Assembly: GCA_031404635.1 (NCBI GenBank)
Contig: JANNHY010000119.1
Span: 1-50,092, forward strand
DNA: 50,092 nt
Origin: Ilumatobacteraceae bacterium
GTDB lineage: Bacteria > Actinomycetota > Acidimicrobiia > Acidimicrobiales > Ilumatobacteraceae
Direction: 5' to 3'
Numbering within the stretch: position 1 is the first letter of the stretch; the number at the start of each line of letters is the position of its first letter. Positions 1 to 50,092 of this stretch are shown here, piece by piece. The notes beneath the pieces were generated by a model. It did no database searches. It worked only from the letters and a program-made list of their open reading frames with translations, and was not told the origin of the DNA. The translations under genes were made by a program, and so were the position numbers.

Positions 1-1
1 G

Positions 2-283
2 TTGGTCGAGATCGACGCCGATCTCGACCAGGGTGCCGACATGGTGATGGTCAAACCGGCGCTTTCCTATCTCGATGTGATCGCTGCGGTACGCGCCCAT
101 GTCAACGTGCCGGTCGCCGCCTACCACGTCAGCGGCGAGTACGCGATGCTCAAGGCCGCGGCGGCCAACGGTTGGATCGATCACGACGCAGTGGCCATCG
201 AACACCTCACTGCGATCAAGCGCGCCGGGGCCGATGTGATCCTCACCTACCTGGCCCGCTGGTTCGCCGAGACACAGCAATGA
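2..283 (+). CDS. hemB: porphobilinogen synthase (5-aminolevulinate dehydratase), C-terminal fragment; 5' end outside window
   Basis: ORF is open at the window edge. Translation contains [12 protein letters not shown] (Schiff-base Lys region), [12 protein letters not shown] and ADVILTY, typical of the ALAD C-terminus. It is followed by hemL. Confidence 0.85.
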
Positions 284-1551
284 GCACCAACGCCGAGTTC
301 TTTGAACGAAGCTGCCGGGTCATCCCCGGTGGGGTCAACTCCAGCATCCGCGCATTCAAAGCCGTCGGGGGCACGCCGTACATCGTCGAGCGCGCCGCGG
401 GGCCGTACGTGTGGGATGTCGAGGGCCGCCGCTACATCGACTTGGTGCAGAGCTACGGGGCGATCATCCTCGGCCACGCGCATCCGGCCATCACCGCCGC
501 CGTGACGGCGGCCGCCGCCAACGGCACGTCGTACGGCGCACCCACGCCGGGCGAGATGCTGTTGGCCGAGACGATGACAGAGCGCGTCCACAGCTGCGAG
601 ATGGTGCGGCTGATGAACAGCGGCACCGAGGCGACCAGCACCGCTGTCCGCCTGGCCCGGGGCTTTACCGGGCGCGACCTCTTGGTGATTTTCCACGGCA
701 ACTTTCACGGGGCGACCGACGCATTGTTGGCAGCGGGCGGAAGCGGCGTGGCCACGCTCGGCCTGCCTGGCACGGCTGGTGTACCGGCCAGCGCAGTGGC
801 CAACACGATGGTCGTGCCATACAACGTCGTCCCCCAACTCGACGAGCAGGTCGCCGCCGTCATCGTCGAGCCCGTTGCCGCCAACATGGGAGTGGTCGCC
901 CCTACAGCCGGCTTTCTGCAAGGCCTACGCGCCGAATGCGACCGTGTCGGCGCGTTACTGGTCTTCGACGAGGTCATCACCGGGTTCCGCCTCGGCCACG
1001 GCGGTGCCCAAGCCAAGTACGACGTGCTCCCCGACCTGACCACCTTCGGCAAGGTCATCGGTGGCGGACTGCCCATCGGTGCCGTCGGCGGGCGGGGCGA
1101 GATCATGGAGACGTTGTCGCCGCTCGGGCCGGTGTTCCACGCCGGAACCTTGGCCGGCAATCCGTTGGCGACGGCTGCGGGTCGCGCCGCGCTGCACGAA
1201 CTGACCGACGACGTGTATGTCGAACTCGGGGCCCGTGCCCGCCGACTGGCCTCGCTGTTGGGCGACGCTTGCGCGGCGGCCGGCATCGCTGCCCAGTTCC
1301 CCGTCGTCGGCACCTTGGTCGGCATGTACTTCGGCAGCGGTGATGCTCCGACCAACTTCGTCGAGGCCAAGACCACCGACGAGCAGGTCTACCGCACGTT
1401 CTTTCACGCCATGCTGGCCGAGGGCATCGCCTTGGCGCCGGGCGCTTACGAGGCGCTGTTCGTCGGGCTCGGCCACGAGGACGACGTGCTCGATGCGATC
1501 GGCGGCGCCGCCGCTCGAGCGGCGAGCGCCACCGCCGGCCGGCTCGGCTGA
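280..1551 (+). CDS. hemL: glutamate-1-semialdehyde 2,1-aminomutase
   Basis: The ATG at 280 overlaps the hemB TGA (ATGA). The N-terminus [26 protein letters not shown] is typical. Class-III aminotransferase motifs [16 protein letters not shown] and [11 protein letters not shown] (PLP Lys) are present. The track ORF start at 172 is an upstream extension. Confidence 0.95.
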
Positions 1552-1566
1552 CCTAACCTCGCCACG

Positions 1567-2301
1567 ATGCGGCAGTTCGTCTCGTTGCGCTTCTGGCTCG
1601 CCATCGCTGCTGTGCTCGGCCTGACCTACGGGCTGTGGTACGTGTTGGTCCGCGAGGACGACAGCGTTGCGGTGATCGGCCGGCCCGCTCAGACGGCAAC
1701 AACCGAGCACCGTGTCAATCTGCTCCAGCCCGTCTACGGCATCCAGGCCGACCCGGGTTTCGCGATGGTCGACGGCGTGGCCAACGGCGACATGTATCTG
1801 GCACTCGACGCGACCCGCACGATGGTGGTCAAGGCTGGCACGCAGGGCCAGATCACGTGCGCCAGGCTCGCCGAGATCAACCAGTGCGTTGTCGCCGCAG
1901 ATCTACTCGGTGATGCCGTGGTGTGGTTCTCGCTGATCCCCAACCCGCAGCGCGCCAACCTCGTGCTACCCGGCGTCGCCGAGGTGCGCAACGAGAACTG
2001 GCTGTTGCTGGCGAACGGATGGGAGGTGCCGCGCAACGAAGTCGTCGAACGTAACTGCGACGCCGCCGGGCTCGAGGACTTCGTTCGTCGCTTCGGCGGT
2101 GGCCTGAGCACATCGACGTTCAGCTTCGAGCAGCAGCAGATCGTCAAGGTGACGTGTCTCGAGGAGCCCGAGATTTCGACCACGACCTCGACGACCTCGA
2201 CGACCGTGGTGCCCACGGTGGTCGTTCCGATCGACACCGCGGTGATCCCCGAGACGAGCATCCCCGCGGCAAGCGTCCCGCTCGACACCACCGCCGGCTG
2301 A
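1567..2301 (+). CDS. hypothetical membrane-anchored protein with Thr/Ser/Pro/Val-rich C-terminal tail
   Basis: ATG start. N-terminal hydrophobic helix FWLAIAAVLGLTYGLWYVLV, a globular middle region, and a C-terminus ISTTTSTTSTTVVPTVVVPIDTAVIPETSIPAAS. I recognise no family. Confidence 0.55.
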   Translation: MRQFVSLRFWLAIAAVLGLTYGLWYVLVREDDSVAVIGRPAQTATTEHRVNLLQPVYGIQADPGFAMVDGVANGDMYLALDATRTMVVKAGTQGQITCARLAEINQCVVAADLLGDAVVWFSLIPNPQRANLVLPGVAEVRNENWLLLANGWEVPRNEVVERNCDAAGLEDFVRRFGGGLSTSTFSFEQQQIVKVTCLEEPEISTTTSTTSTTVVPTVVVPIDTAVIPETSIPAASVPLDTTAG

Positions 2302-2320
2302 CCTTGGAACGTGTCGAGGG

Positions 2321-3283
2321 TTACGGCTTGCGGCGCTGGCGGGCAATCTCGTAGGTCGCCAAGGCGGTCGCGGCGCTGACGTTCAGTGAGCTGAGCCTGC
2401 CGAGCATCGGGATGCTGACAATCACATCGCAGCGCTCGCGGACGAGCCTCGACAAACCGGCGCCCTCGGCGCCGAGCACCAGGCAGACCCCTTCGACAGC
2501 GAGATCGCCGATGTCGAACAGGTCGCGGTCGGCACCGTCGTCGAGGCCGATCACCCAGATTCCGGCTTCCTTGATGCGTGCCAGCGCTGCGGGCAGGCCA
2601 CCGACCAGAGCCATCGGGACGTACTCGACGGCGCCCGCTGCGGCCTTGGCAGCGGTCGGCGTGATGTGCACGGCGCGGTGGCGGGGCAGCACGACACCAC
2701 CGACGCCGGCGCCGTCACAGCAGCGCAACATGGCGCCCAGGTTGCCGGGGTCGGTGACGCCGTCGACGGCCACCAGGAACGGCGCCCGACCGGGACGGCG
2801 CTTTATCAATTCGGCGAGTTCGGTCTCGAGCAGCGGCGCGGCGAAGGCGATGACGCCCTGCGGGGCCTCGCTGCGCGCCTTTGCTTCGAGGCGTCTGCGG
2901 TTGACCTCTTGCACCGGGGCGCGCACGCTGCGGGCGATGTCGACGATGTCGGTGACGATGTCGCTGGCTGACTCGCCATCGAGCAGGTCGGTTGCCACCC
3001 ACACCTCGCTCACCTTGCGCTTTCCGGCTATCAGCAGTTCGCGCACCGCTTGGCGGCCCTCGACCTGCTCACCGCCAAGGGACTTTTCCGGCTTGCGCCG
3101 TTCTTCGCCAGGGGCGACGATGCGCCCCGTGCGTGCTGCGCCGCGCGAGGCAAACTGCCGGGTCGAACGCGCCGCGGATCCACGACCCTTCGATGCCGCC
3201 GGGCCACCGCGGCCCTTCGTGGCAGCCGGGCGCGGCTGGCCGCCACGACGGCCGCCGGCACCGCCTGGCTGTCGACCGGCCAT
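2321..3283 (-). CDS. rlmB: TrmH/SpoU-family 23S rRNA 2'-O-ribose methyltransferase (RlmB-like) with Arg/Gly-rich N-terminal tail
   Basis: Start taken at the ATG at 3283 (MAGRQPGG...), which overlaps the ispF stop (ATGA). SpoU motifs are present: VTDPGNLGAMLRCCDGAGV, LVLGAEGAGLS, IPMLGRLSSLNVSAA. The track ORF extension to 3553 lies inside ispF. Confidence 0.85.
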   Translation of the reverse strand: MAGRQPGGAGGRRGGQPRPAATKGRGGPAASKGRGSAARSTRQFASRGAARTGRIVAPGEERRKPEKSLGGEQVEGRQAVRELLIAGKRKVSEVWVATDLLDGESASDIVTDIVDIARSVRAPVQEVNRRRLEAKARSEAPQGVIAFAAPLLETELAELIKRRPGRAPFLVAVDGVTDPGNLGAMLRCCDGAGVGGVVLPRHRAVHITPTAAKAAAGAVEYVPMALVGGLPAALARIKEAGIWVIGLDDGADRDLFDIGDLAVEGVCLVLGAEGAGLSRLVRERCDVIVSIPMLGRLSSLNVSAATALATYEIARQRRKP

Positions 3284-3768
3284 CAGCGGTGCTCCTTGGT
3301 GATCACGGCAACCGCCCAGCAGGCAATGCCCTCGTGCCGCCCGACCGCTCCGAGTCCTTCGGCGCGCCGCCCCTTGACGGTGACCGGCGCACCGCACGCC
3401 TCGCTCAGCCTGGCCTGCATCTCCGCCCGGCGCGGCGCCAACTTCGGCGTCTCGCACACCACCGAGCAGTCGACGTTGCCGATCGTCCAGCCGTCGGCGC
3501 GCACCAACGTGCCGGCGTGGGCGAGCAACGCCAACGAGTTGGCACCCTTCCATTGCGGGTCGGTGTCAGGGAAGTGCTCACCGATGTCGCCGAGCCCGGC
3601 GGCGCCGAGCAGAGCGTCGGCAACAGCGTGGGCGACGGCATCGGCGTCGCTATGGCCGTGCAGACCGCGAGCACCGTCGAACACGACGCCGCCGAGCACG
3701 AGTGGTCGGGTCGGGTCATCGCTGAAGCGATGGATGTCGAAACCCTGACCGACACGAACGTCGCTCAT
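3283..3768 (-). CDS. ispF: 2-C-methyl-D-erythritol 2,4-cyclodiphosphate synthase
   Basis: Translation reads VGQGFDIHRF...GHSDADAVAHAVADALLGAAGLGDIGEHFPDTDP...GNVDCSVVCETPKL, the classic IspF motifs. The ATG at 3768 overlaps the ispD stop. Confidence 0.95.
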   Translation of the reverse strand: MSDVRVGQGFDIHRFSDDPTRPLVLGGVVFDGARGLHGHSDADAVAHAVADALLGAAGLGDIGEHFPDTDPQWKGANSLALLAHAGTLVRADGWTIGNVDCSVVCETPKLAPRRAEMQARLSEACGAPVTVKGRRAEGLGAVGRHEGIACWAVAVITKEHR

Positions 3769-4451
3769 CGCCCCTCTTTCTCGGCATGCTCGCGGGCCCA
3801 GGCGAGATCGTCGAGGTGGGTGATCTTGCGGTTGGTCTGTTCGCCGGTGACCACCACGACTCGTCCGCCGCAGTTCTCGACGAGCGCAGCGTCGTCGGTC
3901 GCCTCTCGGCCGCTGGCGTGAGCGGCGCGCAGGATCGACGCCCGAAAGGCCTGTGGGGTCTGTACGGCAACCAGCGTCGCCCGCGGTGGTGTGTCAACGA
4001 CGATCTTGTCGTGATCCATCCGCTTGATCGTGTCGGTTACCGGGATTCCCGGAACGGCCGCGTCCGCACCCTCGGCGACGGCTTGGATCACCGCTGCGAA
4101 CAGTTGCGTCGAAGCGAAGGGGCGGACGGCATCATGCACGCAGACGATCGTCGCGTCTCGTGGAACCGCGGCAAGACCGGCGCGCACCGACTCACTGCGT
4201 GTCGCCCCACCGGCCACGCCACCCTCGGCAGCCACGTCGGCAGGAGGGACGACGACTACTACGCCATCGCTGACCGCCCGGGCCACCTCGGCAGCATGGT
4301 CGATGACGCGCCGCGAGCCGACCTGCTCGTACTGCTTGGCCCGGCCGAGGCGCGACCCGGTGCCCCCAGCGACCACGATGGTCCAGACATTCTCTGCTGC
4401 GTGGAGCGGCACGACCGGCGAGGGTAGTACCGTTCGACGCACATGGCTCAC
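3765..4451 (-). CDS. ispD: 2-C-methyl-D-erythritol 4-phosphate cytidylyltransferase
   Basis: Motifs VVAGGTGSRLG, VHDAVRPF and VQTPQAF are present. The start is uncertain, with in-frame GTGs at 4451, 4442 and 4412. The GTG at 4451 is preceded by GAGGAGG with a 5-nt spacer. The track ORF extension to 4838 is antisense to crp and is rejected. Confidence 0.85.
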   Translation of the reverse strand: MSHVRRTVLPSPVVPLHAAENVWTIVVAGGTGSRLGRAKQYEQVGSRRVIDHAAEVARAVSDGVVVVVPPADVAAEGGVAGGATRSESVRAGLAAVPRDATIVCVHDAVRPFASTQLFAAVIQAVAEGADAAVPGIPVTDTIKRMDHDKIVVDTPPRATLVAVQTPQAFRASILRAAHASGREATDDAALVENCGGRVVVVTGEQTNRKITHLDDLAWAREHAEKEGR

Positions 4452-5105
4452 GAAGACCTCCTCGCCCGTACCGAATTCTTCGCCGATGCGCCGCACGAGG
4501 TGCTGGCCCCGATCGCTGGCGCCGGTCACGAGCAGCATCTGATTCGTGGCGACGTGCTGTTCCACGAAGGCGACATCGCCGAATCCCTGCATCTTGTGCT
4601 GCGCGGCCGCTTGGCGATCGCCATCGCCAACCCGATCGATCACCGCGAGACCGTCGTCGCCCTGATGGAGCCCGGCGACCTGCTCGGCGAGATGGCCATG
4701 CTCGACGGCGGTCCACGGTCGGCGATGGCGCGGGCGCTCGAACCTTCCGCCGTCTTGACCATCCCATTCGAACCGGTGATGGAAGCTTTCCGCAGCGACC
4801 CGAAGCTGTTGTGGGGCGTTACCCGCCTGCTCGCCCAACGCCTCAGGGTCGCCGACGAGGCCCTCGCCGACAGCGTGTTCCTCGATGTCACCGGTCGAAC
4901 GGCGAAGCGACTGCTCGAACTGTCAGAGGGCGTCGACGACTTCATTCTCCCGGTCACGCAGGAGGAGTTGGCCGGCATGGTCGGCGCCTCACGCGAGCGG
5001 GTCAACAAGGCGATCGCCAGCTTCATCCGCCTCGGCTGGATCGACCAGCACGAGCGCAAATACACGATCCTCAAACGCGACAGTCTCGACATCCGGGCCC
5101 GGTAA
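4443..5105 (+). CDS. crp: Crp/Fnr-family cAMP-receptor-like transcriptional regulator
   Basis: A cNMP-binding domain (GDVLFHEGD...LLGEMAMLDGGPRSA) is followed by a C-terminal HTH, RTAKRLLEL...TQEELAGMVGASRERVNKAIASFIRLGWI. This closely resembles actinobacterial Crp/GlxR. Confidence 0.85.
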   Translation: MAHEDLLARTEFFADAPHEVLAPIAGAGHEQHLIRGDVLFHEGDIAESLHLVLRGRLAIAIANPIDHRETVVALMEPGDLLGEMAMLDGGPRSAMARALEPSAVLTIPFEPVMEAFRSDPKLLWGVTRLLAQRLRVADEALADSVFLDVTGRTAKRLLELSEGVDDFILPVTQEELAGMVGASRERVNKAIASFIRLGWIDQHERKYTILKRDSLDIRAR

Positions 5106-5118
5106 GCAGCCAACAGCC

Positions 5119-5167
5119 CGAAGTATGGCCGCACGCGGCCACGATGGCCGCCTGGCACCATACTTCG
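5119..5167. terminator. hairpin between convergent crp and ABC permease genes (possible bidirectional terminator)
   Basis: Perfect 10-bp arms, cgaagtatgg (5119-5128) and ccatacttcg (5158-5167). The loop contains smaller GC palindromes (ggccgc..gcggcc, ggcc..ggcc). There is no clear U-tract. Confidence 0.4.
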
Positions 5168-5173
5168 CTGTGT

Positions 5174-5929
5174 CTACGCGTCGCGGTGGACGGTGATGAC
5201 CGAACCGACCGTCGCAACCAAGGCGGTGACCACGGCGAAGTAGACCCCGCCGGCCACTCGGCTGAGGCTGTCGGTACCGGCCGCGTCGGGGTTGCCGAGC
5301 CCGAAGCCGGAGATGTATGGCAGGAACTTTTGTGGATGGTCGACGCCCGCTGCAGAGAGGATCGCGAGGACGATGTTCTCGACGACCAACGGCCACAGGA
5401 TCAAAACAGCGACTGCGGCCGGGGTGTTGCGGACCACCATGCCGAGCCCGAAGCCGAGCAGGCTGACGATCACGGCGAAGACAACGACGCCTATCAGCGC
5501 GGCTCGTGCTTCGGGGTCGCTGCTCAGCGACAGCGAGGCGCCGCGTGACTTGGCGATCGTTGACGACAGGGCGAAGCAGAACACGACCACCAAAGCCTCG
5601 GCAACGGCGGCGAACAGCGCGGTGACGACAGCCTTGGAGATCAGCACGCGCATTCGCCGCGGTGTCGCCGCGAAGGTCGGGCGAATCGTGCCGTAGGCGA
5701 ACTCGGCACTGATCGACACCGCACCGACCACCCCGAGCAGCAACGCGGTGACCACCGACGACCCGGTGACCAGGCCGACGACGTCGGAGATGCGCAAGTC
5801 GGTCACGTCGCCGAGCGAGGCGACGAGAACGCTGACGATCACGGGGAAGGCAACAGCGATGATGAACAGCACGAAGTTCATTCGCACCGTGCGCAGCTTG
5901 ATCCACTCGCTTCGAATGGTGTCGATCAT
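5174..5929 (-). CDS. ABC-2 type transporter permease
   Basis: The N-terminus IRSEWIKLRTVRMNFVLFIIAV and about 6 hydrophobic segments are typical of ABC-2 exporter permeases. The ATG overlaps the ATPase stop (ATGA at 5926-5929). Confidence 0.75.
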   Translation of the reverse strand: MIDTIRSEWIKLRTVRMNFVLFIIAVAFPVIVSVLVASLGDVTDLRISDVVGLVTGSSVVTALLLGVVGAVSISAEFAYGTIRPTFAATPRRMRVLISKAVVTALFAAVAEALVVVFCFALSSTIAKSRGASLSLSSDPEARAALIGVVVFAVIVSLLGFGLGMVVRNTPAAVAVLILWPLVVENIVLAILSAAGVDHPQKFLPYISGFGLGNPDAAGTDSLSRVAGGVYFAVVTALVATVGSVITVHRDA

Positions 5930-6861
5930 GACGCTCCATGCACCGGCGGCGCGGCGAACTGCTGCGAGGCGAACTGCTGAGCGGTGGCCGTTGCTTTCAG
6001 GAAGGCGTCCTCAAGCGAGCCTGTCTGCGGTGACAACTCGTGCAGCACGATGCCGTCGCGAGCGGCGAGCTCACCGACCTCGACGGCGGTAATGCCACGC
6101 AGCTCGACAGTGGTCGCGTCGACTGTGCCGGCATGGGCGCCCTGCGAGACTGCCGCAGCAGCGAGGGCCTCGACCGCGGGGCTCTTGACCCGCACCCATC
6201 GATCGGCGTGACGTTCGACGAACTCGGGCACCGAACACTGCTCGATCAACCGTCCTTGGCCGATCACCACCAGATCGTTGGCCATCTGGGCCATCTCCGA
6301 CAGCAGGTGGCTGCTGACCAGGACCGTACGGCCCTGCGAGGCGAGATGGACGAGCACGTCACGGATCCAGCGGATGCCCTCCGGGTCGAGTCCATTGGCC
6401 GGCTCGTCGAGCACGACCGTATGCGGGTCACCGAGCAATACGGCGGCCAGCCCGAGTCGTTGGCGCATACCGAGCGAATATGTCTTCACTCGACGTCCAC
6501 CGACGGATTGCAGCCCAACCAGGTCGAGCACTTCTTCGACTCGCGACCGCGGCAGCCGATTGGAGGCCGCCAACCACCGCAAATGGTTGCGCCCACTGCG
6601 ACCCGGATGCACGTAGCCGGCGTCGAGCAGCGCGCCGACCTCGTGCAGGGGTGACGACAACTGGCGATAGACCCGACCTCCGAAAGTTGCGCCACCGGTG
6701 TCAGGGCGATCGAGCCCGAGCATGCAGCGCATCGTGGTGCTCTTCCCCGACCCGTTCGGCCCGAGGAAGCCGGTGACGGTGCCTGGCCTGACTTCGAAGC
6801 TGAGGTGATCGACGGCGGTCGTGCGCCCGAAGTACTTCGAGAGGTCGACGACGCTGATCAC
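5926..6861 (-). CDS. ABC transporter ATP-binding protein (ABC-2/DrrA-like, with C-terminal extension)
   Basis: Walker A GPNGSGKST, signature YSLGMRQRL and Walker B VVLDEPANGLD are present. The GTG start overlaps the stop of the upstream binding-protein gene (GTGA). Confidence 0.9.
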   Translation of the reverse strand: MISVVDLSKYFGRTTAVDHLSFEVRPGTVTGFLGPNGSGKSTTMRCMLGLDRPDTGGATFGGRVYRQLSSPLHEVGALLDAGYVHPGRSGRNHLRWLAASNRLPRSRVEEVLDLVGLQSVGGRRVKTYSLGMRQRLGLAAVLLGDPHTVVLDEPANGLDPEGIRWIRDVLVHLASQGRTVLVSSHLLSEMAQMANDLVVIGQGRLIEQCSVPEFVERHADRWVRVKSPAVEALAAAAVSQGAHAGTVDATTVELRGITAVEVGELAARDGIVLHELSPQTGSLEDAFLKATATAQQFASQQFAAPPVHGAS

Positions 6862-7766
6862 GTGGAGACGATTCCGATGAATTCGTTGGCCACGACCTCG
6901 GGCGAGGCACCGTCGACCTGCAGACGTTTCATCATCGCCGGCAGCTGTTCTGTGGTTATCCGCGCACTGGTCGCGTCGAGAATCGACAGCACGTCGGCCG
7001 TTGCAACGTTGGCGGTGATCAACGGCAGGATCACATCGTTGGGCACGAGCGCCTTGTCGTCTTGCAACACGGTGAAGGTGCCCGTCGACAAACCCGGATC
7101 GGAGGAGCGGGCGACGCCGCAGTCGGCGGTGCCGGCGGTGACAGCTTCGAGGATCTTGTCGCTCGCCGTCGGCACGATCGACTTGAACTCGATCTGGTAG
7201 GTCTCGCTCAATCCAACCGCTCCCATCGGCGCCGCCGTCTCAAAGCCGTCGGGCGCCGCCAACGTGGCCCTGCCGGGCTTGGCACCCAGGTCGGTAAGCG
7301 TGACGATCGTGTTGGCCTCGGTGAAGGTCGTGGTGCAAGCGATGACGTCTTTGTCCTCCGCGGTGGAGAATCCGCCGATCTCCAAGGTGACCGGCATGGC
7401 CTTGACAATAGCGTCGGCCTGCAACGTCGTCGTGTTCGGCACAACGTCGGTCGCGCCGGATTGCACCAACAACCACGACAGCAACGCCTGGCTGGTCGCC
7501 CCGGCCAGTTGCACATCACCAGCTTCGATAGCCGCGTACAAAGCCTCGGGCGTGTCGAACGCCTTCTTGCGGGCAACGCGAAACTCGGCCTTCTCCAGCG
7601 CCTGACCGTAGATTTCGGACAGCAGCTTGCTAGTTGGATCAGTAGTCGAACTGATCGTGATCTTCGGCTTCAGGGCGACAGTCGATTCGCTCGATGTCGT
7701 GTCACCGCATGCGGCGAGCAGAACCAAGGCGGCAAGGGGCAGCTTGAGGGTCGCCGGGGCACGCAC
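6858..7766 (-). CDS. glycine betaine/choline-type (OpuBC/OsmF-like) substrate-binding lipoprotein
   Basis: The lipobox LLAAC follows K/R-containing VRAPATLKLPLAALV. Family-like segments are LLSEIYGQALEKAEFRV, VLQDDKALVPNDVILPLI and QVDGASPEVVANEFI. Start set at the GTG at 7766; the track start at 7853 would overlap the upstream gene. Confidence 0.7.
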   Translation of the reverse strand: MRAPATLKLPLAALVLLAACGDTTSSESTVALKPKITISSTTDPTSKLLSEIYGQALEKAEFRVARKKAFDTPEALYAAIEAGDVQLAGATSQALLSWLLVQSGATDVVPNTTTLQADAIVKAMPVTLEIGGFSTAEDKDVIACTTTFTEANTIVTLTDLGAKPGRATLAAPDGFETAAPMGAVGLSETYQIEFKSIVPTASDKILEAVTAGTADCGVARSSDPGLSTGTFTVLQDDKALVPNDVILPLITANVATADVLSILDATSARITTEQLPAMMKRLQVDGASPEVVANEFIGIVST

Positions 7767-7804
7767 GACACAAGATCGTAGGCGGTCGCGATTGGTGAAG
7801 CGGG

Positions 7805-10387
7805 TCAGTCGTCGGCGGCAAACTTGGCGCGCATCGGCAACGACGTGCGCCACAGGCCGTCGTAGTCGTGTAGCGCCGCGGCGACCGCTGGCGCGGTGGG
7901 CACGAGCCCGATCTCACCGACACCCTTGATCCCATACGGCGACTTCGGTTGCGGCACCTCGACCAGATGCACCTCGATGGGCGGCACGTCCTTGGCGCGC
8001 AGAATGCCGAGTGAACGCAGCGTCATGTTGGTCGGGAATCCGGTCGCCGGATCCGACGGGAAATCTTCGGTGAGCGCGTAGCCGAGGCCCATGTGAACGC
8101 TGCCTTCGATCTGCCCCTCGCACAGGATTGGGTTGACCGCCTTGCCGACGTCGTGGACGGCGACGACCCGTTCGACGTCGCCGCTGTCGCGATCGATCAC
8201 GACCATCTGCGTCGCATAGCCGAAGGCGGCGTGAATCGTCGGATTGGGATGATCGGGATCGCCGATTTGCTGCGTCCAATCGACGACGTGCTCGCCCACG
8301 TAGTCGATATCGGGTTGGCATCCGCCTGCCAGCGCCGCGGCGCAGGCGTCGCGAACGGACCCGGCGGCCATCAGCGTGCCGCGCGACCCGGTGGTCTGCC
8401 CGAAGCCGAGGTCGCGGGTGGTGTCGACGATCACCTCGATGCGATTGGGGTCGATGCCGAGTTCCTGGGCGGCCACCTGCAACGCCACGGTGTGCACGCC
8501 CTGGCCCATCTCGGTCCAGCCGTGGCGAACCTCGACCACACCATCGGCTCGGAACCTCACCACGGCGCGGCACAGCTCGTGGAAGCCGTTGCCGAGACCG
8601 GAGTTCTTCAACCCGAGACCGACCCCTACGGCCTTGCCGTCGGCACGAGCCGAGTCGTAGAGCGGCTTGATCGTGTCGAGGCACGCCTCGGCGCCGCCGC
8701 AGCCCTCGTCCATGATCTGGCCGGGTCCCCACACCTCGCCGGGGTGGATGACGTTGCGCTTGCGCATTTCCCAACCGTCGATACCGACCATGTCGGCGAG
8801 GCGGTCGATGACACCCTCCATGGCGAACTGCGCCTGGTTGGCCCCGAAGCCGCGGAACGCGCCGCAGATCGGGTTGTTGGTGCGCACCGCAACCGCGTGC
8901 ACGTCGATGGCCGGCACCCGGTACGGCCCGCCGGCGTGGCCAGCGGCGCGCTCCAAAACTTTCATCCCCACGCTGGCGTAGGCGCCGCTGTCGCCGATGG
9001 CGCGGACGCGCAAGGCGGTGAGGTGACCGTCGGTGTCGCAGCCGGCCCAGTATTCGAGGCGGATCGGGTGACGCTTGGCGTGGATCAGCAGGCTCTCTTC
9101 ACGCGACAGCGTGCACTTCACCGGGCGATCGAGCAGCCATGCGGCGAGCGAGGCGTGAGTCTGATTGCTCATGTCTTCCTTGCCACCGAACGCCCCACCA
9201 TTTGACACCAGCGTCACCGTGATCGCGTCGTTGCCGACGGCGAGCATGCGGGCGATGTCGTCGCGGTCGTCCCACACACCCTGGCCGCCCGAATAGACCT
9301 GCAGATGGCGCACACCGTCGATCATCGACGGCACGGCCAGCGTGCTCTCGGGTTCGAGGAAGGCCTGCTCGACGCGTTGCGTATGGAAGACCTCGTGCAC
9401 CGTATGGGCGGCGGCGGCGAGACCACCGTCGACGTCGCCGCGCGAATACTCGCTGACACTGAGCACGTTGTCGCTGGTGCCCCACACCGCAACGGGCGAG
9501 CCTTCGGTCAACGCGGCGTCGGCATCGGTGACAAGTTGCAGCACGTCGTAGCCCACCTCGACCAACGCCGCGGCGTCGCGCGCCTGCTGGCGGGTCTCGG
9601 CCACCACAATCGCCAGAACGTCGCCGGCGTAACTGGTGCGTCCACCGATCGGGATCATCACCGGCCAGTCCTTGTAGATGATGCCCATCCGCAGTTCACC
9701 GGGGATGTCGGCAGCGGTCAATACGGCGATGACACCCGGCGCGGCCGCCGCCGCTGTGGTGTCGATCGACAAGATGTCGGCGCGGGCGTGGGCGGTGAGG
9801 TGCAAGGCGGCGTGCACCATGGCTGGTACGCGCATGTCGTCGATGTAGTCACGATCGCCGAGGGTCAGTTCGCCGGCTTCATACCTCGCGCCGGACCCGC
9901 CGACCGTAGCTGCCAAAGCCGGCTCGAACTGCTTGCCCTTGGCAACGGCGTCGATGGCTTCGAGGATCTTGACGTATCCCGTGCAGCGGCACAGGTGGGC
10001 GCCAAGATGTCGTGCCATATCAGCGGGCTGCAGGTCGGCACCTTTCTTGTCGATCTGGGCCTTGGCGCGCATGACGATTCCCGGGATGCAGAACCCGCAC
10101 TGCAGGCCTCCGCATGCGGCGAACGCATCGGCAAAGGCCGTGCGCTCCTCTGCGGCGACGCCTTCCAATGTGGTGACCGCCCGGCCGGCAACCTTGGCCA
10201 GCGACACTTGGCAGCTGACCACGGCCTTGCCGTCGAGGTGCACCGTGCAACATCCGCATTGTCCTGACGGCGAACAACCGTCTTTCGGAGACGTCACGTC
10301 GAGTTCCTCACGGAGCGCGGCAAGCAGGTGCGGATGATCGCCGTGAACTGTCACTGGCTTGCCGTTGAGTTGGAATTCGGTGCTCAC
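7805..10387 (-). CDS. molybdopterin-dependent aldehyde oxidoreductase/xanthine dehydrogenase-family protein with fused N-terminal 2x[2Fe-2S] domain (MOP-like, no FAD domain)
   Basis: The N-terminus carries CSPSGQCGCCTV and CGGLQCGFCIPG...CRCTGY cluster motifs. A large Mo-cofactor domain follows (GGAFGGKE, FRGFGANQ, GQGVHT, VGEIG). GTG start at 10387. Confidence 0.85.
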   Translation of the reverse strand: MSTEFQLNGKPVTVHGDHPHLLAALREELDVTSPKDGCSPSGQCGCCTVHLDGKAVVSCQVSLAKVAGRAVTTLEGVAAEERTAFADAFAACGGLQCGFCIPGIVMRAKAQIDKKGADLQPADMARHLGAHLCRCTGYVKILEAIDAVAKGKQFEPALAATVGGSGARYEAGELTLGDRDYIDDMRVPAMVHAALHLTAHARADILSIDTTAAAAAPGVIAVLTAADIPGELRMGIIYKDWPVMIPIGGRTSYAGDVLAIVVAETRQQARDAAALVEVGYDVLQLVTDADAALTEGSPVAVWGTSDNVLSVSEYSRGDVDGGLAAAAHTVHEVFHTQRVEQAFLEPESTLAVPSMIDGVRHLQVYSGGQGVWDDRDDIARMLAVGNDAITVTLVSNGGAFGGKEDMSNQTHASLAAWLLDRPVKCTLSREESLLIHAKRHPIRLEYWAGCDTDGHLTALRVRAIGDSGAYASVGMKVLERAAGHAGGPYRVPAIDVHAVAVRTNNPICGAFRGFGANQAQFAMEGVIDRLADMVGIDGWEMRKRNVIHPGEVWGPGQIMDEGCGGAEACLDTIKPLYDSARADGKAVGVGLGLKNSGLGNGFHELCRAVVRFRADGVVEVRHGWTEMGQGVHTVALQVAAQELGIDPNRIEVIVDTTRDLGFGQTTGSRGTLMAAGSVRDACAAALAGGCQPDIDYVGEHVVDWTQQIGDPDHPNPTIHAAFGYATQMVVIDRDSGDVERVVAVHDVGKAVNPILCEGQIEGSVHMGLGYALTEDFPSDPATGFPTNMTLRSLGILRAKDVPPIEVHLVEVPQPKSPYGIKGVGEIGLVPTAPAVAAALHDYDGLWRTSLPMRAKFAADD

Positions 10388-10394
10388 GTTTTAC

Positions 10395-10404
10395 ATATTG
10401 TCAA
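10395..10404 (-). promoter_or_regulatory. possible extended -10 element (TGaCAATAT) 7 nt upstream of the GTG of the Mo-enzyme gene (leaderless candidate)
   Basis: The minus strand reads ccTTGACAATATGTAAAACGTG. This AT-rich island fills the 13-nt gap and overlaps the TGA of the upstream ATPase gene. Confidence 0.25.
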
Positions 10405-13400
10405 GGTTTGCCCGGAATTGAAACCGGCACGGTCAATCCGCCGACCGAATCGACCGCCACTTGAGCCAGGACGGTCTCACCATCGCTGATCAGCCACACC
10501 AGCCCTGGTCGCGCCGCGATCGGCATCCGCGGCAGCACGGCACCGAGCAGGTCGCCGTCGAGATCGCTCGCTGCAGTGGTGACGATGCCGAGCCGGCTGC
10601 GCCGCACCACACCGGTCCAGTGTCCGTAGCTCTGGCGCAACGAGTCCGGTTTGCCGGTCGCAACGATCATCAGCCCGTGGCGACGCGATGCCGCCAGCGA
10701 GGCGAGCGCACCGCCGACATCGTCGACCAATTCGCCGTCGTCGATGGCAATCAGCACCCGGCCGTCGGGTGGAACGTCGTCTATGATCTCAGCGAGCGAG
10801 CGATAACGGTGCTCGGCATCGAGCGCGGTGCGACGTGGCGCGACGATTCGCCACCAGCCGTTCGGGTAGGCGTCGAGCCATGCCCGCACCATCCGTTGCA
10901 GCGCCGTGCTGCGCCCCGACCGTGGCGGCCCGACGATCAACACGTGCTCGCCGTCGGGCACGTCGACGTTGCAGACCCGGCCGTCGCCGAAGCGCAGGCC
11001 CAGCGGGAGCAACGAGTCGTCACCGCACCCGACCCCGGGCGGAAGACTGCCGGCGTCGACGTTTGCCGGCAGGCACTCGACCGGCGGCGGAATCGTTCCG
11101 TCGACGCAGGCCGGCAGCGGCAACGGGCCGACCATCAACTGGGCCTCGAGGCCACTCGCGGCCACGACGATCCGCCCTTGTCGTGGCCCGGGGACATCGG
11201 CCGCGGCTATCCCCAGCCCAGCAGCATCGAGCGGATCGGTGAGGTGGAAGATCCACCGTTGTGCACAGCGGGCCAACGTGCTCGATGGAATGGCGGCGAC
11301 GCGATCGAACGCACAGACCACGACGACGTCGTGCGCCGCACCGAGAGCGATGATCATGTCGACCATCTCGAATTCGGCGGCGGTTTCGAGATCGTCGAGC
11401 GCGCTGCGTACTGCGTCGAGCCCGTCGACCAGGACGACAATCGGGTACCGCGGCACGGTCGGATCGGCGATCCGCTGACCGACCTCGTCGGCCAACCGGT
11501 TGATCAACCTGATCAAGCGCTCACGTTCGTGCAGGCGCACGAGACCCCCACATCGCGGCGAGCGTTCGAACGTGGCCAGAGCCTGATCGCCGCGACCGTC
11601 GATCACATACAAATGACACCCGCTGCCGTCGGTCGCGGCAACTGTGCCGAGCAGCATCAGCGTCGACGTCACCCCGCTGCCCGTGGCGCCGACAAGCAGC
11701 AGATGGCCCTCGGCGCGGTTCCATCGCAGCGGCAACACGCGTTGCCCGTCGGGATCGTCGACCAGGCCGACGATCCCCTGGGCGACCAGTGCTTCGTCCG
11801 CCGGAAGGTGTGCGGGAAGAGGAGCCGGCCAAGGCGAATCCGGCGGTCGAGCACCGACCAATACCGCTGCATCACGAACCGCACCGACCAGCAGATCGAG
11901 TTCGCTGCCGCCTTGCCCCAACGGCGTCGTGCACCGCGCCGTCTGGAACGTGAGCAACTCGTCGGGGCCGAGTCGCATCACGGCACGACCGGCCAGACCG
12001 CGCGGGATCGCTGCCGGCGCACTGTCGCCAACGACGTCGATGGCGTCGGCGCTGTCGTGCAACCGCAGGGAGACTCTCAGGTTGGTGTTGGCCCGGATGT
12101 CGTCGCTGATCACACCGCTCGGGCGTTGGGTGGCCAGGATCAGGTGCACCCCGAGGCTGCGGCCGCGCTGGGCGATCCCGACAAGGGCGTGCAAAAAGTC
12201 GGGCTGCTCGCTGACCAAAGCGGCAAACTCATCGATCACCACCACCAGGCGGGGCAGCAACTCGTTAGGGGCCAGGCGACGGTAGGAAGCAAGGTCGGCG
12301 GCGCCGGCTGCGCGCAACAGTTGTTCACGGCGGCGCAACTCGGCGTGCAGACAGCGCAATGCGCGGTTGGCGAGATGTTGGTCGAGATCGGTCACGACGC
12401 CAACCACGTGCGGTAGCTGGGCGCAGGCGTCGAACGTCGAGCCACCCTTGTAGTCGATGAGAACGAACGTGAGTTGGTCGGGACTCGATGCAGCCGCTAA
12501 TCCTACGACCAGGCTGCGCAGCAGTTCGCTCTTGCCGGCACCGGTGGTTCCGGCCATCAGCGCGTGGGGGCCGTCGCGGTCGAGATCGACATCGACCACG
12601 CCATCGCCGGCGACACCGATCACGGTGCGCGGTGGCGGGTCGACGCCGCCGGCTACCCACGAGGCCGCAATCGCTGCCGGTTCGTGCGACAGCAACAACG
12701 ACAGCATGGTGACGTCGTGTGGGATGCTGCCTGCGGCGCCCAGTGGATCCTCGGGATCGAGCAACCCGCTCAAACAGCCGGCCAACCTCGCCGCGCTCCG
12801 CTCGCTGATCCCGAAGCAGCGGGCCTGAACCGGCAACGATGCAATCGCTGCGTCGGCGTGCCACCTGGCCTTCATCGGACCGCACAGATCGAGCAGGGAC
12901 GAACACACATGCGGAATCCCGCCGTCGGCGTCGATCAGAACGATCAGGGCTACTGAGCGACCAGATGTGACCACCCGGCGCAACGAGCTTGTACGCGCCG
13001 CCAACAGCTCCGGTGCGTCGGTGATCATCACGAGATGGGGGTGTGGTGCGACGTCGGATTCGGCTACGGCCTCGAGCAGCTCGGCCTCGGTGACCACGGC
13101 GTCAAGACCCGACGTCGTTGTGGCGTGTGGCAATCGCTCCAGCCACCGCCACCGCGCCGGTTGGTGGGTGACCACGACGAAGCGCACGTCGGCCGGCCCG
13201 CAGTTGGCGGCGAGTTGCATCACGATCGAGCGGGTCGCCGCGCGTGCCCGATCGGCGTCGCCGCGTACCCCCAGTCGGCATGCCGCGCCGATATCGGCCA
13301 CCACGGGCAGGTCGGGGAGCATCGACATCGTGGCGAGGCTCGCCGCCGCCCGGTTCACACCTGAGCCGTCGTCGAGTCGAGGAGCCCAGGCGACCCTCCC

Positions 13401-14231
13401 CAATCCGATCGACACGGCGAAGCCGTCGGGGTGCGTTCCCCGGCGAGCCCACAACTCGCTCGTGCGCCTCTCGATCGCCGACCTGGCCGACACCGGCGTC
13501 GAGACGCTTGCCAACTGATGGGCCACAAACCCGGCACGCTGCGCTTCGACTGCACGTTCGAATTCGGCGGTGCCGCCGCGTCGAGACCGCTCGTCGCGCC
13601 GCCGGCGGCGGAACAGGGTGATTCGCTGACCACCCCATGTTGCGAACGCCACGATGGCGCCTATCGCACCGAACAGCAGAAACATCGGTTGGTGCAAGAG
13701 TGCGGCCACGAGGCCAGATCCAGCGAGGGCGAGGACCGCCGGAAGGACGCCGCCGCTGGTCTCGCCTCGGGCCGGTCGCTCGGTGGGCGGGCTCACTGGA
13801 TCGGGATTCCACGCCACGGCGGCTCGTGGGCAGCGCACCACCACACTTCCCTTGAGCGTCGCGGTGATGTTGGCAGATTCTCCGATGCTGGCCCTATCTG
13901 GCCCCTGACCAGGTGCTGTGAGATCTCGTCGACGGGCTGTGAGGATGCTGTGGCCGATCTCGAGTTGAGCCTCGGCGACGATCAGCCTCGAATCGGCGAT
14001 CGCTTCACCATCGACCCGCACCGGCACGCGCCCGGTCAACTGACGCATTGTGGCGCCGTCGGGCGAGATTTCGATCAGCAGGTGATGGGGCTCGAGCGCA
14101 CCATCATCGCATCGCAGCGCCGCACCGGGGGCTCGGCCGACGACGTGGGTGCCGCATCCGAGCACCACCATCCCACCGGCGTCGGGGCCTGCCACCCAGA
14201 CGAGTGTCCAACTGTCTGTGCTGTCTGTCAT
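10401..14231 (-). CDS. FHA domain-containing FtsK/SpoIIIE-family triple P-loop ATPase (EssC/EccC-like, type VII secretion-type architecture)
   Basis: Start taken at the ATG at 14231 (MTDSTDSWTLVWVAGPDAGG...). There is an FHA-like N-terminus, then two hydrophobic helices (VLPAVLALAGSGLVAALL / MFLLFGAIGAIVAFATW). D1 has GTTGAGKS, VVVIDEFAAL and LILATQRPS. D2 has GATGSGVT and D3 has GPPRSGRS. Confidence 0.85.
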   Translation of the reverse strand: MTDSTDSWTLVWVAGPDAGGMVVLGCGTHVVGRAPGAALRCDDGALEPHHLLIEISPDGATMRQLTGRVPVRVDGEAIADSRLIVAEAQLEIGHSILTARRRDLTAPGQGPDRASIGESANITATLKGSVVVRCPRAAVAWNPDPVSPPTERPARGETSGGVLPAVLALAGSGLVAALLHQPMFLLFGAIGAIVAFATWGGQRITLFRRRRRDERSRRGGTAEFERAVEAQRAGFVAHQLASVSTPVSARSAIERRTSELWARRGTHPDGFAVSIGLGRVAWAPRLDDGSGVNRAAASLATMSMLPDLPVVADIGAACRLGVRGDADRARAATRSIVMQLAANCGPADVRFVVVTHQPARWRWLERLPHATTTSGLDAVVTEAELLEAVAESDVAPHPHLVMITDAPELLAARTSSLRRVVTSGRSVALIVLIDADGGIPHVCSSLLDLCGPMKARWHADAAIASLPVQARCFGISERSAARLAGCLSGLLDPEDPLGAAGSIPHDVTMLSLLLSHEPAAIAASWVAGGVDPPPRTVIGVAGDGVVDVDLDRDGPHALMAGTTGAGKSELLRSLVVGLAAASSPDQLTFVLIDYKGGSTFDACAQLPHVVGVVTDLDQHLANRALRCLHAELRRREQLLRAAGAADLASYRRLAPNELLPRLVVVIDEFAALVSEQPDFLHALVGIAQRGRSLGVHLILATQRPSGVISDDIRANTNLRVSLRLHDSADAIDVVGDSAPAAIPRGLAGRAVMRLGPDELLTFQTARCTTPLGQGGSELDLLVGAVRDAAVLVGARPPDSPWPAPLPAHLPADEALVAQGIVGLVDDPDGQRVLPLRWNRAEGHLLLVGATGSGVTSTLMLLGTVAATDGSGCHLYVIDGRGDQALATFERSPRCGGLVRLHERERLIRLINRLADEVGQRIADPTVPRYPIVVLVDGLDAVRSALDDLETAAEFEMVDMIIALGAAHDVVVVCAFDRVAAIPSSTLARCAQRWIFHLTDPLDAAGLGIAAADVPGPRQGRIVVAASGLEAQLMVGPLPLPACVDGTIPPPVECLPANVDAGSLPPGVGCGDDSLLPLGLRFGDGRVCNVDVPDGEHVLIVGPPRSGRSTALQRMVRAWLDAYPNGWWRIVAPRRTALDAEHRYRSLAEIIDDVPPDGRVLIAIDDGELVDDVGGALASLAASRRHGLMIVATGKPDSLRQSYGHWTGVVRRSRLGIVTTAASDLDGDLLGAVLPRMPIAARPGLVWLISDGETVLAQVAVDSVGGLTVPVSIPGKP

Positions 14232-14302
14232 CACCCAAATGAGGCACAGCGACCGCCCACAGGCGGAAGATCGCCGGGCGGTCACGGTAGGGGATCTGTC
14301 CG

Positions 14303-14335
14303 GGTGAGACCATCGGTGAAGGCAGCGGTGAGACC
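14303..14335 (+). promoter_or_regulatory. three phased direct repeats GGTGA (two extended to GGTGAGACC) at 12-bp spacing in the divergent intergenic region
   Basis: GGTGAGACC at 14303 and 14327, and GGTGA at 14315. The site is 32 nt upstream of the ATG at 14367 and between the two divergent starts (14231 and 14367). Confidence 0.35.
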
Positions 14336-14366
14336 GGCGATGAGAGGCGAGGCGCACGCTTTGGTC

Positions 14367-15092
14367 ATGACGACACTTCCCAACCACAGGTACGTGCTCA
14401 CCCGGCTACAGCACGAATGGAACCTGCTCAGTTGTCGACGTTCCGCCGTGCGGCGTGCCACCGCCTGGAAGCTGACGCCACGAGTGCTCGGTTCTCTCGA
14501 CGAGCTGCTCGCGCTGACCGGCCTTGGTGCGGCACCCGCGGATGCGTCGAGCGACGAGACGATGCGCCGGCTGGTCGCTTTGGCCCGTCACGACGATCTC
14601 GCCGCGCGGGTGGTGTTGCAGCGCATGCTTCCCGGTCTCAGCGCCTGTGCCAGGCGCAACTCGGCGAGCTTCGACGCCCGGCTCGATGCGCTCGACGAGC
14701 TGCTCTCCGAGGCCTGGGGGGTGATCCGCTCGTTCCCGATCGAGCACCGCGACCGCTACGTCATCAAGAACCTGCTGCGCGACTGCGAGTACCGGGCCTT
14801 CCTCAAGGCTCGACGGCGGATGCTGATCCACGAACTCACCGATCCCGCCCATCTCGATCTGGCGATCGAACCCGACGATTCCGTGGGCGAGCCGCTGGCC
14901 ACCATCGTCGATCTGCTCTGCCGGGCGCGGGCGGCCGGAATGAGCGACGCCGACGTCGCTGTGGTGACAACGTTGTTGAACACCTCAACGGTCCAGCAGG
15001 CCGCTGCCGCGTTGCGAGTGACGGAGCGGACCGTGCGCAACCGGCGCCAGGTCGCCGTGCGCCAATTACGGGCGTTGGCCGACGTGGCCTGA
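14367..15092 (+). CDS. ECF-like sigma-70 family / HTH DNA-binding protein
   Basis: Start at the ATG at 14367 (MTTLPNHRY...). A region-2-like segment (DDLAARVVLQRMLPGLSACARR...LLSEAWGVIRSF...NLLRDCEYRAFLKARRR) is followed by a region-4-like HTH (STVQQAAAALRVTERTVRNRRQVAVRQLR). The upstream 312 codons of the track ORF are antisense to the ATPase gene. Confidence 0.55.
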   Translation: MTTLPNHRYVLTRLQHEWNLLSCRRSAVRRATAWKLTPRVLGSLDELLALTGLGAAPADASSDETMRRLVALARHDDLAARVVLQRMLPGLSACARRNSASFDARLDALDELLSEAWGVIRSFPIEHRDRYVIKNLLRDCEYRAFLKARRRMLIHELTDPAHLDLAIEPDDSVGEPLATIVDLLCRARAAGMSDADVAVVTTLLNTSTVQQAAAALRVTERTVRNRRQVAVRQLRALADVA

Positions 15093-15154
15093 CACCTACC
15101 CGGTTTCGCCGACCAACGACTCCAGATGGGCTGCGGCGTGACTGAAGTCGTGGA

Positions 15155-15931
15155 TCAGGGGCGGTCGGTGAACGTCGCCTTGCGCTTTTCGAGGAAAGCG
15201 GCGATGCCCTCTTGGGCGTCGTGGGTGGTGGCCGAGTGCGACATCACCTCGACGGCGTAGACATAGGCGTCGGTCTGACCGAGTTCGGTCTGGGCGTAGT
15301 AGCCACGCTTGCCTGCGGCCTTCGAGGCGACGCTGCCACGTGTGGCCCGAGACAACAGGTCGTGCACCGCGCTGTCGAGCTGATCGTCGGGCACGGCGTA
15401 GTTGATCAAGCCCCACGACACCGCCGTCGCCGCGTCGATCGGGTCACCGGTGAGGGCCATCTCGAGGGCCCGTTTGCGGCCGACGTTGCGCGCCACGGCG
15501 ACCAACGGCGTGTGGCAGAACAGCCCACCCTTTCCGCCCGGGATCGCGAACGCCGCACTGTCGGCGGCAATCGCCAGGTCGCACGTTGCCACCAGTTGGC
15601 ATCCCGCTGCGGTGGCCAGGGCGTGGACCTTGGCGATGACAGGCTGCGGGATCGATTGGATCGTGTTCATCATCTCGGTGCACACGTCGAACAGATGGCT
15701 GGCCTGTTCGATGTCGGCGCCGGCCATGTCGGCGAAGTTGTGACCCGCCGAGAACACCGGGCCGTTGGCGGCGAGAATCACCCCGATGGCGGCGCTCGAC
15801 CCAACCGCACGGAAGGCCTCGGTGAGTTCGAGCATCACATCGAGGGCCAGGGCATTGCGCTTCTCTGGTCGGTTGAGGGTAATGGTGGCAAACGGCCCGT
15901 CGCAGTCGAGGATCACATGGTGGTACGTCAC
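15155..15931 (-). CDS. enoyl-CoA hydratase/isomerase (crotonase) family protein
   Basis: Translation reads ATITLNRPEKRNAL...VFSAGHNFADM...GGKGGLF, the crotonase fold motifs. GTG start. Confidence 0.9.
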   Translation of the reverse strand: MTYHHVILDCDGPFATITLNRPEKRNALALDVMLELTEAFRAVGSSAAIGVILAANGPVFSAGHNFADMAGADIEQASHLFDVCTEMMNTIQSIPQPVIAKVHALATAAGCQLVATCDLAIAADSAAFAIPGGKGGLFCHTPLVAVARNVGRKRALEMALTGDPIDAATAVSWGLINYAVPDDQLDSAVHDLLSRATRGSVASKAAGKRGYYAQTELGQTDAYVYAVEVMSHSATTHDAQEGIAAFLEKRKATFTDRP

Positions 15932-16020
15932 CGAGCCAGTGTGCCACGAACTCGCAGCTGGTCGCTGCGGCTACCCACGGCGGCAAGGATTCAACCGAGG
16001 GCTGATCGGCGAAGTCCGGG

Positions 16021-16049
16021 TTGGCAACTTATATCCATTTGGATATGCT
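16021..16049 (+). promoter_or_regulatory. sigma-70-like promoter (TTGGCA-17 nt-TATGCT) with embedded palindromic operator ATATCCA-tt-TGGATAT
   Basis: -35 at 16021-16026 and -10 at 16044-16049. A perfect 7-bp inverted repeat at 16031-16046 sits in the spacer. This is a locally AT-rich patch, followed by the AGGAGG SD at 16056 and the ATG at 16068. Confidence 0.5.
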
Positions 16050-16067
16050 CACCCTAGGAGGTGGACC

Positions 16068-16643
16068 ATGACCGTTGCAGCTCGACTCCTTCGACACGCC
16101 CGACACAGCACACTGCTCAGCCAGTCCGCGCTCGCGGCCAAGGTCGGCTTTCGGCAATCGAACGTCTCCCGCCTCGAATCGGAACGACGCGATGTGAACG
16201 TCGACACCCTCGATCGCTTGTTGCGAGCGACCGGGTTTCGCCTCGCCGCGCTCCCGACACAGAGCGCAGCGGTCGCCGAAGCCGCAGACTCCACGGCTCG
16301 CTTTGTCGCCGCCGACAACGAGGAGGGTGCTTATCGAGCCGTCATCCAATTGGCAGACGACCTTGCTCGCGAACATGGTGCAGAGCGAGTCGCGTTGACG
16401 GTCGCGCCCCCGCCGCCCACGGGCGATGAGCGCTTCGATGCATTCATCGCCGGCGTAGTCGATTTTCGACTGGCAGACGAGAATCTGCCTCGCCCGAAGT
16501 GGCTGACCGACAGCCCTCGCCTCGCCTCGCCGTGGTTCGTTGACCGTTGGTCGATCGGCAACCCGAGCGTCATCGAGGCCACACCGCCCCAACTGCGAAC
16601 TCGTGGAGTGATTATCGACGCTGCAGAACTGGCCAGCGTATGA
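16068..16643 (+). CDS. XRE-family HTH transcriptional regulator (putative antitoxin) with uncharacterised C-terminal domain
   Basis: Strong SD (ctAGGAGGtgg) 6 nt before the ATG. The N-terminal HTH is LLSQSALAAKVGFRQSNVSRLESERRDVNVDTLDRLL. The stop overlaps the start of the next gene (ATGA). Confidence 0.85.
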   Translation: MTVAARLLRHARHSTLLSQSALAAKVGFRQSNVSRLESERRDVNVDTLDRLLRATGFRLAALPTQSAAVAEAADSTARFVAADNEEGAYRAVIQLADDLAREHGAERVALTVAPPPPTGDERFDAFIAGVVDFRLADENLPRPKWLTDSPRLASPWFVDRWSIGNPSVIEATPPQLRTRGVIIDAAELASV

Positions 16644-17188
16644 CTCTGGATCGTGACGACATCGTGGCAGGACTCGGCGAGCTTGCCGGCGAGTTGGATG
16701 CTGTCGGGCTAGAGCTCACGATTCATGTGGTCGGCGGCGCTGCAATCGCATTGGAGTACAACACCGATCGCCAAGCAACCAGCGACATCGACGCCTGGGT
16801 CAACGCCCGACCAGTGGTCCGCGAACAGGTTGTTGATGTGGTGAAACAGATCGCCATCCGTCGACGCTGGCCCGACGATTGGCTCAACGAGAAGGCCGTG
16901 ATGTTCATCCCAGAAGGCGTCGGCGCCGGCCCCGAGGATTGGCGGCCGACACTCGAGGTTGGCAAGGTACGCGTCTTCGTCGCGCAGCCAATGGTGCTGT
17001 TGGCGATGAAGCTCCGCGCAGGTCGAGGAAGACGAGACCTCCCCGATCTCGAACCGCTCCTCGCTGCCTCGGGGCTTCACACGATTGAGGACGTCCAAGA
17101 AACCTTCGATGGCTACTACCCGCACGACGACATGAGGCCGCTCTCTCGTCACTGGCTCGAACAGAACCTGCCACATCGCACCCCATGA
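16640..17188 (+). CDS. minimal nucleotidyltransferase-fold protein (AbiEii/MenT-like or DUF-type NTase; putative toxin)
   Basis: The motif VVGGAAIALEYNTDRQATSDIDAWV fits the GG-x(n)-D-x-D nucleotidyltransferase signature. The protein is 182 aa and translationally coupled to the XRE gene. Confidence 0.6.
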   Translation: MTLDRDDIVAGLGELAGELDAVGLELTIHVVGGAAIALEYNTDRQATSDIDAWVNARPVVREQVVDVVKQIAIRRRWPDDWLNEKAVMFIPEGVGAGPEDWRPTLEVGKVRVFVAQPMVLLAMKLRAGRGRRDLPDLEPLLAASGLHTIEDVQETFDGYYPHDDMRPLSRHWLEQNLPHRTP

Positions 17189-17217
17189 CCCGGCCGCCTG
17201 TCACCTCGGATGATTCG

Positions 17218-17289
17218 TGCCCCCCCGGGGTCTCGAACCCCGAACCAACGGATTAAAAGTCCGCTGCTCTACCGTTGAGCTAGAGGGGC
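17218..17289 (-). tRNA. tRNA-Lys (anticodon UUU)
   Basis: The reverse complement is GCCCCTC TA GCTC AACGGTA GAGC A GCGGA CTTTTAA TCCGT TGGTT CGGGG TTCGAGA CCCCG GGGGGGC A. It folds into a full cloverleaf with a 7-bp acceptor stem (one G-U) and a TTCGAGA T-loop. CCA is not encoded. Confidence 0.93.
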
Positions 17290-17378
17290 CAACGGGCCGC
17301 CCAATACTACGGTGAACGATGGCCCCCGCGTTTGTCTGCGGCATCGGGCGAGCAAGGCGCGGCCTGACCCGCCCGCGG

Positions 17379-17864
17379 TCACCGGGCGGTGAGGTGCGGG
17401 TGGTCGTCGGGGAAAACGGGGGAGCGCTGCTTCACGGCGAGCGCTCGGACCGCCAGCTCGACCAGTTCGTCGGCACCGAGCGCGGCCCGCATGCGAGCGA
17501 ACACCGTCTCTTCCTCGATCAGGAAGTGGGCCTTGATGTCGAGCAGCAACGCGCTGCCACGCTTGGTGAACCCGAAACCGGCGGGGGCGAGGCTGCGCAT
17601 CTCGGCGAGAAGCCCGTTCACCTCTTCGTGCTCGCCCATCCGGCGGGCGAGGGTGCTGTCACCGGCCGCCTCGAAAGCGGCCTGGAACGCTGGGAACACC
17701 ACCTGTTGCTCGGCCGCCTCATGCGCGGCCAGCTCCTCGGCGATGCGCAGGAACAGGCGGCGAATCTCGGCGGGATCATCTGTAGCGTCGAGCTGCTCGA
17801 CGAGTTCGCCGATCATCCGGTGGTCGCGTTCCAGGAGTTCGATGACGTCGATCTGGTGGGTCAT
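17379..17864 (-). CDS. hemerythrin domain-containing protein
   Basis: The ATG at 17864 is preceded by AGGAAAGGA. His/Glu-rich four-helix motifs are LLERDHRMIGEL, AAHEAAEQQV, GEHEEVNGLL and KAHFLIEEE. Confidence 0.8.
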   Translation of the reverse strand: MTHQIDVIELLERDHRMIGELVEQLDATDDPAEIRRLFLRIAEELAAHEAAEQQVVFPAFQAAFEAAGDSTLARRMGEHEEVNGLLAEMRSLAPAGFGFTKRGSALLLDIKAHFLIEEETVFARMRAALGADELVELAVRALAVKQRSPVFPDDHPHLTAR

Positions 17865-18066
17865 CGCTGGATCCTTTCCTCGGCGCTGAAGGCCGAACAC
17901 GGTCATGCTCATTCTGTCCCGTGATCGGTTCCAGCGACAGTGCCAAAGGTCCATACGGCGCAACGGCGGCGGCGGCCAAATGGTCGCCGATCAGGGACGG
18001 AAGGCCCGGTACAGCGCCGACCGTGGTTCGGTACCATCACTACGAATCGCCAAGAGGGAGCGCCCG

Positions 18067-18930
18067 ATGACCGACGACCACGCCGCCAGCGCGGCGAGCA
18101 ACCCGGGTCACGATGTGATGTCCAACACCAAGCTGTCGGCCGACGTGCACCGACTGGTCGTGCGCGCACCCCGCGTCGCCACCAAGCGCCAGCCCGGTCA
18201 GTTCGTCATCGTCCGGCTCGGTCCGGGTGCCGAACGTATTCCGCTGACGATCGCCGACAGCGACTCGGGCGAGGGAACGATCGTGCTCGTCATCCAAGCG
18301 GTAGGCAAGAGCACGTCGGATCTCGTGGCGCTGGCTCCCGGCGACCAGATCCACGACATCGTCGGGCCACTCGGCAAACCGACCGATCTACTCGCCGAGG
18401 GCACCGCGGTCTGCGTAGCCGGTGGGGTCGGCGCCGCCGTGGTGCTGCCGATCGCCCGTCGGCACGCCGAGCTCGGCGTCAAGGTGATAACGGTTCTCGG
18501 CGCGCGCACCAGCGCGAGTGTGCTGTTCGAGGACGAGTTCACTTCCTTCGGTGAGCTGGTCGTGTGCACCGACGACGGCAGCGCAGGGCGAGCCGGATTG
18601 GTCACCGATGCGCTCCGCGATCTCGTCGCGACGCGATCTGTCGATGTCGTGTACGCCGCCGGGCCGGTGCCGATGATGCGGGCCGTCGCCGCGGTCACGG
18701 AGCCGCTAGGTGTGCGCACGATCGTGTCGCTCAATCCGATCATGGTTGACGGCACGGGCATGTGCGGCGGGTGTCGCGTCACGGTCGACGGCGTGATGCG
18801 CTTCGCCTGTGTCGACGGTCCCGAGTTCGACGGACACGACGTCGACTTCGATGAGCTGGCCGATCGGCTCAGCACGTACGGCGAGTCGGAGCGGGCGGCC
18901 GTGACCCACGTGTGCCGGGGGTCGGGATGA
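18067..18930 (+). CDS. sulfide/dihydroorotate dehydrogenase-like FAD/NAD-binding subunit (NfnA/SudB-like)
   Basis: The ATG at 18067 follows AAGAGGGAG. Motifs are RQPGQFVIVRL, CVAGGVGAAVVLPI and a C-terminal [2Fe-2S] motif, DGTGMCGGCRV...FACVDGPEF. Confidence 0.8.
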   Translation: MTDDHAASAASNPGHDVMSNTKLSADVHRLVVRAPRVATKRQPGQFVIVRLGPGAERIPLTIADSDSGEGTIVLVIQAVGKSTSDLVALAPGDQIHDIVGPLGKPTDLLAEGTAVCVAGGVGAAVVLPIARRHAELGVKVITVLGARTSASVLFEDEFTSFGELVVCTDDGSAGRAGLVTDALRDLVATRSVDVVYAAGPVPMMRAVAAVTEPLGVRTIVSLNPIMVDGTGMCGGCRVTVDGVMRFACVDGPEFDGHDVDFDELADRLSTYGESERAAVTHVCRGSG

Positions 18931-20381
18931 TTGACGACGTGACCGGCGAGCCCCTCACGAAGCGTCAGCGCATGGCCATCGGCCGTCAGGAGATGCCCAC
19001 CCGCGACCCGCACCAGCGGTCGGCGAGCTTCGACGAGGTCAACCTCGGGTTCACCGAGCACCTGGCGATGCTCGAGGCGCAGCGGTGCCTGGCGTGCAAG
19101 CGGGCGACATGCGTCGAAGGTTGCCCGGTGAGTGTCGACATCCCCACATTCGTCGCCAACATCGAGGCGGGCGACCTCGCCGGGGCGGCCCGCGTCCTCT
19201 TCGCTGACAACGCGCTACCCGGGGTGACCGGCCGGGTGTGCCCGCAAGAACATCAGTGCGAGGCAGAGTGCGTGCGGGGCCGCAAAGGCGCTCCGGTCGC
19301 CATCGGCCACCTCGAACGCTTCGTCGCCGACTGGGCCAAGGGCCATGTGCACGAGGAACCACTTTCGGTCGAGAAGTCGGGCAAACGCGTGGTCATCGTC
19401 GGGGCCGGCCCGGGCGGCCTGACAGCAGCGGGGGAACTGGCCCGGCGCGGTCACGACGTGACGATCTACGAAGCACTGCATCTGCCCGGTGGTGTGCTGT
19501 CGTACGGCATCCCCGAGTTCCGGTTGCCCAACGACATCGTCGAGCACGAGGTGATCCGGCTCGAGGCCCTCGGCGTGCACATCGAGTGCAATGTGGTGAT
19601 CGGGCGCACCTACACGCTCGACGAACTGCGTGACGACTTCGACGCCGTCTTCATCTCGGTCGGTGCGGGGCTGCCGGTATTCCTCGACATGCCTGGCGAG
19701 GGACTCAAGGGGGTCTACTCGGCGAACGAATACCTGACCCGCGTCAACCTGATGCAGGCCTACGCTTTCCCGGATGCCGACACGCCGGTCCTGCACGGCG
19801 AGCGGGTGGTCGTGATCGGTGGGGGCAACGTGGCCCTCGACGCGGTCCGCACGGCCCGTCGCCTCGGCGCCGGAGGAGCCACGATCGTCTACCGGCGCGG
19901 CCTCCCGGAGATGCCGGCGCGGGTCGAGGAGATCCACCACGCCGAGGAGGAGGGTGTGTCGTTCGAGTTCCAAGTGAACCCGGTCGCCATCGAAGGTGAC
20001 TCCGACCGCTGGGTCACCGGGTTGCGGTGTGTCGACACCGAACTCGGCGAGCCTGATGCGTCGGGCCGACGAGCACCGGTGCCGATCGAGGGATCGGAAC
20101 GGGTCATACCGTGTGACACCGTGGTCGTCGCTGTCGGCACCCGCGCCAACCCACTGCTCACATCGTCGTCTCCTGACCTCGCCCTCACCAGTCGTGGCTA
20201 CCTCGCGGCCGACGAGCACGGCATGACCAACCTGCCTGGCGTGTTCGCCGGCGGCGACATCGTGCGTGGCTCGGCCACGGTGATCCTGGCGATGGGCGAC
20301 GGCAAGCGCATCGCCGGCGCGATCCACGAATACCTGTGCGGGACCAACGTCGAGCTCAGCGCAAGGCGAGACACTCGCTGA
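18927..20381 (+). CDS. NADPH-dependent glutamate synthase small-chain-like oxidoreductase (NfnB/SudA/GltD-like)
   Basis: The ATG at 18927 overlaps the upstream stop (ATGA). Fe-S motifs are CLACKRATCVEGCPV and RVCPQEHQCEAEC. Dinucleotide folds are VVIVGAGPGGLTAAGEL and VVVIGGGNVALDA, plus GVFAGGD. Confidence 0.9.
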   Translation: MIDDVTGEPLTKRQRMAIGRQEMPTRDPHQRSASFDEVNLGFTEHLAMLEAQRCLACKRATCVEGCPVSVDIPTFVANIEAGDLAGAARVLFADNALPGVTGRVCPQEHQCEAECVRGRKGAPVAIGHLERFVADWAKGHVHEEPLSVEKSGKRVVIVGAGPGGLTAAGELARRGHDVTIYEALHLPGGVLSYGIPEFRLPNDIVEHEVIRLEALGVHIECNVVIGRTYTLDELRDDFDAVFISVGAGLPVFLDMPGEGLKGVYSANEYLTRVNLMQAYAFPDADTPVLHGERVVVIGGGNVALDAVRTARRLGAGGATIVYRRGLPEMPARVEEIHHAEEEGVSFEFQVNPVAIEGDSDRWVTGLRCVDTELGEPDASGRRAPVPIEGSERVIPCDTVVVAVGTRANPLLTSSSPDLALTSRGYLAADEHGMTNLPGVFAGGDIVRGSATVILAMGDGKRIAGAIHEYLCGTNVELSARRDTR

Positions 20382-20430
20382 CCGACGACAACTTTCCCCG
20401 CCTGTAGTCGAGGCGGACCATAATGGGGCG

Positions 20431-23148
20431 ATGGGGATCGGTCGGCGCGGGACTGTGGTTGTGGGCCGCGGTACTGAGTTGGCGCTGCTCAGCGGTGTGC
20501 TGCGCAACCTCGATCGCGGCACCGGGGTAACGATCAGGTTGCGCGGCGACGTGGGAATCGGCAAGACCACCATGCTCGACTGGGTGACCGTGCAGGCTCG
20601 CGCTGCTGTTGTTCGCCTAACCGGATCGGAGTCCGAGGCAGAGTTGGCCTATTCGGGGCTGGCCTCGATGCTCAAGGCATTCGAGGTACTTCACGTTGCG
20701 GTGCCCAGCCCGCACGCTCGGGTGCTGGCCGGGGCGATCGGCCGCGGGTCGACACAGGGCCAACTGGCAGTCGGCGGCGCCACCCTCGCCGCGATCGCAG
20801 CTGCCGGCGAGCAGGCGCCACTCGTGTTACTGATCGACGATGCCCAGTGGCTGGATGAGCCATCCTCCTCGGCGCTGGCGTTTGCCCTACGACGGCTGCC
20901 CGACGAGCCGGTGGTGGCGGTCATCACCGAGCGCTCCGACATGCCGTCGAAGTTCGACAGTGCCGGCTTCGAAACCATCGAGCTCAAGGGTCTCAACGTC
21001 GACGATGCGATTGCGATGTTGGGCACCGAAACGGACCGCGCCGTCGCTCAGCGATGTGTCGACGCTGCGGGAGGCAGCCCGTTGGCGCTGGGTGAGCTGG
21101 CAAGTCTTCTGGATCGCGATCAGCTCGCCGGGCGCTGCCCGCTACCGAACGACCTGCCTGTCGGCAACGGGCTGATCCGCTCGTTCGTCGATCGCATCAT
21201 TGCCCTCGACCCGAGCGCCCAGAGAGGCTTGGGCGTGGTCGCAGCTGCGCTCGACCCAACGGCCGCCGACATCCACGCCGCCGCTGATCGAATTGGGGCC
21301 ACCGTCGCCGATCTCAGCGCTGGCGAGGCGGCCGGTGTTATCAGCGTGTCGTCGGAGCACATCGAACTGACCCATCCGCTGATGCGTTCGGCGATACGCG
21401 ACGCGATCGGTCCGCAAGCGATGCGCGACGCACACGCTGCCTTGGCCGAGGTGGTAGGTGACGCCGACAAGCGAGCGTGGCACCTGGCATCGGCGACGGC
21501 GGGCCCCGACGCAGTCGTTGCCGATGCCCTCGAACAGGTCGCAACCGTCGCCGACCGCGGTGGGGCCTGGTCGGCTGCGGCCGTCACATGGGAACGGGCG
21601 GCGGCATTGTCGACGGATCTGGCAAAGCGTCATCGCCGCCTGCTAGCCGCTGGCGCGTCGCGTTGGAACGCCTCTGACCCGTACGGGGCGATCGCGGTGC
21701 TCGACGAGGTGGTGGCGTTGTCTGACGACGTGTTGGTTCGATCCGATGCCATCAGCATTCGCTCCGATGGGATTGCCTGGATGATCGATCAGGACCGCGG
21801 TATCGCCGAGCTGGCCGACGAGGCCCACCGGATGTCCACCATCGATCCGTCGCGTTCCATCGGCCTGTTCATCCGCGCCGCGTTGCACGGCGGCCTCTCC
21901 GGCCGACCGGTTGATTGTCAACGGCACGCTCAGTCAGCTGTCGAGGTGGCGCACCAACTCGGGCTACCGATGATCGTCGCCGCCAAGGCGGTCCGGGCGA
22001 TGTCATCGCAGCGGCTCGGCGACCGCGACGGCGCCGAGGCCGATTTCGACGCGGCCCGCGTCCTCGGCTCGCTGCCGGTCGAGATGCTCGGTGCCCAGCT
22101 ACTTCCTCTTCTCCAAGCACTGGCCGTCGCCCTATTGACTCAGGAACGGTGGACCGAGGCCAACGAGATACTCGACCTGTCGATGACTGCCGCCCGACGT
22201 CACGGGCTGGCTTCGGTGCTCGGCTTCAGCGGCGCGCTGCAGGGTGAGCTGTATCTCCGCAGCGGGCGGTTGACCGACGCTGTGCTGTCCTCCCTGCTCG
22301 ACGTCGATCTCAACGACACTCCCGACTTGCCAACGGCGTCGTTCGGTCAAGCCGTTCTGTCGAGAGTCGAGGCTGTACTCGGGCGCACGCAGAGCGCGCG
22401 CATGCATGCAGAATCGGCCATTGCTCGCGCCCGACGAGTCGGGCTGGGGGTACTCGAGACGTGGGCGCTGTCAGCCCTCGGTCACGTCGCCCTCACCACC
22501 GGCAGGTATCTCGAAGCAGCCGAGCACTTCCGCCGCGTCCACCGCCTGCACGCCGGCGTGCTCGATGCCGGTGACCTGTGGTATCAGGGCGATCTGCTCG
22601 AAGCGTTGTTCGCCATCGGCGCTGTCGACGAGGCGGCCGCTGTGGTCGCCGATGTCGCCGAGAAGGCCGAGCGAAGCGGGTCGAAGTGGGGCGCAGCGGT
22701 CGTTCTGCGTGGGCAGGGAATGCTGCACGGCCGCCCTGCCGATCTGCACGACTCCGCCGAGCAACTTGCCGCGCTGGGTGCACCGTGCGAGCAAGCCCGG
22801 AGCTTGTTGCTACTCGGCGAGCGCCACGGCGATCACCAGGCATCGAGCGCCGCTTTGCGCATCTTCGAGCGAATCGGCGCCGACCCGTGGGCCGCCCAGG
22901 CCAGGCGCATCGCCGGGCCAGTTGCCCCGACCAGTTCGTCGCTGGCCTCGCGGTTGACCAACGACGAGTTGCGTGTCGCCGTATCGATCGCCCGCGGTCG
23001 CAGCATCCGGCAAGTAGCCGACGAGCTGTACCTCAGCCCGAAGACGGTCGACGCACATCTCCACGCAATCCTGCCCAAGCTCGGGGTGCGCGATCGGGCC
23101 GAACTGACGATGCTGGTCAACCGCGACATCGAGCAGGCGCCGGTCTGA
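20431..23148 (+). CDS. LAL-type (large ATP-binding LuxR family) transcriptional regulator
   Basis: N-terminal P-loop GDVGIGKTT and Walker-B-like LLIDDAQWLD, a long helical/TPR-like middle, and a C-terminal LuxR HTH, LTNDELRVAVSIARGRSIRQVADELYLSPKTVDAHLHAILPKLGV. Confidence 0.9.
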   Translation: MGIGRRGTVVVGRGTELALLSGVLRNLDRGTGVTIRLRGDVGIGKTTMLDWVTVQARAAVVRLTGSESEAELAYSGLASMLKAFEVLHVAVPSPHARVLAGAIGRGSTQGQLAVGGATLAAIAAAGEQAPLVLLIDDAQWLDEPSSSALAFALRRLPDEPVVAVITERSDMPSKFDSAGFETIELKGLNVDDAIAMLGTETDRAVAQRCVDAAGGSPLALGELASLLDRDQLAGRCPLPNDLPVGNGLIRSFVDRIIALDPSAQRGLGVVAAALDPTAADIHAAADRIGATVADLSAGEAAGVISVSSEHIELTHPLMRSAIRDAIGPQAMRDAHAALAEVVGDADKRAWHLASATAGPDAVVADALEQVATVADRGGAWSAAAVTWERAAALSTDLAKRHRRLLAAGASRWNASDPYGAIAVLDEVVALSDDVLVRSDAISIRSDGIAWMIDQDRGIAELADEAHRMSTIDPSRSIGLFIRAALHGGLSGRPVDCQRHAQSAVEVAHQLGLPMIVAAKAVRAMSSQRLGDRDGAEADFDAARVLGSLPVEMLGAQLLPLLQALAVALLTQERWTEANEILDLSMTAARRHGLASVLGFSGALQGELYLRSGRLTDAVLSSLLDVDLNDTPDLPTASFGQAVLSRVEAVLGRTQSARMHAESAIARARRVGLGVLETWALSALGHVALTTGRYLEAAEHFRRVHRLHAGVLDAGDLWYQGDLLEALFAIGAVDEAAAVVADVAEKAERSGSKWGAAVVLRGQGMLHGRPADLHDSAEQLAALGAPCEQARSLLLLGERHGDHQASSAALRIFERIGADPWAAQARRIAGPVAPTSSSLASRLTNDELRVAVSIARGRSIRQVADELYLSPKTVDAHLHAILPKLGVRDRAELTMLVNRDIEQAPV

Positions 23149-23202
23149 GTAGAGTCCGCACCCCTAGGCCGCCTTGGTCGCAATTCCGGCGGTCTACCCA
23201 CT

Positions 23203-23304
23203 CGATGAGGGATGAGCCGCGCGGCGACGCACATTTCTCATCGCGGAATGCACCGAGCGATCGCGATGAGAAATGTGCGCTGCGGAACGGCTCATCGCTC
23301 ATCG
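23203..23304. repeat. nested-palindrome GATGAG-rich repeat element, copy 1
   Basis: Outer arms are cgatgagggatgagccg (23203-23219) and cggctcatcgctcatcg (23288-23304), with one mismatch. Inner arms gcacatttctcatcgcg (23229-23245) and cgcgatgagaaatgtgc (23262-23278) are perfect. A second copy lies at 32622-32728. Confidence 0.85.
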
Positions 23305-23344
23305 CAGGGGTTTGCGAGCGGCGGCCAGATCCCGCCAGAACGGG

Positions 23345-24490
23345 CTAAACGAGCTCGCTCAGCAGGACCAATCCGTCGAACACGTCGGTGAACCGAGTCG
23401 TCAGTGGGGAGCACCCGATACGGACGATGTCGGGGTCGCGGAAGTCGGTGACCACGCCTCTACCGGCGAGTTCGGCGACGAGGCGCTTGGCACTCGGGTG
23501 GTGCACCGCCAGGTGACCACCCCGGCAAGCCGGGTCGCGAGGGGTTGACGAGTTCAGGCCCAGCTGGTCGCACAACCCCAGACCGAACCCGGTCAGCGCT
23601 TGCGCCTTGGCCGCGATCGCCTCGATTCCCACCTCGACCGCCAAGGCGATTCCTTCCTCGGCGGCAGCGAGGGCGAGAATCGGCGGCGTGCCCAGCAGCA
23701 ACCGGCGAATGTCTGGCTGCGGCGCGAACGTCGGCCCCATCGCGAACTGATCGGTCTGGGCGAACCATCCCCAGATCGGCTGAGGCAGCGTCGGCTGCAA
23801 GTCAGTGGCCACATAGCTGAAAGCCGGCGCCCCCGGCCCGCCGTTGAGGTACTTGTAGGTACAGCCGACGGCCAGTTGCACGCCGGCAGCGCCGAGGTTG
23901 ATCGCCAGCAGCCCGGCAGCGTGCGAGAGATCCCACAGCACGATCGCACCGGCCGCGCCCGCCCGGGCGGTCTCGCCGTTAACGTCGGCCAGTTCCGAAG
24001 TGCGGTAGTCAACGACCGAACGGACGCTCACGGCAACGTCGTCGAGACGATCGAAGTGGTCGCGCACCTGCAAACCACGCGCCGCAGCGATGCCGTCGAC
24101 CACGTAGCGATCCGTCGGGAACTCGGCGGAGCCGATGGCGATCACCCCGCGACCGGGTCGCAACGCGCACGCCGCATCGAGGAGTTGGTAGAGGTTGACG
24201 GTCGTCGAGTCGTGAACGACCACCTCTCCGGGTGCGGCGCCGATCAGCGGTGCCAGGCGGTCGCCAACCCGTTGAGGAAGATCGACCCAGTGTTCCCACG
24301 AACGGCTCAAACCAGATGCCCACTCGTCACGCACCACACGCTCGAGCCGTTCAATGGTGCGCAGCGGCGTCATCCCGAGCGAATTGCCGTCGAGATAGAC
24401 CAAAGAGCGGTCGGCGATCAAGAACTGGTCACGCCGGCTCGACAATGGGTCGGAATCGTCGAGCGCCACCGCGTCGTCACGGGTCGGCAT
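23345..24490 (-). CDS. kynU: kynureninase
   Basis: Translation has YLDGNSLGMTP, DLSHAAG and GCTYKYLNGGPGAPAF (PLP Lys). The ATG at 24490 is preferred over the TTG at 24502, which would overlap the ligase gene. Confidence 0.85.
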   Translation of the reverse strand: MPTRDDAVALDDSDPLSSRRDQFLIADRSLVYLDGNSLGMTPLRTIERLERVVRDEWASGLSRSWEHWVDLPQRVGDRLAPLIGAAPGEVVVHDSTTVNLYQLLDAACALRPGRGVIAIGSAEFPTDRYVVDGIAAARGLQVRDHFDRLDDVAVSVRSVVDYRTSELADVNGETARAGAAGAIVLWDLSHAAGLLAINLGAAGVQLAVGCTYKYLNGGPGAPAFSYVATDLQPTLPQPIWGWFAQTDQFAMGPTFAPQPDIRRLLLGTPPILALAAAEEGIALAVEVGIEAIAAKAQALTGFGLGLCDQLGLNSSTPRDPACRGGHLAVHHPSAKRLVAELAGRGVVTDFRDPDIVRIGCSPLTTRFTDVFDGLVLLSELV

Positions 24491-24494
24491 GGGC

Positions 24495-25385
24495 CTATTC
24501 AACCAACGCGATGAAACTGGAATGACGCACGTAACCGTCGTTGGTGAATTCGGTGATTTCGACCGTGGCCCGCAACTCGGGGCGCACCCAGATCGCCTCC
24601 CGCGAGTACTCGCGAGGCGGTAGCGACAGGAACGGGCAGGTGTCGCTGCGAAGACTGGTCAGCAAGGCCGACAAGTCGCGCAGTGTGCGCTCGTTGAATC
24701 CTGTTCCGACTCCACCGGCAAACCGCAGACCGTCGACGTCGGGCACGCCGACCAACAGCGCGCCGAACGTGGTGCTGCGATTGCCACTGCCGAGCTTGTA
24801 ACCGCCGATGATCATCTCGACGGTGCGCCTGTTCTTCACTTTCCGCCAGCTCGGCGTCCGCTTACCCGGCACATAGACGCTGCCGAGCAGCTTGGCCATG
24901 ACACCTTCCAGACCGCGCTCGACGGTTGCCGTCAGCAGCGCCGCGCCATCGCCGATCCGGTGCGCCGGCACCATCCAGTTCGGCCCCGGTTCCAGCAGGC
25001 CACCCAGCAACTCGCGGCGCTTCTCGTACGGCAGCGCAATCGTGTCGTGGCCGCCGATCGACAGCACATCGAAGGCGTAGAACGCAACCTGGGTGGCGTG
25101 TTGCTGCATCAGGTCGAACCTCGGCCGGCCCTCGGCGTCGAGTACCACCAGCTCACCGTCGATGATCGCCGACGGGGCGTTGACCGCATCGGCGAAGTCG
25201 GCCAATTCGGGATACTTGGCGGTCACGTCGAGCAGATTGCTGCTCTGCCACCGGCTTCGGCCGGCGGCGACGAACGCCAACGTGCGGTAGCCATCCCACT
25301 TGATCTCGTAGGCCCAGTTCTTGTCGTCTGGAGGCAGGGTGCCGATGGCGGCTTTCATCGGCGCGACCGGAAAGCGCAAGGTCAT
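24495..25385 (-). CDS. ATP-dependent DNA ligase, stand-alone LigD-ligase-domain type
   Basis: Motif I is YEIKWDGYR (adenylation Lys), followed by IIDGELVV, AFDVL, EGVMAK and SWRKVK. The protein is 296 aa with no polymerase or phosphoesterase domains. The ATG overlaps the upstream stop (ATGA). Confidence 0.85.
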   Translation of the reverse strand: MTLRFPVAPMKAAIGTLPPDDKNWAYEIKWDGYRTLAFVAAGRSRWQSSNLLDVTAKYPELADFADAVNAPSAIIDGELVVLDAEGRPRFDLMQQHATQVAFYAFDVLSIGGHDTIALPYEKRRELLGGLLEPGPNWMVPAHRIGDGAALLTATVERGLEGVMAKLLGSVYVPGKRTPSWRKVKNRRTVEMIIGGYKLGSGNRSTTFGALLVGVPDVDGLRFAGGVGTGFNERTLRDLSALLTSLRSDTCPFLSLPPREYSREAIWVRPELRATVEITEFTNDGYVRHSSFIALVE

Positions 25386-26599
25386 CGGCGCGGCGTCCTG
25401 CTGGAGATCACGGCATCGGCCTCGAGGCGGTCGAGTTCGGCGTCATCGAGGTCGAGCAGTTCGGCGAGCACCACGCGGTTGTCCTCGCCGCGATACCGCG
25501 GCTCGCCGCGCACGCTGACATCGCTGCTGGCGAAGCGCCACGGCGTGTTGGGGAGGCGCAGTGTGCCACTGCCTCGGTCGCTGACCTCGACGACCACACC
25601 TCGCTCTATCGCCCACTCGGTGGCGCACACCTCGCGGAGTGACCGCAGGGTGCCGGCCGCCAGACCCTGCCCGCCCATCGCTGCCTCGATCGCTTGCGGC
25701 GTCGGCGTGGCTGCGGCCCAGGCACTGAGAATCTCGAGCAACTCGGAGTAATTGGACACTCGTGACGGCACGTCGCCAAAGCGCGGATCGTCGGCAAGAT
25801 CGGGTCTGCCGATGGCAGCGATGTACCCCTCAAAGACGCCGTGCTCGGCGGGATGGCCGCTGATCACGACGGTCTCGCCGTTGGCCGCGGCGAGCACGGG
25901 ATAGTCGCCGGTCCCGAAGCTGCGGATCCACCCTGACGGAACATCGCCGTCCCAGAGTTGATCGTGAGCGTGCTCGTTGACGTAGATCATCGTCTCGGCC
26001 ATCGATATCTCGATGTGCTCGCCGCGGCCCGTGCGCTCGCGGCTGAACAAGGCGGCGAGGACGGCGGAAGCGGCCTCGAGCGCTGTGTAGACGTCGGCGT
26101 GGCTGAACGGGTCGTTCGAGTAATGGCCGCGGCGAGCGTCGCCTTGCGCCTTGGTGATCCCCGTCTCTGCACCGACCACCTGAGCGTAGGCGCGCCGCGA
26201 CGCCCACGGCCCGGTCGAGCCGTAGCCGTTGATGGAGGCGTAGACGATGCTGGGGCTGCGACCGGCAAACACGTCGTAGCCGAGCCCGATGCGATCCATC
26301 ACTCCAGGCCGGAAGTTCTCGATGATGACATCGCAACGGTCGGCGAGGCGCAGCAGCAACTCGACCGCCTCTGGTTTGCGCGTGTCGAGACTGATGCTGC
26401 GCTTGCCGACGTTCTGCTGAACAAAATAGCTGGCCAGCCCATTGACCCGCGGGTTGGTAAATCGGGTGATGTCACCATGGGGCGGCTCGACCTTGATCAC
26501 CTCGGCGCCGAGGTCGCAGAGCATGCGCGTGGCGTGCGGACCACTGAGCACCCTGGTGAAGTCGAGCACGCGAATGCCGTCGAGTGGCCGCTGCGTCAT
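25382..26599 (-). CDS. family III CoA-transferase (CaiB/BaiF family)
   Basis: The N-terminus is PLDGIRVLDFTRVLSGPHATRMLCDLGAEVIKVE, and the overall length is typical of the family. Confidence 0.9.
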   Translation of the reverse strand: MTQRPLDGIRVLDFTRVLSGPHATRMLCDLGAEVIKVEPPHGDITRFTNPRVNGLASYFVQQNVGKRSISLDTRKPEAVELLLRLADRCDVIIENFRPGVMDRIGLGYDVFAGRSPSIVYASINGYGSTGPWASRRAYAQVVGAETGITKAQGDARRGHYSNDPFSHADVYTALEAASAVLAALFSRERTGRGEHIEISMAETMIYVNEHAHDQLWDGDVPSGWIRSFGTGDYPVLAAANGETVVISGHPAEHGVFEGYIAAIGRPDLADDPRFGDVPSRVSNYSELLEILSAWAAATPTPQAIEAAMGGQGLAAGTLRSLREVCATEWAIERGVVVEVSDRGSGTLRLPNTPWRFASSDVSVRGEPRYRGEDNRVVLAELLDLDDAELDRLEADAVISSRTPRR

Positions 26600-26637
26600 A
26601 CGACCAGGGTAATTGCCGCGATCACTAGCCTCGCAGT

Positions 26638-29634
26638 GTGCACAACGACCTCACGCTCGTCGAAGCTCGAATCGAGCGTGAGTTGCACGAACGAGTTCTG
26701 CCGGCGGTGTACCGCGATTCTGCTCCGATGGCGGTCGCCGCCTGGGAGGTGCCTGGCGAACCGGTGTCGTTCGACGAAGCGATGGGCAGCGACTACCGGC
26801 CAATGGCGATCGGCTCTCACTGGAGCCGGCCGTGGGGCACCACGTGGTTCCGGTTTTCCGTCGATGTGCCAAAGGCGTTGGCCGGCCCGCAACTCGAAGC
26901 GGTGATCGACCTCGGATTCCATCCCGACTCGGCCGGGTTTCAATCAGAGGGCTTGGTATGGATCGATGGGGAGCCGGTGCAGGGGATCCATCCCCGTCGC
27001 AGTGGCGTGCCGCTGCCGCAGATCGACCCGGGACCGTTCACCTTTTTCGTCGAAGCCGCCTCCAACCCTGCGTTCCCAGGGTTCAAGCCCTCACCACTCG
27101 GCTCGCTCGCCACAGCCGGTGACACCGCGATCTACCGGCTGCGGCGTGCCTCACTCGGGCGACGTGACGAGGCCGTGTTCCACCTCTTGCTCGATGTCGA
27201 CGTGTTGTTCGGGCTGGCTCGTTCGCTACCCGCTGGCGATGCGCGTCGCATTCGCGTACTGCGCCAACTTGAGGCCGGCTTCAACGCACTCGATCTCGAC
27301 GACATCGCCACCACAGCCGTTGCGGCCCGACATGTGCTGCAGCCCGCGCTGGCCCTCGCGGCACGGGCCGGCAGCCACCAGGTGGTCGCGGTCGGTCATG
27401 CCCACATCGACTCGGCATGGCTGTGGCCGATTCGTGAGACGCAACGGAAGTGCGCGCGCACCTTCGCCTCGGCAATCCGGCTGATGGACGACTACCCCGA
27501 CTTCCACTTCAGCTGTTCGCAGGCCGCGCAGTACGAATGGATCGAGCGCAGCCACCCGACGCTGTTTGAACGCATCCGCGACAAGGTCGCTGCCCACCAG
27601 TGGCATCCGGTCGGCGGCATGTGGGTGGAGCCCGACATGAACCTGCCGAGCGGCGAGAGCCTGGTGCGCCAGTTGGTCGCCGGTCAGCGCTACTTCGAAT
27701 CGCGTTTCGGGGAACGCAGTTCGGTGATCTGGATCCCGGATGTGTTCGGCTACCCGGCGTCGCTGCCGCAGATTTTCCGGCAGGGCGGCTGCTCGCGGTT
27801 CGTCACCCAGAAGCTGAGCTGGAACAAGCAGAATGTCTTTCCGCATTCGACGTTCTGGTGGAAAGGCCTCGACGGCTCGCAGGTGCTGACCCATTTCCCG
27901 CCGGTCGACACCTACAACGCCGAAATCACCCCGGCGGAGGTGCTGCATGCCGAAGGCAACTTCAAAGACCACGGGTGGAGCGATTGGTCGCTGATGCCGT
28001 TCGGTCACGGCAACGGAGGTGGCGGCCCGACTCGGGAGATGGTCGAACGGGCCAGGCGGATGGCCGACCTCGACGGTCTGTCGCGGATTTCCATCGGCAC
28101 CGTCCAGGAGTTTTTCGGTCACGTAGAGGCCGAGGCAGCGTCCGGAGCACCGGTGCCGCTGTGGTCGGGAGAGCTCTACTTCGAGTCGCACCGCGGCACG
28201 TTGACGTCGCAGTCCGCGACGAAGGTCGGCAACCGTCGTTGCGAGCGTCTGCTGCGCGAGGCGGAGCTGTGGTGGGTAGCCGCCGGCGGCGCACCCGCCG
28301 AAGTCGCCGCCGAGATCGACCACCTGTGGAAAGAGGTGCTGCTGCAGCAGTTCCACGACATCATCCCCGGCTCGTCCATAGCCTGGGTGGCCGCCGACGC
28401 AGAGGCCGCCCACGCGCGGGTCGCCAGTCGCCTCGAGGCGATCGTCACCGCAGCCATGATCAAGGTTGCCCCGGCCGGCGTGTCGGTGGCCAACGCAGCG
28501 ACTCACGCCCGTCGCGAGGTAGTTGTCGTCGACGGCGAGCCGACGATGGTCGAGGTGCCGGGCTCGGGGCTTGCCGCTTTGTTGCCGGCGCCGTACAGCG
28601 ATCCTGTCGTGGTCGCCGACCACTCGATGCACAATGGGCTGATCACCGTCGGCTGGAACCTCGACGGCGAGATCACCTCGATCATCGACGTGACCAGAGG
28701 CCGGCAGGTGCTACCGGCCGGCCAACGGATCACGCTCGAACTGGCCCCCGATCATCCGGTCGAATACGACGCGTGGGATGTCGAATCGTGGACTCGGTCG
28801 CTCGGTACACAGATCACGTCGACGCAGTCGATCGAGCTGTTCTCATCGCATCCGCTGCTGGCGCAACTTGTCGTCCGTCGCCAGTTCGGCAAGTCCGCGC
28901 TGACCCAGACGTACACGATGCGCGCCGGCTCGGCCCGGCTCGACATCCGATTCGACATCGATTGGCACGAGGACGAGAGGCTGCTCTCGCTGATGGTGCC
29001 ACTAGAGGTGCACAGCCGCGAGGCGGCCTGCGATATCCAGTTCGGTCACGTCATGCGCCCAACACACGCCAGCAGTTCATGGGACGGCGCCAAGTTCGAA
29101 GTCTGCGCCCATCGATACGTCGACCTCAGCGAGCCGTCGTTCGGTGTCGCTGTGCTCAACGATGGCCGCTACGGCCACAGTGTGCAAGACGGCGGTGTGC
29201 GGGTGTCGTTGCTGCGCGCCGCGAAGTACCCCGACCCGAACGCCGATCACGGTGTTCACACCGTGACGATCAGCGTGCAGTCCCATGGCGCGGGATTGCA
29301 CGAAGTGCTGCGGGAGGCCGAAGCCCTGAACCTGCCGCTGAGACTGGTCACCGGCCAGGCCAGTGCGCTGCCGGCGCCGGTGGTCACCATCGACCATGAC
29401 GGCGTGCAGATCAGCAGCGTCAAGCACGCCGACGACGGATCGGGCGACCTGATCGTGCGCCTCTATGAAGCCTGCGGCGACCGCGCCACGTTGACGGTTC
29501 GCACCGCCCAGCCGATTCTTGCGGCGACGCGCTGCAACCTGCTGGAAGAACCGAACGCGGGCATCGAATGCGGCGACGGCATCGTTGCCCTCACTCTGCG
29601 ACCGTTCGAACTGTGCACCCTACGGTTGTCGTAG
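26638..29634 (+). CDS. GH38 alpha-mannosidase
   Basis: Translation reads VGHAHIDSAWLWPIRETQRKCARTF...WHPVGGMWVEPDMNLPSGESLVRQ...WIPDVFGY...QQFHDIIPGSSI. The protein is 998 aa. GTG start. Confidence 0.92.
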   Translation: MHNDLTLVEARIERELHERVLPAVYRDSAPMAVAAWEVPGEPVSFDEAMGSDYRPMAIGSHWSRPWGTTWFRFSVDVPKALAGPQLEAVIDLGFHPDSAGFQSEGLVWIDGEPVQGIHPRRSGVPLPQIDPGPFTFFVEAASNPAFPGFKPSPLGSLATAGDTAIYRLRRASLGRRDEAVFHLLLDVDVLFGLARSLPAGDARRIRVLRQLEAGFNALDLDDIATTAVAARHVLQPALALAARAGSHQVVAVGHAHIDSAWLWPIRETQRKCARTFASAIRLMDDYPDFHFSCSQAAQYEWIERSHPTLFERIRDKVAAHQWHPVGGMWVEPDMNLPSGESLVRQLVAGQRYFESRFGERSSVIWIPDVFGYPASLPQIFRQGGCSRFVTQKLSWNKQNVFPHSTFWWKGLDGSQVLTHFPPVDTYNAEITPAEVLHAEGNFKDHGWSDWSLMPFGHGNGGGGPTREMVERARRMADLDGLSRISIGTVQEFFGHVEAEAASGAPVPLWSGELYFESHRGTLTSQSATKVGNRRCERLLREAELWWVAAGGAPAEVAAEIDHLWKEVLLQQFHDIIPGSSIAWVAADAEAAHARVASRLEAIVTAAMIKVAPAGVSVANAATHARREVVVVDGEPTMVEVPGSGLAALLPAPYSDPVVVADHSMHNGLITVGWNLDGEITSIIDVTRGRQVLPAGQRITLELAPDHPVEYDAWDVESWTRSLGTQITSTQSIELFSSHPLLAQLVVRRQFGKSALTQTYTMRAGSARLDIRFDIDWHEDERLLSLMVPLEVHSREAACDIQFGHVMRPTHASSSWDGAKFEVCAHRYVDLSEPSFGVAVLNDGRYGHSVQDGGVRVSLLRAAKYPDPNADHGVHTVTISVQSHGAGLHEVLREAEALNLPLRLVTGQASALPAPVVTIDHDGVQISSVKHADDGSGDLIVRLYEACGDRATLTVRTAQPILAATRCNLLEEPNAGIECGDGIVALTLRPFELCTLRLS

Positions 29635-30852
29635 CCCGGCCATCCCGAGGTGATTGAGTGCCATGGCGGCATACATGGCGGTGCCGGTGACCATCGCTTC
29701 CTCGTCGAACATCACCCGGTTCGAGTGGTTCGGCGCGGCCGTGGCCAGGTCGCGGTCGGTCGGCGTGCCACCGAGGAACACCATCGCCCCGGGAATCTGC
29801 TCGAGCACGTAGCTGAAGTCCTCCGCGCCCATGATCGGGGTAGGCAGACGTACCGTCTTGTCAACACCGACCAGCCCGCCAGCGAGCTCGAGGACGGTAT
29901 CCGCCTGGGCCTTGTCGTTGACAGTCACGGGGTAGCCGTCGTCCAGCCGCACCGTCACCTCGGCATCATGTGCCGCGGCGATCCCTTCTGCAACGCGACG
30001 AATCCCGTCGTGCACCTTGCGCCGCGTCCGCTCGCTGACGGCGCGGATCGTGCCTTCGATCTCGGCGGTCTCGGGAATGATGTTGTTCACCGTGCCGGCA
30101 ACGATCCTGCCGACGGTCACGACGGCGGGGTCGAACACATCGATACGCCGGGTGATCATGGTCTGCAGGGCCTGCACGATCTCGCACGCGATCGGGATCG
30201 GATCGAGAGCGCGGTACGGCTCGCTGGCGTGCCCTCCACGCCCCTTGACGGTGATGAACATGGTGTCGGCGCTGGCCATGATCGAACCGCCGCGGCAACT
30301 CAGCCAGCCAGTTGGAAGGGCCGAGGTGATGTGAACGGCGAAGGCGCCCGTGACCGGCGACTCGGAACCATCGGGGCGCGCCGGAAGGTCGAGCAGGCCT
30401 TCATCGAGCATGAACCTGGCGCCATGGTTCCCCTCCTCGCCCGGCTGAAACATGAACAACACCCGCCCGGCGATGTCGGCACGCTGCGCGCTCAGAAGTC
30501 TGGCCGCGCCCACCAGCATCGAGGTGTGCGTGTCGTGGCCGCAGGCGTGCATGGAACCATCGCTCTTCGAGGTGAAGTCGAGCCCGGTGGCTTCGGTGAG
30601 CGGCAGAGCGTCCATGTCGCCGCGCAACAGCACCGTCGGGCCGGGCTCACCGCCATCGAGCAGGGCAGCGATCCCGCTGGTGGTCTCGTGCAATGTCACA
30701 TCGAGCGGCAGTCCGTGCAAGGCCTCGAGCACGTTCTCGCGGGTGACCGGCAGATCGTTGCCGATCTCCGGCCACTGGTGCAGGGTGCGGCGCAAAGCCA
30801 CCATGTCGTCGAGCAGATCGTGGGCGCCGTCGCGCAACGTGTCGAGTTCCAT
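29620..30852 (-). CDS. M20D-family amidohydrolase (N-acyl-amino acid/hippurate hydrolase-like)
   Basis: Start at the ATG at 30852 (MELDTLRDG...). Motifs are LHQWPEIG, LLRGDMDALP, MHACGHDTH and FQPGEEG. The track extension to 31209 is antisense to the WXG100 gene. Confidence 0.88.
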   Translation of the reverse strand: MELDTLRDGAHDLLDDMVALRRTLHQWPEIGNDLPVTRENVLEALHGLPLDVTLHETTSGIAALLDGGEPGPTVLLRGDMDALPLTEATGLDFTSKSDGSMHACGHDTHTSMLVGAARLLSAQRADIAGRVLFMFQPGEEGNHGARFMLDEGLLDLPARPDGSESPVTGAFAVHITSALPTGWLSCRGGSIMASADTMFITVKGRGGHASEPYRALDPIPIACEIVQALQTMITRRIDVFDPAVVTVGRIVAGTVNNIIPETAEIEGTIRAVSERTRRKVHDGIRRVAEGIAAAHDAEVTVRLDDGYPVTVNDKAQADTVLELAGGLVGVDKTVRLPTPIMGAEDFSYVLEQIPGAMVFLGGTPTDRDLATAAPNHSNRVMFDEEAMVTGTAMYAAMALNHLGMAGLRQP

Positions 30853-30936
30853 CGTCGAATCGTAAACCGATTTCCGCTGCAGGCGACTCGCCGTGCCTCT
30901 TTGTGGTGAGCAACCTGCTCCACGAGGAGGAACGAC

Positions 30937-31206
30937 ATGAGCATGTACGGGGCCAATCCCGAGCAGTTGAACGGCCTCGGCCGGTCGATGAGGCAACAGA
31001 AGGTGACAATCGACGGGGTGATCAGCGCAGTGAGTTCGGCGTTGGCCGGCACGGTGTGGGAAGGCCCGGCACGCCAGCAGTTCGAGAACGACTGGAACAC
31101 GACGTTCAAACACGCTCTCAACAGGCTCAACGAGGCGTTCGAAGTAGCAGGCACGGACTGCATCAACCGCAGCTCCGAATTGCAGCGGGTGATGGGCGCC
31201 CGCTGA
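30937..31206 (+). CDS. WXG100-family protein (type VII secretion substrate family)
   Basis: 89 aa with a central W41-E-G43 (TVWEGPARQQF) flanked by helix-prone halves. GAGGAGG sits 6 nt before the ATG. A stable hairpin lies downstream. Confidence 0.8.
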   Translation: MSMYGANPEQLNGLGRSMRQQKVTIDGVISAVSSALAGTVWEGPARQQFENDWNTTFKHALNRLNEAFEVAGTDCINRSSELQRVMGAR

Positions 31207-31216
31207 CAATCACAGC

Positions 31217-31256
31217 GCGCCGACCCGGCCTCCCCTACCCGTCCCCGGGTCGGCGC
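31217..31256 (+). terminator. 12-bp perfect GC-rich hairpin with C-rich 16-nt loop downstream of the WXG100 gene
   Basis: Arms are gcgccgacccgg (31217-31228) and ccgggtcggcgc (31245-31256). The loop is cctcccctacccgtcc. The tail is tgctgcatcgttcgc, a weak U-tract. Confidence 0.5.
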
Positions 31257-31285
31257 TGCTGCATCGTTCGCTACAGTTCCGTCGC

Positions 31286-31528
31286 GTGCTGCTGCTCGAG
31301 TTCACCATCGAACCGTTCGTCGAAGGCCAACCCGGCCCTCATGTCACATCGGCCATCGAAGCCGCCCAGGCGTGCGGATACGAGATCGACTTCGGTCCGT
31401 TCGGTTCCAGTTGCTGCGTGCCGGCGGATCGCGCCGGTGAAGTCGCCCGGGCAGTGCTCGATGCGGCCTTCGCTCACGGTGCCACGCACGTCAGCCTGCA
31501 CACCGAACGCCTGCCGGAGACTTCGTGA
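31286..31528 (+). CDS. MTH1187/YkoF-family (UPF0045, thiamine-binding-like) small protein
   Basis: 80 aa with the LLLEFTIEPFVEG...HVTSAIEAA pattern typical of the family. GTG start. The stop overlaps the next start (GTGA). Confidence 0.55.
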   Translation: MLLLEFTIEPFVEGQPGPHVTSAIEAAQACGYEIDFGPFGSSCCVPADRAGEVARAVLDAAFAHGATHVSLHTERLPETS

Positions 31529-31890
31529 GTGGCCTGCCCCGGCATCCGTTCGTGTTGGCGGTGAGGCCGATCGTCGAAGCCTTGGGCGCGTCGTTGGTAC
31601 CCGCCGACGAACGCGAGCCTGGCGACATTCCGTTGCGTTGGGAAGGCTCGATCATCGCCGCGGTTCGCATGGCGCCGCTACACGGGGCCCTTGACCGGCT
31701 GATCGAGACCGTCGAGCGCGAGTTCGGGGCCCCACTACCGTCGCTGGCCCGTGAAGACAAGCAGCGGGCCATCAGGCTGCTCGACGAGCGCGGCGCGTTC
31801 ATCTTGCGGCGTGCCGTCGAAGACGTTGCCGACGCGATGGGCGTCAGCCGAATCACCGTCTACAACTACCTCAACGCCCTGCACCGATGA
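31525..31890 (+). CDS. HTH domain-containing regulator (YheO-like C-terminal HTH)
   Basis: The C-terminus is KQRAIRLLDERGAFILRRAVEDVADAMGVSRITVYNYLNAL. Confidence 0.55.
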   Translation: MSGLPRHPFVLAVRPIVEALGASLVPADEREPGDIPLRWEGSIIAAVRMAPLHGALDRLIETVEREFGAPLPSLAREDKQRAIRLLDERGAFILRRAVEDVADAMGVSRITVYNYLNALHR

Positions 31891-31924
31891 GCAGCCCGAT
31901 CGTCGTGATCGTCGTCAACCAGCG

Positions 31925-32614
31925 ATGAGCGCATTCGACGTGATCGGCTTCGACGCCGACGACACCCTGTGGCACAGCGAAGACGGTTTCCGCGCCAACG
32001 AAGAGCGCTTCGTCGAATTGATCGCTCCCTATTCCCCCGAGGGCATCGGCGTGAAGGCGGCACTGACGGCGACGGAACGCAAGAACCTCGCTGCATTCGG
32101 CTACGGCGTCAAGTCGTTCGGTCTGTCGATGGTCGAGGCCGCCGTCACCATCAGCGGCGGCCGGGTTCCGTCCACGGTGGTCGCCGAATTGATCGAGATG
32201 GTCAGAGCGCAGTTGGTCGACCCAGTGCGCTTGCTGGATCACGTCCCCGAGGTTCTGGCCGAGGTTGGCGCGACGCGGCGGCTGATCCTGATCACGAAAG
32301 GTGACCTGATCCACCAGACCCACAAGGTCACAACCAGCGGGCTGGCGCACCATTTCGAACACGTCGAGATCGTCTTGGAGAAGGATCCCGAGACCTACGC
32401 CGGCGTGCTGTCACGGCTGGGAATCGACCCGACCCGCTTCTGCATGGTCGGCAACAGCGTGCGCAGCGATATCCTGCCGGTGCTCACCCTCGGCGGGCAC
32501 GGCGTGCACGTCCCCTACCCGATCCTGTGGGACTTGGAACACGTCGACCACGACGAACACTTCGTCGAGCTCAAATCGCTCGCCGACCTGCCCGGCTGGC
32601 TCGGCGGCCGCTGA
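31925..32614 (+). CDS. HAD-superfamily hydrolase
   Basis: Start at the ATG at 31925. Motif I is IGFDADDTLW, followed by ILITKGD and MVGNSVRSDI. The upstream part of the track ORF overlaps the preceding gene. Confidence 0.85.
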   Translation: MSAFDVIGFDADDTLWHSEDGFRANEERFVELIAPYSPEGIGVKAALTATERKNLAAFGYGVKSFGLSMVEAAVTISGGRVPSTVVAELIEMVRAQLVDPVRLLDHVPEVLAEVGATRRLILITKGDLIHQTHKVTTSGLAHHFEHVEIVLEKDPETYAGVLSRLGIDPTRFCMVGNSVRSDILPVLTLGGHGVHVPYPILWDLEHVDHDEHFVELKSLADLPGWLGGR

Positions 32615-32621
32615 TCCACGC

Positions 32622-32728
32622 CGCGATGAGAGATGAGCCGTCCTGCAGCGCATATCTCTCATCGCGTCCGAGGCGGCTCCTTGCGCGATGAGAAGTGTGC
32701 GCCGCCGAGCGGCTCATCTCTCATCGCG
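32622..32728. repeat. nested-palindrome GATGAG-rich repeat element, copy 2
   Basis: Outer arms cgcgatgagagatgagccg (32622-32640) and cggctcatctctcatcgcg (32710-32728) are perfect. Inner arms gcgcatatctctcatcgcg (32648-32666) and gcgcgatgagaagtgtgcgc (32683-32702) are imperfect. The architecture matches 23203-23304. Confidence 0.85.
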
Positions 32729-32767
32729 AGCGTTGGGGCGGGACAGCGGCTGGGGGCGGGTCAGCAG

Positions 32768-33703
32768 TTACAGCCGGCGCAGCGCGACCTCGGTGACGCG
32801 GTGGTCGGGCCCCTTGCGCATCAGCAGGGCCGCTCTCGACTTGGTCGGGGCGATGTTCTCGCGCAGGTTCTTGCCGTTGATCTCACGCCAGATGGATTTG
32901 GCGACCTCGACCGCTTCATCGTCCGACAGGTCGGCATAGTGGCGAAAGAAGCTCTCGGGATTCCGGAACACGGTGTCGCGCAGTTTCATGAATCGGCGCA
33001 CATACCAATCCTCGATGTGCGCCTCTTCGGCATCGATGTAGATGCTGAAATCGAAGTAGTCGCTGACGAACTCGGTGGCGAGCTCGGCAGGCCCGCCGGT
33101 CTGCAGCACATTGAGGCCTTCGATGATGGCGATGTCGGGCTGGCTGACATCGATCATCTCGCCATCGAGGATGTCGTAGACGACATGGCTGTACACCGGC
33201 GCTTTGGCGGTGGCGGCGCCGCTCTTAACTTCGCGGAGGAACTGCAGCAACCGTCGGGTGTCGTAGCTCTCCGGGAACCCCTTACGGTTGGCGATGCCGA
33301 GCCCGTCGAGCACCTCGTTCGGATAGAGGAACCCGTCGGTCGTCACCAGATCTACCTTGGGATGGTCGGGCCAGCGGGCCAGCAACGCTTGCAGGATGCG
33401 GGCGAAGGTGCTCTTGCCCACGGCCACGCTGCCGGCGACCCCGATGATGTACGGCACCTTCGGTGAGGTGGTCCCGAGGAACTCGCCGGAGACCTTGTGC
33501 AGCTGCTGCGTTGCCGAGACATACAGGTTCAACAGCCTGGTCATTGGCAGGTAGACGGTGGCGACCTCGTCGAGTTCGATGTTCTCGTTGATGCCCCGCA
33601 GCGATTCGAGATCGTGCTCGCTCAGCGTCAGCGGTGTTGCCGCGCGCAGCTCGGCCCACTCGTCGCGCCCAAAGGTGAGATAGCGGGCTGCCGCGTCGGT
33701 CAC
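32768..33703 (-). CDS. coaA: type I pantothenate kinase
   Basis: P-loop [17 protein letters not shown], then [13 protein letters not shown] and RKGFPESYD. 311 aa. GTG start. Confidence 0.93.
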
Positions 33704-33727
33704 GGGGTGGCACCCTACGCTCGGGTG

Positions 33728-34915
33728 ATGCCGGTGTCACAACGAAAGCTGCTCGGTGCCTGGTACACACCGCCGGAGTTGGTCGAGGCCATCGTCGCCG
33801 AGGTGCGCCGCGGTTTCGCACCGCGGTCAGTGCTCGACCCGGCGTGTGGTGACGGGCGCTTCCTGGCCCCGTTCGCAGACACGGCAACCGTCACCGGGAT
33901 CGACATCGATCCGACGACCTCGTGGACCAACGGGGATTCATTGTCGATCGATTGGGGCGACCGACAATTCGAAGCTGTCGTCGGCAATCCACCATTCCTC
34001 AACCAGTTGGCTGCCTCGACCTCGCGTGGCGGGCGATCGAAGTTCGGTGGGGGCCCATACGCCGACACCGCCGCCGAGTTCCTGGCCTTGGCAATCCGGC
34101 TGGCGCGTCCTGGCGGGCGCGTCGGCCTGGTGTTGCCGCTCTCGATGCTGTCGACCCGCGATGTCGCCGCGATCCGCGCCGACGTCTCACAACGTGCCGC
34201 GCTGCGCTGGATGTGGTGGTCGCCGACGCAGATGTTCGATGCCAACGTGCGCGTCTGGGCGGGGGTGTGGGAGGTCGGCGGCACACAGGGTGAGGTGCGC
34301 CGCGCCTACGGCCCGAGGTTCGAGGTGAGGCCATCGATTGCGATGCCGCTGCAATGGGCCGGATTGATCGCCGACACGGTCGCCGCGCCACACGACGGCC
34401 CGGTGCTCGGCGACATCGCCACCTTTACCGCCGACTTTCGCGATCAGTACTACGGCCTGGTCGGCGCCGTCAGCGACTCGGCCGTCGGCCCAGCACTGAT
34501 CACCAGCGGGCTGATCGAGCCCAACGAGTGCTGGTGGGGGCATCGACCCGTTCGCTTCGCCAAGCAGAGATTCGCCGCGCCGCGGGTCGAGGTGTCGTTG
34601 CTGTCGCCAGCACTGCAGCGGTGGGCGGGCCAGCGACTGGTACCCAAGATCCTGATCGCCAATCAAACCCGCCGGATCGAGGCGGTCATCGACCGCGACG
34701 GAGCGTGGCTGCCGAGCGTGCCGGTGATCACCTGCACCACCGATCGGCTCGATGCAGTTGCTGCCCTGCTGCATTCCGACGCAGCGACCGACTGGGTGCG
34801 GTATCACGCCGCCGGCAGTGGGCTCGGCGCGTCGTCGGTGCGGCTCACGGCGCGGCTGCTGGCGTCGATCCCGTTGCCAGCTGCCATGGTCGCGACTCCC
34901 AACGACGCCAGTTGA
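33728..34915 (+). CDS. N6-adenine DNA methyltransferase (gamma-class, Eco57I/TaqI-like with C-terminal specificity-like domain), orphan
   Basis: Start at the ATG at 33728. Motifs are [10 protein letters not shown], motif [13 protein letters not shown] and motif IV VVGNPPF. A roughly 200-aa C-terminal region follows. No nuclease gene is adjacent. Confidence 0.8.
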
Positions 34916-36197
34916 CCAAGGCGCGCATCGTCATCCACAACAACTGGGCGCCCCACAACCCGGCGAGGCCAAGCCGGGGGGCGAACAGCGTGGCGATGAC
35001 CAGCGGCGCGAACCCGACCAGGTTGATCACCGCCTGGCGGGCCAGCCAACGCTCGTCGTGGGCCCCGATCAGAGCACCGTCGAAGGCGAATGCGATCGCA
35101 CCGGGGAACTGCATCACCGCCAGGATCAACAGGCCGGCGGTCAGCCGGGCGTGCACCGCCGAGTCGCTACTGAACACGTGCGGCAGCACCGGGCTCAATG
35201 CCGCGAGCGCCGTCGCCAGCAGCACGGCGCAGCGCAGCGAAAGGCGGTTGCTGGCGCGGCCCACGAGCAACGCCTGATCGGTGTCGTCGGCGCCAAGTGC
35301 GCCGGCCACCAACGACTGCGCCGGTATCGCCAAGGCATCGAGCATCAGGGCCAGGAACATGAACAACTGGGTCAACACCTGATGGGCGGCGAGCGTCGGG
35401 GTGTCGACCCGCGCCGCCACCGCGGTGGATGTGTTCCACACCGCGAACATCGCCAGCGACCGCACCGCAAAGTGAACTCCGCTGCGCAGCATGTTGTTCA
35501 TCCGCTGCGCCGTGGGTCGGCCGCCCCCACGGTGCGGGCGCAGCACCCGCAGGAACATCAAGGCCGCGCCCACTTGCACGAACACCGTGCTCCACGCCGA
35601 CCCGGCGACACCGAGGTCGAGCCAGTAGACGGCGACGATCTCCAAGATGACGTTGACGACGTTGGCGATCAGAACGATCAGCAATGGCTTGCGCAAATCG
35701 TTCACTCCGCGCATCACCCCATGTCCCACATAGGTGACCAACACGAATGGAAGGCCGACGCAACTGATCCGCACGTAGGTGACGGCGTACCCCAGCACGT
35801 CACCGCGACCACCGAGCAGCCAGGCCAACGGGTGGGCCGCCGCGGCGACAGCGGCGCCCATGGGCACACCGATCATCACTGCCAACCGCAGGGCTGCCGT
35901 GGCGACGTCTCGGGCCTCGGCGGAACGGCCGGCACCATGGGCGAAGGCGACGTCGGGGGTGACACCGTATTCCAGCGAGGCCGTCAGCGAGATCACCGTC
36001 AACAAGATGGTCGAGGCGATCGCCAGCCCACCGAGTTGCGGCGTTCCGAGGCGCCCGACGATGGCCGTGTCGACGAGCACGTACAACGGCTCGATGGCCA
36101 ACGTTCCGAGGGCGGGGATCGCCAGGGCGATGATGCGCCGATCGAGCTCACGGCGGGCGCCGCGCCCCGGGGGCTTCATCTCACCGAGGCTACGCAT
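34845..36197 (-). CDS. MATE-family efflux transporter (DinF-like)
   Basis: The N-terminus is LAIPALGTLAIEPLYVLVDTAIVGRLG, and there are about 12 hydrophobic segments. The start is the ATG at 36197 or at 36179. The track extension overlaps map. Confidence 0.88.
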   Translation of the reverse strand: MRSLGEMKPPGRGARRELDRRIIALAIPALGTLAIEPLYVLVDTAIVGRLGTPQLGGLAIASTILLTVISLTASLEYGVTPDVAFAHGAGRSAEARDVATAALRLAVMIGVPMGAAVAAAAHPLAWLLGGRGDVLGYAVTYVRISCVGLPFVLVTYVGHGVMRGVNDLRKPLLIVLIANVVNVILEIVAVYWLDLGVAGSAWSTVFVQVGAALMFLRVLRPHRGGGRPTAQRMNNMLRSGVHFAVRSLAMFAVWNTSTAVAARVDTPTLAAHQVLTQLFMFLALMLDALAIPAQSLVAGALGADDTDQALLVGRASNRLSLRCAVLLATALAALSPVLPHVFSSDSAVHARLTAGLLILAVMQFPGAIAFAFDGALIGAHDERWLARQAVINLVGFAPLVIATLFAPRLGLAGLWGAQLLWMTMRALVNWRRWESRPWQLATGSTPAAAP

Positions 36198-36237
36198 CTG
36201 TGCGGGGATCAGCCGGCGACGGCCTGGGCCTGCTCGG

Positions 36238-37272
36238 TCAACTATGCCACGGGGCCGACGGCGACACTGCGCCGGGCGCGGTGAGCACATCGAAGCCGTC
36301 GTCGGTGACGAGGATGGTGTGTTCGTACTGTGCGGTGCGTCTGCCGTCGGACGTAACGGCGGTCCAGTCGTCGTCGAACACCATCTTGTGCTGCCACGAC
36401 CCCATGGTGATCATCGGCTCGATGGTGAAGGTCATGCCGGGGCGCATAATGGTGTTGGCCCGCTCGTCGTAGTAATGCAGCACCTGGACGTCGGTGTGGA
36501 ACTGCTCGCCGATGCCGTGACCGATGAACGCCCTGACCACGCCGTAGCGGTACTTCTTGGCGTGCGCTTCGATCGCCTTGCCGATGTCGCTGATCGGGCG
36601 ACCGGGCCGCACGGCCTCGATGCCGTGCCACATACATTCCTCGGTGACTCGCACCAACTGTTGGCTGGCCGGGTCGACCGTGCCGACGAGAAATGTGGCG
36701 TTGGTGTCGCCGTGCACCCCGCCGACGTACGTGGTGACGTCGATGTTGAGAATGTCGCCATCCTGCAACGGCCGCGAGTCGGGGATGCCGTGGCAGATGA
36801 CCTCGTTGACGCTGGTGCACACGCTCTTCGGGAAGTGGTTGTAGTTGAGCGGGCTCGGGTAGGCGTTGCGTTCGATGCACAGGTCGTGGACGTAGACGTC
36901 GATGGCATCGGTGGTGACCCCTGGACACACCATCTCGCCGGCCAGCCGCAGCACCTCGGCAGCAACGGCCCCGGCACGGCGCATGCGCTCGATGATCTCG
37001 GCAGTCTTGACTCGCGGCTCTAGCCATCTGACCGGCACCCCGGTGTCGGCGTACGCCGGACGGACGATGCCGTCGGGAACTCGGCGCGTTGCACTGACCA
37101 CGCCCTGCAGGACCCGGCCTTCGAGAGGTTTGTGGCAACGCTTGTACTTGCGACCGCTGCCACACCAGCACGGTTCGTTGGCCTGTGGCAACGTGGCCGG
37201 CGGTTGGGCGGTCTGCAACACGATCGTCACTCTACCCGACACTGTTCCCGCCGTTCCCGGCGAGACATTCAT
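36238..37272 (-). CDS. map: type I methionine aminopeptidase with N-terminal SEC-C-like zinc motif
   Basis: Core motifs are FPKSVCTSVNEVICHGIPD, DGDILNIDVT, GGVHGDTNATF, GHGIG and TIEPM. The N-terminal motif is PCWCGSGRKYKRCH. The start is uncertain: the ATG at 37272, or the GTGs at 37230 or 37221. Confidence 0.9.
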   Translation of the reverse strand: MNVSPGTAGTVSGRVTIVLQTAQPPATLPQANEPCWCGSGRKYKRCHKPLEGRVLQGVVSATRRVPDGIVRPAYADTGVPVRWLEPRVKTAEIIERMRRAGAVAAEVLRLAGEMVCPGVTTDAIDVYVHDLCIERNAYPSPLNYNHFPKSVCTSVNEVICHGIPDSRPLQDGDILNIDVTTYVGGVHGDTNATFLVGTVDPASQQLVRVTEECMWHGIEAVRPGRPISDIGKAIEAHAKKYRYGVVRAFIGHGIGEQFHTDVQVLHYYDERANTIMRPGMTFTIEPMITMGSWQHKMVFDDDWTAVTSDGRRTAQYEHTILVTDDGFDVLTAPGAVSPSAPWHS

Positions 37273-37332
37273 CGACCGAGGAGCGAAACCGGTCGGGGAT
37301 CGGCTCCCTCGGGGAATAGCGTGGCGACCGCT

Positions 37333-38901
37333 ATGGGATCGATCCAGGTCAGCCACGTCGGATGGCGGCGTCCGGGCGGCGCCGAGCTGCTGCGCGACGT
37401 CAGCTTCACCGTCGGCAACGGCGACCGCGTGGCGTTGGTCGGCGCCAACGGCGTTGGCAAGACCACGCTGATGCGCTTGATCGCCGGCGAGACCACGGCC
37501 ACGAGCGGCACGGTGTCGATCGACGGCCGGCTCGGAGTGATGCGCCAGCTGGTCGGCGAGAACGAACAGACCGTGCGCGATCTGATGGTGTCGCTGGCGC
37601 CGCAGCGGCTGCAGGAAGCGGCAGCCCGGCTGGCTCGCGCCGAGGCCGCGGCCGCCGAACAGCCGATGCGCTACGCAACTGCGCTTGCCGAGTGGGGTGA
37701 CTCCGGCGGGTACGAGGCCGAGGTTTTCTGGGACGCTTGCTGCACCAAGGCCGTCGGTGAGCCGTTCGCCGAGATGGACCGGCGTCCGCTGCGCACCTTC
37801 AGCGGAGGCGAGCAGAAGCGGCTGGTCCTCGAGGCATTGCTGCGCAGCGACTACGACGTGTTGCTGCTCGACGAGCCCGACAATTTCCTCGACGTTCCGG
37901 GCAAGCGTTGGCTGGAAGCCGAGTTACGCGCCAGTCGCAAGACGATGTTGTTCGTCAGCCACGACCGCGAGCTGCTCGCCGCCACCGCCTCGAAGATCGT
38001 CACGATCGAAGCAAGTGGAGCGTGGACCCACGGCAGCGGGTTTGCGACCTACCACGAGGCCCGCCAAGCGCACCTCGAGAACCGGGAACACTCGTTGGCG
38101 CTGTACGAGGACGAACGCAAGAAGCTCGAGGACATGGTGGTCGTGATGCGCCAACGGGCGAAGATCAGCGACAAGTTCGCGCCGCGCCTCAAGGCCGCTG
38201 AAAGCAGGCTGCGCCAGTTCCTCGAACGAAGCGACGCCCCCGAACTGGTACGTGAACAGCGCATCGACATGCGCCTCGGAGGAGCGCGCACGGGCAAGCG
38301 GGCGTTGGCGGTGCGACAACTGGAACTTGACGGGCTGACCGATCCGTTCGACCTGGAGCTGTGGTACGGCGAGCGCGTTGCCGTACTCGGCGGAAACGGC
38401 GTTGGCAAGAGCCACTTCCTGCGCGTGCTGGGCGGTGATGATGCTGTGTCGCACAGTGGCGATGTGCGCCTCGGGGCCGGCGTCGTGCCGGGCCTGTTCA
38501 ATCAGACCCACGAGCACCCGGAGTGGACCGGGCGCACGCTGCTGCAGATCCTCCATGACAACGACGTGGTCCGCGGACCGGCCATGGGGATGCTGCGCCG
38601 CTACGAGATGCAAGGCTGCGCCGACCAGACGTTCAACACCTTGAGCGGAGGCCAGCAGGCCCGCTTCCAGATCCTGCTGCTGGAATTGAGCGGGGCGACG
38701 CTGCTGTTGCTCGACGAGCCGACCGACAACCTCGACCTTGTCTCGGCGGAGGCGTTGGAGGCCGGGCTAACCGAATTCCAAGGCACGGTCATCGCGGTCA
38801 CCCACGACCGCTGGTTCCTGCGCGGCTTCGATCGCTTCGTAGTGTTCAACGACGATTGCTCCGTCGCCGACCATCTCGATCGCCCGGCCGACTGGCGCTG
38901 A
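37333..38901 (+). CDS. ABC-F family ATPase (two NBDs, no membrane domain)
   Basis: Start at the ATG at 37333. Walker A GANGVGKTT and GGNGVGKSH, signatures FSGGEQKR and LSGGQQAR, Walker B LLLDEPDN and LLLDEPTDN. There is a charged linker between the NBDs. Confidence 0.9.
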   Translation: MGSIQVSHVGWRRPGGAELLRDVSFTVGNGDRVALVGANGVGKTTLMRLIAGETTATSGTVSIDGRLGVMRQLVGENEQTVRDLMVSLAPQRLQEAAARLARAEAAAAEQPMRYATALAEWGDSGGYEAEVFWDACCTKAVGEPFAEMDRRPLRTFSGGEQKRLVLEALLRSDYDVLLLDEPDNFLDVPGKRWLEAELRASRKTMLFVSHDRELLAATASKIVTIEASGAWTHGSGFATYHEARQAHLENREHSLALYEDERKKLEDMVVVMRQRAKISDKFAPRLKAAESRLRQFLERSDAPELVREQRIDMRLGGARTGKRALAVRQLELDGLTDPFDLELWYGERVAVLGGNGVGKSHFLRVLGGDDAVSHSGDVRLGAGVVPGLFNQTHEHPEWTGRTLLQILHDNDVVRGPAMGMLRRYEMQGCADQTFNTLSGGQQARFQILLLELSGATLLLLDEPTDNLDLVSAEALEAGLTEFQGTVIAVTHDRWFLRGFDRFVVFNDDCSVADHLDRPADWR

Positions 38902-38918
38902 CCTCGCCAAGCCGTCTG

Positions 38919-39995
38919 TCAGGCGTCGCCGAAGCCGAGGTCGCCGGCCCACGGCGGTGCGCACGCATACGGCGGCGTCCACGGGCCGCGGCCGCAGTAG
39001 ACCCACAAGTCGCTGGCCGCATCGGCACAGTTCTGCATCGACGCCTTGACCGACTCCACGCTCCAACCACGCCGGCCGAGCTCGCCATGGGGCTCGAACA
39101 TCCCTGCCAGGGCGTTGAGCTGGAACGTGCAGTGCGAGTCGTCGCGTGTCAACAAGTTGAGGTTGACCGACGTGTAGTTGCAACCGCCCTCGCGCGAAGC
39201 GATGTACACCGCCCACTGCTGCGTTGCGGTGTCGCCGCCGTCCTTTTCGAACTCGTCGGCGATGACGTCGGCGTTGGCCTTGGTACAGGCGATGTGGTTG
39301 CCGTAATAGGGAATGCCGTCGCGGGTGAGGCTCCAGTTAGGGAACGGCTCGCGCGCCGCCGGCCATGGGCCGCCCGGCGCCACGGTGAAAATCTGCCCGC
39401 CTTGAGTCGTGGTCCTCCCACTCCAGATGCCCATCGCCGCCAACGTCGACGGACCCGCCGTTCCGTCGGTACCAAGCGGCGGAGTTGCCAGTTGGAAGGC
39501 CCGCACGGCCTCGGAAGTCGCCTTGTCGTACCCGCCGGTCGCAGCCGACGACAGGTAGCCATCCTCGATCAATTTGTCTTGCAAACACTTCACCGATGCA
39601 CCGCTCGACCCGGCTCCGAGGTGAGCGTCGGCCAGGCACAGTGGCGGTGGCTCCTTGTCGACGCCGGAGTAGATACCCATTTCGATGAGGACCTGAGGGC
39701 TTCCGACGCCGTCGACACGCAGCGGCGGATGATTCGACTGGAAGATGGCCATCGCCTCGGCGGTTGCCCTGTCGAACTTCTGGGTGAGTGTGGCCCGGTA
39801 GAGCCCCATAGAAGCCAGGGCGAATTGCAGGCAAGCGACACTCGACCCGCTGGAACCGATGGCCAACCCGGCGTCGCTGGTGCACCGTCCGAGTTCGGGG
39901 ACGTTGGCGCGCACGGCCGGCGACACCGACGACGTGGCCACGTTGAACGCCAGCATCGTGGCAACCAGTATCAACGCCGATCGCCGTAACTTCAC
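38919..39995 (-). CDS. secreted protein with two PG_binding_1-like repeats and a C-terminal lysozyme/lytic-transglycosylase-like domain
   Basis: The GTG at 39995 gives the signal peptide KLRRSALILVATMLAFNVATSSVSPAVRA. The repeats are CLQFALASMGLY...ATAEAMAIFQ and CLQDKLIEDGYL...ATSEAVRAFQ. The C-terminal segment is IASREGGCNYTSVN...CTFQLNA. Confidence 0.6.
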   Translation of the reverse strand: MKLRRSALILVATMLAFNVATSSVSPAVRANVPELGRCTSDAGLAIGSSGSSVACLQFALASMGLYRATLTQKFDRATAEAMAIFQSNHPPLRVDGVGSPQVLIEMGIYSGVDKEPPPLCLADAHLGAGSSGASVKCLQDKLIEDGYLSSAATGGYDKATSEAVRAFQLATPPLGTDGTAGPSTLAAMGIWSGRTTTQGGQIFTVAPGGPWPAAREPFPNWSLTRDGIPYYGNHIACTKANADVIADEFEKDGGDTATQQWAVYIASREGGCNYTSVNLNLLTRDDSHCTFQLNALAGMFEPHGELGRRGWSVESVKASMQNCADAASDLWVYCGRGPWTPPYACAPPWAGDLGFGDA

Positions 39996-40013
39996 CCACG
40001 TAGTCTGCCGTGG

Positions 40014-41486
40014 ATGGGCCGAGACCACGCCGCACCACCCAACATCTTGCTGATCACCCTCGACCAGTTCCGGGCCGACTGTCTGTCGTGCGCCGGGCAC
40101 CCCGTGGTGCTAACGCCGGCCCTCGACGAGCTTGCCGAGCAGGGTATTCGCCTCAGCCGGCACTATGCGCAGGCAGCGCCGTGTTCACCAGGACGGGCGG
40201 CTCTCTATACGGGCACCTACCAGATGAACAATCGAGTGGTCGCCAACGGCACGCCGCTCGACACACGTTTCGACAACATCGCCCACGCGGCACGCCGGGC
40301 CGGGTATGCGCCTGCGCTGTTCGGGTACACCGATCAGGGAGTGGACCCGCGCACCGTCGGCGACGCCGACGATCCGCGACTGTCGACGTACGAAGGTGTC
40401 CTCCCCGGTTTCGATCCTGTGCTCGACATGAGTGGTTGGCAGCTCCCATGGCTGCAGTGGCTGAACAGCCACGGCTACGACTTCCCCGATCCGATTACCG
40501 CCCTGCACCTCGAATGCGAGCGGCCGGCCGAACTGTCGACGTCGACGTTTCTCACCGACGGCTTCCTTGCCTGGCTCGAAGAGCAACGCCAACCGTGGTT
40601 CGCCCATGTCTCCTACCTGCGTCCACATCCCCCCTACAGCGCCGCTGGTGAGTTCTCGACGATGTACGACCCCGCCGCATGCCCTTCACCACTGCCGACC
40701 CCCGGGAATCGTCACCGGCTCGTGGACGGCCTGCTGCGCAGCCCGGCAGCCGCGCCCACAGACCCTGCTGCGGTGGCTCGCGTCCAAGCCCAATATTTCG
40801 GGATGATCAGCGAAGTCGACGCCCAGTTGGCCCGGGTTTGGGCCGCTCTGAGCGATCGTAGCGAATGGGGCAACACGGTGATCGTCGTCACCGCCGATCA
40901 CGCCGAGCAGCTCGGCGATCAGGGTCTGCTGGAAAAGGCCGGATTCTATGAATCGAGCTATGCGATCTTGGGTATCGTCCGCGACCCACGGTTCGACCAC
41001 GTCGGCGTCGTCGACGAGTTCACAGAAAACATCGACATCATGCCGACGCTGTGCGAGGCAATGGGGGCCGATGTGCCGGCGCAATGCGACGGCTTTCCGC
41101 TGACGCCGTTCCTGCATGGCGACCGACCTGGCTCGTGGCGCGATGCCGCGTACTACGAATGGGACTGGCGCGATGTGTTCATACCGCTTGGCGACCACGA
41201 GTGGCCATGGGACCGCCGGCTGGAACGACACAACCTGGCGGTTCGTCGTAGCCGTGAGCGGGCATTCGTACACTTTGGCGACGGCTCGTGGCGATGTTTC
41301 GACCTCGCCGCCGACCCGACGTGGCAGACCGAGATCACCGACCCGGCGGTGGTGCTCGCCGAGGCCGCCGAGATGTTGAGCTGGCGCTCACGGAACCTTG
41401 ACCGAACCATGACCGGCATGCTGCTGCGAGACGGCGGCATCGGCCGCCGACCGGCGCCGATCCCCTCCTCCCCGGCCTGCAACTAG
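40014..41486 (+). CDS. sulfatase-family hydrolase (formylglycine-type)
   Basis: The N-terminus is NILLITLDQFRAD. The sulfatase signature C-x-P-x-R appears as APCSPGRAALYTG, followed by VVTADHAEQLGD. Confidence 0.85.
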   Translation: MGRDHAAPPNILLITLDQFRADCLSCAGHPVVLTPALDELAEQGIRLSRHYAQAAPCSPGRAALYTGTYQMNNRVVANGTPLDTRFDNIAHAARRAGYAPALFGYTDQGVDPRTVGDADDPRLSTYEGVLPGFDPVLDMSGWQLPWLQWLNSHGYDFPDPITALHLECERPAELSTSTFLTDGFLAWLEEQRQPWFAHVSYLRPHPPYSAAGEFSTMYDPAACPSPLPTPGNRHRLVDGLLRSPAAAPTDPAAVARVQAQYFGMISEVDAQLARVWAALSDRSEWGNTVIVVTADHAEQLGDQGLLEKAGFYESSYAILGIVRDPRFDHVGVVDEFTENIDIMPTLCEAMGADVPAQCDGFPLTPFLHGDRPGSWRDAAYYEWDWRDVFIPLGDHEWPWDRRLERHNLAVRRSRERAFVHFGDGSWRCFDLAADPTWQTEITDPAVVLAEAAEMLSWRSRNLDRTMTGMLLRDGGIGRRPAPIPSSPACN

Positions 41487-41593
41487 CCAAGCGGTGGGCG
41501 CTTGTCTTTCTTTTCGCGCTTGGCCTCGCGCTTTTCCTTGAGCGTCTTGCCGGCCTTCTTGGCCGAAGGTTTCTGTGGTGACTTGCTGGGCAT
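41483..41593 (-). CDS. putative 36-aa lysine-rich basic small protein
   Basis: The ATG at 41593 is preceded by cgttacGAGGAGGctcg. The translation is MPSKSPQKPSAKKAGKTLKEKREAKREKKDKRPPLG. It lies 28 nt downstream of the amidase stop on the same strand. The call is ab initio only. Confidence 0.45.
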   Translation of the reverse strand: MPSKSPQKPSAKKAGKTLKEKREAKREKKDKRPPLG

Positions 41594-41621
41594 CGAGCCT
41601 CCTCGTAACGGGCTGACACTA

Positions 41622-43067
41622 TCAGCGCAGTGGGCCGGGCCCGCGCCGGAGGTCGAGTGTCGATTCGTAGGCATGAGCGAGGCGGAGCACCTCGATGTCG
41701 CCTCGCGGGCGACCGATCAGCTGCATGCCCATCGGCAGCCCGCGCTCGTCGAAGCCCACGGGCACGCTGATCGCCGGCAGCCCGGCGAATGTGGCGTAGG
41801 CCGTGACTTCCATCCAGCGGTGATAGGTGTCCATCGCCCGGTCGCCAATGCGCGGCGGCCATCGCTCGGTTGCCTCGAATGGCCAGACCTGGGCAGAGGG
41901 GAGGGCGAGCACGTCGAAACGATCGAACAGGTCGGTGATGCTCGAGTAGAACGCGGTGCGATCGACCGAGGCCCGGGTGATCTGCGGCCCGGTGACACGC
42001 AGCCCGCCGTCCACCTCCCACAGTGCTTCCGGCTTCATCAGGTCCCGGTTGGCAGGGTCGGCGATCAGCAGCGCCAGCCCGGCCGACACCAACAAATGAC
42101 GCCACACCAGCCACGCGTCCCACACCCGCTCGGCCGACATGCCGAACGCGGTCGACTCCACGGCGCAGCCGAGTGCCTCGATACGGCGCAGCCCGTCGCC
42201 GCATCGCTCGAGGATGCCGGGCTCGACTGCCAGATAGCCGTCGAGGTCGCCGAGCCATCCGACGCGGGTTCCAGATGGTTCACCCTGCAACCGGCGGCGG
42301 GCCAGCGCCACAGTCGCCAACTCGTCGAGGTGACCGGAGAGTGACAGCGGGGCCCGAGGGTGATAGCCGGCCTGTGTGCCGAGCAGCAGGGCAACGTCCA
42401 ACACGGTGCGACCCATCGGGCCGGCGGTGCCGAGCTGGGCGAGGTAGCAGTCGGGCTCGGGCCAGCTGGGCACACGGCCCTGGCTGGGCCGGAACCCGAA
42501 CACGTTGTTCCACGCCGCCGGGTTGCGCAGCGAGCCCATGTAGTCGCTGCCATCGGCGACAGGCAGCATGCGCGTGGCCAACGCCACCGCCGCGCCACCA
42601 CTGCTACCGCCGGCGGACCGGCTCGGGTCGAAAGCGTTGCGGGTGGTGCCGAACACGTCGTTGAACGTATGCGAGCCGAGCCCGAACTCGGGGACGTTGG
42701 TCTTACCGATGACGATGCTTCCGGCGGCTTTCATGCGGGCCACCATCAGGCAGTCGAAGTCGGGCACGAAGTGCTCGAGCAACCGCGACCCCATGGTGGT
42801 ACGCAGCCCCTTGGTCTCGGCGAGGTCTTTGATGGCTTGCGGCATTCCGTGCATCCAGCCGCGGGACCGGTCGTGGGCGATCTCGTCGTCGCACACGGCC
42901 GCATCGGCGAACAATTCCTCGCGGCCGCGCAGGCTGACGATGGCGTTCACCGCAGGGTTGCACTCGTCGATGCGATCGAGGTAGGCGGCCATCACCTCAC
43001 GGCATGACACCTCTCGGAGGTGAATGGCCTCCGAAAGCTGTGCAGCAGAGCGATCGGTGATGTCCAC
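41622..43067 (-). CDS. amidase-signature family amidase
   Basis: The AS motif is GGSSGGAAVALATRMLPVADGSDYMGSLRNPAAWNNVFGFRPS. The GTG start overlaps the TAG of the upstream VOC gene by 1 nt. Confidence 0.9.
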   Translation of the reverse strand: MDITDRSAAQLSEAIHLREVSCREVMAAYLDRIDECNPAVNAIVSLRGREELFADAAVCDDEIAHDRSRGWMHGMPQAIKDLAETKGLRTTMGSRLLEHFVPDFDCLMVARMKAAGSIVIGKTNVPEFGLGSHTFNDVFGTTRNAFDPSRSAGGSSGGAAVALATRMLPVADGSDYMGSLRNPAAWNNVFGFRPSQGRVPSWPEPDCYLAQLGTAGPMGRTVLDVALLLGTQAGYHPRAPLSLSGHLDELATVALARRRLQGEPSGTRVGWLGDLDGYLAVEPGILERCGDGLRRIEALGCAVESTAFGMSAERVWDAWLVWRHLLVSAGLALLIADPANRDLMKPEALWEVDGGLRVTGPQITRASVDRTAFYSSITDLFDRFDVLALPSAQVWPFEATERWPPRIGDRAMDTYHRWMEVTAYATFAGLPAISVPVGFDERGLPMGMQLIGRPRGDIEVLRLAHAYESTLDLRRGPGPLR

Positions 43068-43768
43068 TACGGCCAGTCGGCGGCATCGTCGAAGCCATCG
43101 GTTTGCACCTGCGTCACGCAGAAGGCCTGCCCGACGGGATCACGCATCGTCCACCACGTCTCGATCAGTTCGACCCGTGACGCGCCCAAGCCCTCGAGGC
43201 GGCGCGCCTCGGCCTCGACATCATCGCTCTCGATGTCGACGTGCCACCGCGGCGTACCCGTGCCGAGGCGCTGAATCCCGACAGTGACCTTCCGACCCAA
43301 TCGGCCAAGATCGAAGTAGCGATCTGGCTCTCCATCCTCTGGGACCAAGTCGCGACCGAGCGCCGACGTCCAGAACGCTGCTCCGGCCTCGAAGTGCTCG
43401 GTCGGCAGGTCGAGGTACACGCCGCTACTGGTGCCGGGCACAATGCAGAACGGCATCCCAGCGGGGTCGATCAGGCGCGCCCAACCGTCGAAAAGCTCAT
43501 CGACAACGGCTCCCGCAGCTACCACCCGAGCGATCGTCGCGTCGACGTCGTCGCTGACGACGTCGAGATGCCACCGCACCGACCCACCGCCGATGCGCTG
43601 GACACCCACCTCGAATCCGCTCCAGGTGCCGAGCATGTAGAAGGCCCCGGGGAACGTGGTGGCATCTCGTCCCGCGTAGCCGAGCCCGTCGCGCCAGAAG
43701 CGGCAGGTGACATCGAAGAGATCGCCAGGGACGTCGATCCAGAACGACGCCAGCCGAGACCGGTGCAC
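43067..43768 (-). CDS. VOC (glyoxalase/bleomycin-resistance-like) family protein, tandem domains
   Basis: Two internally similar halves each end in ...RWHLDVVSDDVDATIARV... and ...RWHVDIESDDVEAEARRL..., followed by DPAGMPFC and DPVGQAFC. Confidence 0.6.
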   Translation of the reverse strand: MHRSRLASFWIDVPGDLFDVTCRFWRDGLGYAGRDATTFPGAFYMLGTWSGFEVGVQRIGGGSVRWHLDVVSDDVDATIARVVAAGAVVDELFDGWARLIDPAGMPFCIVPGTSSGVYLDLPTEHFEAGAAFWTSALGRDLVPEDGEPDRYFDLGRLGRKVTVGIQRLGTGTPRWHVDIESDDVEAEARRLEGLGASRVELIETWWTMRDPVGQAFCVTQVQTDGFDDAADWP

Positions 43769-43824
43769 GGCCCAACGCTACCGACCCTTCACGGCCGCGA
43801 CCACGCGACCCCCGAGGTAAGGTC

Positions 43825-44946
43825 GTGGCGATGGGTTCGATTGGGGAGTCGATCACGCTGCAACAGCTGGAGGACGACCCGTATCCTGCGCTGGCCCGAC
43901 TGCGCCGCGACGAGCCGGTGGCATTCGTGCCTGATCTCGACATGTGGTTGATCACCCGTTGGGACGACGTCGTGATGGTCAACGAGCGACCCGATTTGTT
44001 CACGTCGGCGACCAAACCCAGCTGGCTCAACACGGTGCTCGGCGTGAACATGTTGGGCAGCGATGGCGCCGATCACCGCCGCCAGAAAAACGCGCTGCAG
44101 CCGACGTTCGCGCCGACCGCCACGGGCGCGTGGCTCAACGAACGACTGCCCCAGATGTGCGACGAGTTGATCGACGGCTTCGATCCCTCCGGCACCGACG
44201 TGATGACCGCCTACGCCGAGCCGATCGCTGTGCGGGCACTTCAGGACGCGCTCGGCTGGACGAACGCGACGTGGGAACAGATCGCCGGCTGGACGCGTGG
44301 TGTGTGCACCGGCTTGGCGAACTTCACCAACGACTCCGAATTGGCCCGGGTGGCCGCCACCGCCAACGAGGAGTCGGGCCTGTCGATCCGCGAACTCGTT
44401 GTGCCGAAGCTGGCCCACACCGGGCTCGCCGCCGAGGAGATCGTCAACAACGTGCGGCTGTGCATGTCGGGGGGCATCAACGAGCCGCGCGACGGCATCG
44501 CCCTGACAGTGTGGGCGCTGCTCACCCACCCCGATGCGCTGGCGGCGTGCCGTGCCGACCCGGGCTTGTGGCGACATGCATGCGAGGAGCTGTTCCGGTG
44601 GATGTCACCCGTCGCCACCGCGACCCGGCAGACGACCGTCGATGCCGAGTTGCACGGCGTGACCATCCCTGAGGGCGCGCTCGTCGCCGGTGTGTTCAGC
44701 TCGGCCAACCGCGATGAGCGCCATTGGACCGATCCCGACCGCTACGACGTCTACCGCACTGAAGGCCCGCACATCGCCTTCTCGACCGGTGCACACGCGT
44801 GCCTCGGTGCCTGGCTCGGGCGCAGCACCGTACGCGTCGCCGTGCAACGGCTGCTCAAACGGTTGCCCGGTCTTTCACTCACGAAGTCCGTAGAGATCCG
44901 CGGGTTCGAGTTCCGTGGGCCCGTCGGGCTCGCTGTGCAATGGTGA
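43825..44946 (+). CDS. cytochrome P450
   Basis: The heme-binding loop is FSTGAHACLG, with an ExxR-like EELFRW and I-helix-like GGINEPRD. The start is the GTG at 43825 or the ATG at 43831, after GAGGTAAGG. Confidence 0.88.
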   Translation: MAMGSIGESITLQQLEDDPYPALARLRRDEPVAFVPDLDMWLITRWDDVVMVNERPDLFTSATKPSWLNTVLGVNMLGSDGADHRRQKNALQPTFAPTATGAWLNERLPQMCDELIDGFDPSGTDVMTAYAEPIAVRALQDALGWTNATWEQIAGWTRGVCTGLANFTNDSELARVAATANEESGLSIRELVVPKLAHTGLAAEEIVNNVRLCMSGGINEPRDGIALTVWALLTHPDALAACRADPGLWRHACEELFRWMSPVATATRQTTVDAELHGVTIPEGALVAGVFSSANRDERHWTDPDRYDVYRTEGPHIAFSTGAHACLGAWLGRSTVRVAVQRLLKRLPGLSLTKSVEIRGFEFRGPVGLAVQW

Positions 44947-45314
44947 CGACCGTTTGAAGTGAGTGTTCGAGGGCGACGACGTACCGCTGTCCCGAGTGTG
45001 ACGGAGGCGACATACCTAGATTCGTGGAGACCCACAAATACGCATGTCGCCCGATGCGCCCAGCTGCCTCATGCCTCACACTGAGGTCATGTTCCACTCG
45101 TATCAACTCTCCACCATCCTCGTCGCTGATCACCAGGTTCGGCTGCGCAATGCCGCTTCCCGTCGACGGATCGTCCGCCGCAACAAGGCGCCGGCCGGCG
45201 ACTTGCCCTCGGCGCGCGTCTCCCCGGTCGCGTGGCGCGACGGCGCCGATTCTGTGGTGAACGAACAGCGTGTCCACTGCATCGCCTGATCGTTGCAGCG
45301 GTATTGTCGAGGCA

Positions 45315-45920
45315 ATGCTGTCTGGGCGTAGCGGCCTGTCGTCGACGATGGTGGGCCGTACCGCGGCGCTCGCTCGATTGACCGGCTTGGTCGAAGCCAC
45401 CGAGGTTGCCATGGGCGATGGCCCCGAGCTCGTGCTCGTGTCGGGCGAGGCGGGAATCGGCAATCGAGGACCTCCATTGGGTCGATGCCGACAGCGCCCA
45501 CGTGCTCGAGCACCCTCGCCCAGCAGCCATTGCCACGCCTGGTTATGGTCGGCACCTATCGCCCCAACGACCTGTCGCGCCGGGCGCCGGGCGGCGAGCT
45601 GATCAGCCGTCTGGAACGGCAGCACACAGTCGAGCAGCTACGTCTCGAACGCCTCGACCGCGGTGAAGTGGTCACATTGCTCACGGCAATCGGCGGCACG
45701 CCTCCGTCGTCCGGGGCCGTCGACGTCAACACGCGAGCGTGAGGTCGCCTCGCTGATTGCCGAAGGCCTGACTAACGGGCAGTTGGCCGAACGCTTGTTC
45801 ATCTCCCCGAAGACGGCGGCCGTGCATGTCTCCAACATCTTGATGAAGCTCGGCCTCGGCGGTCGCGCCGAGGTAGCGGCGTGGGCCGTACAGCAGGGGA
45901 TCGACGCCAAATCGGCCTGA
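45315..45920 (+). pseudogene. decayed LAL/LuxR-family regulator (frameshifts plus large internal deletions)
   Basis: Homologous pieces lie in three frames. One frame has MVGRTAALARL...VLVSGEAGIG. A second has IEDLHWVDADSAHVLE. A third has LPRLVMVGTYRPNDL...LRLERLDRGEVVTLL. The last piece, back in the second frame, is REREVASLIAEGLTNGQLAERLFISPKTAAVHVSNILMKLG, ending at 45920. Confidence 0.75.
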
Positions 45921-46004
45921 CGATCACACTGGCCAGGTCGGCGTTTACGACTCGCGCCCCGATACGGGGCCGCAACCATCAAACGCAATGGTATTTTCGG
46001 CAGG

Positions 46005-47345
46005 GTGGTAGCCGATCAGCTCATCGCGGCGCGGTACCAGATGGCTCTGTCGCTGGGGTTTCACATTGTCTTGTCGTGTGTTGGGGTGGCCTTCCCGGCG
46101 ATGATCTTCGTGGCCCACCGACGCGGGTTGCGTGACAGCGACGACATCGCCCTGTCGTTGGCCAAGCGGTGGTCGAAGGTCGCCGCGGTGCTGTTCGCTG
46201 TCGGCGCGGTGTCGGGCACGATTCTCAGCTTCGAGATGGGTCTGTTGTGGCCGGGCCTGATGTCGCAGTTCGGCGACGTGATTGGTCTGCCGTTCGCACT
46301 GGAAGGCATCGCCTTCTTCGTCGAGGCCATCTTCATCGGGATCTATCTGTACGGCTGGGGTCGGCTGCCGGCCCGCACCCATCTGTACACGTTGATACCG
46401 ATCATGGCATCTGGGGTGTTCGGCACGTTCTGCATCCTGGCCGTGAATTCGTGGATGAACGCGCCGAGCGGCTTTCGACTGGAGGGTGGCAAGGTCGTCG
46501 ATGTCGACCCGCTTGCCGCCATCTTCAACGACGCGTTGCCGATGCAGTTCCTGCACATGTTGTTGGCCGCGTACATCGTCACCGGTTTCCTCGTCGCCTC
46601 GGTGTACGCCACCGGGGTATTGCGCGGCCGTCGCGACCATCGCCACCGCCTGGGTTTCTTGGTGCCGTTCGCCTTCGCCTCGATCGCCGCGGTCATGCAG
46701 CCGCTTGTCGGCCATGTGGCGGGCATGCGCCTGGCAACCCAGCAGCCCGAGAAGTTGGCGGCGATGGACATGGCCGTCGACACCGAACAGAACGCACCGC
46801 TCACCATTGGTGGCGTACTCGTGAACGGTGATGTTCGTGGAGGCTTCGAGATCCCCGGTCTCGGTTCGCTACTGGCGCGCGCCGGGTTCAACCGCCCGGT
46901 GCAGGGGCTGAACGACTTCGACGTCGAGGATCGGCCGCGTGCCAATGTCGTGCACTGGTCGTTTCAGGCGATGGTCGCCCTCGGCACGGCGTTGGCGGTC
47001 GGTGCATCGCTGTTTTGGTGGCGACGTCGTCGAGGCCACGATCTGTTTGCATCGAAGTGGGCGATGCGCCTGGCAGTGCTTGCCGGGCCGGCCGCTGTGC
47101 TCACGTTGCAACTCGGTTGGATCACCACCGAGGTCGGTCGCCAGCCGTGGATCGTGTATCGCGTGCTACGTGTCGAGGACGCGGTTACCGCCAACAATGG
47201 GGTGTGGATCTCGCTGGCGATGCTGGTGGTCGTGTACACCGCGATGGGAGTGGTCACCGTGCGTGTCGTGCGCAGCATGGCGGCGCGCTGGCGCGCCGGC
47301 GACGGCGATGATCTGCCCACTCCCTACGGGCCGGTGTCGTCGTGA
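46005..47345 (+). CDS. cydA: cytochrome bd ubiquinol oxidase subunit I
   Basis: The N-terminus is LIAARYQMALSLGFHIVLSCVGVAFP, followed by Q-loop and GWITTEVGRQPW motifs. GTG start at 46005. Confidence 0.93.
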   Translation: MVADQLIAARYQMALSLGFHIVLSCVGVAFPAMIFVAHRRGLRDSDDIALSLAKRWSKVAAVLFAVGAVSGTILSFEMGLLWPGLMSQFGDVIGLPFALEGIAFFVEAIFIGIYLYGWGRLPARTHLYTLIPIMASGVFGTFCILAVNSWMNAPSGFRLEGGKVVDVDPLAAIFNDALPMQFLHMLLAAYIVTGFLVASVYATGVLRGRRDHRHRLGFLVPFAFASIAAVMQPLVGHVAGMRLATQQPEKLAAMDMAVDTEQNAPLTIGGVLVNGDVRGGFEIPGLGSLLARAGFNRPVQGLNDFDVEDRPRANVVHWSFQAMVALGTALAVGASLFWWRRRRGHDLFASKWAMRLAVLAGPAAVLTLQLGWITTEVGRQPWIVYRVLRVEDAVTANNGVWISLAMLVVVYTAMGVVTVRVVRSMAARWRAGDGDDLPTPYGPVSS

Positions 47346-48355
47346 ACCTCAACGACGTGGTCGCCGCCATCTTGTTCGTAGGCGTGATTGCCTACGCCGT
47401 GTTCGCCGGCGCCGACTTCGGCACCGGGGTGTGGGACCTGTCGGCGGGCGACGCCGAGCGTGGTGGCCCTCTGCGCGCCCAGATCGACCGGTCCATCGGC
47501 CCGGTGTGGGAGGCCAACCATGTTTGGCTGATCTTCGTGCTGGTGTTCCTGTGGTCGGGTTTCCCGGTGGCCTTCGGGGCGATCATGACCACGCTGTTCA
47601 TCCCGTGGATGCTGGTCGGGCTGGGCATTGTGTTGCGCGGCGCGGCGTTCGCCTTCCGCAAGTTCTCGACCAGCGTCACCGAGGCAAGGTGGGAGGGCGC
47701 GGTGTTCGCCGCCTCGTCGGTGATCACCCCGTTCTTTCTGGGCATGATCGCCGGGGGTATCGCCGGTGGGCGCGTGCCACTGGAGGGCGGCGACGTGTGG
47801 ACCAGTTGGACCGGCCCGACGTCGTGGATCGGTGGCAGTTTGGCGGTGTTGACCTGCGCGTTCCTGGCTGCCACCTTTTTGGCGACCGACGCCGCCCGTA
47901 CCGGTCAAGCGGAGTTGGCCGCGCATTGCGGCCGACAGGCCTTGCGCACCGGCGCGGTGACCGGTGCGGTTGCGCTGCTGGCCATATTCCCGCTACGGGC
48001 CGACGCCGCAACGCTGGTGCATCGCCTTCAAGGTCGTGGATCGGTGCCCGTGGTGGTATCGGCATTGGCCGGTTTGGCGGCCTTGGTGCTGCTGCGACAG
48101 CAGCGTTGGCCGCTAGCCCGAGTCGCCGCCGTAGTGGCCGTTGCCTCGATCGTGATCGGCTGGGGAGTCGGCCAGTATCCCGATGTGCTGATCGACCACG
48201 CCACGATCGACCAGGTCGCCGGCGCACGATCCACGATGGTGAGCCTGGTCGTGGTGTTCGGTTTTGCCGCCGTGACCGTGGTGCCGTCACTGGTGTGGCT
48301 GTACATCTTGGTGCAGCGACCGATCACTGGTCGCTCGAACCCTTCCACAGGTTGA
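47342..48355 (+). CDS. cydB: cytochrome bd ubiquinol oxidase subunit II
   Basis: The GTG overlaps the cydA stop (GTGA). The sequence VFAGADFGTGVWDL...GPVWEANHVWLI is typical of CydB, and the protein is multi-pass hydrophobic. Confidence 0.9.
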   Translation: MNLNDVVAAILFVGVIAYAVFAGADFGTGVWDLSAGDAERGGPLRAQIDRSIGPVWEANHVWLIFVLVFLWSGFPVAFGAIMTTLFIPWMLVGLGIVLRGAAFAFRKFSTSVTEARWEGAVFAASSVITPFFLGMIAGGIAGGRVPLEGGDVWTSWTGPTSWIGGSLAVLTCAFLAATFLATDAARTGQAELAAHCGRQALRTGAVTGAVALLAIFPLRADAATLVHRLQGRGSVPVVVSALAGLAALVLLRQQRWPLARVAAVVAVASIVIGWGVGQYPDVLIDHATIDQVAGARSTMVSLVVVFGFAAVTVVPSLVWLYILVQRPITGRSNPSTG

Positions 48356-49352
48356 TGCCGGCGTCGGTTGCATAGTGGTCGACCTCGGCCAGTTCGTCGG
48401 ACGTCAACGCCATGTTCCCCAGCGCAGCGACATTGTCGTCGAGCTGCTTGACGCTGCTCGCGCCGATCACCAACGAGGTCATCCGCGAATCGCGCAGCGC
48501 CCACACGAGCGCCAGCTGAGCAAGTGATTGGCCACGACGCGCCGCTATCTCGCCGAGCGCTCGAACCCGCGCGAGTCGCTCGTCGGTGATCGAGTCGGCT
48601 TGCAACGCGCCCCCGGTGGCGGCGCGCGAATCGGCCGGAATGCCGTGTAGGTAGCGGTCGGTTAGCAGGCCCTGGGCGAGCGGGGAGAAAGCAATGCACC
48701 CGGCGCCCACCTCGTCGAGAGTGTCGAGCAGGTGATCCTCCTCGGTCCAGCGGTTGAGCATCGAGTACGACGGCTGGTGGATGAGCAACGGAACGTGGTG
48801 CTCGGCCAGCAGTCGGGCGGCCTGGCGCGTGCGCTCCGACGAGTACGACGAGATGCCGACGTACAGCGCCTTGCCCTGATTGACGGCCGACACCAGCGCG
48901 CCAACCGTCTCCTCGAGCGGCGTGTCGGGGTCGACGCGGTGTGAGTAGAAGATGTCGACGTAGTCGAGACCCAAGCGGACGAGCGACTGGTCGAGCGAGG
49001 CGAGCAGGTACTTGCGCGAGCCGAGGTCGCCGTACGGGCCGGGCCACATGTCGTAACCGGCCTTCGTCGAGATCACCAGTTCGTCGCGGTAACCGGCGAA
49101 GTCGGCGGCGAGGATGCGCCCGAAGTTCGCCTCGGCCGCGCCGTAGGGCGGTCCATAGTTGTTGGCCAGATCGAAATGTGTCACGCCGAGGTCGAACGCC
49201 CGGCGACAGATCTCGCGCTGCGTCGTCCACGATCGATCATCGCCGAAGTTGTGCCAGAGCCCGAGCGAGATGGCCGGCAGCAACAGACCGCTGCGACCAC
49301 ACCGGCGGTAGATCATCGACTCGTAGCGGGCAGGGTCGGCGGCAAACGACAT
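48324..49352 (-). CDS. aldo/keto reductase (YghZ / L-glyceraldehyde-3-phosphate reductase-like)
   Basis: Start at the ATG at 49352 (MSFAADPARYESMIYRRCGRSGLLLPAISLGLWHNFG). Motifs are THFDLANNYGPPYG, STKAG and VDIFYSHR. The upstream 159 codons of the track ORF have no support. Confidence 0.9.
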   Translation of the reverse strand: MSFAADPARYESMIYRRCGRSGLLLPAISLGLWHNFGDDRSWTTQREICRRAFDLGVTHFDLANNYGPPYGAAEANFGRILAADFAGYRDELVISTKAGYDMWPGPYGDLGSRKYLLASLDQSLVRLGLDYVDIFYSHRVDPDTPLEETVGALVSAVNQGKALYVGISSYSSERTRQAARLLAEHHVPLLIHQPSYSMLNRWTEEDHLLDTLDEVGAGCIAFSPLAQGLLTDRYLHGIPADSRAATGGALQADSITDERLARVRALGEIAARRGQSLAQLALVWALRDSRMTSLVIGASSVKQLDDNVAALGNMALTSDELAEVDHYATDAGINLWKGSSDQ

Positions 49353-49452
49353 GTGCCAAACACTACGCGACGGCCAGATTGGGGAACCCGCCGAAGTGTT
49401 TGCCCTACTCAGGCATTGATTAGCATTGAGCGATCGAGATGAGGAGACCGCT

Positions 49453-50043
49453 ATGACCAGCCTGCGCGATCGTCCAAACACCGCCCTGTTGGTGGTGGAC
49501 GTGCAAAACGACGTGGTGGCCAACACCCACCACCGCGACAAGGTGATCGCGAACATCAACACCCTGATCGACAGCGCCCGCGCCCAGCAGGTGCCGGTGA
49601 TCTGGGTACAGCACGCCGACGACAACCTCACCCATGGCAGCGATGGCTGGCAGTACGTGCCGGAGCTGCAGCGCCTGGAATCCGAGCCGCTGGTGCACAA
49701 GAAGTACGGCGACTCCTTCGAGGACACCACCCTTGAGTCCGAACTCGCCCAACGGGGTGTCGGTCGCCTCGTCGTCACCGGCGCACAGACCGACGCCTGT
49801 ATCCGGGCGACGCTGCACGGCGCGTTCACTCGCGGCTACGACACGCTGCTCGTCAGTGACGCCCACACCACCGAGGACCTCTCCGAGTACGGCCTGCCAC
49901 CGGCCGACAAGGTGATCGCCCACACCAACATGTACTGGACGTGGCAGGCGGCCCCCGGACGCAGCGCCAGCGTGCTCGACACCGCCGACGTCAACTTCGA
50001 CGCAACCAACGATGGTGCCGTGCCAGGTCTCGTCGAACTGTGA
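49453..50043 (+). CDS. isochorismatase-family cysteine hydrolase
   Basis: The ATG at 49453 follows GAGGAG. Motifs are ALLVVDVQNDV, HKKYGDSF and VVTGAQTDACIRAT (catalytic Cys). Confidence 0.88.
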   Translation: MTSLRDRPNTALLVVDVQNDVVANTHHRDKVIANINTLIDSARAQQVPVIWVQHADDNLTHGSDGWQYVPELQRLESEPLVHKKYGDSFEDTTLESELAQRGVGRLVVTGAQTDACIRATLHGAFTRGYDTLLVSDAHTTEDLSEYGLPPADKVIAHTNMYWTWQAAPGRSASVLDTADVNFDATNDGAVPGLVEL

Positions 50044-50092
50044 GCCCGATCTCGCCTTGTCATCAGGCGGTCAGCGGGCTCACACCATATCT

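Follow-up and report, generated by a model that had tools for sequence, protein, structure and literature searches.

The 1276-residue ATPase encoded in the window, the whole 50,092-nt stretch of Ilumatobacteraceae DNA that was analysed, is best explained as the motor of a type VII secretion system (T7SS) that is pared down and dispersed over the genome in Ilumatobacteraceae-like Acidimicrobiia, a reading that is given a probability of roughly 0.6. The protein is a member of an uncharacterised actinobacterial subfamily of T7SS motor ATPases and is predicted to be membrane-anchored. An initial annotation had left open whether the gene belongs to a minimal or dispersed T7SS or to a different FHA-gated translocase; the former is the best-supported reading, given the EccC architecture of the protein, its WXG100-adjacent relatives, and a WXG100-like gene in the window. 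With this likely WXG100 partner 16.7 kb off in the same window, the arrangement looks like a known secretion system in scattered form. The coordinates of all features are collected in Table 1.

Table 1. Positions of the ATPase gene with its domains, the divergent neighbour with its repeats, and the WXG100-like gene
Feature	Position (nt)	Strand	Evidence
FHA-2TM-stalk-D1-D2-D3 ATPase gene, EccC/EssC-like T7SS motor, 1276 aa	10401..14231	-	ORF and translation, Pfam, NCBIfam, PDB matches
D3 module, Arg-type Walker A, DDGE Walker B	10452..11054	-	nSTAND_NTPase5 at aa 1096-1194, motif scan
D2 degenerate module, Walker A Lys to Val, Walker B VLVDGLD	11082..11834	-	Motif scan, family alignment
D1 canonical ATPase module	11922..12728	-	Pfam, motif scan, Walker A/B kept in 73/73 family members
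EccC-type stalk/DUF region, membrane anchor to D1, aa ~268-500	12732..13430	-	EccCa model, 4nh0 and 8rin matches
Two neighbouring hydrophobic helices, predicted membrane anchor, aa 161-201	13629..13751	-	Kyte-Doolittle scan
Single FHA-fold domain, aa 8-101	13929..14210	-	Profile matches, AF2 model and Foldseek, motif comparison with relatives
Four direct repeats, exactly 12 nt each, consensus sCGGTGAGnnnn	14301..14348	+	Window scan, comparison of loci
ECF-like sigma / LuxR-type HTH protein, 241 aa, divergent neighbour of the ATPase	14367..15092	+	Profiles, synteny
WXG100-like (EsxA-like) gene, 89 aa	30937..31206	+	Sequence, HMMs, AF2 and Foldseek, orthologues

Domain architecture of the ATPase

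The ATPase gene starts with an ATG at 14231, and its frame remains open as far as a GTG at 14387. The product displays the layout of T7SS motors, in which two TM helices precede a stalk/DUF region and three tandem FtsK/SpoIIIE-type modules. The Pfam FtsK_SpoIIIE model matches at 4.5e-47 in two stretches, with an additional P-loop match over D3. The NCBIfam models score 319.8 bits for EssC, 288.2 bits for EccCa, and 194.4 bits for EccCb (in two stretches), all of which fall by a wide margin below the curated equivalog cut-offs of 778.4 (TIGR03928, EssC), 509.15 (TIGR03924, EccCa), and 346.55 bits (TIGR03925, EccCb). The EccCa model spans aa 150-767. The best solved-structure relative is the Thermomonospora EccC (PDB 4nh0; 240 bits, 3.9e-70), with Bacillus subtilis YukB at 170 bits; the 4nh0 alignment begins at aa 303, and the EccC5 fragment 8rin matches aa 268-379. 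The ORF, motif scan, profiles, and model agree with the initial description of a 1276-aa product with an FHA-like N-terminus, two hydrophobic helices, and three P-loop modules, and its EccC/EssC-type domain layout is borne out by the NCBIfam alignments, the 4nh0 match, and the motif positions.

D1 carries the Walker A motif GTTGAGKS (aa 561-568, nt 12528-12551), followed by VVVIDEFAAL (nt 12216-12245) and LILATQRPS (nt 12117-12143). The Walker A position of D2 reads GATGSGVT (nt 11667-11690), with VLVDGLD at nt 11415-11435, and that of D3 reads GPPRSGRS (nt 10908-10931). Recomputing the positions left the D1 Walker A exactly in place, but slightly shifted the upper coordinate of the D2 motif (formerly 11693), both coordinates of the D3 motif (formerly 10905-10934), and the lower coordinate of the helices. 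Throughout 73 full-length family members, D1 is canonical, D2 stays of the GSGVTS type, and D3 stays of the RSGRST type; the degenerate sites are therefore not sequencing noise, and the alignment indicates that the family is under constraint. The Lys to Arg exchange in D3 (RSGR[ST]) is common to the whole FHA-bearing clade to which the ATPase belongs, including members that adjoin WXG100 genes, and the 'DG' of the D2 Walker B and the 'DD' of the D3 Walker B also occur in NCBI-named EccC proteins. The odd D2 and D3 sites have the sequences first claimed for them; only the D2 valine is specific to the ATPase's own subfamily, and most other FHA-bearing clade members have RSGR[ST] or GKT in its place.

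As a single sequence, the ATPase has no match to the Pfam FHA model (PF00498), and the clan relative PF16697 (Yop-YscD_cpl) reaches 27.1 bits, under its cut-off of 33.2. In contrast, a profile built from 14 N-termini matches FHA structures, among them Ki-67 (2e-6), FhaA (5.8e-6), OdhI/GarA, and YscD. The AlphaFold (AF2) model of residues 1-112 has a pLDDT of 88.2, and every top PDB match found with Foldseek is an FHA domain (OdhI/FhaA/GarA, TM 0.78-0.89). While the FHA assignment fails the single-sequence Pfam cut-off, it passes at the levels of profile and structure and is solid for the family. One FHA fold is found, not two, and about 60 residues lie between it and the TM helices. Comparison with relatives reveals a degenerate pThr site in which Arg33 is retained, Glu47 (LEPHH) stands in for the pThr-binding Ser, and the Asn is missing.

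Relation to known secretion systems

EccC of T7SSa, represented by Thermomonospora curvata 4nh0 and mycobacterial EccC5, shares with the ATPase the two N-terminal TM helices, the stalk/DUF region, and the three modules, of which only D1 has a full Walker A/B pair, and the 'DG' and 'DD' Walker B motifs. Unlike EccC, the ATPase carries an N-terminal FHA domain and the Walker A exchanges Lys to Val (D2) and Lys to Arg (D3), misses the TIGR03924 and TIGR03925 cut-offs, and has no EccB/D/E or MycP nearby. EssC/YukB of T7SSb in Bacillota resembles the ATPase in its FHA-type N-terminus, two TM helices, and three modules, and the FHA of EssC is reported to lack the pThr-binding consensus (PMC11217815), as does that of the ATPase. 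The probable partner of the ATPase, a single, homodimer-type WXG100 protein, adds to this likeness. However, EssC has two tandem FHA domains and EssA/EssB/EsaA/EsaB partners, whereas the ATPase has one FHA domain and none of those genes in the window, and it is less similar to YukB than to EccC 4nh0. The protein does not share the firmicute EssC layout first ascribed to it: it has a single FHA domain, and its closest solved structure is actinobacterial.

The accompanying statement that actinobacterial EccC normally lacks an FHA domain needs correcting, since fusions are on record. TsdC of T7SSd, a system reported from the Actinomycetota Olsenella and Bifidobacterium, is an FHA-EccC fusion (Garrett et al. 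2024; PMC11217815), and EsrG(FHA)-EccC fusions are known from Esx systems of Actinomycetes (PMC13622651). Like the ATPase, both are actinobacterial T7SS ATPases with an N-terminal FHA domain. The Esr pathway has been reported only in the class Actinomycetes (PMC13622651), while the lineage of the ATPase is Acidimicrobiia. TsdC retains the pThr site that is degenerate in the ATPase's subfamily, and has an adjacent Ser/Thr kinase, TsdD, together with TsdH and TsdI, whereas the window holds no Pkinase match and no TsdH/TsdI-like gene. Some wider-clade relatives of the ATPase do show the TsdC features of a pThr consensus and an adjacent kinase.

The ATPase falls in an Acidimicrobiia (Ilumatobacteraceae) subfamily within a wider clade of FHA-bearing actinobacterial proteins. 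A crude NJ tree places the ATPase outside the canonical EccC group and joins Coriobacteriia loci to firmicute EssC, not to its clade. For other members of the wider clade, the neighbours include Ser/Thr kinases, T7SS-signal/RHS toxins, and WXG100 genes. Relatives that are about 30-37% identical adjoin bona fide WXG100 genes (PF06013 at 3.6e-17, 8e-20, and 3.5e-22), T7SS_signal proteins, one RHS toxin, and STPKs; some neighbourhoods in the clade contain Ser/Thr kinases (one with a beta-propeller) or a Zn-ribbon-FHA protein. At the Acidimicrobiia locus L007, the genes directly downstream of the ATPase are one WXG-like and one T7SS_signal gene.

Genomic context of the ATPase

The initial annotation saw no other T7SS core genes nearby, and so overlooked the WXG100-like gene. 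This gene has a strong GAGGAGGA ribosome-binding site, a stem-loop past its stop codon, and a central W-E-G turn in its product. The Pfam WXG100 model (PF06013) matches at 1.7e-3 and 19 bits, under the gathering cut-off of 27.3, and HMMs built from WXG100 genes that adjoin related ATPases match at 4.7e-8 and 5.9e-12. The family profile matches Staphylococcus aureus EsxA at 1.8e-4. In the AF2 model (pLDDT 90.4), the protein forms a helical hairpin with a helix at 8-38, a turn, and a helix at 44-87; each of the 40 best Foldseek matches is a WXG100 protein, with EsxA/EsxB superposing at a TM of about 0.8. The 89-aa product thus shares the helix-turn-helix hairpin and the W-x-G in the turn with the WXG100/EsxA family, and W41 and G43 do not vary among 30 sequences. 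It differs from typical PF06013 members in scoring below the Pfam cut-off, in standing alone, and in its C-terminal tail (...NRSSELQRVMGAR), where no YxxxD/E signal is visible when the translation is read directly.

Orthologues of the WXG100-like protein in Ilumatobacteraceae are 69-93% identical, and three genomes have the gene on the same contig as the ATPase, at distances of 16.7 kb (window), 28 kb, and 57 kb. It is never adjacent to the ATPase and sits alone amid a housekeeping synteny block; the linkage may therefore reflect general synteny, and the co-location could be due to conserved chromosome order instead of function. By analogy with known T7SSs, the WXG100-like protein is likely a substrate or cofactor of the ATPase.

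The rest of a T7SS is missing from the vicinity, as originally noted of the membrane and protease partners. Pfam scans detect no EccB/D/E, MycP, EssA/B, or EsaA gene anywhere in the 50 kb window, which also lacks EsaB, and no EccB, EccD, EccE, or MycP occurs among the genes called up to 10 kb away in L001-L003 and L088. Likewise, neither the window nor the surroundings of five orthologous loci, out to 10 kb, contain a membrane core component, a kinase, or a T7SS_signal/LXG substrate. The ATPase is not fully orphan, in that the conserved WXG100-like gene, but no other T7SS core gene, occurs in the window.

The stable, tightly linked partner of the ATPase is the divergent sigma-like gene, which adjoins it in all six genome loci and in 25 of the 28 metagenomic ones. 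The protein encoded in the window has no Pfam match above cut-off and weak partial matches to TIGR02937 (sigma70-ECF); its orthologues match over the whole length of this profile (positions 4-164 out of 165) with 24.7-28.9 bits, below the cut-off of 42.9. The C-terminal HTH of the family is of the GerE/LuxR type, in that orthologues match GerE and the family profile matches GerE/FixJ HTH structures. The repeat array ends 18 nt upstream of the start codon of this gene and is unique in the window (two overlapping matches vs 0.04 expected). An array of three to four GGTGAG boxes with 12-nt spacing is conserved ahead of the sigma-like gene across loci, with same-phase repeats in L001-L003, L006, L088, and 18 loci from metagenomes (82 units in total). 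Rfam gives no match for the array, which may serve the divergent gene pair as an operator or promoter element.

Competing explanations and proposed mechanism

Several observations count against a dispersed T7SS, namely the missed curated cut-offs, the lack of core partners in the window, the loose link to WXG100, and the loss of the D2 Walker lysine, unlike most T7SS-linked relatives. A rather unlikely alternative is that the ATPase descends from a T7SS EccC-like motor that has lost WXG100/toxin secretion in this lineage and been repurposed, either as a signalling or quality-control ATPase that works with the divergent sigma-like regulator or for other cargo. The tight, conserved partnership with the sigma-like gene and not the WXG100 gene would fit such a role, as would the subfamily-specific D2 valine, the degenerate pThr site, and the absence of an adjacent substrate or membrane partner. 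Against it, D1 is strictly conserved, as is the EccC layout as a whole, three genomes keep the highly conserved WXG100-like gene in the same part of the chromosome, and nothing positive points to another cargo.

FtsK/SpoIIIE DNA translocases have a single motor domain and a C-terminal DNA-recognition (gamma) domain. That the ATPase is such a pump, or one of the TraB type, for chromosome segregation, conjugation, or DNA uptake is very improbable: for all its FtsK_SpoIIIE domain, the FtsK model yields 72 bits against a cut-off of 1566 and over D1 only, TraB yields 30 bits, no gamma domain is among the Pfam matches, and the triple modules and EccC stalk fit T7SS ATPases. Relatives at ~30% identity adjoin Tad/Flp pilus clusters in eight loci, which offers a hint in this direction, but WXG100 genes are also nearby there and the 50 kb window has no Tad genes.

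Equally improbable is a role for the ATPase in the downstream operon, for example in exporting or assembling its proteins. The flanking genes are as initially described, with an XDH-like Mo-oxidoreductase (7805-10387), an OpuAC-like binding protein, an ABC ATPase, and an ABC-2 permease in order. A simple scan finds no terminator-like site in the 13-nt gap between the ATPase and the XDH-like gene, and in L003 the ATPase and OpuAC genes share a 4-nt overlap. However, the XDH-like gene is confined to the window and L001 and is absent in L002, L003, L006, and L088, which argues against the oxidoreductase as a conserved partner; judged by synteny, it is a lineage-specific insertion. The downstream position is taken by other insertions in L002, L088, and L006 (two-component system, unrelated ORFs), and the neighbouring ABC ATPase, Crp, and ECH are core genes, 67-90% identical, in generally conserved synteny.

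If the ATPase is the motor of a dispersed T7SS, it would, by analogy with EccC and EssC, form a membrane-anchored hexamer in which D1 would hydrolyse ATP, driving export. D2 and D3 would be non-catalytic regulatory or substrate-docking modules, and a WXG100 homodimer would serve as the substrate or co-factor. Lacking the pThr-binding Ser and Asn, the FHA domain would dock a partner in a phosphorylation-independent manner, as EssC and YscD do, and the sigma-like protein and the repeat array would govern transcription of the divergent pair.

A bolder and quite doubtful version of the dispersed T7SS is that this Acidimicrobiia lineage runs a natural two-protein T7SS, consisting of the FHA-EccC-like motor and a single WXG100 protein, without dedicated membrane partners and with a private ECF-like sigma acting via the phased GGTGAG array. 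Such a system would leave the translocation channel to be built by the EccC hexamer alone, and the lineage would provide a minimal model for what constitutes a T7SS pore.

Domain architecture and family placement of the ATPase

The ATPase gene is an intact open reading frame of 1276 codons, and all of the motifs quoted in the initial annotation are found on recomputation, displaced by at most 3 nt (table). Its FtsK_SpoIIIE match in Pfam reaches 4.5e-47. In NCBIfam, the EssC model scores 319.8 bits, EccCa 288.2 and EccCb 194.4, all three well under their curated cut-offs and far ahead of FtsK and TraB. Among solved structures, Thermomonospora curvata EccC (4nh0, 3.9e-70) ranks first, followed by B. 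subtilis YukB and by EccC5, whose stalk fragment matches residues 268-379. The ranking and the structural matches indicate an EccC-like layout to which an FHA domain has been added. The EccC-like identity is thereby supported, and the proposed firmicute EssC-type layout is not, as firmicute EssC carries a tandem FHA pair whereas the window ATPase carries one such domain.

Coordinates of features in the window
Feature	Position (nt)	Strand	Remarks
XDH-family enzyme	7805-10387	-	fused 2Fe-2S and molybdopterin domains; between ATPase and OpuAC/ABC-2 genes
ATPase gene	10401-14231	-	start ATG at 14231
D3 Walker A GPPRSGRS	10908-10931	-	
D2 Walker A GATGSGVT	11667-11690	-	D2 also with VLVDGLD
D1 Walker A GTTGAGKS	12528-12551	-	D1 also with VVVIDEFAAL, LILATQRPS
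Two hydrophobic helices	13629-13751	-	residues 161-201
Four exact 12-nt direct repeats	14301-14348		in the 135-nt spacer between sigma-like gene and ATPase
Sigma-like gene	14367-15092	+	241 aa; divergent from ATPase
HTH_31 protein	15765-16643		
DUF6036/AbiEii-like nucleotidyltransferase	16547-17188		
Intact 905-aa LuxR-type paralogue	20431-23148		
GGTGAGC/GATGAGC box	about 30899-30910		upstream of WXG100-like gene
WXG100-like gene	30937-31206	+	89 aa
LuxR-type regulator remnant	45270-45920	+	weak AAA_16 45270-45602; GerE HTH 45663-45920

For the single N-terminal sequence, the sole Pfam match is Yop-YscD_cpl, a model of the FHA clan, with 27.1 bits (cut-off 33.2), and PF00498 has no match. A profile of 14 family N-termini matches the FHA structures of Ki-67, FhaA, OdhI/GarA, EmbR and YscD (best 2e-6), and the AlphaFold model of residues 1-112 (pLDDT 88.2) superposes on FHA domains with a TM of 0.78-0.89. 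The FHA assignment thus falls short at the Pfam cut-off and holds by family profile and superposition; as a predicted fold it is sound despite the Pfam score. The canonical triad (GR...SxxH...NG) is kept in some relatives. In the window's subfamily the arginine is retained, the serine is replaced by glutamate (LEPHH) and the asparagine is lost; this degeneracy, taken with the analogy to EssC and YscD, suggests phospho-independent docking.

D1 is canonical in all 73 full-length close relatives, and the same proteins share a Lys-less GSGVTS-type loop with the VDGLD Walker B motif in D2 and RSGRST with DDAE in D3. Such conservation argues that the D2 and D3 variants are selected states and not decay. 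Comparison across the wider set shows that the Lys-to-Arg form RSGR[ST], found in D2 as well as D3, marks the entire FHA-bearing clade of actinobacterial proteins. At both Walker A positions NCBI-named EccC proteins carry GK[ST], and the 'DG' (D2) and 'DD' (D3) Walker B motifs are present in them too. The unusual Lys-less D2 and Arg-type D3 flagged in the initial annotation are therefore present, but the Walker B forms and the D3 arginine are not peculiar to the Acidimicrobiia subfamily; the D2 change from Lys to Val alone is.

The subfamily is widespread in Ilumatobacteraceae metagenomes, and in the protein database it forms a dense family with members at 70-83% identity in Ilumatobacteraceae MAGs. 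More distant relatives (43-59%) are mostly unlabelled metagenomic proteins, and FHA-FtsK/SpoIIIE proteins of Actinomadura, Kineococcus, Streptosporangium, Streptomyces and others are about 30% identical. A look-up of contigs that encode the window ATPase gives no entry, and a scan of genome contigs with the family alignment as query has no relative above 40% identity among the matches listed. A neighbor-joining tree places the subfamily among actinobacterial proteins that bear an FHA domain, separate from both named EccC and a firmicute/Coriobacteriia EssC-like group; it is used for coarse grouping alone because it rests on a fast alignment without bootstrap and contains a few misplaced stop-to-stop ORFs.

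WXG100 genes near the ATPase and its relatives

Relatives about 30-37% identical to the window ATPase are embedded in clear type VII secretion (T7SS) contexts. In Kineosporia (L009), the ATPase neighbors a WXG100 gene (PF06013, 3.6e-17) and an RHS toxin of 1645 aa that begins with a T7SS_signal/WXG100 domain. In Microbacterium (L041), it is accompanied by two WXG100 genes (8e-20 and 1.9e-10) together with one WXG100_2 and one Zn-ribbon-FHA protein. A small WXG-like gene and a T7SS_signal protein lie directly 3' of the ATPase in Frankia (L024), L034 and an Acidimicrobiia MAG (L007); the L007 T7SS_signal protein as query gives 34 matches, none labelled Ilumatobacteraceae, and has no bearing on substrates in that lineage. 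Ser/Thr kinases flank the ATPase in at least five loci, one kinase with a beta-propeller. Tad/Flp pilus clusters, comprising T2SSE, two T2SSF, TadE genes and an A24 peptidase, adjoin the FHA-ATPase in at least eight loci (L004, L005, L020, L023, L030, L032, L033, L035), mostly from Streptosporangiales and about 30% identical to the window ATPase. WXG100 genes are also present at these loci, in several cases downstream, and a search of the literature for Tad-linked FHA-FtsK proteins returned nothing relevant that explains the adjacency.

The WXG100, kinase and FHA features of the wider clade resemble two described systems: T7SSd, which combines a WXG100 protein with the kinase TsdD and with TsdC, an FHA-bearing protein (Garrett et al. 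2024; PMC11217815), and the Actinomycetes Esr-Esx pathway, where EsrG, itself FHA-containing, is fused to EccC in some cases (PMC13622651). Given TsdC and EsrG-EccC, FHA-EccC fusions are not new in Actinomycetota, and the view of the fusion as an exception among actinobacterial EccC proteins gives way to these precedents. The window ATPase system is an uncharacterised variant of an already known type.

In the 50-kb window, Pfam searches of essentially every plausible ORF detect no EccB/D/E, MycP, EssA/B, EsaA or kinase genes. HMMs from 22 neighbor-gene clusters of the wider clade, including Tad genes, kinases and proteins of about 550-960 aa without assigned function, have a sole window match, the WXG100-like ORF, at 4.7e-8 and 5.9e-12 with the models built from WXG100 genes beside related ATPases. 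The ORF encodes a central W-E-G turn, is preceded by a strong ribosome-binding site (GAGGAGGA) 6 nt 5' of its ATG, and its stop codon is followed by a terminator-like stem-loop. It stands alone and diverges from the gene of an M20 peptidase, the true start of which is at 30853; a longer antisense ORF that masks it (29620-31209, -) is an artefact. The Pfam WXG100 model gives a sub-threshold 19 bits, and with the family profile S. aureus EsxA is matched (1.8e-4). AlphaFold predicts a helical hairpin (pLDDT 90.4); every one of the top 40 PDB matches to this model is a WXG100 protein, with a TM of about 0.8. Orthologues across Ilumatobacteraceae are 69-93% identical and are labelled YukE by JGI or, in one case, WXG100 family target by NCBI.

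The ATPase and WXG100-like genes share a contig in three genomes, at distances of 16.7 kb (window), 28.1 kb (GCA_038234785.1) and 56.7 kb (ERZ25039539 contig_3355); in all three the WXG100-like gene is on the sigma-like side of the ATPase and on the opposite strand. Contrary to the initial annotation, the ATPase is hence not a complete orphan. The linkage alone is no proof of function, since the whole region is syntenic.

The sigma-like regulator and the surrounding loci

The divergent sigma-like gene is a conserved partner of the ATPase. In a metagenome scan seeded with the sigma-like protein, 28 loci combined a sigma-like match of 33% identity or more with sufficiently long flanks, and in 25 of them the N-terminus of an FHA-ATPase is encoded upstream in divergent orientation; the ATPase is present in none of six loci of a paralogue group at 29-31% identity. 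Orthologues align below threshold across the whole sigma70-ECF profile and have a GerE-like HTH. Proteins of about 210 aa beside the ATPases of relatives were rejected as homologues, having one weak GerE match only.

The repeat pattern in the intergenic spacer is unique in the window (0.04 chance matches expected), and arrays of three to four units recur in 24 loci with 82 units in total (the window, L001-L003, L006, L088 and loci among L090-L123). The unit consensus is sCGGTGAGnnnn; T5, G6 and A7 are set by the RTGA search pattern itself, and the free positions G8, C2 and G4 are conserved at 87%, 85% and 82%. The array is followed by a conserved -10-like GCAYsnT element and, at a fixed distance, by the sigma-like start codon. 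This arrangement suggests that the repeats are candidate activator or repressor boxes abutting a promoter, with a short-leader or leaderless sigma-like transcript. A coding role, in frame with both flanking window ORFs, is rejected because L001 shows an offset of 28 nt and because the rare codons AGA/TCT arise in either frame. No Rfam family is detected in the intergenic region, and TRF does not call the array. A sigma-70 promoter scan finds nothing. A single GGTGAGC/GATGAGC box with the same core lies 26-33 nt 5' of the WXG100-like start in four of four loci (the window, and L086, L087 and L089 just 5' of position 10001); from this short motif, co-regulation is possible and a weak lead.

A motor that no longer secretes and has been repurposed to work with the sigma-like regulator would accord with this pairing; set against the conserved D1 and the WXG100-like gene, it is unlikely, though the most serious of the alternatives.

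At five orthologous loci (L001, L002, L003, L006, L088), ATPase identity to the window falls from 77% to 37%, and the common order is ECH, sigma-like gene (divergent), ATPase, a variable insert, OpuAC, ABC ATPase, ABC-2 permease, Crp, IspDF and SpoU. The XDH-like product, at 808 bits just below the 830 cut-off of the selenium-dependent xanthine dehydrogenase model, is probably co-transcribed with the ATPase in the window, as the 13-nt junction has no terminator-like site. A functional link to the XDH/ABC operon is very improbable and the operon is rejected as a partner: the enzyme is directly 3' of the ATPase in the window and L001 only, and its place is taken by a two-component system in L002 and L088 and by unrelated ORFs in L006. 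A DNA translocase, for which NCBIfam gives 72 bits with FtsK and 30 with TraB, is just as improbable.

A copper-resistance block (CsoR-like repressor, HMA protein, P-type ATPase) and a low-molecular-weight phosphatase lie between ECH and the sigma-like gene at L001-L003 and L088 (about 5000-9100) and are absent from window 15093-15154, where ECH abuts the sigma-like gene. Beside ECH, the overlapping HTH_31 and nucleotidyltransferase genes look like a toxin-antitoxin pair. The large LuxR-type remnant spreads over three frames and is probably a frameshifted pseudogene; an intact paralogue type lies elsewhere in the window.

A proposed dispersed type VII secretion system

The window ATPase is best read as part of a dispersed, pared-down T7SS (probability about 0.6); of the earlier readings, a minimal or dispersed T7SS is the best supported, the ATPase being EccC-like and the system dispersed. 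By analogy with EccC and EssC, D1 would power export, D2 and D3 would serve in regulation or docking and not in catalysis, a homodimer of the WXG100 protein would be a substrate or cofactor, and the FHA domain would dock some partner; regulation of the ATPase/sigma-like pair may fall to the sigma-like factor and the GGTGAG array. A full ess/esx locus elsewhere in the genome, or further substrates, are possible.

To our knowledge, functional T7SS work covers mycobacteria, Bacillota and, recently, oral Actinomycetes, and a full-text literature search returned no paper that joins Acidimicrobiia with type VII secretion. The subfamily would represent a system reduced to two separately encoded parts, a motor and a WXG100 protein. 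Its unusual features are a naturally Lys-less D2 with an Arg-type D3, a phospho-independent-looking FHA domain, and a dedicated sigma-like regulator behind a distinctive candidate repeat operator. The case is also a warning that the partner of an EccC gene taken for an 'orphan' can be encoded at an unlinked site. If the ATPase and the WXG100-like gene work together, they would provide a simple test bed for minimal T7SS, and the main appeal of the subfamily is this possible natural minimal system with its distinctive regulatory module.

Follow-up and report, generated by a model that had tools for sequence, protein, structure and literature searches.

Dispersed 45-nt hairpins bracketing the gene of a predicted DNA-binding nuclease suggest a REP/REPIN-like system in Acidimicrobiia run by an enzyme unrelated to REP transposases

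The stretch of DNA analysed here, referred to as the window, comprises 50,092 nucleotides of an Ilumatobacteraceae bacterium (Actinomycetota; Acidimicrobiia; contig JANNHY010000119.1 of assembly GCA_031404635.1) and holds two palindromes built around the hexamer GATGAG and its complement CTCATC, each lying between two convergent genes. The features at the two sites are given below, where loose-end borders are the positions at which the loose ends of other metagenome copies fall.

20431–23148, plus strand: LAL-type LuxR regulator (Pfam AAA_16, TPR, GerE); stop 54 nt before copy 1
23201–23245, plus strand: copy 1 unit a; A arm with two GATGAG, 11-nt centre, B' arm with one CTCATC; loose ends start at 23203 and end at 23244
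23246–23261, no strand: copy 1 spacer; 16 nt, sequence unconserved, length alone kept family-wide (15–17 nt)
23262–23306, minus strand: copy 1 unit b; the 45-nt unit inverted; profile match; loose-end borders 23262 and 23305
23345–24502, minus strand: kynureninase-like gene (Pfam KYNU_C, Aminotran_5); convergent; stop 40 nt after copy 1
31751–32614, plus strand: HAD-family hydrolase (Pfam); start at 31751 or 31925; stop 7 nt before copy 2
32622–32666, plus strand: copy 2 unit a; profile match; loose-end borders 32623 and 32665/6
32667–32683, no strand: copy 2 spacer; 17 nt, sequence unconserved
32684–32728, minus strand: copy 2 unit b; inverted; profile match; loose-end borders 32684 and 32727/8
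32768–33703, minus strand: PRK/uridine-kinase family gene (Pfam); convergent; stop 39 nt after copy 2

The initial annotation had described copy 1 as a nested palindrome (outer arms with one mismatch, perfect inner arms and a 16-nt loop) with six hexamers, and had placed a second copy of like architecture at 32622–32728, also between convergent genes. This description was reproduced: the outer arms of copy 1 (23203–23219, CGATGAGGGATGAGCCG, and 23288–23304) pair with a single mismatch, its inner arms (23229–23245 and 23262–23278) are perfectly complementary around a central loop of 16 nt, and copy 2 follows the same plan with a central loop of 17 nt, both copies carrying six GATGAG/CTCATC hexamers in the order ++-+--. 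The names LuxR-LAL and kynureninase given to the genes flanking copy 1 are supported by their Pfam domains, and the distances to their stop codons, claimed as 55 and 41 nt, measure 54 and 40 nt. Each site (23201–23306; 32622–32728) presents four GATGAG-bearing arms of ~17 nt and, since a single 17-nt motif underlies all four, the repeat is best taken as a 45-nt imperfect hairpin consisting of an A arm, an 11-nt centre and a B' arm. In these terms, each 'nested palindrome' is two 45-nt units in inverted orientation, 16–17 nt apart. The arm pattern has seven matches in the window against 0.83 expected, a number reached in none of 100 shuffles, and a profile search of the 50 kb recovers only these two copies, with unit a of copy 1 scoring 50.4 (nhmmer) against the seed and 43.5 against a profile of 109 units. 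Folding of the RNA, proposed earlier as a check, predicts very stable structures on both strands (-78 to -88 kcal/mol; z-scores from -9.7 to -11.2).

Each unit supplies an ATG, plus TGA in two frames per strand. A 277-aa open reading frame at 32633–33466 (plus strand), whose ATG lies inside a GATGAG of copy 2 and which overlaps the PRK-family gene on the opposite strand, is almost certainly spurious. Elsewhere in the window, an unrelated hairpin at 5119–5167 (23 + 23 nt, 83% complementary, 3-nt loop) sits between two minus-strand genes and may be a terminator-like stem. A tRNA gene at 17218–17289 (minus strand, 68 bits) is the sole match of the window in an Rfam scan at gathering scores, and a further scan by E-value gave only sub-threshold matches to miRNA hairpins at the element.

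Species-representative genomes were scanned with a pattern corresponding to half of the element, yielding more than 114 stretches which, among the matches listed, fall mostly in metagenome-assembled genomes (MAGs) of Ilumatobacteraceae and other Acidimicrobiia. Among the matches listed in a profile search of ~70 of these loci, there are 78 elements, comprising 44 singles, 24 inverted doublets and 9 direct doublets, and the unit starts of doublets keep a fixed register of 60–62 nt. The consensus over 109 units is cGCGATGAGaGATGAGC-N11-GC[A/T]CATCTCTCATCGCg, with flanks and 15–17-nt spacers unconserved. The window also matches runs of a freshwater-sediment metagenome (X1 and X2). In X2, the window population has a depth of ~54, while the units reach 850–970, and ~2000 at 80% likeness, that is, 16–37 times the single-copy depth, and the unit borders form the exact start or end of many contigs from elsewhere. 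The units are thus multi-copy in the source metagenome, with at least tens of copies. The notion that only these two copies might exist anywhere, raised with the initial annotation, is clearly contradicted by the abundance of the unit both in relatives and in the source metagenome, and the statement that the palindrome belongs to no described family has held: there is no match in Rfam, and an incomplete search of the literature found no account of such repeats in Acidimicrobiia, of this architecture, or of the nuclease association described below. In practical terms, the units account for breaks in assembly and for spikes in depth seen in MAGs of Ilumatobacteraceae, and they are useful as strain markers.

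Across the family, 82.5% of stem cells pair, compared with 25–51% in slid controls, and both the variable N of GAGNGAT and the apical pairs show double (compensatory) changes. GATGAG is invariant, and the stems are therefore conserved in sequence and not in pairing alone, while a conserved A.A mismatch makes each unit directional. Stems are no more alike within a doublet than between doublets (0.863 versus 0.855, p 0.15). Loops are weakly more alike within doublets (0.56 versus 0.44, p 0.0015), a difference that is confounded by genome of origin and is for that reason given no weight in favour of a replicative hairpin of the REPIN type.

Matches to GATGAG in Thermoanaerobaculia were set apart as a different, heptamer repeat that lies outside the 45-nt unit family. 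In one such MAG (L011, 5687–5939), a (GATGAGA)x27 heptamer microsatellite is followed by an inverted (CTCATCT)x7, and the Acidobacteriota MAGs L011, L012, L023, L027, L064 and L065 carry this different GATGAG-based repeat together with hairpins that have three hexamers per arm. No homologue of the nuclease gene introduced below was seen in the chunks of these six MAGs.

The elements that lie clear of gene calls are distributed over 20 convergent, 22 tandem and 2 divergent regions, against a background in the same loci of 111, 260 and 102, and are usually positioned 2–25 nt past a stop codon. Comparison of orthologous sites reveals both gain and loss. In the syntenic locus L086 (~80% identity), a 106-nt doublet at 4556–4661 lies at the place corresponding to a 23-nt convergent spacer at 7781–7805 of the window, which is thus an empty site for the family, and relatives present at low depth in X1/X2 read straight across both window sites, with no element there. 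In addition, several elements occupy a shared site in MAGs with flanks of 80–97% identity. In two sets of orthologous sites the number of units differs, with one in L057 and two in L026 and L051, and with one in L046 and L079 and two in L108; in both sets the extra unit and its spacer measure ~62 nt and sit beside the old unit. From these sites, doublets appear to arise when a new unit is set down at a measured distance (15–17 nt) from one already present. No target-site duplication or precise junction was read between filled and empty sites, which are 10–20% diverged. The family is therefore dispersed, multi-copy, located downstream of stop codons and gained and lost at orthologous sites, and it is the 'REP/BIME- or MITE-like mobile palindrome' among the options of the initial annotation that is favoured by the many copies, the extragenic 3'-end contexts and the filled and empty sites.

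The position of the units raises the question of their effect on transcripts. Transcripts of the convergent genes would likely end in very stable hairpins (~-80 kcal/mol), which probably protect the 3' end or block read-through rather than serving as canonical terminators. A bidirectional terminator had been another of the earlier options, and its canonical intrinsic form is absent because the stem is followed by no U-tract, the longest run of T being TTT; a terminator scan likewise returned no terminator-like site at either copy on either strand, and a promoter scan of both copies no promoter-like site. If the hairpins served primarily at the RNA level, as bidirectional terminators or mRNA 3'-end stabilisers under selection to which the nuclease link is incidental, one could readily account for their strong bias to the few nucleotides past stop codons and to convergent pairs, their near-absence from divergent regions, their very stable folds on both strands and the covariation that maintains the stem. 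The same 3'-end bias is, however, equally expected from purifying selection against insertions into promoters, and such a role sits poorly with the missing U-tract and the empty terminator scan, with stems conserved in sequence and not merely in pairing, with the polarity conferred by the A.A mismatch, with near-identical copies at unrelated loci that show presence/absence polymorphism, and with a flanking link to one gene family that is highly non-random. We consider a primarily RNA-level function quite improbable.

The architecture of the elements also invites comparison with classical MITEs, the deletion derivatives of DDE insertion sequences with shared terminal inverted repeats, or with REPINs mobilised by a Y1 transposase (RAYT). 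The ~105-bp inverted-repeat plan, dispersal and presence/absence polymorphism fit such a reading, the arms can act as inverted repeats, and an inverted doublet fits the definition of a REPIN (PMC3337134). Against it, 45-nt singles outnumber doublets, the doublet spacers are unrelated in sequence, and doublets are seen to arise by addition of a unit beside an old one. Furthermore, no parent insertion sequence with a transposase was found in the sampled loci: a phmmer search with an IS200 TnpA query (validated by Pfam) gave no match to a Y1 transposase among 6830 open reading frames (~0.9 Mb), and a RayT query, which itself lacks a Pfam Y1_Tnp match, gave none in the same reading frames. The RAYT or IS200-like transposase that the initial annotation had proposed looking for was thus not found, in a test that is weak, as Pfam validated just the IS200 query, and such an enzyme may lie elsewhere in these genomes. 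The only gene that is recurrently flanked by units (four of ~70 loci), and the only one of the flanked genes to be characterised, lies outside the known transposase families and encodes an AbiEi-wHTH protein with a Vsr-type nuclease domain instead. We regard mobilisation as MITEs or by a RAYT as very improbable.

At several loci two units lie ~1 kb apart, and in four MAGs (L021, L024, L036 and L096) the interval encodes homologous proteins of ~315 aa that are 40–70% identical. The layout of these four cassettes consists of one or two plus-oriented units, a leader of ~70–100 nt, the reading frame, and a minus-oriented unit abutting or overlapping the stop. As the gene is present in only 4 of ~70 loci, most units lie far from it, and it was not found in the 50-kb window. 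Residues ~5–180 of the protein match AbiEi models (PADLOC, E-values to 1e-20), and the C-terminus matches the Vsr-type REase_MTES_1575/DUF559 group (Pfam MTES_1575 in 34 and DUF559 in 2 of 47 members). An AF2 model (pLDDT 90.2) agrees with this division: in Foldseek, the N-terminal ~200 aa retrieve AbiEi (6y8q) and Rv2827c (1zel), with an E-value of 2.6e-7, and the C-terminal ~100 aa retrieve the catalytic domain of I-Bth0305I (3r3p, TMt 0.78), Vsr (1vsr, rmsd 2.8 Å; 1cw0) and NGO0050 (3hrl). Seven residues (D238, E249, D251, H256, D265, R268 and D269) are invariant. On this modelling the protein is predicted to be an AbiEi-type wHTH module fused to a Vsr/DUF559-type PD-(D/E)xK nuclease. It has no Pfam match to Y1_Tnp, and searches with its sequence gave no match among PDB sequences, in NCBIfam or, by tblastn, in a plasmid collection. 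No AbiEii nucleotidyltransferase is present among the gene neighbours in L115–L117 and L198–L202. The protein family spans 264 clusters at 50% identity with E<=1e-30 and ~7000 with E<=1e-10, and homologues are usually annotated as 'very-short-patch-repair endonuclease' or 'hypothetical'. Four other unit-flanked reading frames (L010, L029, L045 and L052) are without similarity to the nuclease or to each other.

The association between gene and repeat was examined in 80 homologue loci taken from metagenomes (36–87% identity), of which 62 had enough flanking sequence. A repeat shared by both flanks was found for 54 of these 62 homologues; among 137 control genes from these loci there were 2 such cases, one of them a paralogue of the nuclease gene. 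Two or three units on a side are frequent; the 3' hairpin starts between -18 and +28 nt from the stop codon, and the 5' hairpin ends a median of 120 nt upstream of the protein match, with the leader in between. The hairpin type follows the protein lineage (GATGAGAGATGAGC, GATGAGCGATGAGCGCGCC, GATGAGCGAAC..., TGTGAGCGGTGAGC, GGTGAGAGGTGA, CCGAGTGGGTACTCGCA... and others), the hexamer being GATGAG in some lineages and GGTGAG, TGTGAG or CGAGTG elsewhere, and protein identity correlates with repeat similarity (Mantel test, rho 0.56, p 0.001). In line with this, the variable centres of dispersed units in three MAGs are 0.74–0.78 identical to those of the units flanking the gene of the same genome, compared with 0.48–0.68 for those of other genomes.

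Conserved gene order allows the repeat to be followed at a fixed locus. The gene lies between a DEAD helicase and an AMP-binding gene in L021, L198 and L199, and between an epimerase and a DUF455 gene in L115 and L116. At the same orthologous locus the hairpins carry GATGAG in L198 and GGTGAG/CTCACC in L199, with the partner arm changed to match. L117 encodes two paralogues 7 kb apart (10001–10933 and 16518–17453), and the hairpins that flank them are of two unrelated types, one for each paralogue (GCGATGAGTT... and CGTGAACTTCTGCACGGA...). In the source metagenome, a 1165-nt contig of X2 that is ~80% identical to the gene has a depth of 55.3, equal to that of the window population, which is consistent with a single-copy gene, against ~2000 for the units. 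Hairpin copies of other types lie far from the gene at only two loci (L175 and L178), flanks being short, so that genome-wide dispersal is established for the GATGAG family alone; short homologue contigs ended at hairpins, as expected of assembly breaks, in only 4 of 25 cases. The units thus bracket a low-copy wHTH-Vsr nuclease gene and co-vary with its lineage.

Together, these data suggest a repeat system of the REP/REPIN kind in which the enzyme is unrelated to the known REP transposases. The hairpins of Ilumatobacteraceae and other Acidimicrobiia probably form a REP/REPIN-like family of 45-nt units whose presumed driver is a cognate predicted nuclease outside the RAYTs. That the nuclease mobilises the units we infer from the association. 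In the mechanism that we propose, the protein would recognise a hairpin that carries the hexamer (GATGAG here), the DNA probably being extruded or single-stranded, and would nick at a measured distance from it, leading to copying or insertion of units in trans; it would in this way play the role that RAYTs play for REPs and REPINs, by means of an unrelated enzyme. The hexamers are probably the recognition motif of the AbiEi-wHTH/Vsr protein, and in this sense the protein-binding array, the remaining option of the initial annotation, may be partly right. A wider proposal, which we put forward tentatively and hold to be possible rather than probable, is that these proteins form a second, independently evolved REP-associated class, RAYT analogues that both create and maintain hairpin repeats in Actinomycetota, with a hexamer code that co-evolves with the protein and new units inserted ~17 nt from a bound hairpin.

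The RNA-level and MITE/RAYT explanations fit the data less well than such a nuclease-driven family. In the main rival explanation, the nuclease gene would be carried by the repeats as a parasite or passenger: a cassette resembling a homing endonuclease or an IS would have inserted into the spacer of an inverted doublet, and the units would be spread by a RAYT, another enzyme or recombination. Insertion of a cassette into a '+-' doublet would yield exactly the observed layout, one orthologous site holds the full cassette in L123 and only a solo unit in L072, and the C-terminal domain resembles the catalytic domain of a homing endonuclease (3r3p). Insertion sequences that target REPs are also known, ISPpu9 being an example (PMC8450116). 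An efficient homing element would, however, fill many doublets, whereas the gene has single-copy depth and the units number at least tens. Moreover, the gene stays at a fixed locus across diverged MAGs (L021/L198/L199 and L115/L116) while the hairpins change, two or three units per flank are common, unlike a split doublet, and no transposase was seen in the sampled DNA. We regard a passenger gene as unlikely. The converse derivation, in which the doublets would be internal-deletion derivatives of the gene cassette, was set aside, as the spacers are unrelated and units are seen to be added singly.

The closest parallels for a nuclease-tied hairpin family are the REP/REPIN-RAYT systems of Proteobacteria (Nunvar 2010; Bertels & Rainey 2011, PMC3116915, PMC3337134; Bertels 2017, PMC5581495). 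Both consist of short imperfect palindromes that are extragenic and present in many copies, both occur as singlets and as inverted doublets that fold into one long hairpin (as in both window copies and 24 of 78 elements), and in both, cognate repeats flank a gene of low copy number that is passed on largely vertically. As in those systems, each gene lineage or paralogue has its own repeat type, such as the two paralogues and two hairpin types of L117, and orthologous sites retain units but also gain and lose them. The differences are that the flanked enzyme is an AbiEi-wHTH protein with a Vsr/DUF559-type nuclease domain and not an HUH/Y1 tyrosine transposase, that the host belongs to the Actinomycetota (Acidimicrobiia), that the unit is longer (45 nt), with heptad-spaced GATGAG hexamers and no 5' tetranucleotide of the GT[AG]G type, and that neighbouring units keep a strict 60–62-nt register with unconserved spacers. 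Escherichia coli BIMEs likewise show alternating orientation, fixed spacing and a position after gene ends. BIME linkers are, however, conserved motifs, some of which bind IHF, whereas the spacers here are unconserved; direct pairs occur here too (9 of 34), and clusters rarely exceed two or three units.

Other known systems resemble the gene cassette in part. As in IS200/IS605 elements, the gene is bounded by asymmetric, subterminal imperfect hairpins and not by simple terminal inverted repeats, but there is no TnpA(Y1) or TnpB here, and the gene is single-copy and syntenic, not multi-copy. The I-Bth0305I homing endonucleases and Vsr/DUF559 proteins (NGO0050) share the C-terminal fold of ~100 residues and its conserved acidic and His residues; the present gene differs in lacking an intron or intein context, in its AbiEi-like N-terminus and in the dispersed hairpin repeats that flank it. 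The antitoxins of AbiE type IV toxin–antitoxin systems (AbiEi of Streptococcus agalactiae, 6y8q; Rv2827c of Mycobacterium tuberculosis, 1zel) correspond to the N-terminal ~180–200 residues. AbiEi proteins bind inverted repeats in their own promoters, upstream of their own gene, in parallel with the 5' hairpins here, and these could therefore be mere operators. The present system differs from AbiEi antitoxins in the absence of an AbiEii neighbour and in the nuclease fusion, and its binding-site-like repeats also occur 3' of the gene and genome-wide.

REPs and REPINs are the best-studied long-lived, vertically inherited 'replicators' of bacteria and have so far been tied to one enzyme family, the RAYTs, mainly in Proteobacteria. 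Should the reading as a nuclease-driven family be correct, a REP-like life-style would have evolved more than once, here in uncultured freshwater and soil Actinomycetota with an unrelated nuclease, and a function would be assigned to a sizeable orphan protein family. As the hexamer and the protein co-vary, the two would also offer a tractable protein–DNA recognition pair.

Several smaller features of the gene and its flanks were recorded. In L021 (MAG MFD04651.bin.2.133; 334–1366, minus strand) the nuclease gene is split over two frames (689–1366 and 334–786) and is either a pseudogene or carries a long-read indel error. The TGA stop of the gene lies inside a GATGAG of the 3' unit in L096 and L021, and inside the degenerate hexamer CATGAG in L036. 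A conserved motif, GGCTTCCCC, occurs ~40–60 nt upstream of the nuclease start codon in L021, L096, L115, L116, L198, L199 and L200, whose hairpins differ, and may represent a promoter or operator, or else a site of cleavage. Finally, in the CGAGTG lineage (L182, L183, L185, L189, L191, L193 and L194) the gene flanks carry, besides the hairpin, arrays of short GTGCGAGTG-like repeats ~20 nt apart, which resemble multiple binding sites.
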